A DNA stretch of 42,704 nt from positions 1 to 42,704 of the forward strand of contig JAUCBJ010005545.1 in assembly GCA_032718475.1 (NCBI GenBank), in the 5' to 3' direction. The DNA is from Nemertoderma westbladi. Taxonomy: Eukaryota; Animalia; Xenacoelomorpha. Below the pieces are notes generated by a model. It was given only the letters and a program-made list of their open reading frames with translations. It ran no database searches and was not told where the DNA came from. The translations under genes and the position numbers were made by a program. Of this stretch, positions 1 through 42,704 are shown one piece after another. Position 1 is the stretch's first letter, and each line of letters starts with the position of its first letter.

Positions 1-1880
1 GTTAGGGCTGCATCTAGGTCCCTGAACAGGCAGTACTCTGTTAATCTACAGGAGCTAATAAACCAACAGGTTGATGCCATCAATGATGCTGACGACAGCA
101 GGCAATCATCCCAGGCATGGAAATCGATCAACTTGCTTACTGGTCGGAAAAGCCAACCAACCACCAAGGTTAAGGCTGAATCACCAGCCGATCGCCTCAA
201 TGGTTGGAAGGCCTACTTTGAAAAGCTCCTCAATAATGACAGGGTATTGCCTGATAACTTTATAGAAGTAAAAGTGTCTTAGTCTGTAGGCCTACTCCCA
301 GAAATTCCCATTGGCGATATCTCCCTTGAAGAAGTGAATGCTGCTGCAAAGAGCATTAAGACAAATCGTGCCAGTGGAGTAGATGGTGTTCCCCCGAGGT
401 CTTTAAAATACCCGAGTGTTTAAAGCTCATCTATCCCATCATAGTAGACATGTGCCGAACAACAAGAGTCCCACAAGAAATGAAAACAAATAAGTTGGTG
501 CCAGTTCCCAAGAAGGGCAACCTAACACTCTATGGTTCTTTTCGGGGAATCTCATTGATCTCGATTGCTGCAAAGCTATACAATAGAATTATATTAAATC
601 GCATCAGGGATCCCATTGAGAGACTGATCCGTGGAAATCAGAATGGGTTCCGTAGAGGTCGTGGGACCATAGAGCCCATTTTGGCACTTAGAATGATAAT
701 TGAAGATTGAAGATCACGTATGCTCAGCATACTTTCATTATATGGGATTCCTGATGAAATTATTGCAGCAATCAGATCAGTATACGATGGTTCGACAACA
801 TTTGTGTCTACTGTTGACGGTGACACAGAACCATTTGAAGTGTTATGGGGCGTCCTCCAGGAAGACACACTTGCACCATTCTTGTTCATAATTGTGGTTG
901 ACTATGTTCTACGCATGTCCTTAGATCATCATAATGATGGTGGGGTGATGATAACTCCACCTACTGGCTCCAGAAGACGAGGAAATCCTGCCAAGTACCT
1001 AACTGATCTAGACTTTGCTGATGACTTAGGAGTACTCTCAGAATCACTAGAGGGAGCCCAGCGGCTCCTCAGCTCATTAGAACATGCTGCTTCTAGTGTT
1101 GGTCTTTTTATTAACTCCAGAAAGACCAACATTTTGACAGTTAACTTTGAAAGTCCTCAGCAAGTCTCTGATCGGATGAGCATAAGCTCAAAGGATGGTA
1201 TGCTTGAGCATGTGGACGACTTCTGTTACCTGGGATCATGGATCCGGAAGTCAGGTGAGGCCCTTCGAATACGCAAGGGAAAGGTATGGGCAGTCTTGAA
1301 TAGGCTTTCCAGGATTTGGAAGTCACCGAGAATTAATCGGAAACTTAAGGTCCGATTATTTAGAGCAGCAGTAGTTCCAGTACTCCTCTATGGGAGTCCA
1401 TGCTGGGCTCTAACTGCTGAGGACACCAAATCTCTGGATGGCACATTCGCAAGAATGCTACGCCTGGTTCATTGTGTCAAGTACAATGCACACATCTCCA
1501 ACCAGACACTATATAACATTGGAGGTGTCTCATTGGTTCCCCCAAGCTTGACACTAGAACAAAATCGCCTCCGCTTTGCAGGACATTGCTTTCGCCGTGA
1601 GGACCAGCCAGTACATAATCTTGTTCTTTGGCAGCCTCATGTAGTGAATAAGCATGGTGGACCGCCCATGATTTTCTTGGGACGCATCTTAAAGGACACT
1701 GGCCCTGAAGATGAGGATGATCTAGCAAATGTCATGGGTGATAGGGAGTTGTGGCGGCGCAATTTTGTCGACAAGCCGGCATAGCATTCTTAAACACCCA
1801 CCCGGTAACCTACTCTTCTCTTTCAATTGGCAACCACGAGATAAGTGGCTTTTTTACTATTATTATTAGCGATTATTACT
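1..1880 (+). mobile_element. Degraded RTE-like non-LTR retrotransposon (reverse transcriptase), lying in the CK2beta intron in antisense orientation
   Basis: ORFs 450-710 and 720-1784 carry RT motifs FRGISLISIAAKLYNR, QNGFRRGRGT, GVLQEDTLAPFLF and DFADD, plus an RTE-type C-terminus (RLRFAGHCFR). The xDFxKAFD motif is missing near 710 (deletion) and there are stops upstream. A short TAT-rich tail lies near 1855-1880. Confidence 0.85.
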
Positions 1881-2438
1881 GGCGGGAATTCCCGAATTAT
1901 CGGCAAACCCTTAGAAAAGTGTAAAGAAATGCCTGAGACTCCAAATTCCCTGCAATATCAGAATGTATGATGAAAGTATGACGTACTTTTTTTTTGATAA
2001 TAGCAGTACCAGTAACAATAAAAGGCAAACCATAACTATTCCACTTTCAATTTCATAGCAACAACGAGGCATCTTGGACAGCAAACCCTATTCGTGCGAT
2101 TTGAAAACAAAACAAGCATTATAATAAATAACAGAATAATGATGGCATTATGTCAATGGCTAACTGACCGGATCCATTCTGCCATTGCTCAATAGAGCGG
2201 ACCCATTTACGGACACATTCAGACACCAGGTTACTTAATTGTGGTAATACAGTAATAAGGGTCCGGTCAATAATATACAAGTAAAATATAAATAAAATAT
2301 AAAGTTTCAATACGGTATTTAGAGGGTCCACGGTCTGGGTCCAGTCAGTCAGTACAGTTACAGTACAGCAGTAGCCAGGTAGCTACTTCTAATAACGATA
2401 TCGAGTTTCTGCAGTTCTGTCTTTATTGATAAACAAAC

Positions 2439-2613
2439 CTGGTTCGAGGTCTAAGATCATATCGAGTGCCTGCCTGTAATGAGGAACTTGTTCGTTGAGG
2501 CCAGTTAAATTGAACTTGTCTTGAATATAATCTTCGTCTACTTCACAAAAAAATTCATTGCCCCGAAGCCCACAAAACCAGGATATCCAAGAAACTTCTT
2601 CCGAACTACTCAT
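2439..2613 (-). CDS. CSNK2B: Casein kinase II subunit beta, first coding exon (gene continues beyond the left edge)
   Basis: [58 protein letters not shown] is the known CK2beta N-terminus. Similarity stops at a GT donor (G|GTTTGT, intron starts at 2438) after 175 coding nt, the same position as a vertebrate CSNK2B intron. Confidence 0.95.
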
Positions 2614-3844
2614 TATGTAAGATTAAGGGTCAGTTTAAAAGGTGAATCGGTGCAGAGCTGCAGTGTAGACAACGAAAGAAGAACCGGCACGGTACCGGTA
2701 CAAAAATAGAAGATAATTAATTATATAATTAATACCATATTACAGTTACAGACTGACAGAGTACGGTACAGAGAACGGCAGTACGGGTACCGGTACCTCT
2801 TGCATCCTGACCTTCCCTACTACAGTACTACTAGCTGACTAGTACAGTAGTACTACCGGTACCGGTACTGCACTGTCAGACTGTACTGCTGTACTACCAG
2901 ACTACAGTCAGACAGTACAGCAGTAGGCCTACTGCAGTACTACGAGCAGACGAGTAATCTGGTAATCAGGTAATTACAGAATTACTACAGTACAGCAGTA
3001 CTACGGATACCAGACCTGTCTGCCACCAGCCACTGCCTGCAGGTGGCAGGGCATAGGGCCTACTAGCCAGCTAGCTACTAATTCGAGTACCGGTAGGGCA
3101 GTAGGGCTACCTAGCTGCTGAACTGCCCAATGCTGAACTGCCTAATGCTGTAATGCATTGCTGCATTGCACAGTTGCAAACCGCAACCTGTCTGCCCTGC
3201 CTGTGCTGCTGTGGTCTGGCTGTCTGGTGGTCAGTGGTATGCCTACTGCAGTACAGCAGTACTGGGTACATTAGATCGCAATTAGATCGTGATTAGATCG
3301 CATGCAATCGTGCTACTTACAGTTTATCGTTGACAGGGGTAAATTATAAATATGAAAGAATGTACAGAGAACACAGAACATATTATAGTACAGTACAGCA
3401 GTACAAAAAGGACAAGAACAATACAAGTACTATACGGTAGATACGAGGACAGTTACGTAATGTAATAATAAATTGCAGCTATAATTAATTTGTACTATAG
3501 TTATTACTACGGTGGTGAGTTGTACAGCATGTATGTAGTGCACTACTTTACTTTACTGCGTTACACTAACAGACTAAACACACCCTCATCCACAGTACAG
3601 TTAGCATCAGTGAACTGGTGAAAGACTCTACTCTTGAAGTTGGTGCCAGGTTTGTATAGGCCAATATGATAATAGGCCTTTCTTCCCTTCCCTACACATA
3701 CCAACCGTACCGGTATCTACCTACAGCTAATATTATAATACAACACAGACTGAAGGGGAGACTGAAAGTGAAAATCTTTCGATAGGCCTTCTGTCTTCAC
3801 ATCAACAAGCCAGAAGAAAGCGGGAAATTCAAATTATACTTTAT

Positions 3845-4075
3845 AAAACATTAATTTTTTTTTAGCAAAACATTAATTTTTTTTAAAACATTAATTTTTT
3901 TTTAGCAAAACATTAATTTTTTTAGCAAAACATTAATTTTTTTTTAGCAAAACATTAATTTTTTTTAGCAAAACATTAATTTTTTTTAGCAAAACATTGA
4001 TTTTTTTTAACAAAACATTAACTTTTTTTTAGCAAAACATTAATTTTTTTTAGCAAAACATTATTTTTTTTTTAC
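3845..4075. repeat. Minisatellite, ~21-23 bp unit (AAAACATTAAT(n)AGC), about 10 copies
   Basis: Directly visible tandem copies with variable T-run length. Confidence 0.9.
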
Positions 4076-4199
4076 AAACTTAAATAACTTTTTTTAAACG
4101 TTTAAAAAAAAATGCAATAATTGGCCGCAACTCACCACCGTATATTACGGATGCAATATAAATTTTACATAATATATCAATACTATATGGTATTCCAAA

Positions 4200-7170
4200 T
4201 TCACGTTATAGATTATGGATAGATAGTTTTATAGCTTTCTTAAATTTATACAGATTTATTGATTGTCGAACAGCGGTTGGTAGAGCATTCCAGACCTCTG
4301 GTGCCAGTGCCATATCACTCGTATAGATTGTTTAGCAACCAGTAATCGTGTTCGGGGGACTGTGCACTTCCCACGTGCAGTCATTGTTGGTGGCGGTGCG
4401 CGTTCGGTGTTGGTGGGTTGTAGATGTGAATGTAAGAAGTGATGTGAACATGTCTAGAGGTCCTGTATAATCTTTTCTATGTGAGTGTAGCAAAGTGTTT
4501 GCTACCTGTTTGATGTATATGGACCGTATAGTTAGTGGGTGGAAATTAGGGTTTCCCCTACTGATTACAATACATTCATTCTGCTTTCTGTTGTAATTTA
4601 TGTAATGTTTTCAATGTTGTATCGGGTGAGTCAGTAGGTGACCGAGGTTTTCGTCGGCGTCTTGGGTGTGTGTGTCCGCGTCCGTGGTGTGAGTGTCCGG
4701 GGTGTGAGTGTTCGGGGTGTGAGTGTCCGGGGTTGTGTTGGGAGGAGACTGGGGGCATTGTACTGAATGATTTTGTTGACCATACGGCATTACAATACTG
4801 TAAGTAAGGGTCAACTAGTGTATTATATAGTATAATTAGTATTTCGGGCTTTACAAAGTTTTTTATTTTGTTAATTATACCGATGTTGCGGCTGAGTTTA
4901 TTGAGAATGTGATAATGTGATATGGTATTTCCATGTCAAGTGTTCATTCATCTATTAGAAATGCCAAGGAATTTAATCACTTTACATCGGTCAATAATAT
5001 AATTATCGATTTTGATTGCGGTTTCAGGGTGGATGGAGCCTTATTTGTTTATTATGTGTATGGAATATTATGTAATTTGTTTTTTTTTTAATTTAGGGTC
5101 AATCTGCTACTGTATTAAGACTGAACCACTCAGTGAGTTTGCAAAGTTCTTCGTTTATGTCAGCAATTACTCGGTTTAAGTCCGTATCTGATTTGAATAA
5201 GTTAGTGTCATCAGCGAATAGTATAAACTTTACATGGTTTGATATATTGGTGACGTCATTCGTGTACAGTATATAATGAAAAGTAGAGGGCTAAGTAGAC
5301 TACCCTGGGGCAGTCCTATTACAATTGTTAATCGAGCCGACTTTCCTGTTCTTATGGTAACAAACTGAACACGATCAGTGAGGTAGTTTGTTATCCAAGC
5401 TAGAACTATATCGGCTATTCCGTATCGTTGTAGTTTTTTAATAAGTATCTGGTGGTTCACTGTATCGAAGGCTTTGGACAGATCCAATGACACTCCTACA
5501 GTGAACTCACCCTTGTCGAGAGACCCTGTAACGTGCTCCAGTAGTGTTAGTACACGTAGTGCATGTTGGGTTGATTGATTATGTCTGAAGCCAAATTGCG
5601 ATGGCGAGTTTAGTTAAATAGTCAGGAAGTTCTGTATGTACGATTTTTTTAGAATTTTAATTTCGAGAAGTAACAGAGAACAGATATTGGCCTGTAGTTT
5701 TCTACAAAGAGGTAGGATTTGCAGCTTTGTATAAAGGTGTAACGCAAGCAATTTTAATTTGTTTTGGCCTAGTTCCCCTGCAAAGGGAAAGGTTTATAAT
5801 GTAAGCAAGTGGTTCTGCAATTAATGAAATTGTTTGTTGGGTGTGCACTTGATGCAGCTAATTTATCATACCCTGGACTGGTGCGATTGTTCAGGTCGTT
5901 GGCAGTGAGTACAATGCAAGGTGTACTAAATAACTGGTCATGCAGCGAGCGGATTGCTGAAATTAGCGTGGGCCGATCTTTTCCCCTATTTATGGCACTA
6001 TTTTCATAATATTTCCTTAGAAACTTCTTTTGTGCTACTTTGGTTAGGTGGATATGATGATTAGGATTCATAGCAATGTAATAAAATATATTTCTGTAAT
6101 TTTTATCTTGTAGTTGCCAAGGTAACCGGGTTCAAAGTTCAAATTTCGAGCGCCTGTAATTTGGCATATGAGTAAACGGAATAAAAGTCTATCAAAATAT
6201 TTTCATTAAAATTTTTTTTCAATCCCGTTTCCATGGTGACGGTAATTACGATAATTTCCCATTATGACCGCCAGATAGAAATTGGGCTACTATTTACTAC
6301 TTATATAATTTTCAACAAACATGCCTGGAGGCTGTCCTTTATTTCTAATAATTGCTAACCGAAATTTAATATTCTGGAATGTCAAAATCATGCTATCACA
6401 GGTCTTGCTCTCTGATTGGACAGTTTAGTTCATTGGCAAATATTGACTTTTAGAAATATGATTCACAATTGACGAATTATAAAATAAAATGTTGGCATTT
6501 TTAACTTATTATTTAGACTGACAAACCGAATAAAAATGGTGTTTTATAGAATTGGTAGACAATTTTTCAATTTTCTCATTATACTTATTTCCATGGGAAC
6601 GGGAATGTAAACAAATTCAAATATAAAATATTTTGATAGTCATCTATTCCCTTTAATTACCTACCAAATCTCAAGAACAGAATCCATCGTCGCCTTGAAA
6701 TACAGGCGCGCAAAGTTTGAAATTTGCACCCGGTTGGTTACCTTGGCAACTACAATATATAAATTCCAGAAAGACATTTTATTAAACCCTAGTCATCATA
6801 TCCACCTAACAAAAGTAGCATAAAATAAGTTTCTAAGGAAATATTATGAAAAAAGTGCCATAAATAGGGAAAAGATCGGCCCACGCTAATTTCAGCAATT
6901 CGCTCGCTGCATGACCATTTATTTAGTACAGTAGTACACCTTGGTACAATGCTAGTTGCAGTTATGTGATTAAATGTTATGTTTTCAGTTTTTCTGTCGG
7001 CTCTGCCTGTGGTAGGTAGTCTAATGGGGAACCGTCAGGTTTTGGTATCTTTTTGTCTAATTGTAAGCCTATGTTTTGGTAGTGAGTATTAAAGCAAGTC
7101 GCAATTTCATCAGGGTCTGTTATTGTTCGATTGTTATTAGTGATCAGTGAAGTTATCCAAGTGCCTCTCA
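4200..7170 (-). mobile_element. Degraded, 5'-truncated CR1/L2-group LINE ORF2, interrupted by a DNA transposon at 5917-6943
   Basis: Minus-strand fragments SPGYDKL, YRPIS, FGFR, SLDLSKAFDTVNHQILIKKLQRYGI, GLPQGSLLSPLLFIIY, LFADDTNL and YCNAVW, with many frameshifts. Coding similarity resumes across the inserted element. Confidence 0.85.
5917..6943. mobile_element. Non-autonomous DNA transposon (P-element-like or hAT-like), 1027 bp, ~240-bp TIRs
   Basis: Ends CAAGGTGTACTA...TAGTACACCTTG; 5917-~6160 is an imperfect inverted repeat of ~6700-6943; 8-bp TSD GTACAATG at 5909-5916 and 6944-6951. Confidence 0.9.
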
Positions 7171-7189
7171 GTCAATTATATAGGGGGCC

Positions 7190-7273
7190 CAAGGACTACC
7201 TTAGTAGTATAGTATAGTAGTATGTAATATAGTACCGTAGTATAGTATACTGTATGTAGTATAGTAGTCCTTG
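7190..7273. mobile_element. 84-bp MITE with CAAGGACTAC TIRs
   Basis: CAAGGACTAC...GTAGTCCTTG flanked by the 8-bp direct repeat AGGGGGCC (7182-7189 and 7274-7281). Confidence 0.8.
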
Positions 7274-7298
7274 AGGGGGCCCATAAAACAATCTGATA

Positions 7299-10268
7299 AT
7301 GGGTATACTGCTGTACTGTAATATAATAATGAATTTATATGATTTTATCATCTCGTTTCTACCGCTGGTTATTCTACCCAGTATTTGTTTCTTCCTTGCA
7401 TACAAACTTTGGTCCGATCACAAGAAATTTATTTCGAGGAAAACACCCGGATCACTAATAGTGGACACAAAACGAATAATCAGCGAAGCGATAGGTCACT
7501 CGTACAATCCGACAAGTACCGGTAACCATACCAACCCTACAGCTGCTGAAGCAAAGTCAGTGACGGACCAGCAATTAAACGATATTTTTAACTTGGTCGC
7601 GATCAACTACATCAAACCGTGGTATAACGAAATCGCTTACAACCCAGACATATTCATAGACTCATTGCATGATGACGTCATACAATTTATTAAGAACTTC
7701 GTCGATTCCGCTAAACGTGTTGACATGGTAACCTTTCTCACCCGTGACGTAATCAACGCCCTCATACGGCATCTTGGAGAACTGCGTAGCACTGCGATCG
7801 TGCCGGGAAGGCCACCGGAAGTTAAACCCACTCCCTTCCGACTCCACTCGAGTCTCCAGTCTCAACAACACGAACTCCGTTTTCTAAGTGACGTCACAGA
7901 TAAATTCCTGCGAGCGTTCTTGCCGTGCGGTTTGAAACGCAGTCGTTTGGTAACTTCGGCGATACGGGACATATTAGTGAACCAGGTACTGAAACCTTCA
8001 GTGGATTACCTGGCCGACCCTGTGAATATAAACCAAATTATTCTCAACTATTTCAAACAACTGAACGACGTTAAAACAAACTACAAATACACTTTCTCTG
8101 AAAGTTACGAGTCCTTTATTAAACTGATTAATTTCAGTCGGGATATCGATGAGCTTAAGGCGATGCGATACCGGACAATAGCTGAGATAATGCAAGCTAC
8201 TAGGATGAAAGCCATTAAAGAAACTCAGGGTATAGATGCAGATAAGGTTCTCGGTAAAGCCAGTGGCTCGAAGGGGGACTTATTGTTCGCGCGCAACCTC
8301 AATAGGTATCTCAATCAGTTAACCTACGCGAAATCGTTGTGCGAACGGCGTATACAGACTCTGGGAGGGGGAGGTGATGGGGGGCGTGCGGGGGTAGGAG
8401 GGCACAGAGAGAGGAACGGGAAAGGGGGGCACAAAGAGAGGACCGGGAAAGGGGGGCATAACGAAAGGACCGGGAAAGGGGGCCACAGAGAGATGACGGG
8501 GGAAGGGGGCCACAGCGAGATGGCGGGGGGAGGGGGGCACAGAGAGAGGACCGGGAAAGGGGGCCACAGCGAGATGACGGGGGGAGGGGGCCACAGCGAG
8601 ATGGCGGGGGAAGGGGGGCACAAGATGAAGGTGGGCGGCCACAGACGATCACCCCGTGGCTCTGATAAATCCTGGGATTCAGTCAATCTCATTCCGTTGC
8701 ACAACATTCTGGGAAACAAAGAGAGTAGGAATAAATTCCTAGGATTCATGGAGACCCAGACGGTGAGTCATTGGTACCACTATTGGCTATCTCTGAGCAA
8801 CCTACAGACTGTAACAGACCCAACCAAGTACTACAACTGCGCCAAACAGATCTACAAGGTTTACTTAAAACCTCCGTCGTCCGTTTCCGTACAGAAGGTA
8901 ACGACGTCTTCGATCCGAGATTACATAGAGGGGAACACGATGGAGAAACAGGCCTTCATATCGGCCCTGAAGGAAGCCTACGACGTCATCGAACGGAAGT
9001 ATTACCCGGCGTTCGTGGGGAGCGAGGAGTACCACGGCTTGTGTAAACGGTTGCTATGCGACCCGTTGGTAGCGGATGCCTCGGAGACGGTTGCTAAGGA
9101 GGAGGATGAAGACTTAGCTACAGACTATTCCAATGTTAAACTGAAAGATTTGCAGCAGCGGGTCAGCAACAAACAGCAGGCGTTGGAGGACGAGTTGCTG
9201 GGCAACCCGGGCGGAGACACACCGCGTATAGAGGCGTTGCGGGAGGAAATCAACCAATTAGAAGCGAGCTGTCGCCGTCTTGAGTATTACATCAGGATCG
9301 AGGATGTTTACTGGTCTATGATTGGTCAATGGAACGTGCAGATTCCTACCGTAGTCGTTGACGACGAATGTAAACAAGCGATTTACACGGTTATCGTCTA
9401 TCTTGGCGACATGGATTCGGACAGCCCTTCCGGATGGGTCGTCTTCCGGTCTATCCGGGAGTTCCAACGGCTCCACGCCCGGTTGAAACACGTCACCCCA
9501 TGGGTGAGTCACTTCCGTCTCCCGGGAGGCGGTATGTTTTCCGCGTCGTCGTCGAAAAAGTCCGCGGATGGTTGGCGGAAAGTCCTCGAGAAGTTTCTCA
9601 ATTCGCTGACCCACGACGAGGCCACGGCCCCGAACGAGGGTTTGTTTCACTTTCTTTCCCCAACGGAGAGTCGAGATGATCGTAAAAATCGGAACAAAAA
9701 CCTTTTAGCCGACAAACTTCCTCGGTTAAACTTGAAATTATTTAACTCCTTTAAGAACGACGATGTCGTAGAATTGGAAGATAATATCGCAGAGCCTCTT
9801 TACGGACTCATTAACGAACTGTTTCGATTAAAAGGCGCCTCCAGATGGCTCCGTAAAACTTTGTTTCTTTTCGTCCAACAAACCTTCGGTTCCACAATAA
9901 ACAAACAGATTTACTCAACTGTAAACTGGTTGTGCAGCGAGGCTATGATTGGCTATTACCTCGGTAACTTTAAGCTGTCTATGTGGCCCCCCTCTAGCAG
10001 TGACTGTGGTACTGGTGAAAGCTCAGCTCGTTTGCAGAGTGATGAAGAGAAGTTGCGGGTTAAGGTGCAAGCGTTGGGTGCGTTTATGCGAGGTGTTCCT
10101 ATGGTGCTGAAGAATCTACTGGGTGCGGATAACTGTCAGTCAGCTGTAGCTGGTGTTTTCAACGGCGTACAGGATTCCTATACTAACAAACATCTTATAT
10201 ATAATATCATCGATATCTATACTCCGCAATTATATCAGCAGTCGCATTCATCAGTCTCAACTATCTAG
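7299..10268 (+). CDS. SNX25: Sorting nexin 25-like protein (TM-PXA-RGS-PX-Nexin_C), single exon
   Basis: N-terminal hydrophobic segment; PXA (INYIKPWY, LADPVNINQII); SNX25-type GDLLFARNLNRYLNQLTYAKSLCERRIQTLGG; RGS-like YYPAFVGSEEY; PX (WVVFRSIREFQRLHARL); Nexin_C (AEPLYGLINELF...WLR, NKHLIYNIID). The true start may be the ATG at 7329. An AATAAA follows at ~10283. Confidence 0.88.
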   Translation: MGILLYCNIIMNLYDFIISFLPLVILPSICFFLAYKLWSDHKKFISRKTPGSLIVDTKRIISEAIGHSYNPTSTGNHTNPTAAEAKSVTDQQLNDIFNLVAINYIKPWYNEIAYNPDIFIDSLHDDVIQFIKNFVDSAKRVDMVTFLTRDVINALIRHLGELRSTAIVPGRPPEVKPTPFRLHSSLQSQQHELRFLSDVTDKFLRAFLPCGLKRSRLVTSAIRDILVNQVLKPSVDYLADPVNINQIILNYFKQLNDVKTNYKYTFSESYESFIKLINFSRDIDELKAMRYRTIAEIMQATRMKAIKETQGIDADKVLGKASGSKGDLLFARNLNRYLNQLTYAKSLCERRIQTLGGGGDGGRAGVGGHRERNGKGGHKERTGKGGHNERTGKGGHREMTGEGGHSEMAGGGGHRERTGKGGHSEMTGGGGHSEMAGEGGHKMKVGGHRRSPRGSDKSWDSVNLIPLHNILGNKESRNKFLGFMETQTVSHWYHYWLSLSNLQTVTDPTKYYNCAKQIYKVYLKPPSSVSVQKVTTSSIRDYIEGNTMEKQAFISALKEAYDVIERKYYPAFVGSEEYHGLCKRLLCDPLVADASETVAKEEDEDLATDYSNVKLKDLQQRVSNKQQALEDELLGNPGGDTPRIEALREEINQLEASCRRLEYYIRIEDVYWSMIGQWNVQIPTVVVDDECKQAIYTVIVYLGDMDSDSPSGWVVFRSIREFQRLHARLKHVTPWVSHFRLPGGGMFSASSSKKSADGWRKVLEKFLNSLTHDEATAPNEGLFHFLSPTESRDDRKNRNKNLLADKLPRLNLKLFNSFKNDDVVELEDNIAEPLYGLINELFRLKGASRWLRKTLFLFVQQTFGSTINKQIYSTVNWLCSEAMIGYYLGNFKLSMWPPSSSDCGTGESSARLQSDEEKLRVKVQALGAFMRGVPMVLKNLLGADNCQSAVAGVFNGVQDSYTNKHLIYNIIDIYTPQLYQQSHSSVSTI
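8398..8645 (+). repeat. In-frame 27-bp minisatellite inside the SNX25-like CDS (GGHxExxGx, ~9 copies)
   Basis: Translated units GGHRERNGK, GGHKERTGK, GGHNERTGK, GGHREMTGE, GGHSEMAGG and so on. Confidence 0.9.
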
Positions 10269-11000
10269 TCGCTCATCAAATCAAATAAATCAATCATAAT
10301 CGCCAAATCCGAAATAGAAATCGTAATTATTGAAATAAATTAACATTTTATTGAAAATCATAATTTTTTGTAAAATATCTCATTCCACCAAAATGAACTA
10401 AATTTTTCTGACAAATTTTATTCTCTCAAAATAATACCTTGAAATTCGAGTTCGATAACACCTTAACAGAAACAAGGGGGTTATGGTTTTAAAAGGTAAA
10501 GACTTCTTCGACAGTTAGGTAATACTCACAAAGTCTGATGACTTATGTCCAGTAATTATTAAATATAATAAATGGCCTTCAGCGAACGACAATTCTTGCA
10601 ATATTTGAATTCCTACAGTATATCTCAGCTGTTTCTCAACGAAACTCAGACATTGTTACATACTGTCCTAGGAATCCTTGCAACGCAAGCTTTAAAATGA
10701 CGGTTAAATGTGAAGAATGTCATCTTTGTAATCCCCATTTCCTCGAAAAAGTGAATTAAAAAGTCAGACAAAAAATATCATTGCCCATTTAAAAGGGGCA
10801 AAGTAACTATAATTATTACCCGCATTTTAAATCACGAATTGTAAATTGCCTCAGCTTCGTCTCGGATATTATAACTGAACCCTAGAACAAATATCTTGGA
10901 AAATAACTCCAAATGCGGGTAAAAAGCAGGTTACCACTTTCTGAAATATAAAGCATAACAAAGGAGTAGCATTTTAAGTCAAAAATATATTTTTTGCAGA

Positions 11001-11245
11001 TGGGGGGAGGGGGGGTGGACTGGACGCAATAAAAATTAATCCCTCTCCAGGGGAAATTCGACGCAAATAACAGCTGATTGTTCTCAAAAATAAAACTGTA
11101 ACCTGTTCTATCGTACTCAGTTTATTGTTTTGATTAAAATAACGTGGCACTGTAACCTGCTCCTTTCCCTAAATTGAGAATTTAACATTGAGGCGGGATA
11201 TTAATTCGCCAAGTTGGGATTTGCGTCCAGTCCCCCCCCCCCCCT
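11001..11245. repeat. Small foldback/MITE-like element containing a copy of a dispersed ~63-bp repeat family
   Basis: G-tract+GGACTGGACGCAA at the left and TTGCGTCCAGTCC+C-tract at the right. The internal CTGTAACCTGCTCCTTTCCC is the reverse complement of the repeat unit at 31050-31385 and 33050-33165. Confidence 0.6.
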
Positions 11246-11448
11246 GTCTCATTTTTTAGCTCTGGCCGCTAAGGGGCGTCAAAAATGAATTTAATAAAAA
11301 TAAACTATCTTGTGCTGAGTTGCAACACTAACTGTCAAGTAAGCTTGTTATATGCCCTTTCTAATGTTATATGTACTGACCCATAAGACAGTAAGAAGTT
11401 TTGTTCGTGGCCTTGCACGCGAGGTAGAATAAAACGTATGTCCTTGTC

Positions 11449-12050
11449 AGTAGTAGAGGAAGAGGGTTCCTCACCATAGTCCTCCCTAGCTTGGGCTATG
11501 GGAGATATCTCGGAGGACTATTCAAAATGCCAAATTCCGGTGCTAAATTACGGTGTTTAATGACCATCTGCCACCATCAGTATTGATTCGCGTCGTTGCC
11601 ATCAACCAATCATCGATATTCACCTACGCGTAGCCTAACCTAGCGATGCCCACCTTACTCGACTGCTGTTACCACCCGTCAGTATTGATTCGCATTGTTG
11701 CATCAACCAATCATCGATATTCATCTTCGCGTAGCCTAACCTCACGATGCATGGCTAGCCCCCACCCCACACCACGCTATTATATTATATCGTTTGCCAA
11801 CTCATCGATTTACCCTCCGCTAGAGCTACTCGACTGCTGTTACCAAACTAACTAACTAACCAACCAACCAACCAGTATGATACATGAAATTCCGCTACGC
11901 GTCACATACACGTTCTCGCATTTCCATAGTTACTCAACCTAACCTAACCCTCTGCATCTACACCATATTGAAAGGCTACTAACATTATACCGCGTGTTTT
12001 TATTATAATTATTGATTATTATTATTACGCACAACCCAATGATTTATATT
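11449..12050 (+). repeat. Polinton left terminal inverted repeat
   Basis: The first ~165 bp are identical to the reverse complement of the right end and the match is near-identical to ~11764, then more diverged to ~12050. Contains a ~100-bp tandem duplication (11578-11650 and 11679-11750) and (CCAA)n tracts. Confidence 0.95.
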
Positions 12051-12230
12051 CCTACTCTCGCTACCAACCAACCAACCAACCAACCTTCTCAGTTTAAGAC
12101 CTGTATTATTTTTGAAAATATCTTATACTGTATATAATCTCTTGCTTTAATCACAATTAATCATTTATAATGGTTTTAGTTTAAAAGTTTTTACTTTGTT
12201 TGTTTGATTTACAATAAAATAAATTAAATA

Positions 12231-12674
12231 ATGTCTTCTGATTCCGATATGGTTATGCCAATAGTAAGGCATTCATTTTTTGCAGAAGATGGTGAAGCCT
12301 ATATTGTTATTGATTATACAATTTACCGTCGAGGAGATGATAAATATAAAATCGATTTTTCTGAAAAAGCCAGGAAAGTTTTAAGCTCAATTGATATTGA
12401 TGCTTCTGAAAATAGCATTCATCTCTTAGATTACAACCTAAAAGTTGATCATGTGGGAAAATTAATCAACATCTTACTATTATCCATGATAGAGGGGTTA
12501 ATTGTTATTACACAATACAACGAAGCTGGTGAAAAGTTTGAAATACGGCTAAATCGGCATAACCCCTACGAAATTATGTCTTTCTTTATTGTAATGATTT
12601 CAAAAGAATCCTTTGTCGAAACTGAAGAATCAACAGATAATGTGGAATTTGTTGAAAATATCATTGATTCTTGA
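12231..12674 (+). CDS. Polinton accessory protein of unknown function (147 aa)
   Basis: Intact ATG-started ORF in AT-rich DNA, first gene after the left TIR; no motif recognised. Confidence 0.6.
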   Translation: MSSDSDMVMPIVRHSFFAEDGEAYIVIDYTIYRRGDDKYKIDFSEKARKVLSSIDIDASENSIHLLDYNLKVDHVGKLINILLLSMIEGLIVITQYNEAGEKFEIRLNRHNPYEIMSFFIVMISKESFVETEESTDNVEFVENIIDS

Positions 12675-12859
12675 CTTTTCCCCCTATATTATAAATATTT
12701 TATGACTATTTTTAAAATTTTGATCTTTTTAATTATGAAAAAAAAATCAAATTTTAAATAATCGAAAATTGTAGTAGTATTTGTATATACAGTATATCGG
12801 ATTTGTTTGTTTGTTGTGTATTGAGGTAATTATTTTCAATTTACTTTAAAATTTGGAAA

Positions 12860-13309
12860 ATGGATATTTTAAACGAAAAATGTCCAGTTTGCTATTCTAA
12901 GTTATTGCAACATCGAGATTATTATAAATGTGAAAATAAACATGCAACTTGTATGCAATGTATTGTACAATATTCCGAAATGAATAATTATTGTTCTAAA
13001 ATTTGTCCTATTTGTCGCGCGCCCATATCTAAGTTAAATATAAAGTTGGCGAGATACAACCCCTATTATTGGAAAGAGCTACGAAATATAACTTATATTT
13101 CCGCGCAAAGTAATGATCCAGGAGATTTATTTACAATATTGGAGAATATTTTTTATAGAAATGTAGTACGACGGTGTTGCTACTATGTTCCTTATTTTTT
13201 TAGCAGCAAACATAAAAAAATCATTAGCGCGAAATTCCCGGGAAGTGATTTCCAAACTGCTGATGTTACCTATCATTATTTCGCGTATAAAGATGCTCAC
13301 CATGCTTGA
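12860..13309 (+). CDS. Polinton RING-finger (C3HC4) protein, putative E3 ligase
   Basis: CPVC-x11-CENKHATCMQC-x14-CPICRAPI. Confidence 0.8.
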   Translation: MDILNEKCPVCYSKLLQHRDYYKCENKHATCMQCIVQYSEMNNYCSKICPICRAPISKLNIKLARYNPYYWKELRNITYISAQSNDPGDLFTILENIFYRNVVRRCCYYVPYFFSSKHKKIISAKFPGSDFQTADVTYHYFAYKDAHHA

Positions 13310-13526
13310 AATTACATTGAAAATGAGTCTATACTATAATTGGAAATAGCACCTTTTGTTGCAGCGAGCGTCACATACTGTAGTTGTGTCATATGTTAAT
13401 TAAATATACAGCACTCTAATACTGTAGTTGCATCAATTATTGTTATATACATAGTAATGGTGATGGTTTATTGATATTTATATTATATTATATTGTATTT
13501 TTGATATATCTTAATAATAATAATAA

Positions 13527-14211
13527 ATGGCTGACTTTAATTCAGGTCCATATAATTTAAACTTTCAAATGGGAACGAGTATGATAATTTCTGGCCCATC
13601 TGGTTCCGGAAAGTCTACATTTGTTGGCAATTTAATTAAACACAAGAATGGTTGTTTCAACGAACCCCCCTTGCGAGTATTGTATTGTTACGGGAGCAAT
13701 CCCCCGACTATTCCCGGTATTACTCACCTTTACAAAGGTTTGCCTGAAAATATAGATAGTTTAGTGAATAGTCGAGATTTATTAATTATAGATGATTTAT
13801 TAACAGAAACTGAGTCCAGTACAGCTTTAACTGTATTGTTTACTAAGGTAGCTCATCATTCCAATATATTTATTTGTTTTATAATGCAAAACATGTTTTA
13901 CGGTGGGAAGCATAACCGCACAAGATCAATTAATAGCCATACCTTAGTATTAATGAAAAATCCGCGAGACAGTTTATCGGTTTTAAATTTCGCGAAGCAG
14001 ATGTTACCAGGGCAGACCAAATTTTTAGTAGATTTCCTATCAAGATGCGACTATTGAACCATTTTCACATTTCTTAATTGATTTACGACAGGAAACACCC
14101 GAACATTTAAGATTTAGATCGGTTATATTTCGTAATCATAATTGTTACATCAAAAATTACATTGACTATAAACGTAGCGAAAATAATAATAATAATAATA
14201 ATAATAATTAA
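13527..14211 (+). pseudogene. FtsK/A32-like genome-packaging ATPase (frameshifted)
   Basis: Walker A GPSGSGKST, Walker B LLIIDD, HH.N...QN and KNPRD motifs. After a frameshift near 14033 the typical C-terminus YQDATIEPFSHFLIDLRQETPEHLRFRS continues to a TAA at 14209-14211. Confidence 0.92.
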
Positions 14212-14244
14212 TATTTTGTAACAATTTTCAATAATGTTGCAACA

Positions 14245-14628
14245 ATGAATAGACTTGTGCAGAAATATCGTAACGAATTGGAATTTCTACGCAGCGCTAC
14301 CGCTCAACAAAGAACTTATTTTATTAACCATACCGCGAGTAACGAATTAATACGGCTCCTTGTAAATACCGCATTAAATGTTCTAAAAGGTAACGTACAA
14401 TTGACCCTTCATTCATTTAGAAATATTCGTCGTTATAAAAAGGTATTAAAATCACTCAACCGCAAAACAAAAAATATATCAAGTTACAGAAAAAAGTTAA
14501 CCAATCAATCTGGAGGCATACTACCGTTTCTAATACCCTTACTCGGCATTGGTGCGAAACTCGCCGCGAGTGCTGGCGCCGCCGCTGCTGGAGCGGCTAT
14601 TGCGAAAAAAATTAACCGCGGACGGTAA
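14245..14628 (+). CDS. Conserved basic Polinton virion protein with an adenovirus pX-like C-terminal motif
   Basis: NVLKGNVQL, a Lys/Arg-rich middle, then QSGG|ILPFLIPLLG, resembling adenovirus pX MRGG|ILPLLIPLI. Confidence 0.75.
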   Translation: MNRLVQKYRNELEFLRSATAQQRTYFINHTASNELIRLLVNTALNVLKGNVQLTLHSFRNIRRYKKVLKSLNRKTKNISSYRKKLTNQSGGILPFLIPLLGIGAKLAASAGAAAAGAAIAKKINRGR

Positions 14629-14849
14629 TAATGGTTAAAACGGGAGTAACATTTAGAAAATTATATTTAGTATTGAGTAAACCGTTAGCTACTGATTTAA
14701 AACCTCAAGATATACCTAGAGTAAATACTACAAAAAGAAAACCCTTTAAAACATCAACTTCAAAGAAAATAAAATAATTTCAGCTGTTTTTACGGTGATG
14801 CCCTTTATAAGAGATTTGAATATACATATTACTTGCGGTTGTCGAAAAG

Positions 14850-15922
14850 ATGCCACGCAAGATGAGACCGATTTTATCCTGAAGCTTAGACAAAAAACTG
14901 TTAAGAATTTATTTAGATCCTTCATCGCCTGCGGGTTTTGCAAGTATCGCAAAATTAGCAAAAGCCGCAAACATCAAACCAGCTCAAGCCCAGAAATGGT
15001 TGAGCGGGCAAAAGACATACTCCCTTCACGCACCACGTAGACATCATTATCCAACATCTAAAATATTCACGGGAGGGTTAAAAGATATATATATGATAGA
15101 TCTGGTGGATATGCAGTAATATAAATCACAAAATAATAATTATAACTATATATTAACATGTATTGATGCCTTTAGCCGGCTTGCTTTTGCCTATGGTATG
15201 AAGACAAAAACAGGTATTGAAATTATTAGTATATTGCAAAAAATATTCCAGAAGGGTAAACCAAACAGAATCGCGACTGATCAAGGTTCCGAGTTTCTAA
15301 ATAAATCTGTAAGGAAATATTTAGATACTATTGGTGTACAGTATTACGTAATGTACTCTGTGAATAAGGCGGCTATTGTCGAGAGATTCAATAGAAAATT
15401 AAAAACAAAGATGTTCAAAATTTTCACGCAACGGAGAAATAATGTTTGGATAAAAATTTTACTGAAGCTTATCTTTGCTTATAATAGGTCATTTCATAGG
15501 ACTATACAAATGACGCCCATTGAAGTTAATAAGTTTAATGAAACTGAAGTAATTAATCTGTCTAGATTAATCACAATAAAATAAAATTTAAAGTTGGAGA
15601 TACAGTACGATTATCTATCGCGCGTACTGCTTTTGCTAAAGGCTATCGAGAACAATGGACACGTGAATTATTTATTATTCATCGGGTCAGATTGGATAGA
15701 GTACCAGCGGTAATGTTCGATATTAAGGACAGAACCGGTGCTATAATAAATGGTTCATTTTATTCATACGAACTCCAAAAGGTCCACCCGAGTAGTAATA
15801 TTTATCTTCCGATTGACAAAAATATTGGCAAACTTAAAGAATGTGTACGCAATGGGAAAAAAGAATATTTAGTCCGATTCATTGGATCCAAGAAACAGTC
15901 GTGGGTACAGCATATTCAATAA
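14850..15922 (+). pseudogene. Retroviral-like (rve) integrase with a C-terminal chromo-like domain
   Basis: YLDPSSPAGF, IDLVDM, CIDAFSR, TDQGSEF and VERFNRKLK (DDE); then FKVGDTVR..F.KGY...WT.E and KEYLVRFIG...SWV. In-frame stops at 14880 and 15117 and a frameshift near 15555-15585. Confidence 0.92.
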
Positions 15923-16184
15923 GTTTAGGTTTATACTGTATATTAATTCATTTTGGTCACATATGACCGTAATTAATCAATATTAACTCGAATGATATTA
16001 CTATACTATACTGTAAGTCTAATATCTATAGTTCATTCGCTTTAAATAAAGCCAGTAAAATATTGATCCCTCGCATATACTGTAGAAGCGGCAATGAACG
16101 TGGTCACAGATGTCTATAGTTTAACATTATACAGTACAGTATGTACAAAGGAGTCAAGTAGAGAGAGCTTAAATAATAATAATA

Positions 16185-17767
16185 ATGGCTGTAGATACAT
16201 ATATCACTCTAGTTTCAGATAGCTCATTAAACACATACCCCAATAATAACTCTAGCGAGTTTACTGTTGATTTAGCCGAAGAATTATATATTGGTCCAAA
16301 TTCTAAAATTGGGCTTGCTGAGATTGAATACCAAGCAACATACAGTAATATTACTCTGCAAACTCAAATCTCGCTGTCAATCGGGGTAGATGCAAAAGAT
16401 GCCAAATTATACAGTTTATTTCCTAGTATGCATAGCTCTATTCAAGTCATTATTGATGATATAAATAAACTGTTTCATTCTGAAGCGAAATATAGAGATT
16501 TCGAATTCATTTTTAATACAAATAATTCTAGAATTAAATTTAAATTTCCTAAAAAGTTGAAAAAAATACAATTAAGTCTACGCGGTGATTTAATATAAAT
16601 TCTAGGCTTAAAACAGTTATTGGATCAGAATCATCCAGGTATTCCGAATTGGGATATACAGTACAGGCCACCAGAAAAAGCAGATTTCATCCAATGTGAT
16701 CACATGTGAACACATTTGTTCAAGTCATCTGATTGGCAGGTTATGGCTAGATATCTTCTAGATCACACAGCAGGAGGCTAACTTGCTGGGACCGACAAAG
16801 GCTTTGTATGCGGTGCACCTGTATGTCTGATATCAGGTAGATGAGAGAGCCCCCAGGGCGTAACATTGAGGACATGGGCTGTATTGGTAGAGAGATAACT
16901 ACATACAAGACCACATGGAGGTTCATGGAGTGTATGTGAGTGGCTGGGTATGTGGATGGAGGAGCCTAGACCATTAAATAATTAATTTAGTGCAGGGTGA
17001 TGTCGCGCCATTAGTCTGACACCGAGAGGGCACAGAGAAACACCAGAAGATGCCTTAACAGCACTAACTATAGGCCTGCCTACTAGAGACTATTAACCGC
17101 ATACTATAAAGGTAAACAAAATCCTTATCGCATTTCCATCTGCAGTAAGTGACAGTTCGCGGCAAACTACAGAGAGTTTCCAGATTACTAAGCGTTTCAA
17201 AAGTATTCAATTGTATCCTTTGGCGAAAAAATTTTGGTTGTTGCCAATTCAATTATGTTCAATTATGTTCAATTGTCCCGTTCAACAACATTACATTACA
17301 CTGGTACACATTTGATAAAATGTGTTCACAATTGTATAAATCTGCGTTTTCTGGTAGCCTGTACTGTATGCAGTACCACTACAGTGGATGAATTAAGCAA
17401 TATAGAACAGCCGATATTAATTTTAAATTATAGTGGACCAAAAATTTCGGAAATTGGGATTTTAGATTTTCCAAATCCCACGAATATTACTCGTAATAAA
17501 GATACAATCTTCATATATACAGATATTATTGAGAGCTCTTTTGTTGGTGACGCTTTAGCTCCGCTCTTAAGAACCTGTCCTTTAACACAATTAAATCGAA
17601 AATATATTAATCACAAATACGAGAGCATTTGCTATTACTCATTATTGAATAAAAAACTAAAAACAATCTTAATTACTTTACGTGACGGCCAAGGTGAATT
17701 AATTAATTTCAACGGTGGTCGCACTGTTATAACACTTAAGTTAATACGCGGTGGTGGTGATGGATGA
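16185..17767 (+). pseudogene. Minor capsid protein (penton/PX) copy 1, disrupted by a nonsense codon and a MITE
   Basis: N-terminus YITLVSDSSLNTYPNNNSSEFTVDL...IGLAEIEY and C-terminus IYTDIIESSFVGDALAPLLR...ITLRDGQGELINF...ITLKL. TAA at 16596. Removing 16659-17368 rejoins the halves in frame (NWDI|CSTTTVDE). Confidence 0.88.
16659..17366. mobile_element. Tc1/mariner-type MITE (708 bp) inserted in penton copy 1
   Basis: TIRs CAGTACAGGCCACCAGAAAAAGCAGATTT and AAATCTGCGTTTTCTGGTAGCCTGTACTG; TA TSD at 16657-16658 and 17367-17368. Confidence 0.9.
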
Positions 17768-18605
17768 ATTCTATGTTAGGCTACCAAGTAACTCCTGTCC
17801 AATTGATTTTCCCCGTAATACCGGTAGTAATTATCAGATCAATTTCCATGGTGCCTTACCTATAAATCCAAACGAAAACTGGGTGGTAGGTATAAAAAGT
17901 ATATTTTACTTAGCCACGTTACCGTCCATGTATAACAATGTAGAGAATGTTATTTTATTAAAAAAAGGGAAAAAAAAATTTGAGGATACACTTCCATCCG
18001 GCTTGTTCTACAGTATCAATGACATTATAGATTATTTTAACACTGGGGCGTTGAAAGATAAATTACAAATAGTTGAAAATACTCAGCAAAATAGGTTGCA
18101 ATTTATTTTAGGGAAAACTGTACGAGAGTTATTTATAGGTCAACAATTAGCCTATTATTTTGGAATTACTGAAAATAATCTCGGTGCGAATTTAAATCTA
18201 AATTTTAAAATTATTTTGAAGACGAAAAATAATATAAAGGGTTATTTAATAAAGATTATTGGAAATGAAGAAAAAGCTTACCAGATGGTATTTTTATGTC
18301 CTCAACCACCCAATTCTATTCCAGAACCTAAGTCGAACATGTACGTGACTACTAATATAATTGAAAATGAATATATTAATGATTTTGGTTTAGCTTTACT
18401 TCGTCGCGTGGCGATACCTGATGACATGAAATATGGTAGTGTAATAAATAAAGAATTTGCCAAGGATACAATTCATTATATTCCTATAAAAAAATCATAT
18501 AAGATAACATACATTCATATTGAAATAACAGACAAAGAAGGAAAAGATTTGAATTTTGAATACGGCACAACTTCTATTACCTTACACTTTAAAAAAATAA
18601 ATTAA
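17760..18605 (+). CDS. Minor capsid protein (penton/PX) copy 2, intact
   Basis: MDEFYVRLPSNSCPIDFPRNTGSNY...WVVGIKSIFY; MYVTTNIIE...LLRRV; HYIPI...IHIEITDKEGKDLNFEYGTTSITLHFKK. The ATG overlaps the end of copy 1. Confidence 0.88.
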   Translation: MDEFYVRLPSNSCPIDFPRNTGSNYQINFHGALPINPNENWVVGIKSIFYLATLPSMYNNVENVILLKKGKKKFEDTLPSGLFYSINDIIDYFNTGALKDKLQIVENTQQNRLQFILGKTVRELFIGQQLAYYFGITENNLGANLNLNFKIILKTKNNIKGYLIKIIGNEEKAYQMVFLCPQPPNSIPEPKSNMYVTTNIIENEYINDFGLALLRRVAIPDDMKYGSVINKEFAKDTIHYIPIKKSYKITYIHIEITDKEGKDLNFEYGTTSITLHFKKIN

Positions 18606-18606
18606 A

Positions 18607-19167
18607 ATGGATTCCAATTTATTTCAAAGATACAGTAAACCTCAATATGGTGGTGCAGACTCTAATCTTGCTGTTTTTAAAGGTGGTAGAAGTACGAGAG
18701 GCTCGACGCAAGTTCCTGTTTTTCGAGGTGGTTCATATATTGACCCTTACGGTCAACAATTGGTGCATTTGGTCCAAACTTAAAACAACGTCGATTTCAA
18801 CGTTATCGTAGAGGTATGCGGACAAATCAACACGGGGAAGGTATATTTACAGACGCTTTATCTACATTGAAAAAATTTGGAAAGCCATTAGCAAAAAAAG
18901 TTTTACAAAAAGCTTTACCATTTACCACAAAATTTATGAGAACACGTAATACCAAAAGGTAAGCGGGTCTTACATCAGCAGGCTAATACGGTTATTAATA
19001 AAGCATTAAACAAAATGAAACCATCAACAAGATCGGTCGTAGAAAATGTTTATAGAGATTTAAAGCGACCGACTAGACCAATGTCTATGAACATACATCA
19101 TCGTCATAGTAAAAATAGAAAAATAAAAGGCAAACTGAAACACTGCGAAAAAGGTATCTTTTTATAA
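18607..19167 (+). pseudogene. Basic core/membrane-lytic virion protein with GG protease sites (two frameshifts; absent from the ORF track)
   Basis: Manual translation: MDSNLFQRYSKPQYGGADSNLAVFKGGRSTRGSTQVPVFRGG / QRRFQRYRRGMRTNQHGEGIFTDALSTLKKFGKPLAKKVLQKAL / basic tail ending KGIFL*. Lies between penton and MCP. Confidence 0.7.
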
Positions 19168-20426
19168 TGTCAATTATTAAGGAATTAGATTTATTTTCTA
19201 CACAGCCAATATAGACTGAATTTAAAGCAAAGCATTATGAAACAATTTACCCGGTATCTAATCTCAGAAGTGAATCTAGGGAAGTCACGTTTCTTGTACC
19301 AAGATCCAATGAATTCTATACGAAACTGCAAGATGCGTTATTAATTATAAAATGTACTGTACGGTGGGATAGACGACTTGAAAACTCCCATATTTATATG
19401 TTGAATTACCCTTTTGGAACTATGTGGAGTGATATTAAAATAGACCTTAATGAGAAGCAGGTTGAAAATAGCAATAACCATTATTTCTACAAGTCGTACT
19501 TATCCAATTTACTATTTACAACATACGAATCTAAAAATGGGCTACTGGGGGCAGGCGGCTTTTGTCAGCCTTTATCCGAACACGGAAATGAAATTAATCC
19601 CGGCGCGCATCCTATTGGCGATGCCTTTAGTAAACAAATGCAATTTGTAAGCGGATTGACGATTGATTTTGATACTGAAAGTAAAATAATACAACCCGGG
19701 TATGATTTAAGAATACATTTTAGAAAAGTATCAAATTCGTTTATTTTTAAAATCACTCCAAACGCAAATGCTGTGACAAATCTTCGGCTAGAATTAGATG
19801 AAGTAAAGATCCTAATCCTTAGAATGGAGGTTAATCCAGTAATAGAAAGCAGCCATCTAAAAGGTTTAGAGAGCTACGATATTGAATATCAATTTAAAAA
19901 AAAAGAGGTTACTACATTTACTATTCCCGCTCAAACCACAAATTACACCCAAACAAACATATTTGATGGTAAAAAACCCAAATTAGTTATTATCGGTTTT
20001 ATAACAAATAATTCATATTCGGGAGAATTAACTAGTAATCCGTTGAAATTTGAACATTTTAACCTTAGACGCGCGGAACTGATTGTAGACGGTCTTCCAG
20101 TAGGTGGTGTAATATACGAGCCTAATTTTACAGATGGAACATACATTTTTGAGTATACTCAATTAATGAAGAACATTAGTACATATATTAACGGTTATGG
20201 AGGTAATAATATAGACCATGAAACCTACTTAGGTAATTGCCCACTCATATCCTGGGACCTAACTGCCGACGGCTATGTTAGAGATCCACAGCCATCGATA
20301 TATACTAACGGACAATTAAAATTAAGATTTGCCGAACTGTTGGTTGAGACCATAAATGTAATCGTTTTTAATATTTATGATCAATCATTAAGTTTAAATA
20401 GCAGGAAAGAAATACATATCGATTAA
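19167..20426 (+). pseudogene. Double jelly-roll major capsid protein (PY/hexon) with one premature stop
   Basis: The ATG at 19167 gives MSIIKELDLFSTQPI*TEF (TAG at 19212), in frame with ORF 19398-20426. Typical motifs: NHYFYKSYL..LL, F.G.KP....IGF..N..Y.G....NP..F.HF, WDLTAD, LKLRFA..L. Confidence 0.9.
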
Positions 20427-20428
20427 GT

Positions 20429-20892
20429 ATGTTATCTACAGTGGACCTTGATATGTTTCCAGTGGGTGGTCACTATTTGGGGGCATTTCCATCTAATAAA
20501 TTACCTAAATTAGATAATAATAATAATAAGCGAAGAGACTATGGGTTAATAGTAAATACCGATAAAGCGCATCTGCCAGGTGTTGATTGGGTGGCTATAT
20601 ATATACGAGATAATGAAGCTGAATTATTTAATTCGTTTGGTCCAAAATATCCAAACAGATGTATTGACATGTAAAATGGCTTGAGAAAAATTCAGCAAGG
20701 TGGTGTACTACTCGCAAGCAATTTCAAAACCCTAGAAGGACCATATGCGGGTTATACTGTCTTCATTACTTGGTAAATCGAATTCACACAAACTATCCAA
20801 TGAGAGCGTTTACAAATAATGTGGAAATAAATGAAATAATATTATATAAATGGCTTGTTAATTATTATAAAATAAACCAACAAACGTTGTAA
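20429..20892 (+). pseudogene. Adenain-like cysteine maturation protease (inactivated)
   Basis: YLGAFPSNKLP, IVNTD...PGVDWVAI (expected catalytic H replaced by D), FNSFG; after a frameshift near 20670, QFQNPRRTICGLYC continues to a TAA at 20890-20892. Confidence 0.88.
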
Positions 20893-20923
20893 TTAATCAT
20901 TTAACTTTTGTTTATCAGATAAA

Positions 20924-21525
20924 ATGGATATAATATTATTTTTGTTGATTTTCAATATTATACGATAGACAATAAGGAATATCCGGTAGTATTTAAAGAA
21001 TTTGCTATATTCGATTCTAATTACACCAAAACTAATGTAAAGACGTTTTTAATTAAAGGACCTCCTGATATTAAGTTATCAGCATTAGATAAAGCCCACG
21101 TAAACAATTTACGGGACATGACTTCACATTTACCCTGGGATTATGGTGACATTTCGCAAAATGACTTTAAAAAGTACATGAAGAGACATTTAAAATATAA
21201 AAAAAATATATATGTATTCGGGTTGATGAAGCTGGCAATATTAATTTCCAAACTTGATGTACTTGCTCCAAAATCGATGGAGAAATTGGGAATATATCAA
21301 CGGTATTACAACTATTTAACCCCTTGCCCCTTCCACGATCAATTTACTACACTAGAAAATAAATGCGCTTACCACTTAAACAGAAAGGATAACTGTCTGT
21401 GGTACTGCTCCGCAAAACGTGTCGGAGGGTATGAATTGAAACGATTATTCGTGAGAAAGCGATTAACTGAGACTGATGATAAACAGAAAGAAATAACTGC
21501 GGTGGAAGATGTACTCGTACAGTAG
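20924..21525 (+). pseudogene. DEDD/Maelstrom-like nuclease-fold protein with a putative ECHC Zn site
   Basis: The frame of ORF 21118-21525 is open upstream to ~20923 (IIIFVDFQ...FKEFAI...FLIKGP...HLPWDYGDI) and later has CPFH-x9-CA. The ATG at 20924 is out of frame by one extra TA in a (TA)n run. Confidence 0.55.
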
Positions 21526-22450
21526 GTTTACTCTAAGCATGTAATATGATGGGATAATATAATTGTTTTAATGTCAATAAAAATAATAAAAACATTAAAA
21601 TCTGTTTTTTATATCTTAGTTTGACTAAAGGTGGGGGGTTTAGGTTTACACTCTCAAACACACCACAACTACCGGTAGCCGACTGTTGTATCTGAGTTTA
21701 ACTACCAGTAGCTGACTTTACACATACAGACATATAACAGCAGCAGAATGGCTCCCCTTCAGTCCTTCTAGACTGACAGCACCCACAGCGCTTTAGCGTT
21801 ACTTACTAGTAATAAAATTAAATTAACTCGACATGTGGTTCGTGAATGCGGCATTAGAGTGGCCCCCCTAACAATAGGCCTACTGGTACCGGCACTGTAG
21901 CACTCTTGTAACTGTATACTTGGATACCGGTAGGGCAAGGGCACGCTGGTTTCTCCGATTTAAGGATTAGGCTATTACACTTGAATGCTTCCAATTTTAT
22001 GTTTACAACTTTAATTGGTCTAATCTACATTATTATTATTACTGCGGGGTACTGGTACTACTGTTGCATAGGTAAGCCTATACAGCTATAGTTAACTTTA
22101 TGCGGCCCCCCTTTTTCGAATGTTGACCCAATATGGTTTACGGTTAACCTTTAGAACTCGCGGATAGGCACACCTTCATTCGGTCAGGCATATAGGCCTA
22201 ATGACTACTCCTCAACTGAAAGCCGGCTAGCTCATTGATACAATAGGTGTGGCTAGCAATATATAAAATTCACCGCTCACAAGTTCATTCATTCACTCCA
22301 TGTTGTAGGCCTATATAAAACATAGTTAGTTTATTTATGTATTCGCTTTTTAATTAGATATAAAATATACAATACAAAAAACCTACTGATACTGGTAACA
22401 CATTAACACTGAACCAAACAGACGTGACTAATTATATACGAGTCTACTTG

Positions 22451-22834
22451 CTACTGGTGTATTCTTGGATCTGTCGGAAGTAGTAGAGTCGGAGCAGGAG
22501 CTACTGATATTTCTTCTTGTTCTTCCCAGTGCTCACCCCTACTATAATTATCCAGACTTATCTGGTGAGCTTCTCCTGGTTGGACCCGAACGTTTAAATT
22601 AAAGTTTTTATTTGTTGACAATGTAGTTTGTCGACCTTCGCCACTCGTTTTATTCTTAACCATTATACTAATCTCACCATTGTTATTTTTCAAATGTAAT
22701 TCCATTACATTTAATGATGTAAAAAAGAGTTCTTCCCCATCGAGATCAAATTTTAATAGACAGTCGCTATCTCTATTTCCAATAAATGAAAACGCTATGT
22801 TGGATGTTGGTTGATTGCTTGAATGATGAATCAC
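22451..22834 (-). CDS. Polinton orphan ORF (5' end uncertain)
   Basis: 127-codon open frame with a non-ATG start next to a homopolymer run; minus-strand AATAAA downstream at ~22331; no motif recognised. Confidence 0.45.
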   Translation of the reverse strand: MIHHSSNQPTSNIAFSFIGNRDSDCLLKFDLDGEELFFTSLNVMELHLKNNNGEISIMVKNKTSGEGRQTTLSTNKNFNLNVRVQPGEAHQISLDNYSRGEHWEEQEEISVAPAPTLLLPTDPRIHQ

Positions 22835-23547
22835 CGCGACTGAAGTTTGGAGGTTAGTTTTTTTTTTTGAGCAAGTACAAATATAAGTAGGTCTATACTG
22901 GTATTTTATTTTTTTTTATTTACGGTAACAAAATTATACTTAAGATAGAAAAAATTGAGTTTATATATATTTTTGTAGTGGGTCGCAGATGTTTACATTA
23001 CAAAATTCACATAGTTAACAAAATGCAGAACATAAACCTTTCCCATGCGGATTAGCGATATATGCTCTGTTCATTGTTCTATTCTGAATGTAGGGAAATG
23101 CATAGCTGATGTTTTAATAATATGTACTGGTATACAGGCTAGTAACAGATAGGAGGGCTTCGACTTTGACTATGAATACCAGTACATAGCCCTAAACTTT
23201 TCTCACCGAGCTTAGCGTTGCCTGCTGCACACACACACTCGCACACACTCACTCTCATAAGTAACAGATGCGCTACTGTAGCTCACTCGTGAGCTGCGAT
23301 GCTTAGCTAGCTAGCTAGCTACTGTCTCTGGGTATACTATGCATACTTGGGAGTTACAAGCAATCGCTCTACCGAAGTTAGTTAGTTAGTTAGTTAATTT
23401 CCCCAACTAGTTGTTGATTTAAAAAATATTCATAAATTTCGTCTCCCTCCAATTTAATATATATATATATATATCGGTATATATTTTACAGTAAAAAATC
23501 TCCACCACTAAACAACAACAATAAATTTAACTCTCTCTAATTATATT

Positions 23548-24117
23548 TTACATCAAAAACCCACCACCAAACAATAATAAATTATTAACCAGTTTGTTGA
23601 ATATAGGATAATATATATGAAATTTAAACGGAGAACACATTAATGTACATTTACCAGTGTAGAAGCAGCAAACAACAACAATATTATTTATTCTGACTTT
23701 ATAGTTATTGAATATTTCGGGGTCGTATGAAATTTCTAGTTTAACATTATCAAATATAACATAAAACCCGATATTGTTTATAAGTAACCTATAGATTATG
23801 GTGTCGATACTAAAAATATAAGTACACAAATTGATAGATTTAAAAATCAAATTAATGTTTGTTTTTTCGAATATATGCTTTTTCACTTTATTAAAATTAT
23901 ATTTTCTACCGAGAATTGTTATTCGTCCATTTGTAAACATTAATATGGTTGGACCAAATACCTTATATATAAACTGATTAGGTTTGAGTACAATTTTACC
24001 TGTCAATTGATTTTTTAATTCTTTTAAATTAAGTCCATAAATGATCTGCTTACAACTTATATTTTTATTTACTATTTGATAATTCATCATCAACATCATC
24101 GCCTTTTGGTTCTTCAT
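23548..24117 (-). CDS. Divergent TATA-box-binding-protein (TBP)-like protein
   Basis: Two TBP-type half-repeats: VNKNISC...LNLKEL...P.QFIYK...TILMFTNGRITILG and INLCTYIF...YDPEIFN.YKVR...VCCFYTGKCTLM (compare TBP LIFSSGKMVCTG and YEPELFPGLIYR...LIFVSGKVVLTG). The true start is probably near 24090, overlapping the pPolB end. Confidence 0.7.
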   Translation of the reverse strand: MKNQKAMMLMMNYQIVNKNISCKQIIYGLNLKELKNQLTGKIVLKPNQFIYKVFGPTILMFTNGRITILGRKYNFNKVKKHIFEKTNINLIFKSINLCTYIFSIDTIIYRLLINNIGFYVIFDNVKLEISYDPEIFNNYKVRINNIVVVCCFYTGKCTLMCSPFKFHIYYPIFNKLVNNLLLFGGGFLM

Positions 24118-27100
24118 AAATTGGTATATTTGATATTTTTATAGGTTTTTTGAGGTTTGTTTTATAGTGCCCCCAAGGAAGTGATTGATTTTTATTAACC
24201 CAATAAAGTTTATCATCAAAGCTACTGAGTGCAAATTTATTTTGCTTTAAGGTATAAATACGATGTAATTTAGATTGAAATCTGTGTATGTTTTTTTTAT
24301 TTCTTCATTTGCGTTATATGCTTTTAAATATTCTTCATGTGTAATATTCGTTTCCACAACAGCTCTTGTAATACCTTTTGCTCTACGAATATTTTTGTTA
24401 TTCCATTCCAAAATTGAATATAATTTTGGTCTTAAAAATACAGCTTGTTTAATTTCACGTGAGGCTAGTTCATCTTTACAGTAATAAAGTCCCGATTTAT
24501 TTTTATTACTATAAAGCGGGTGATCCTTAGGGTAATTGGATGTATCTAAAATATTATTTTTAATTAATGCTTTTAAAAAATTATTCTGCGATGTATTATA
24601 GTAACAACCTATTAATGAGTCTGTATCTGATGTAGCAATTTCAATACGGCAGTTTAATTCTTTCTCAATAGGTAGCAATTTATCGTAGTACAGCTCATAC
24701 ATATCCAGTTTAGCCAAATCCAACACTGCGCTACCAATAAATATAGGCTTATCGAGAGTTACAGAGTCTTTCACTAATAAATGTCCCGATAATGTATTAT
24801 TGTATATTATAAATTGTTCATGATTAATACGATTCACCAATTGGTCACATTTATCATTGCTATTTGCGATACGAAAGTTACATCGATCCCGTATCTTTTC
24901 TATTGACTTACCGAATAAAGAGTTATTAAGCAGCTTTGCGACAGCCGTTTCAATGTAACTTTTTCTAGTCGCCTTTGATTAATATTATAATCTATGTAAT
25001 TTTTAAATACAAATTCTTGTTGAAAAGAATATAATTTATGTAGTTTAGTAACAATTAATCCATGTTTTATATAAAATTTTAACAGTTTCAAATATAAATG
25101 ATAAAATTCTTTATCAAATTGCGTCAGCAAGAGTTTTGGTGTAGGCATCTTATATTTACTGGAGGTACCTCTTTGTATCGATAAGTTATTAAATTGTTCC
25201 CTCATATAAGGTGAAAGCATTGATTCATTTATACTTAAATGCTCTGGGGCTAATGGTAATTGTAATGTTTGATCGTGAATAGCTTTGGGGTAATTTAAAT
25301 CACATATTATAAAATATCCAGTAGATCCGTCATTGTCTAAATCTACCAAGTACTCGATTAGTTTTTCTGGAATTGCATTCTCTAAATGTTTAATACTTAC
25401 TTCTTTGAATTGTGAGGTGGGTAGTTTTTTACTTAAATTCCCAGAATATAAAGAGTTGAAATCAATATTAAAAATATGGCATTCTTCCTTAGTAGAATCA
25501 TATGTACTTGTTTCGGGTATATTTGATTCTATATAATGCTTTCGACAAAATGAAACACCACCCCTAATTGATTTTTCAAAATCTCTATATGTCTGATAAT
25601 CCTTTATTAATTCTATTTTACATTTATTATATTTTAGTGCGCAATCATAGGTAAATGACGCAATACTACAGTAAAAAACCACTTCTAAATCGTAATTTTG
25701 TTTACAAACATTCCTAAAATTCTCAAATATATCAGCAAGCAAACAAACATCGAGTTTTAAATAGGCTAAAAGATAATCTTTGAGATTCACACAGTCGAAT
25801 TCTACCCATGATAATCCCGCAAACCTATAATCTTCAATTGTGCATGTTTTTTGACTTAAGTTACTAAAAAAATTATTTATAGATGGTAAACCAGTATCAT
25901 TAAATTTATTTATATCTGTCAAGTACTCGTATGGAAATACTCCTTTCCGATTAATTGTTGAGTTATTCAAGTTTGGATAAAAATATTTCATTTCTTGTAG
26001 AGTAATAGGTAAAATTGAGCTTATATCATGACTCGCTACATCCTTTGTTGAACACTCAACTAAATTACTTAAAGAAAAGCTTAAAAATTGATATGTGTCT
26101 AAGACACGTAACTCAATTTTTTTCGAAGTGTTTTTAATTGGGATAAATGCACTCAGTGAAATATATCGTTCTGTATTTCTCGGTATAACCTTTATATCCC
26201 AATCCGTGTATTTCTTATCTCTAAATCCGGTTTATAATATACAATGTATATCATAATTATTGGAATTGTGCCCGCAAAGTACATACAGGTATCGTTTCAA
26301 TGATAAACTTCGGTTACAACTATTACAGGCTGCCGCAATATATTTACCTGTAATATGTGAATGATGTCTGTTTTTCCCTACATTATTATTTAAAGTAACA
26401 TTACAATAGAAACAAAATTTTGCCTGTTCAAAATTTACAAAATCAATATTAGTAAATAACATAGTTTTATGAGTGTATATTTCTGACCAACAACATAATT
26501 CATTTAAATCAGTATATAATGAATCTAAGAAATCTTGAATACAATTATTATTATTTGACTTTACGAATGTTTTCAAATGACATTTTGGAGGATCAATTAA
26601 TTCACTATTGGGAACAATTAAATAACTCACAGCACACAGTATATGCTCCTGTATAAATTGATTATTAACTGAAGGTTGTAAGATACATTCTATATCAAAG
26701 TAGGTGACAAACAATGGGGATAAGGTTCTATCTAAATTTGTAAAACTAATGTGTGTTCTTTTTTTATTAGGTAGTTTCTCTCGTTGACTTCTTCCTTGGT
26801 AGCAGACGAGACGGTGTCGATGAAGAACTTCCGCTCGAAAAAAATGTCCCAAACACCTTTCACAATATTTCCTATTGTGGATATGAAGAGCTCTCGTATT
26901 CAGCAATCGATTCAAGTTAGTTATGCAAACATAATGATTCAGTTTAGGTACATTGTTATTTTTTACTACAAGTAATATATTTAATAACTCTTTATCAGAT
27001 GTAATTTTACTAAACGGTGGTTGTCTTAATATAGATACGGGGGTGCGTTTGTTGTCGTTATTCCAACATAGTAAATTAATTATATATTTAGAATTTTGTT

Positions 27101-28121
27101 TTTCAAAAAGTTTAATCGCTAACTGCCACTCTGTTGGATAATCATTTTTCCTGTTGTCAAAAATGAAATGACTCATATAATTTTTGTACGACGAAGTATG
27201 GTTTTTGTTGTTTTTCACTTTGCTACCAAATTTTGCGGTTATAATAGCCCATTTGAAACAGTCATTATCAACCGTTTGTATATTTATTGTACATTTTTTA
27301 GCTGATAGAGCCTTAGGTAATTCCATATATCCATGCCCCTTATATAGTAACGACCTACACTTAGATTCAGCTAATTTAATTTCAACCCTTAATAAAGATT
27401 TAACGCGCCACCCTGAGCCACGTGTGTTAAAGATGGCTATTTTTTGTAATATATTTTCCACCACATACTCAAACCATGTGTCAAAACTTTGTGATGAATC
27501 TACAGTATTAATAGTACCACCGGAAGAATTAAAATAAAAGGTTTCCAATTGCTCGCCTTCTGAAAAATGTGATCTGTACATTAATACATTTAGACCTCAC
27601 CACAGTCTAAGAACATTCATTTCTTTCAATCTATCTAATATTAACTGAAGAATATTACCTCGAATTTGCGTTAATGCTGTTTCTACATCGGGATAATCTC
27701 TAGAAGTTGGGAGGTCGTGGACATAAATTTCAAGACGATTATCGTGAGCTTCTTGTTCCCGCGTAAAAATTGTTGCGCATGTACCAAGAGCCACCCTTAA
27801 GTTTTTTCTAGATAATATATTTTTATGTTGCGGAGATTTACGCTTTCTTGTGTAATAACATTTCAAGTGACAGTCGTGTCTTAAATAATTCTCATATGTA
27901 TACTCTTTATTACAGGTAGAACAAGTCAATTGATAGGTACGGAACTCCATTTCTTTACAACCTGTAGTTGATTCATGTCGTTTATAAATTTCGCTGCATG
28001 AAGTCACAACATGACACTTAAAACAAGAATAACCTTCAAAATGTGACCGTAGGTGGCGTAAATAATTATGTCTAGTTACATTCATATGACAGAATGAACA
28101 ACATATTGTTATTTTATCCAT
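24065..28121 (-). pseudogene. Protein-primed family B DNA polymerase (pPolB) with N-terminal Zn fingers, OTU-like region and endonuclease VII-like insert
   Basis: Exo I YFDIE, Exo II HNSNNYD, Exo III YLKLDV, RKGVFPYEY, IRGG, motif A DFNSLY, motif B KLLNNSLFGK (shifted frame), motif C DTDS, and C-terminus KFALSSFDDK...PWGHY. In-frame stops at 27597 and 26232; frameshifts near 24965 and 24295. Confidence 0.95.
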
Positions 28122-28319
28122 GTTAAAGTTTGTTTAGATTAATAATAATAATAATAATAAAATATCACCAAAGATTAAAATAAAATGAAATGAAATGAAA
28201 TGTTTTTGACTATATCTAAACATTTATATGCTAGCGAGTGAAATAATTTTAAATCAATCACCAATCACCAATCGCTTATGGGTGTTGGAAACCTCAAAGA
28301 GTTTAACTTATGATCAGGT

Positions 28320-29384
28320 TTACATGTTAGAATAATAATCTGGTTTCCATGGAGAATTAGTAACTGGATCTACTGGAACTAGGTTACCGGCAACTTTCTG
28401 TTTCTTTGCAGGTGATGCGTTGGTAAATTTACTTGATGATCTTGGCTTCTGAGGTAATATTTCAGGAAAGACCTGTTGCGGTTGAGGGCAACTCTCTTCA
28501 ACATCCGGATTAGGTGATGGGATCTCTACGAATGCTTTAGGTTTATCCAAAAGGACAAAACCATCTACATTGGCTTCAGTAAGAGAAACACCATCCATAG
28601 CCTCTTTGAGAAAACTAATATGGGTTTTATCCTTCAAGTAATGCAACTCAATAGAATTTCCACCTGCTCCTACTTCAGTAGAATTATCGGTGTTGGTGAT
28701 AATAATTTTTTTATTATTGGTTTTAATCATTTTGAGACGGTCTGATAATTGAATGATATTTTTATCAAAAAGATGCTTGTCTGTTTCATCGATTTGGGTG
28801 TCCCACTCTCGCAACAAAACGGTTAGTTCCTGATTTGACAAATTGAAACCCATATAATAGTTAAAACCAACACTATCACCGTATCTGAGGCTGATTTTCC
28901 ATAAGCCAACATAGTTGGTTCCTTTAAAAGCTGTTACAAATCCAATAAACTCTGGATTTGATAATTCAATGTAGAATTGATCGCTAATAATCTCTAGCGG
29001 TGGAGAGAGAAATTGCAATAATTTCCCTCTGTATTGAATTAGAACTTCAGTAAAAGCTTTGTTGAGAACTTTACATTTGCCTTGTTTCTGAACGTAAACA
29101 TCACCCGACGTGGGGTTGATAGAAATATTCAAGTTTCCTCGCGCAAAACGAAGAGCAGCATATATCCTACCTGGTATAATTGCTGGTCTGGATTGATGTT
29201 GGTTGTTGTTGGTTGTTTCTAGAATGTCTAGCAAATAGCGGGTATCTTGATGGGAAAAACAAATTGATTCGTTGTCCTCCTGAGATTCCACAATAAAATA
29301 CTTGATGTGAACGACGGTACAAGTATATTTATTGTAAGTAAATTTCCAGCTATTTGTTGCTCCAGTTTTTTGCGTTAAGGCCAT
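28320..29384 (-). CDS. Putative PC4-like ssDNA-binding/coactivator-fold protein (354 aa, intact)
   Basis: FVTAFKGTNYVGLWK...GFNLSNQELTVL resembles the PC4 pattern VSVRDFKGKVLIDIREY...GISLNPEQWSQL. Weaker second and third copies are possible (ICFSHQD, GVSLTEAN). NLS-like PAKKQK near the C-terminus. Confidence 0.5.
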   Translation of the reverse strand: MALTQKTGATNSWKFTYNKYTCTVVHIKYFIVESQEDNESICFSHQDTRYLLDILETTNNNQHQSRPAIIPGRIYAALRFARGNLNISINPTSGDVYVQKQGKCKVLNKAFTEVLIQYRGKLLQFLSPPLEIISDQFYIELSNPEFIGFVTAFKGTNYVGLWKISLRYGDSVGFNYYMGFNLSNQELTVLLREWDTQIDETDKHLFDKNIIQLSDRLKMIKTNNKKIIITNTDNSTEVGAGGNSIELHYLKDKTHISFLKEAMDGVSLTEANVDGFVLLDKPKAFVEIPSPNPDVEESCPQPQQVFPEILPQKPRSSSKFTNASPAKKQKVAGNLVPVDPVTNSPWKPDYYSNM

Positions 29385-29743
29385 AATAATAATAAATACG
29401 AAAAATATTACAAGTGATAAATTTTAAACCGTATCGCTGTAATAAATTGACACCCATAATAATAACTTTTCAATATAAGAGAGAATCAATAGTAAAAATT
29501 CTGCCATATATTGAAAAGTTATTATTAGGAAAAGGTTAAAAGGAATCAATTTATTACCATGATGATTACAAGTGATGAATTTTAATAAAAACATTCAGTT
29601 ATATATAATTTCTGAATATGTGATGTGGCATAATCAACGTTGAAGAAATGGGATGTGGCATAATCAACGATGAATAAGAAAAGAGATGGGATGCAATGTG
29701 GATGAATGGTTGGTTGGTTGCGTGGATAGGAAATACATGATCG

Positions 29744-30540
29744 AATATGAATCATTGGGTTGTGCGTAATAATAATCAATAATTATAATAAAAACGCGCA
29801 GTATAATGTTAGTAGGCTTTCAATATGCCGCAGATGCTGAGGGTTAGGTTAGGTTGAGTAACTATGGAAATGTGAGAACGTATACGTGACGCGTGGCGAA
29901 ATTTCATGTATCATACTGGTTGGTTGGTTGGTTGGTTTGGTGACAGCAGCCGAGTAGCTCTAGCGGTGGGTAAATCATTGAGTTGGCAATCGATATAATA
30001 TAATAGCGCGGCGTGGCGTGGTATATGCGTGGTGTGCGTAGATGGCCACATCGTCCATGACTGGCTCTATCATCGTTGTCATCATATACAGTATGTGGTA
30101 GCAAGGCGAAAAGGGGAGTAACCGGAGGGCTAGGCAAGCAAGCATCGCTGTTGGTTTGGTTGGTTGGTTGGTTGGTTGGTTGGTTGGTAGGTAACAGCAG
30201 TCGAGTAGCGATGGGTTGGGTATGTGGGGGCTAGCCATGCATCGTGAGGTTAGGCTACGCGAAGATGAATATCAATGATTGGTTGATGCAACGACGCGAA
30301 TCAATACTGACAGGTGGTAACAGCAGTCGAGTAAGGCGGGCATCGCTAGGTTAGGCTACGCGTAGGTGAATATTGATGATTGGTTGATGGCAACGACGCG
30401 AATCAATACTGATGGTGGCAGATGGTCATTAAACACCGTAATTTAGCACCGGAATTTGGCATTTTGAATAGTCCTCCGAGATATCTCCCATAGCCCAAGC
30501 TAGGGAGGACTATGGTGAGGAACCCTCTTCCTCTACTACT
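29744..30540 (-). repeat. Polinton right terminal inverted repeat (has ~205 bp missing from the left TIR)
   Basis: Reverse complement of 11449-12050 with an extra segment at ~30015-30222. Confidence 0.95.
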
Positions 30541-31049
30541 CTTGTCTGATCTGATCTGACGGCATCTGATCCTATAACCAATCAGGAGAAAGAGATATAA
30601 TATTTACCTAACTGTCTGTTAGGTAATTAGCCAATAGGGGATCGAATCAGGTTACCCTGTTACGTATCAGCATCATCATACTGTATGACGGCAGTACAGT
30701 TAGACAGTACAGGCATACCGGTATGCAGCCAAAGCAGCAAGGCATGTTATTATGTATTCAAAATGCGATATAGGGTGAAGGATGGCATGAAAGTTGTGTG
30801 ATTGCCCCAGCAAAGATGGATACTGTAGTTTCAGATGTAAACAACTTTCGTAGTTTAGTGAAACATTAAACATTTATTAAAAACAATATGGGTACAGCCT
30901 TTGTTGCAATATTTTACTAATATTCTTTCTTGTTAATAGTTATCATTATTAATAGTTAAAGTTAATTATTTTAATTATAATTAATATTATTAAATAATGA
31001 TACTTATTAGTATATTACATTTAAAATATTTATTGTTTGTTTGTTACGC

Positions 31050-31385
31050 TAAAGGGAAGGCAGGAAGGAAGATGTTTTGTTACTTACCTCATAACCAAAG
31101 CAATAAACGTGTGTTGATCAGGTTACATCTGTACATGGTTTTGCTTCTCTAACCAAAACAATATAACCTGTTGTAACTTATAATTGGGGGAAAGGAGCAG
31201 GTTACAGGGCGGGCTTTTCTAACCAAACAATGAACTTTGTTGAATCCTACCAATTGAGGGAAAGGAGCATTTTACAGAGGCAGGGTTTTCTAACCAAAAC
31301 AATAAACGATTATGTTACCTACCAATTGAGGGAAAGGAAAATGTTACCGTGGCTGTTTTTTCTAACCAAAACAATAAACAACCAT
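31050..31385 (+). repeat. Diverged ~63-bp tandem repeat, ~5 copies, dispersed family
   Basis: Recurring TTTTCTAACCAAAACAATAAAC...AATTGAGGGAAAGGAGCAGGTTACAG; related copies at 33050-33165 and inverted at 11090-11180. Confidence 0.8.
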
Positions 31386-33011
31386 TCCGCCACCTTATCC
31401 CCACATTCCCATCCACCCACATTCTCATCTTCCCACATGCCCATCCAGCCACCTTCCCAAAAGCTAATCAACCCACCTTCACACCCACCCACCTTACTAA
31501 CCATCCGACTGACTGATCAACAGATCATCCCCCTTAAAAAATAAAGGACTTCGCGCAGCACGGGAAAATAAGAAAGTTCCCTAATGATAGTGAATGGGCC
31601 AAATTCCTTTCCGATGTGTTTGTTTTTTCGCTGGGGAATGGAATCCTGTAAAACTTTACATGGCCGCATTTACATACCTTACACTGATTCCATATACTGT
31701 ACGTCCGTGTTTTATCCAGAGTCAACGTTTTGGTTTTATTGGCGTTATAAAACTCGAAACATACTGTACTCGTTTCGTACCGGTACCTTTTGTTCATATA
31801 AACATAAACTAATAAAGTGTAAACCACAACACTAAAGGTGGAACGTAAGTATGTCAGATAGAGATACCGTCAGATCATATCAGATCCAAGATCAGATAAG
31901 GACAGACATTTTAGCCATCCTACTTGCACACGTAAAATATTTTTGTGCACGCCTAACCCAGTACAGCTCAGTACACAGTAACCAGCTAACACGACGCTGC
32001 ACACGTAATTTTTGGTACTGCACGCCTGCACGCGTTGATTTTTCATACTGCAGGCGCAATATTTTTTCGAGTGATTTCAGGATTTACAGACTGCAGAAAG
32101 GAATGACTTCTAAACTAGGCCTCTATCTCAGCTTATGGCCTTAACACCTGATGGCAGTTTATGGCACAGGCACACTGCATGCACTGACTGATATAGGCCT
32201 GTCAGCCTGTCGCATTCAGCTTGTAGGCATACCAGCCCAGCATACCGTACCGGTACCCAAATACTGAAATACCGGTGTAACAGATAATTTTCACTCCCCT
32301 TGGGCATTTGCTGACTTGTGTCAAATAGGCCTACAGAAATAGGCAATACAGCAATAGGGGACCCTGCTAATCGGCTAATCGAAGTCAATAATGCCCGGTC
32401 TGCCGGTTAGTACTGTAGTAAAGGAGCAGTTGACGAGAGTTTGGAATATTGTTATCACCTGCTAAAAATCAGGATTGTGTGTAAATACTGGCGCGCTCTC
32501 GTCACTGGTGTGATCATGATTCTGTAATATGTAGGGCTGGGAGACCTCAAGTGACAAAATAAAACAACAGTTTTAGCTAGCTTTCACCCACACCCACAGG
32601 GCTTCTTCAGGCTAGTTTGGTTTTGGTACTACGTATTTACCGAAAAACTGCACGCACTGACTGATCTGACTGAAATATCAGGATTAGCAGGTGATTTCAG
32701 TTATCAGATTAGGAGGGTCCCCTATCACCTATTTGACACAAGTGCCTCCCCTTGCAAAATCACCCCCTGCTGCCCGGTTAAAATTCCGTATGCCGTACAG
32801 CTGTAGTTTATTCTCAATCCCGGCAGCCGCTGCCGGGGTGTATTTTTAACCCCCTCCAGTGAAAACTCACCGCTGCAATCCCTTGCATTTGTCCATTTTC
32901 ACTCTCCGTGCAAATCCTTCCCCGGCTAAATTTCCCTAAAAATATACCGAACCCCGGGTGAATTCGAACCAGGCGGTGAAAGAAATACCTAGGCTACACT
33001 AGGGAATTTTA

Positions 33012-33274
33012 GGTTATCGTTCATATGCGTACCTCTCACCTCTGGCAAAAGAAGCAGGTTACAGTGGTGGTGTTTTCTAACCAAAACAATAAACTAATCT
33101 CCATTACTTAATTAACGGAAAGGAGCAAGTTACAGTGGTGGGCTTTTCTAACCAAAACAATAGGCAGATAGGCCTAAACAATATCTCAATAACATAGGGT
33201 ATTTCATACTTATAGCTGTATAGTCTTATTTTTGCAATACGAAAATACCAGAGGTACGCATATGAACTATAACT
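33012..33274. mobile_element. 263-bp MITE, possibly Merlin-like
   Basis: TIRs GGTTATCGTTCATATGCGTACCTCT and AGAGGTACGCATATGAACTATAACT; 8-bp direct repeat GAATTTTA at 33004-33011 and 33275-33282. Confidence 0.75.
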
Positions 33275-33412
33275 GAATTTTAACCGGGAACTGACAGACT
33301 GAAGTTTTAGGGGGGTGGAACTTCTCTGCTACACCCTGACACCGGTCTAGCTACAGAGCTAGGCCTATTGTAGGCCCTGTTATCCAGTTATCAGGCTATT
33401 CTGTAAATAAAA

Positions 33413-36013
33413 ATGACGCAGATTGTGTTGAGCTTACCAATCACGGGCGAACCTGAATCGTTATCTCTAGGTCTACCGATGACGCATTTAGAAGAAAGTC
33501 CGTCTCGCTCACCGAGTCTATCGATGAATCATGTTGAAGAAAGTGAGTCACTAACTCCAATTCTACCGATCAATGGCGTTGAAGAAAGTCTGTCTTCAAG
33601 CCCAATTATATCACACAATGATGTGGAAAAAAGTGAGTCGACATCCCCAATTCCACCGATCAATGATTTAGATGAAAGTGGGTCACCAATCCCGATTGTA
33701 TCGTTGACTCATGTGGAATATAAGGGCAACATTATCACCAAAGAAATGATAAATGAAGAGTCTAACTTAGCTATTGAATCCGAGAAATCTGCAACAAAAT
33801 TACGGCAGGAATCGTATGAGCGATGGGCGGAAATTGAGAAGGAATCAAAGTATAAGCGCCTAAATAATCTACTTAAGAAGAGTAGTGTGTATGCTAATTT
33901 CCTTATCAACCGCATTGAGAAACAACGCGATGAAAAACAGAAACAGGAACTGCAAAAGGCAAAGAGAAAGATGCAAACTGCAGCTCAACCTAAGGTAGTT
34001 GAGGCGACACGGAGGTCTACACGTTCCGATAATGTTGTTGTCAATCAGGAAAATAAGTCAGCACAGTTAGGGAAAGGTAAGGCGGTGAGTATATCTAGTA
34101 GAAAACGTAAACGAGAGATAGAAGTCGACTTAGATACATATATAAATCGCGATCAGTTATCCAACGTGAGTCAGGAGCCTGTGGACGGCGAGTCAGGATT
34201 GGAGGACCAGGATAGTAAACCGCCCCTCTCGCAGTCGGGCTTGTTTACTGGGGGTACGTTGCGGGACTACCAGCTGATCGGAGTCGACTGGATGCTGAGC
34301 CTATACGAGAATGGGATGAACGGGATTCTAGCGGACGAGATGGGGCTGGGTAAAACGATACAGGTGATCGAGACGATTTGTCGGCTGGAGGAGGGCGACG
34401 GGCCTGGCGGTCGTGGCAACTGCTACCTAATAGTGGCTCCATTATCTACACTGAGTAATTGGGTGTGCGAGTTCGAGCGTTTCGCCCCTTCCATCAGCAC
34501 CTTGCTGTACCACGGTGATGGAGAATACCGCAAGTCAATACAACGTAAGATTAGACGTGAAGCCACTGTTATTATCACGTCATATGAGATCGTAATTCGC
34601 GATCAGAAGGCCCTTGAATGTTACCTGTGGCGATACATTGTGGTTGACGAAGCGCAGCGGATAAAGAACATGAATTGTTCGCTCATCCGAGGCTTAAAGA
34701 GTCTCCGCTCATTGCATCGGTTGCTGCTGACCGGGACTCCGTTGCAGAACAACCTCGCCGAGCTGTGGTCTCTACTCAACTTCCTACTCCCGGATGTGTT
34801 TGACAATCTCGATACTTTCGAGTCCTGGTTCACTTTCGATATGATGATGAACGCGAATGAGGCTGAGTCTATAGTTGCGGAGGAACAGAAGACCAACGTT
34901 CTGTCGATGTTGCATCGCATCCTGACACCGTTTATGCTGCGACGCATAAAAGCCGACGTTTCGTTAGACCTCCCGCCCAAGGAGGAACGCACCGTATTGG
35001 TCCCGTTGACTCCATTACAACGACGATTCTATGAGGCGACGGTTAATAAAACTATAGAGAAACTCACTGGACGCGTCAAGGAAGAAGATATTATTGAGCC
35101 GCAGGCCAAGCGGAAGTCGTTCAATAGAGCACTGGAGGTCAACAGGCTGATCACCAACATAGATAATGTGACTACAGAGAAAGCCGCTGAGGCAATGGTA
35201 TCTCGTTTATCTGATTATATTGATAAGTGTTTGGATAGTAAGAGACCTCCTAAGGACGACATCGATAAGTTCGAGACCAATGTTAACATGAGGAACGCCA
35301 TGATGCAGTTGAGGAAGATCTGCAGTCATCCCTATCTTATTCAATATCCTTTGGATAATTTGGGTAACTATAAAATCGACGACAACATTATAGAAACAAG
35401 CGGTAAAGTTAAATTCCTGGAACGAATTCTCCCGGAATTAAAGTCCCGGGGCCATAAAGTTCTTCTTTTTAGTCAAATGACGAAGGTTTTGGACATTATA
35501 GAGGATTATTGCATCTTCAAAAAGATTATCTACCAACGGTTAGACGGGAGAATGAGCATTACAAGTCGTCAGGAAGCCATCAACGATTTCAACCAATCAG
35601 AAGGTGTCTTCCTATTCCTTATCAGCACTCGAGCAGGGGGTCTAGGAATCAATCTCGCCTCCGCGGACACCGTTATACTATACGACAGCGACTGGAATCC
35701 GCAATGCGATCTGCAGGCTCAAGATCGATGCCATCGGATCGGGCAGACGAAGCCGGTAGTGGTGTATCGGTTGGTTGTGGCCAACAGCATCGATCAGCGG
35801 ATGGTGGAGCGAGCCACGGCTAAGCGACGTCTAGAGAAACTCGTTATAAAGAACGGTCTGTTTAAGGGGACCGAGGATGATCTGATTGGAAAGAAGCTGA
35901 ATCTCGACGAACTTCTTGCGATGTTGAAGAGCGATGATAGCGTTAATACTTGGGATGGTGATAAAGATATACCCGATGACGAACTCTTCAAGTTACTCTG
36001 TAGGGATTTCTAG
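33413..36013 (+). CDS. HELLS: Lymphoid-specific helicase (HELLS/LSH/DDM1), SNF2 family, single exon
   Basis: KRLNNLLKKSSVYANFL, FTGGTLRDYQ, GILADEMGLGKT, LLLTGTPLQNNLAELWSLL, LHRILTPFMLRRIKADV.L.LPPK.E, STRAGGLGINL, QAQDRCHRIGQTKPVVVYRL and LEKLVIKNGLFKG. Confidence 0.92.
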   Translation: MTQIVLSLPITGEPESLSLGLPMTHLEESPSRSPSLSMNHVEESESLTPILPINGVEESLSSSPIISHNDVEKSESTSPIPPINDLDESGSPIPIVSLTHVEYKGNIITKEMINEESNLAIESEKSATKLRQESYERWAEIEKESKYKRLNNLLKKSSVYANFLINRIEKQRDEKQKQELQKAKRKMQTAAQPKVVEATRRSTRSDNVVVNQENKSAQLGKGKAVSISSRKRKREIEVDLDTYINRDQLSNVSQEPVDGESGLEDQDSKPPLSQSGLFTGGTLRDYQLIGVDWMLSLYENGMNGILADEMGLGKTIQVIETICRLEEGDGPGGRGNCYLIVAPLSTLSNWVCEFERFAPSISTLLYHGDGEYRKSIQRKIRREATVIITSYEIVIRDQKALECYLWRYIVVDEAQRIKNMNCSLIRGLKSLRSLHRLLLTGTPLQNNLAELWSLLNFLLPDVFDNLDTFESWFTFDMMMNANEAESIVAEEQKTNVLSMLHRILTPFMLRRIKADVSLDLPPKEERTVLVPLTPLQRRFYEATVNKTIEKLTGRVKEEDIIEPQAKRKSFNRALEVNRLITNIDNVTTEKAAEAMVSRLSDYIDKCLDSKRPPKDDIDKFETNVNMRNAMMQLRKICSHPYLIQYPLDNLGNYKIDDNIIETSGKVKFLERILPELKSRGHKVLLFSQMTKVLDIIEDYCIFKKIIYQRLDGRMSITSRQEAINDFNQSEGVFLFLISTRAGGLGINLASADTVILYDSDWNPQCDLQAQDRCHRIGQTKPVVVYRLVVANSIDQRMVERATAKRRLEKLVIKNGLFKGTEDDLIGKKLNLDELLAMLKSDDSVNTWDGDKDIPDDELFKLLCRDF

Positions 36014-37715
36014 TGACGAGCATCTCTATGTTTTCCAGTTTAGGACTTTACCGATATGTATAATGATAAGATTGGCATTGTCCATATTATATTTTGAAAT
36101 AAATTAAAATATTTTCATTATTGTATGTTTTTATCAGTGATTCAATATAGTCATTAAAAAGTGCAATATTTCAATAAGTTTTCATAATTATTTGTGTTTT
36201 ATTCTACATCTACATTGAAGAAAAGTTATGTGTTTAAATAAGGTTTTCCCATATAATTTCACAACAAACTGTAATAACACAATAACTATTATATCTTGAT
36301 TTGTGTGACTTCAGTTCGGGTTTATTGTTTAGAAAATTTTAGCGGCGTTCGTTTTGTCTATTTTTTGCATGGTGAGTTCTAGTTCAAGCCAAGAAATATC
36401 AAACTAAATATTTGTTTGAAGTAAGTATTTGGGAAAGCATTTTTAGCTACTGTAACATCTAACTGTGAAAATGAATAAATACATTTTCGCCTCGGTTTCG
36501 CCCACCAAGTTTCAACTTCCACGTCAGTGATATAGAAATGGGGGCGCAAACGTAACGTAAACGCTATTACGAGCCGAAATGAAACTAGTCTGTGATCTTT
36601 AATATAGTTTATTGTTTCGGTTTTGGTGGGTGGCTTGGAATTGTTATTTGATTACTCTCAATATAAGACGGGACTCATTCGATTCATTGATTTTTTTTTA
36701 TATCTTACTGTATAGCATCTCATTGAGAAGGTGGGAGGTACACTGGTACAGTTGTACAACGAGAACATGGGAGTTATGTCTTACTTAATAAACGAGGCAT
36801 GGTGCAACCTCCTCAGTAATATCATATAGACAAAACCCAGTGTCACCCTGCACTCAGTTGGATGTGTCCTTGCCAACCACTGCTATTGTATATGTAGGTA
36901 ACATTCACTCTTAAATTCCTATTGTCTGATTTTGTTAAGTTCACTTGTCTTCTGATATTGATCTCAACTGGTCGCTTTGGTTTCGTAGAAAAAGTAGGGG
37001 GGGGGGGGGGTGGGGGGGGGGGGGGGGGGGGGGGGGGGGGTGTTGGTGGTGAGGACCTGGGGTGTGTATAAGGGTTCTAATAATATAAAATTTTATGCTT
37101 TTATGCACTATCTCTAAATTTTCTCCAATATAACTAACTTATCGCCCGACCTCTAACTTATAATATTCCCAGAATGCATTGCTATTCGAGTTGATGATTT
37201 GTAAACCTCAGTGGGATGATAATCTCCACAATAATTAGAATACCCCCACCCCCCCCCCCCCCCCCCCCCCCTCCCCACACCCCTCCCTCCTACAAAACTC
37301 CCCCGGGGAATTTTACCATATATGTTTATGTTACTCTTCTACATGGCATACTATGTAGGTATTTTGTCCGATGAGGCAAAGTAGATAAAATTGCAAAACG
37401 AATCCTCCGCTTTATTTGGGAACATTTGGCACATTAGAGACACTTACTGAAGATAATACAATTCATTAATTAACGATTATTAATACGATTAATTAATCAA
37501 GCGTGATATCATAGCGTATTATACGGCCTGCCAGAACCAGATGATTTACTCAACCGACTTCAGATTGCCTTAAGTTCCCGCAAAAATCGCCACTCGTCAC
37601 TTAGATAGAATATCTCTGAACCAAGTGCACCGTTACAAACTTAAATATTACGGTGGACGCAGTTTTTCGTTTGCCGCACTCTTCAACTTTGACTCTTCGG
37701 TGTTACACAAAGGAT

Positions 37716-40700
37716 ACACTGTATAAAGCTGTGTCTCACACACTGTATAAAGCTGTATCTCACACACTGTATAAAGCTGTGTCTCACACACTGTATAAAG
37801 CTGTGTCTCACACACTGTATAAAGCTGTATCTCACACACTGTATAAAGCTGTGTCTCACACACTGTATAAAGCTGTGTCTCACACACTGTATAAAGCTGT
37901 GTCTCACACACTGTATAAAGCTGTGTCTCACACACTGTATAAAGCTGTGTCTCACACACTGTATAAAGCTGTGTCTCACACACTGTATAAAGCTGTGTCT
38001 CACACACTGTATAAAGCTGTGTCTCACACACTGTATAAAGCTGTATCTCACACACTGTATAAAGCTGTGTCTCACACACTGTATAAAGCTGTATCTCACA
38101 CACTGTATAAAGCTGTGTCTCACACACTGTATAAAGCTGTGTCTCACACACTGTATAAAGCTGTGTCTCACACACTGTATAAAGCTGTGTCTCACACACT
38201 GTATAAAGCTGTGTCTCACACACTGTATAAAGCTGTGTCTCACACACTGTATAAAGCTGTGTCTCACACACTGTATAAAGCTGTGTCTCACACACTGTAT
38301 AAAGCTGTGTCTCACACACTGTATAAAGCTGTGTCTCACACACTGTATAAAGCTGTATCTCACACACTGTATAAAGCTGTGTCTCACACACTGTATAAAG
38401 CTGTATCTCACACACTGTATAAAGCTGTGTCTCACACACTGTATAAAGCTGTGTCTCACACACTGTATAAAGCTGTGTCTCACACACTGTATAAAGCTGT
38501 GTCTCACACACTGTATAAAGCTGTGTCTCACACACTGTATAAAGCTGTGTCTCACACACTGTATAAAGCTGTGTCTCACACACTGTATAAAGCTGTGTCT
38601 CACACACTGTATAAAGCTGTGTCTCACACACTGTATAAAGCTGTGTCTCACACACTGTATAAAGCTGTGTCTCACACACTGTATAAAGCTGTGTCTCACA
38701 CACTGTATAAAGCTGTGTCTCACACACTGTATAAAGCTGTGTCTCACACACTGTATAAAGCTGTGTCTCACACACTGTATAAAGCTGTGTCTCACACACT
38801 GTATAAAGCTGTGTCTCACACACTGTATAAAGCTGTGTCTCACACACTGTATAAAGCTGTGTCTCACACACTGTATAAAGCTGTGTCTCACACACTGTAT
38901 AAAGCTGTGTCTCACACACTGTATAAAGCTGTGTCTCACACACTGTATAAAGCTGTGTCTCACACACTGTATAAAGCTGTGTCTCACACACTGTATAAAG
39001 CTGTGTCTCACACACTGTATAAAGCTGTGTCTCACACACTGTATAAAGCTGTGTCTCACACACTGTATAAAGCTGTGTCTCACACACTGTATAAAGCTGT
39101 GTCTCACACACTGTATAAAGCTGTGTCTCACACACTGTATAAAGCTGTGTCTCACACACTGTATAAAGCTGTGTCTCACACACTGTATAAAGCTGTGTCT
39201 CACACACTGTATAAAGCTGTGTCTCACACACTGTATAAAGCTGTGTCTCACACACTGTATAAAGCTGTGTCTCACACACTGTATAAAGCTGTGTCTCACA
39301 CACTGTATAAAGCTGTGTCTCACACACTGTATAAAGCTGTGTCTCACACACTGTATAAAGCTGTGTCTCACACACTGTATAAAGCTGTGTCTCACACACT
39401 GTATAAAGCTGTGTCTCACACACTGTATAAAGCTGTGTCTCACACACTGTATAAAGCTGTGTCTCACACACTGTATAAAGCTGTGTCTCACACACTGTAT
39501 AAAGCTGTGTCTCACACACTGTATAAAGCTGTGTCTCACACACTGTATAAAGCTGTATCTCACACACTGTATAAAGCTGTGTCTCACACACTGTATAAAG
39601 CTGTGTCTCACACACTGTATAAAGCTGTGTCTCACACACTGTATAAAGCTGTGTCTCACACACTGTATAAAGCTGTGTCTCACACACTGTATAAAGCTGT
39701 ATCTCACACACTGTATAAAGCTGTGTCTCACACACTGTATAAAGCTGTGTCTCACACACTGTATAAAGCTGTGTCTCACACACTGTATAAAGCTGTATCT
39801 CACACACTGTATAAAGCTGTGTCTCACACACTGTATAAAGCTGTGTCTCACACACTGTATAAAGCTGTGTCTCACACACTGTATAAAGCTGTGTCTCACA
39901 CACTGTATAAAGCTGTGTCTCACACACTGTATAAAGCTGTATCTCACACACTGTATAAAGCTGTGTCTCACACACTGTATAAAGCTGTGTCTCACACACT
40001 GTATAAAGCTGTGTCTCACACACTGTATAAAGCTGTGTCTCACACACTGTATAAAGCTGTGTCTCACACACTGTATAAAGCTGTGTCTCACACACTGTAT
40101 AAAGCTGTGTCTCACACACTGTATAAAGCTGTGTCTCACACACTGTATAAAGCTGTGTCTCACACACTGTATAAAGCTGTATCTCACACACTGTATAAAG
40201 CTGTATCTCACACACTGTATAAAGCTGTGTCTCACACACTGTATAAAGCTGTATCTCACACACTGTATAAAGCTGTGTCTCACACACTGTATAAAGCTGT
40301 GTCTCACACACTGTATAAAGCTGTGTCTCACACACTGTATAAAGCTGTGTCTCACACACTGTATAAAGCTGTGTCTCACACACTGTATAAAGCTGTGTCT
40401 CACACACTGTATAAAGCTGTGTCTCACACACTGTATAAAGCTGTGTCTCACACACTGTATAAAGCTGTGTCTCACACACTGTATAAAGCTGTGTCTCACA
40501 CACTGTATAAAGCTGTGTCTCACACACTGTATAAAGCTGTGTCTCACACACTGTATAAAGCTGTGTCTCACACACTGTATAAAGCTGTGTCTCACACACT
40601 GTATAAAGCTGTGTCTCACACACTGTATAAAGCTGTGTCTCACACACTGTATAAAGCTGTGTCTCACACACTGTATAAAGCTGTGTCTCACACACTGTAT

Positions 40701-42704
40701 AAAGCTGTGTCTCACACACTGTATAAAGCTGTGTCTCACACACTGTATAAAGCTGTGTCTCACACACTGTATAAAGCTGTGTCTCACACACTGTATAAAG
40801 CTGTGTCTCACACACTGTATAAAGCTGTGTCTCACACACTGTATAAAGCTGTGTCTCACACACTGTATAAAGCTGTGTCTCACACACTGTATAAAGCTGT
40901 GTCTCACACACTGTATAAAGCTGTGTCTCACACACTGTATAAAGCTGTGTCTCACACACTGTATAAAGCTGTGTCTCACACACTGTATAAAGCTGTGTCT
41001 CACACACTGTATAAAGCTGTGTCTCACACACTGTATAAAGCTGTGTCTCACACACTGTATAAAGCTGTGTCTCACACACTGTATAAAGCTGTGTCTCACA
41101 CACTGTATAAAGCTGTGTCTCACACACTGTATAAAGCTGTGTCTCACACACTGTATAAAGCTGTGTCTCACACACTGTATAAAGCTGTGTCTCACACACT
41201 GTATAAAGCTGTGTCTCACACACTGTATAAAGCTGTGTCTCACACACTGTATAAAGCTGTGTCTCACACACTGTATAAAGCTGTGTCTCACACACTGTAT
41301 AAAGCTGTGTCTCACACACTGTATAAAGCTGTGTCTCACACACTGTATAAAGCTGTGTCTCACACACTGTATAAAGCTGTGTCTCACACACTGTATAAAG
41401 CTGTGTCTCACACACTGTATAAAGCTGTGTCTCACACACTGTATAAAGCTGTGTCTCACACACTGTATAAAGCTGTGTCTCACACACTGTATAAAGCTGT
41501 GTCTCACACACTGTATAAAGCTGTGTCTCACACACTGTATAAAGCTGTGTCTCACACACTGTATAAAGCTGTGTCTCACACACTGTATAAAGCTGTGTCT
41601 CACACACTGTATAAAGCTGTGTCTCACACACTGTATAAAGCTGTGTCTCACACACTGTATAAAGCTGTGTCTCACACACTGTATAAAGCTGTGTCTCACA
41701 CACTGTATAAAGCTGTGTCTCACACACTGTATAAAGCTGTGTCTCACACACTGTATAAAGCTGTGTCTCACACACTGTATAAAGCTGTGTCTCACACACT
41801 GTATAAAGCTGTGTCTCACACACTGTATAAAGCTGTGTCTCACACACTGTATAAAGCTGTGTCTCACACACTGTATAAAGCTGTGTCTCACACACTGTAT
41901 AAAGCTGTGTCTCACACACTGTATAAAGCTGTGTCTCACACACTGTATAAAGCTGTGTCTCACACACTGTATAAAGCTGTGTCTCACACACTGTATAAAG
42001 CTGTGTCTCACACACTGTATAAAGCTGTGTCTCACACACTGTATAAAGCTGTATCTCACACACTGTATAAAGCTGTGTCTCACACACTGTATAAAGCTGT
42101 GTCTCACACACTGTATAAAGCTGTGTCTCACACACTGTATAAAGCTGTGTCTCACACACTGTATAAAGCTGTGTCTCACACACTGTATAAAGCTGTATCT
42201 CACACACTGTATAAAGCTGTGTCTCACACACTGTATAAAGCTGTATCTCACACACTGTATAAAGCTGTATCTCACACACTGTATAAAGCTGTGTCTCACA
42301 CACTGTATAAAGCTGTATCTCACACACTGTATAAAGCTGTGTCTCACACACTGTATAAAGCTGTGTCTCACACACTGTATAAAGCTGTGTCTCACACACT
42401 GTATAAAGCTGTGTCTCACACACTGTATAAAGCTGTGTCTCACACACTGTATAAAGCTGTATCTCACACACTGTATAAAGCTGTGTCTCACACACTGTAT
42501 AAAGCTGTATCTCACACACTGTATAAAGCTGTATCTCACACACTGTATAAAGCTGTATCTCACACACTGTATAAAGCTGTGTCTCACACACTGTATAAAG
42601 CTGTGTCTCACACACTGTATAAAGCTGTATCTCACACACTGTATAAAGCTGTGTCTCACACACTGTATAAAGCTGTGTCTCACACACTGTATAAAGCTGT
42701 GTCT
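37716..42704. repeat. 24-bp satellite (CACTGTATAAAGCTGT[G/A]TCTCACA)n, ~208 copies, continues past the window end
   Basis: Directly visible; only one variable position (G/A) seen. Confidence 0.99.

Follow-up and report, generated by a model that had tools for sequence, protein, structure and literature searches.

A Polinton in the genome of the xenacoelomorph Nemertoderma westbladi carries an open reading frame (ORF) that, judged from its sequence, encodes a highly diverged two-lobed homologue of TATA-binding protein (TBP). The window, by which we mean the whole 42,704-nt stretch of contig JAUCBJ010005545.1 that was analysed, contains an element of 19,092 bp at 11449-30540, which starts with AGT and finishes with ACT. 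Its features are as follows.

11443-11448: left copy of the 6-bp target-site duplication, identical to the right copy
11449-12082, plus strand: left terminal inverted repeat (TIR), starting with AGT
12231-12674, 22451-22915 and 28320-29384 (-): orphan ORFs
12860-13309, plus strand: RING-finger ORF (Pfam zf-RING_2, E 0.001)
13527-14211, plus strand: packaging ATPase (A32/IVa2-like) with a P-loop (Pfam Pox_A32, E 0.0011, below the curated cut-off); frame change at ~14.04 kb
14245-14628, plus strand: Protein X-like core protein (Pfam Adeno_PX, E 0.014, weak)
14883-15922, plus strand: broken retroviral-type integrase (Pfam rve, 44 bits, E 2.8e-11); stop at ~15117, frame change at ~15.57 kb
16185-18605, plus strand: two putative minor capsid (penton-like) genes, from position; the first broken, with an interruption at ~16.6-17.25 kb
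19167-20426, plus strand: putative major capsid protein, from position and length; early stop at ~19213
20429-20892, plus strand: putative adenain-like maturation protease; frame change at ~20.67 kb
23548-24117, minus strand: TBP-like ORF, pI 9.7; 189 aa when read from the first ATG, 180 aa from codon 10
24065-28121, minus strand: putative protein-primed family B DNA polymerase (pPolB) in five pieces, with family B motifs in the translation
24137-24166, minus strand: two TATAAAA boxes within pPolB coding sequence, 49 and 26 nt upstream of the first ATG of the TBP-like ORF; as a candidate promoter of that ORF they do not exceed chance
29707-30540, minus strand: right TIR, with ~200 extra bases (30022-30223) between two matching arms
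30541-30546: right copy of the 6-bp target-site duplication, identical to the left copy

Polintons (Mavericks) are defined by TIRs that begin with AG and by a 6-bp target-site duplication, and both hallmarks are present here. The outer TIR arms (11449-11765 and 30224-30540) match at 98% over 317 nt, and a second pair (11762-12082 and 29707-30021) matches at 86% over ~320 nt; a preliminary description of this DNA had spoken of a 19-kb virus and of TIRs. The ~200 nt at 30022-30223 are found in the right repeat only, and the terminal repeats also hold internal direct repeats of 73-76 nt. Inside the right end, just upstream of the orphan ORF 28320-29384, lies a 71-nt imperfect palindrome (29457-29527, 82%) that is a candidate hairpin or binding site. 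The element is flanked by host genes for a sorting nexin (PXA-RGS-PX, 7299-10268), which carries a Gly-rich tandem insert, and a HELLS-like SNF2 helicase (33413-36013); both are single uninterrupted ORFs (989 and 866 aa) and apparently intronless. Named best matches of the helicase are animal HELLS proteins at 43-53% identity (best 120 of 6459 matches). Elsewhere in the window are a broken non-LTR retrotransposon reverse transcriptase (RVT_1, 450-1784), a 1-kb MITE-like element with long imperfect inverted arms (5922-6930, 77% over 351 nt) and, towards the window end, an array of a 24-nt unit (37572-42704) with at least 202 copies in register that are mostly 98-100% identical.

Genes on the plus strand of the Polinton run in the order orphan, RING, ATPase, pX-like, integrase, minor capsid, core, major capsid, protease and exonuclease-like, and those on the minus strand are an orphan, the five-piece PolB, the TBP-like ORF and one further orphan. 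The plus-strand genes from the minor capsid onwards are putative, being assigned only by their position and by motifs known for these families. The capsid and protease candidates, which stand in the usual Polinton order, have no profile match, and the major capsid candidate also has no PDB match. Stops or frame changes interrupt most core genes of this Polinton copy. In the putative pPolB, stops lie at ~27597 and 26232, and the frame changes at ~24.9-25.0 and ~24.25-24.3 kb; the pieces are presumably family B, from motifs visible in the translation, and profile and sequence searches returned no PF03175 or other Pfam, PDB, phage or plasmid match. One unnamed metagenome relative (31% identity) lies on a 1.6-kb contig that is too short to hold neighbour genes. 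The interruption in the first putative minor capsid gene consists of ~650 nt of GC-richer DNA (16600-17370) spanned by a 70-nt inverted pair (16656-16725 and 17300-17369, 79-82%), possibly a small inserted element. The orphan at 28320-29384 (-), upstream of pPolB, is open over 354 aa with a Pro/Ser/Lys-rich tail that ends in a basic PAKKQK motif, a possible nuclear localisation signal, and has no Pfam, NCBIfam, PHROG or Atlas match. An open frame of 200 codons at 20923-21525 (+) has an N-terminal acidic motif that we take to resemble a DEDD exonuclease, with no usable profile match.

The TBP-like ORF comprises 189 codons without a stop between the Polinton TIRs, and its first ATG overlaps the C-terminal pPolB frame (24065-24304, minus strand) by 53 nt. 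The preliminary description had placed an intact ORF of this kind at the 3' end of pPolB and had pointed to F-x-x-G-type motifs and YDPEIF in its translation. All of these are present: ILMFTNGRITILG at residues 58-70, YDPEIF at 131-136 and VCCFYTGKCTLM at 149-160. The start is ambiguous, with ATGs at codons 1, 7, 8, 10 and 11, and codon 8 differs in other listed copies. The product is basic (24 K+R vs 7 D+E). Among 100 shuffles of the element, the maximum ORF length was 144 codons. Nevertheless, openness is weak evidence of selection because this Polinton copy is decayed: at a break rate counted by hand as roughly 10-14 breaks in ~12.8 kb of other coding sequence, a 570-nt frame would stay open by chance with P 0.53-0.64.

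Assignment to TBP, proposed in the preliminary description, is borne out by several searches. Pfam PF00352 scores the ORF at 23.3 bits (23.4 in a second run), marginally over its cut-off of 22.9, and matches the 180-aa form in two stretches; the NCBIfam TBP model matches residues 18-158 at E 0.009, with a score that falls far short of its cut-off of 255. HHalign against an alignment of 34 TBPs (A1) gives 93.5% and E 2.2e-7 over 151 columns (residues 7-166), which covers both lobes. Alignment A1 consists of 32 of 74 motif-bearing ORFs from a genome scan and two giant-virus TBPs, all fetched by motif, and its profile was built without the present protein. That profile scores the ORF at 18.6 bits and the reversed sequence at 5.9, and composition-preserving shuffles reach at most 9.1 bits (907 listed of 1000). 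Among 338 six-frame fragments of the window, the ORF alone stands out at E 2.4e-5, with the next best at 1.4. In the ESM Atlas, 29 of 30 matches fall in TBP clusters, with a cosine of 0.94 and ~200 of 256 features in common; the recognition score of 1795 is low, strong evidence starting at 2300.

A rival reading, that the ORF is no TBP and that an AT-rich frame rich in Asn, Ile and Lys resembles one by chance, would fit the lack of sequence relatives. With phmmer, the ORF has no relative among 1.84 billion representatives at E 0.001; in a 5.8-billion set, none of 127 candidates matches at E 0.01 and none of 715 longer candidates at E 10; and no TBP in the PDB is matched. Viral contigs likewise gave no match with the ORF, a second TBP alignment (A2), a gapped C-lobe pattern, the capsid, the integrase or the pPolB as query. 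The Pfam score is also only 0.4 bits above its cut-off. Against this reading stand the distance between the ORF and its composition-preserving shuffles, the matching of both lobes in order and the concurring language-model search, and we consider such a coincidence very improbable. The preliminary description had also called the two halves pseudo-symmetric. A single-lobe TBP profile does match the ORF twice and in order (13.2 and 4.4 bits), but when the halves are aligned to each other, 521 of 2000 shuffles score as high, so the two-fold repeat is visible through the TBP profile only. Compared with 35 TBPs, the ORF is 17-26% identical; identity of this order to TBPs of archaea and of giant viruses gives no pointer to the donor.

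Predicted structures, suggested earlier as a check through AlphaFold and Foldseek, bear on the homology in part. A single-sequence AlphaFold model is uninformative (pLDDT 33), and the best fold-search Z of 2.9 is noise. Guided by a TBP alignment, the model improves to pLDDT 69 and pTM 0.56 with the strand and helix order of TBP present, but saddle geometry is reproduced at best poorly (TM 0.36-0.44 and rmsd 6.3-10 Å against TBP). Foldseek returns 44 matches at E 0.001 or better for the guided model, and all those listed are TBP; VIA-align places TBP first with Z 9.2 and rmsd 6.8-7.3 Å over 165 residues, followed by another fold with Z 8.1 over 85 residues. Viral structures among the matches include NCLDV TBPs and BcRF1. 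Because the guided model is biased by its TBP alignment, this agreement is partly circular.

Residue anatomy was read from alignment A2, with numbering taken from a viral TBP on giant-virus-like contig L125 that aligns gap-free to yeast TBP 66-237 and human TBP 163-336, and with the DNA-contact list of Table 1 in PMC12529657. The four intercalating phenylalanines of TBP (F99, F116, F190 and F207) are kept as F49, F61, F136 and F152 in the ORF. Among neighbouring positions, L114 corresponds to L59, L189 to I135 and L205 to C150, and V122 and V213 are both replaced by Thr (T67 and T158). Both base-contacting threonines are lost (yeast T124 is L69 and T215 is M160), as is the C-lobe proline (P191 is N137). 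For the central Asn pair (yeast N69/N159), candidates lie nearby (N17 or N19, and N96), in an ambiguous register in which MAFFT places T99 in the second column. The changes at Val and Thr positions are symmetric in both lobes, which suggests that the DNA-reading surface has been rewritten rather than decayed. TATA specificity may be gone, given the lost equivalents of T124, T215 and P191 and the ambiguous Asn register; with neither Thr nor the C-lobe Pro in place, a looser or shifted box preference would be expected. Human TBP contacts TFIIB through E284 and E286 (PMC7221094), and these correspond to D132 and E134 in the ORF, where both acids survive.

The TBPs on giant-virus-like contigs L124 (9841-10401) and L125 (5517-6071) are themselves very close to eukaryotic TBP (E ~1e-65 for L125 against human and yeast TBP), unlike the usual divergent viral TBPs, and represent either recent capture or host contamination.

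Related copies are plentiful, and the Polinton is a large, diverse multi-copy family. Five of seven listed sequencing runs, from four studies under two organism labels, contain part of 21000-29500. Over 22900-24900, run X1 alone has 1850 contigs, divided among identity bands of 99+, 95-99, 90-95 and <90% as 591, 603, 495 and 161, and 536, 39 and 50 contigs occur in runs X3, X4 and X5 (the last shallow and perhaps of RNA); contig depths in these runs are not copy numbers. The ORF region is present in many related copies, which bears on the conservation asked for in the preliminary description, and divergent pieces are gap-free inside the ORF, with 40 differences over 227 nt, 21 over 208 and 15 over 144, whereas comparable flank pieces have 4-33 gap letters and one piece over the ORF start has 15 (32 pieces listed of ~2,480). 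Among 12 listed of 31 length differences, none falls in the ORF body and four fall in its last five codons. Nine ORF substitutions occur among 40 listed of 211 differences: two in the PolB overlap, three silent and four residue-changing. These are too few to show purifying selection, and some changes may be private to this decayed copy.

A TBP gene that was captured once and now decays without a role would be compatible with this uninformative silent/replacement count and with the break rate of the copy, at which an open frame of this length is expected about half the time. Yet the key Phe and acidic positions persist at such low identity to other TBPs, which neutral decay would not yield, and divergent copies lack gaps in the ORF body; we therefore regard a mere passenger as quite improbable.

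Profile scans detected no TFIIB and no RNA polymerase family among the scanned ORFs and fragments of the element, which agrees with the earlier statement that it has no RNA polymerase. Upstream of 15 gene starts (several assumed, two off by one base), no promoter word is enriched, and the best common words have P 0.06-0.41. TATAWAW occurs in 5 of 15 upstream windows against a null mean of 3.4 (P 0.23), and canonical TATAAA lies ahead of five genes (pX, core, exonuclease-like, PolB and the TBP-like ORF, the last with two boxes), which at 5 of 15 is within chance in an AT-rich element (P 0.21). The word TACTGTA was rejected as element-specific, with 23 occurrences in 17.7 kb inside the element against 20 in 18.4 kb outside. 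Little space is left for a promoter before each virion gene, as these genes adjoin one another. With no promoter motif enriched upstream of the 15 starts, the redirection of host Pol II that the preliminary description proposed by analogy remains an inference.

About even chances attach to our preferred reading, that the ORF is the element's own promoter factor, which would recruit host TFIIB and thereby Pol II; every step of the mechanism beyond homology is one that we infer. The TBP-like protein would be made with or just after PolB, with its expression probably tied to that of pPolB. Its four Phe would let it bind AT-rich element promoters in the minor groove and kink them, and D132 and E134 would be presented to host TFIIB, which would lead to recruitment of RNA polymerase II. 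Host Pol II would then transcribe element genes independently of the host TBP supply, and the protein may switch on virion genes after replication. A more specific version is less probable: a bare Polinton TBP may by itself form a third type of viral transcription switch, which would take a place in the pre-initiation complex of the host, retain the host's TFIIB and direct Pol II to new targets by way of a symmetrically rewritten DNA-reading surface.

Two other roles would accept the homology and assign it a different use. The protein could be a decoy or repressor that sits on TATA boxes, or titrates host TFIIB or TBP regulators, with no productive initiation, and so damps defence genes of the host or early promoters of the element itself. 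Retention of the TFIIB acids and of basic character while the base-reading Thr and the Pro are lost would suit such a role, as would the failure to find a dedicated promoter box; all four intercalating Phe are kept, however, for which a protein that only sequesters others would have no use, and the characterised viral TBP described in PMC12529657, KSHV ORF24, activates late genes. We consider a decoy unlikely. Somewhat less likely still is an architectural role in DNA bending outside Pol II, at the AT-rich terminal repeats or origin in protein-primed replication, in integration or in packaging, or with Brf1/Brf2 for Pol III. Overlap of the gene with the pPolB end in the replication arm is consistent with it, and PMC7221094 describes TBP lobes as general double-stranded nucleic-acid-binding modules and the TFIIB paralogues Brf1 and Brf2 as users of the same acidic loop. 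Replication offers no evident use for a conserved acidic stirrup, though, and no binding site was identified in the terminal repeats.

Compared with cellular TBP (PF00352; human core 1cdw, yeast 1ytb, archaeal 1mp9), the ORF shares two lobes in one chain of ~180 aa, the four intercalating Phe and, in the C-lobe, a Y-[DE]-P-E-x-F loop that carries the two acids contacting TFIIB. It differs in its identity of 17-26%, in the loss of both base-reading Thr and the C-lobe Pro, in a shorter first-lobe loop and helix 2, in ~9 extra second-lobe residues and in its residence in a mobile viral element. Viral TBPs are known in NCLDVs (PMC7221094) and herpesviruses (PMC12529657). NCLDV TBPs (Ravarani et al. 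2020, PMC7221094) are likewise divergent and retain nucleic-acid-binding positions; most viral TBPs in that account vary at the TFIIB-contact acids (the first is ~40% conserved) and are almost invariably accompanied by a viral TFIIB, whereas the 19-kb element has no TFIIB match and keeps both acids. The analogy with herpesvirus TBP mimics drawn in the preliminary description holds to a degree. According to PMC12529657, beta- and gammaherpesvirus vTBPs are TBP mimics of nuclear viruses that use host Pol II, with the four Phe conserved. KSHV ORF24, a 752-aa protein, departs from the present ORF: the acids for TFIIB contact are missing, an N-terminal domain of its own binds Pol II, it also has an ORF34-binding domain, and a clash with TFIIB is predicted (PMC12529657). 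Relative to the herpesvirus vTBPs (ORF24, BcRF1 and UL87), the present ORF is a bare 189-aa core with no extra domain and with the acids kept.

Novelty of a TBP in such elements, which the preliminary description implied, was overstated. The Fig. 5 legend of Starrett et al. 2021 (PMC8502044) already labels a TBP gene in MELD viruses with an adintovirus-like PolB; there too, the TBP-like gene belongs to a midsize element of linear dsDNA whose PolB is of Polinton type. That gene is a legend entry in a non-animal dataset section, without analysis in the passages found (PMC8502044), whereas the present ORF, likened to it by label alone, sits in an integrated element with a target-site duplication in an animal genome. 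In the part of the supplement of Starrett et al. 2021 that was available, TBP has no match. As described in PMC8502044, Polintons/Mavericks and Beta-class adintoviruses share with the present element TIRs, a target duplication, an rve integrase, a packaging ATPase, a pX-like gene and a divergent PolB, putative here, without a PF03175 match; TBP is not among the genes given for animal adintoviruses in its text. No analysis of a Polinton TBP was found in a literature search that covered few subscription journals, and in the searchable part of PMC12220804 the term TATA occurs only in an author name. From its sequence features, then, the ORF is a real viral TBP, of a kind already labelled in Polinton-like viruses.

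To our knowledge, hardly any work has addressed how animal Polintons control transcription. In a 19-kb element in which no polymerase gene was found, a TBP encoded by the element itself is one small gene amenable to expression and assay, and it would extend the carriage of a basal transcription factor to smaller viral genomes. Its residue pattern predicts dependence on host TFIIB together with altered DNA reading, which differs from both described viral TBP strategies, that of NCLDVs, which bring their own TFIIB, and that of herpesviruses, in which TFIIB is bypassed by a multi-protein complex. If true, a switch of this third type would be the first handle on how integrated animal Polintons activate their virion genes.

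What the first reader, a model, noticed from the sequence alone, without database searches (positions are those of the whole stretch)
23548..29384. Minus-strand replication/transcription module: PC4-like - pPolB - TBP-like
Seen: the minus-strand genes form one co-oriented block facing the plus-strand virion block, with polyA signals converging at ~21577 and ~22331. Known: PC4 is both an ssDNA-binding protein and a Pol II coactivator acting at the TBP/TFIIA step. Inference: an early unit supplying polymerase, SSB/coactivator and vTBP could switch on the late structural unit, giving a two-stage transcription programme in a Polinton. This is my best candidate for an undescribed system in the window.
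Basis: inference. Interest (0 to 1): 0.8.

Follow-up and report, generated by a model that had tools for sequence, protein, structure and literature searches.

The report
Polinton's own rewired TATA-binding protein
A broken copy of a high-copy virus-like transposon (Polinton) in an animal genome carries its own altered TATA-binding protein, which likely steers the host's RNA polymerase II to the particle-building genes, while the neighbouring 'PC4-like' gene has no confirmed fold and is more likely a separate single-stranded-DNA-binding protein for replication than a partner in that switch.

Summary
The block lies in a 19-kb Polinton (11449-30540, 6-bp target duplication). The TBP-like ORF is real: Pfam, NCBIfam, ESM Atlas and a shuffle-controlled profile agree. 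It keeps the four DNA-bending phenylalanines and the acidic TFIIB stirrup; its N-lobe (TFIIA/Mot1 side) and several DNA contacts are altered. No TFIIB-like gene was found. The PC4 assignment was not confirmed by any profile; only a by-eye motif and background-level structural hints remain, pointing to a multi-repeat Pur/PC4-type protein. pPolB is broken in this copy. The polyA signals exist but are at chance density, and the minus-strand genes have separate TATA boxes, so this is not one unit. Weak support for two stages: canonical TATA before 3-4 of 4 minus genes versus 1 of 8 core plus genes, and TAAGA before 5 of 8 core genes (p about 0.01, uncorrected). An unrelated marine Polinton has a mini-TBP away from pPolB and no detectable PC4, against a fixed module. 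TBP was already labelled in a MELD-virus figure, and this scan noted TBP Polintons in other genomes. Likely a minimal late-gene switch; untested.

The parts
11449..30540 (.). Polinton/Maverick element, ends AGTAGT...ACTACT, 6-bp target-site duplication, terminal inverted repeats of about 640 nt
   Evidence: 317 nt at 98% plus 327 nt at 86%
23548..24117 (-). Divergent two-lobe TBP (vTBP), 189 aa, basic (24 K+R, 7 D+E); true start may be one of the Met residues at 7-11
   Evidence: Pfam PF00352 23.3 bits over cut-off 22.9; both halves hit TBP first; NCBIfam NF001597 residues 18-158; Atlas 29 of 30 hits TBP; 17.0 bits vs max 9.2 in 2000 shuffles
24068..28121 (-). Protein-primed DNA polymerase B with N-terminal C2H2-like zinc fingers and an endonuclease-VII-like insert; broken into five pieces in this copy
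   Evidence: tblastn to 28 of 35 IMG/VR loci and 115 of 120 metagenome loci; weak Endonuclease_7 hits
28320..29384 (-). 354-aa ORF with predicted repeated beta-meander/helix units and a Pro/Ser/Lys-rich tail; candidate Pur/PC4-type ssDNA-binding protein, fold unproven
   Evidence: low-confidence model, pLDDT 35.5; 5 of top 50 VIA rows are Sub1/Pur-alpha, Z 4.2-5.0; no profile hit
22451..22705 (-). Fourth minus-strand ORF (84 aa; frame open to 22915), function unknown
24136..24143 (-). Canonical TATAWAWR 26 nt before the vTBP ATG, inside the pPolB 3' end (a second TATAAAA at -49)
28221..28228 (-). Canonical TATAWAWR 107 nt before the pPolB ATG
29600..29607 (-). Canonical TATAWAWR 223 nt before the PC4-like ATG
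14108..20327 (+). Candidate late boxes (A/T)TAAGA at 14108, 14808, 17568, 18500, 20323 (before pX-like, integrase, second minor capsid, pVI-like, protease); also 12095 before the first ORF
   Evidence: suggestive only
13527..20889 (+). Core plus-strand block: A32-type ATPase, pX-like, rve integrase, two minor-capsid-like ORFs, pVI-like, major capsid, protease; most are broken
   Evidence: pVI-like and minor-capsid labels partly by eye
21576..22335 (.).
   Evidence: not above background density

Best explanation
The element encodes a real but altered TBP that likely acts as a promoter-selecting factor: predicted to bend a non-canonical A/T box (candidate TAAGA) before particle and integration genes and to recruit the host's TFIIB and RNA polymerase II, while the PC4-like protein likely serves strand-displacement replication as a separate ssDNA-binding protein. 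Shown: TBP fold and residue pattern, separate canonical TATA boxes before the minus-strand genes, no polymerase or TFIIB-like Pfam hit in the element, broken pPolB and virion genes in this copy. Inferred: host TBP transcribes the minus-strand genes first; vTBP then accumulates and opens the plus-strand genes; its altered N-lobe would free it from TFIIA/Mot1-type control. This copy is dead as an autonomous element.
For: TBP fold. Invariant in a 35-sequence alignment including the window and L175 proteins: N19, F49, F61, G70, Y131, E134, F136, F152, G155, equal to yeast N69, F99, F116, G125, Y185, E188, F190, F207, G210 (numbering). TFIIB stirrup reads YDPEIF, both acidic signature positions kept; these mediate TFIIB binding (PMC7221094). 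No TFIIB hit among 19 element ORFs, whereas most TBP-bearing viruses have their own TFIIB. DNA face more polar: V71>S, V122>T, V213>T, P191>N, as in KSHV ORF24 (PMC12529657). Canonical TATA: 3 of 4 (260 nt) or 4 of 4 (300 nt) minus genes vs 1 of 8 core plus genes. TAAGA: 5 of 8 core, 0 of 4 minus, background 0.19, p 0.008, rank 2 of 1024 5-mers. L175 has (A/T)TAAG at -39 to -42 before 4 of 12 genes, two sharing one site.
Against: Promoter statistics rest on one degraded copy with guessed starts and no mapped transcription starts. The TATA contrast depends on the window (Fisher p 0.24, 0.07, 0.01 at 150, 260, 300 nt; p 0.27-0.41 with TATAAA). TAAGA was one of 6 motifs x 3 windows, lies at scattered distances (-42 to -192) and is missing before ATPase, first minor capsid and major capsid. 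De novo search found only A-rich leaders. T124>L, T215>M, G216>C and an uncertain second Asn may weaken DNA binding. No homologue of either protein was found to test conservation. The SSB role rests on an unproven fold.
Confidence: 0.5

Rival explanations
1. One reading: the PC4-like protein doubles as a Pol II coactivator working with vTBP, and the three genes form one early module.
For: Co-orientation and adjacency; PC4-like motif by eye in residues 147-200; two unchecked scan notes report TBP with PC4-like in flatworm Polintons.
Against: PC4 fold unconfirmed. The fold is shared by replication and unwinding proteins, e.g. phage T5 (PMC7549692). vTBP N-lobe stirrup is changed (VLKPNQF plus a 3-residue deletion); PC4 coactivation needing TFIIA is recalled. 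Separate TATA boxes. L175 has TBP inside the virion cluster and no Pfam PC4 in 13 ORFs tested. The scan notes describe a different gene order.
Confidence: 0.12
2. vTBP is a decoy or repressor: it occupies TATA-like DNA or sequesters host TFIIB, damping host genes or the element's own early promoters.
For: Keeps DNA-intercalating Phe and TFIIB stirrup but has an altered N-lobe, a dominant-negative-like pattern; its own gene has two TATAAAA boxes just upstream; no consistent late box.
Against: TAAGA bias towards core plus genes; herpesvirus TBP mimics activate late genes.
Confidence: 0.2
3. vTBP has been recruited as a DNA-bending or ssDNA-binding helper of replication or packaging, which would explain its place overlapping the pPolB 3' end.
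For: Overlap with pPolB; strongly basic; a divergent Giardia TBP binds ssDNA (PMC12209930, search listing only).
Against: Retention of the acidic TFIIB signature has no use in this role; in L175 TBP is not next to pPolB.
Confidence: 0.1

Closest known systems
Beta/gamma-herpesvirus TBP mimics (KSHV ORF24, EBV BcRF1, HCMV UL87) and TATT late promoters
   Same: Nuclear DNA virus without its own RNA polymerase; viral TBP keeps four Phe and has a more polar DNA face (PMC12529657 passages); would direct host Pol II to late genes.
   Different: ORF24 is large, binds Pol II directly, needs five other viral factors and lacks the TFIIB acidic residues. The Polinton protein is a bare 189-aa core that keeps them; no partner activators were identified.
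TBP/TFIIB pairs of large dsDNA viruses (Nucleocytoviricota, poxvirus VITF-3)
   Same: Viral two-lobe TBP with diverged N-lobe signatures (PMC7221094 passages; PMC12917281 abstract).
   Different: Those viruses mostly encode a matching TFIIB and, for poxviruses, their own polymerase; neither was detected here.
Polintons/Mavericks, animal adintoviruses and MELD viruses (Starrett et al., PMC8502044)
   Same: pPolB, rve integrase, A32 ATPase, capsids, protease, TIRs; a gene labelled 'TBP' appears in the legend of their Fig. 5.
   Different: That paper gives only the label, in a section on non-animal datasets; no mechanism, promoter or PC4 mention in the main text. This pPolB is a long branch with no close relative among 35 others.
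PC4-like fold superfamily (PC4/Sub1, Pur-alpha, Whirly, phage T5 protein)
   Same: Predicted repeated beta-beta-beta-(beta)-alpha units; Sub1 and Pur-alpha among top structural rows.
   Different: No sequence-profile support; three or four units in one chain would resemble Pur-alpha (three repeats, PMC7549692) more than the single-unit coactivator PC4.
Adenovirus E2 region versus major late unit (recalled)
   Same: ssDNA-binding protein and protein-primed polymerase on one strand, virion genes on the other.
   Different: Adenoviruses use host TBP for late genes and an unrelated DNA-binding protein.

Membership tests
Polinton/Maverick | Long terminal inverted repeats, AG...CT ends, 6-bp target-site duplication | tested here: met
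Polinton/Maverick | pPolB plus retrovirus-like integrase | tested here: met
   (both broken in this copy)
Polinton/Maverick | Packaging ATPase, major and minor capsid, protease | tested here: met
   Pox_A32 E 0.001; tblastn to L030 ATPase, MCP, minor capsid, protease
TBP family | Two tandem TBP lobes | tested here: met
   single-sequence AlphaFold model uninformative
TBP family | Four intercalating Phe | tested here: met
   F49, F61, F136, F152 invariant in A3; F49 adjoins a 3-residue deletion
TBP family | Acidic C-lobe TFIIB signature | tested here: met
   D132 and E134
TBP family (eukaryotic) | N-lobe regulatory surface for TFIIA/TAF1/Mot1 | tested here: inconclusive
   stirrup changed and helix H2 about 5-6 residues shorter but still basic; register uncertain
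TBP family | Binds and bends TATA-like DNA | not testable with these tools
   needs binding assay
PC4-like fold | Sequence match to PF02229 or a PC4 profile | tested here: not met
   (own profile had only 4 archaeal sequences)
PC4-like fold | beta4-alpha units pairing into a swapped dimer | tested here: inconclusive
   model pLDDT 35.5; Sub1 Z 5.0, rmsd 4.9, 66 aligned; Pur-alpha also appears for the TBP model
PC4 coactivator | Pol II coactivation with TFIIA | not testable with these tools
   needs in vitro transcription
Herpesvirus-type late vPIC | TATT(W)AA late box | tested here: not met
   0 of 8 core genes
Herpesvirus-type late vPIC | Large TBP mimic with Pol II-binding domain plus five partner factors | tested here: not met
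   189-aa protein; no such Pfam hits among 19 element ORFs
Viral TBP/TFIIB pair | Element-encoded TFIIB | tested here: inconclusive
   no TFIIB hit; three unknown ORFs remain unassigned

The most novel reading that the evidence does not exclude
Some Polintons run the smallest viral late-gene switch known: one altered TBP, with no viral TFIIB or polymerase, that reads a private (A/T)TAAGA box, plugs into host TFIIB and escapes TFIIA/Mot1 control, while a multi-repeat Pur/PC4-type protein serves as the long-missing Polinton ssDNA-binding protein.
Probability: 0.33. Interest if true: 0.78.

Novelty: new variant of a known kind. Interest (0 to 1): 0.5.

Why it matters
How Polintons time their genes is open: they lack an RNA polymerase and no promoter logic turned up in my searches. 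A single-protein TBP switch would show that these elements have a regulated viral cycle, give a compact orthogonal TBP-promoter pair that can be tested in vitro, and offer a marker (late-box activity) for when particles are made.

Tried and rejected
No whole genome held. Homologue searches empty for TBP ORF and PC4-like ORF; one MCP homologue at 24%; no exact cluster for 10 window proteins. Single-sequence AlphaFold models were low confidence (pLDDT 33.3, 35.5); Foldseek gave nothing usable; VIA on the TBP model gave Z under 3, with RnlA and RNase H3 in 3 of 26 rows. HHalign of 41 TBPs to the ORF: probability 38%, E 0.0003. TAC(A/T)GTA, frequent before plus-strand genes, rejected as promoter: about 6-fold enriched in flanks too (13, 24, 7 vs 2.1, 4.4, 1.3 expected); likely transposon footprints (recalled). 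De novo motif search: only A-rich leaders. TAAGAA, ATAAAC, TATTWAA, YTATAA not enriched. TBP profile found nothing in 28 IMG/VR pPolB loci (best E 0.12) and 1 of 120 metagenome loci (most are short fragments). Pfam on 150 of 376 candidate ORFs from 23 loci: 0 PC4, 0 TBP; weak, since Pfam PC4 misses the window ORF itself. Family searches in 7 of 28 viral records held: 0. Quick pPolB tree unresolved; window and L175 not sisters, one origin not excluded. No RNA holder listed. Literature: 10 searches; none listed a paper on TBP or PC4 function in Polintons; PMC10748475 and 10.1101/2024.03.18.585575 have no 'TBP' in the main text. Figures and supplements were not seen and may annotate these genes.
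Full report
Setting. The window is animal genomic DNA: a CK2-beta exon matches PDB CK2-beta chains at 58 of 58 residues. A Polinton spans 11449-30540 with AGTAGT/ACTACT ends and a 6-bp target duplication and inverted repeats of about 640 nt. Runs of two coded organisms hold it; thousands of contigs at 85-99% identity were laid from one run (8001 in X1), so it is a high-copy, diverse family. No whole genome was available. Most genes in this copy are broken.

Observation. The three minus-strand units exist and are co-oriented. pPolB begins at 28121 with zinc-finger-like motifs and is in five pieces; its pieces match pPolB in 28 of 35 IMG/VR loci and 115 of 120 metagenome loci. Its last piece overlaps the TBP start. 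A fourth minus ORF (22451-22705) lies between TBP and the minus-strand polyA signal. AATAAA occurs 44 and 39 times on the two strands, so the converging signals are real letters but no evidence by themselves.

The TBP-like ORF. It passes the Pfam TBP cut-off (23.3 vs 22.9 bits); each half hits TBP as best family (E 0.012, 0.044); the full-length NCBIfam TBP model covers residues 18-158 (E 0.009); 29 of 30 Atlas hits are TBP clusters, score 0.94, although recognition was below the Atlas threshold. A half-repeat profile from 74 natural TBP lobes scores it 17.0 bits against a maximum of 9.2 in 2000 shuffles. Structure prediction without an alignment failed. Numbering through a canonical eukaryote-type TBP (L041 position + 57 = yeast) shows N69, all four Phe, Y185, E188 and G210 kept, E186 as Asp, and changes at V71, V122, T124, P191, V213, T215; the second Asn is ambiguous between registers. 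The N-lobe stirrup differs and three residues after the first Phe are missing. PMC7221094 (passages) assigns the two acidic C-lobe positions to TFIIB binding and the N-lobe to TFIIA, TAF1, Mot1 and NC2, and reports that viral TBPs mostly come with a viral TFIIB. None was found among 19 element ORFs. Inference: this TBP bends DNA, uses host TFIIB and may have changed specificity. Some changes could be private to this decayed copy; one position in the ORF differs from all contigs laid.

The PC4-like ORF. No library or profile supports PC4. What remains: a by-eye motif in residues 147-200 that MAFFT aligns to four archaeal PC4 proteins at 25% to the first (the N-terminal unit aligns at 28%, so this is not discriminating); a low-confidence model with repeated strand-meander/helix units; and 5 of the top 50 VIA rows being Sub1 or Pur-alpha, all on residues 2-69, best Z 5.0, rmsd 4.9, 66 aligned. 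These Z values are background level, and Pur-alpha also appeared for the unrelated TBP model (Z 2.4). If the fold holds, several units in one chain resemble Pur-alpha, and the fold serves unwinding and replication as well as transcription (PMC7549692 passages). An SSB upstream of a strand-displacing polymerase is the simpler reading (inference).

Promoters. Canonical TATAWAWR lies before PC4-like (-223), pPolB (-107), TBP (-26) and the fourth ORF (-262), against 1 of 8 core plus genes; significance depends on the window (p 0.24, 0.07, 0.01). This argues for separate promoters rather than one unit. De novo search found no late box. Earlier scan notes named TAAGA-type boxes in other genomes, so I tested those: TAAGA lies within 260 nt of 5 of 8 core genes and 0 of 4 minus genes (background 0.19, p 0.008, second of 1024 5-mers), and 5 of 7 plus-strand sites in 12100-21600 lie within 200 nt of a start (p 0.012). 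It was one of six motifs at three windows, distances scatter, and ATPase, first minor capsid and major capsid lack it: suggestive only.

Co-occurrence. One other TBP-bearing Polinton was found, L175 from a metagenome: intact zinc-finger pPolB, integrase, ATPase, protease, capsid and a 162-aa mini-TBP (Pfam E 7e-8) placed among virion-side genes, with no Pfam PC4 in 13 ORFs over 12.5 of 16 kb. Its cluster has a member on 180 contigs, ENA/Logan/Tara sources. It has (A/T)TAAG at -39 to -42 before 4 of 12 genes, two sharing one palindromic site. The two TBPs are barely similar and the polymerases are not sisters in a quick tree. So TBP recurs in Polintons but not in a fixed PC4-pPolB-TBP order; the sample is too small and fragmentary for a formal test.

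Prior knowledge. Starrett et al. label a 'TBP' gene in MELD-virus figure legends (sections read) without analysis. Herpesvirus TBP mimics direct late transcription (listing; PMC12529657 passages); poxvirus VITF-3 is a TBP/TFIIB pair (abstract). PMC13134418 passages added no residue detail. Ten searches found no functional account for Polintons; figures and supplements were not seen. This scan has noted TBP Polintons in several other genomes, unchecked.

Verdict. vTBP real; PC4 unproven; coupled module unsupported; two-stage programme plausible with weak promoter evidence. New variant of a known kind, interest 0.5.

Noticed in passing
window 26915-28412 (+): Run X4 (kind guessed DNA) has joints 26915>27916, 26915>28412 and 28057>28412 with GT..AG ends and good splice consensus on the plus strand: apparently spliced RNA antisense to pPolB and the PC4-like gene, perhaps read-through or silencing-related.
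   Followed up: partly
window 16657-17368: About 710-nt MITE-like insertion with inverted ends starting CAGTACAGG, flanked by TA, splitting the first minor-capsid-like gene.
   Followed up: partly
window 21592-23228: A contig in X1 skips this 1635-nt stretch, which holds the fourth minus ORF and the 22330 polyA signal; it may be variable between copies.
   Followed up: partly
window 7299-10268 and 33413-36013: Intronless host genes: PXA-RGS-PX sorting nexin with a 27-nt Gly-rich repeat insert, and a SNF2 (HELLS-like by eye) helicase with 45-nt repeats, while the CK2-beta gene nearby has introns.
   Followed up: no
window 37716-42704: 24-nt satellite, 208 copies, 99% matches, running to the window end.
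   Followed up: no
whole window: TAC(A/T)GTA about 6-fold enriched everywhere, like Tc1/mariner excision footprints (label recalled).
   Followed up: partly
L175:1-12493: Intact, widespread marine Polinton with mini-TBP, dUTPase-like, F-box-like and DUF4326 genes; good material for testing the TBP-box model.
   Followed up: partly
window 12231-13309 and 20924-21525: Accessory plus-strand ORFs: unknown 147 aa, RING 149 aa, and a 200-aa ORF with a DEDD-nuclease-like start (by eye; no Pfam hit on the part scanned).
   Followed up: no
L043:5584-7284: 566-aa giant-virus protein with an N-terminal TBP domain fused to a long basic extension.
   Followed up: no
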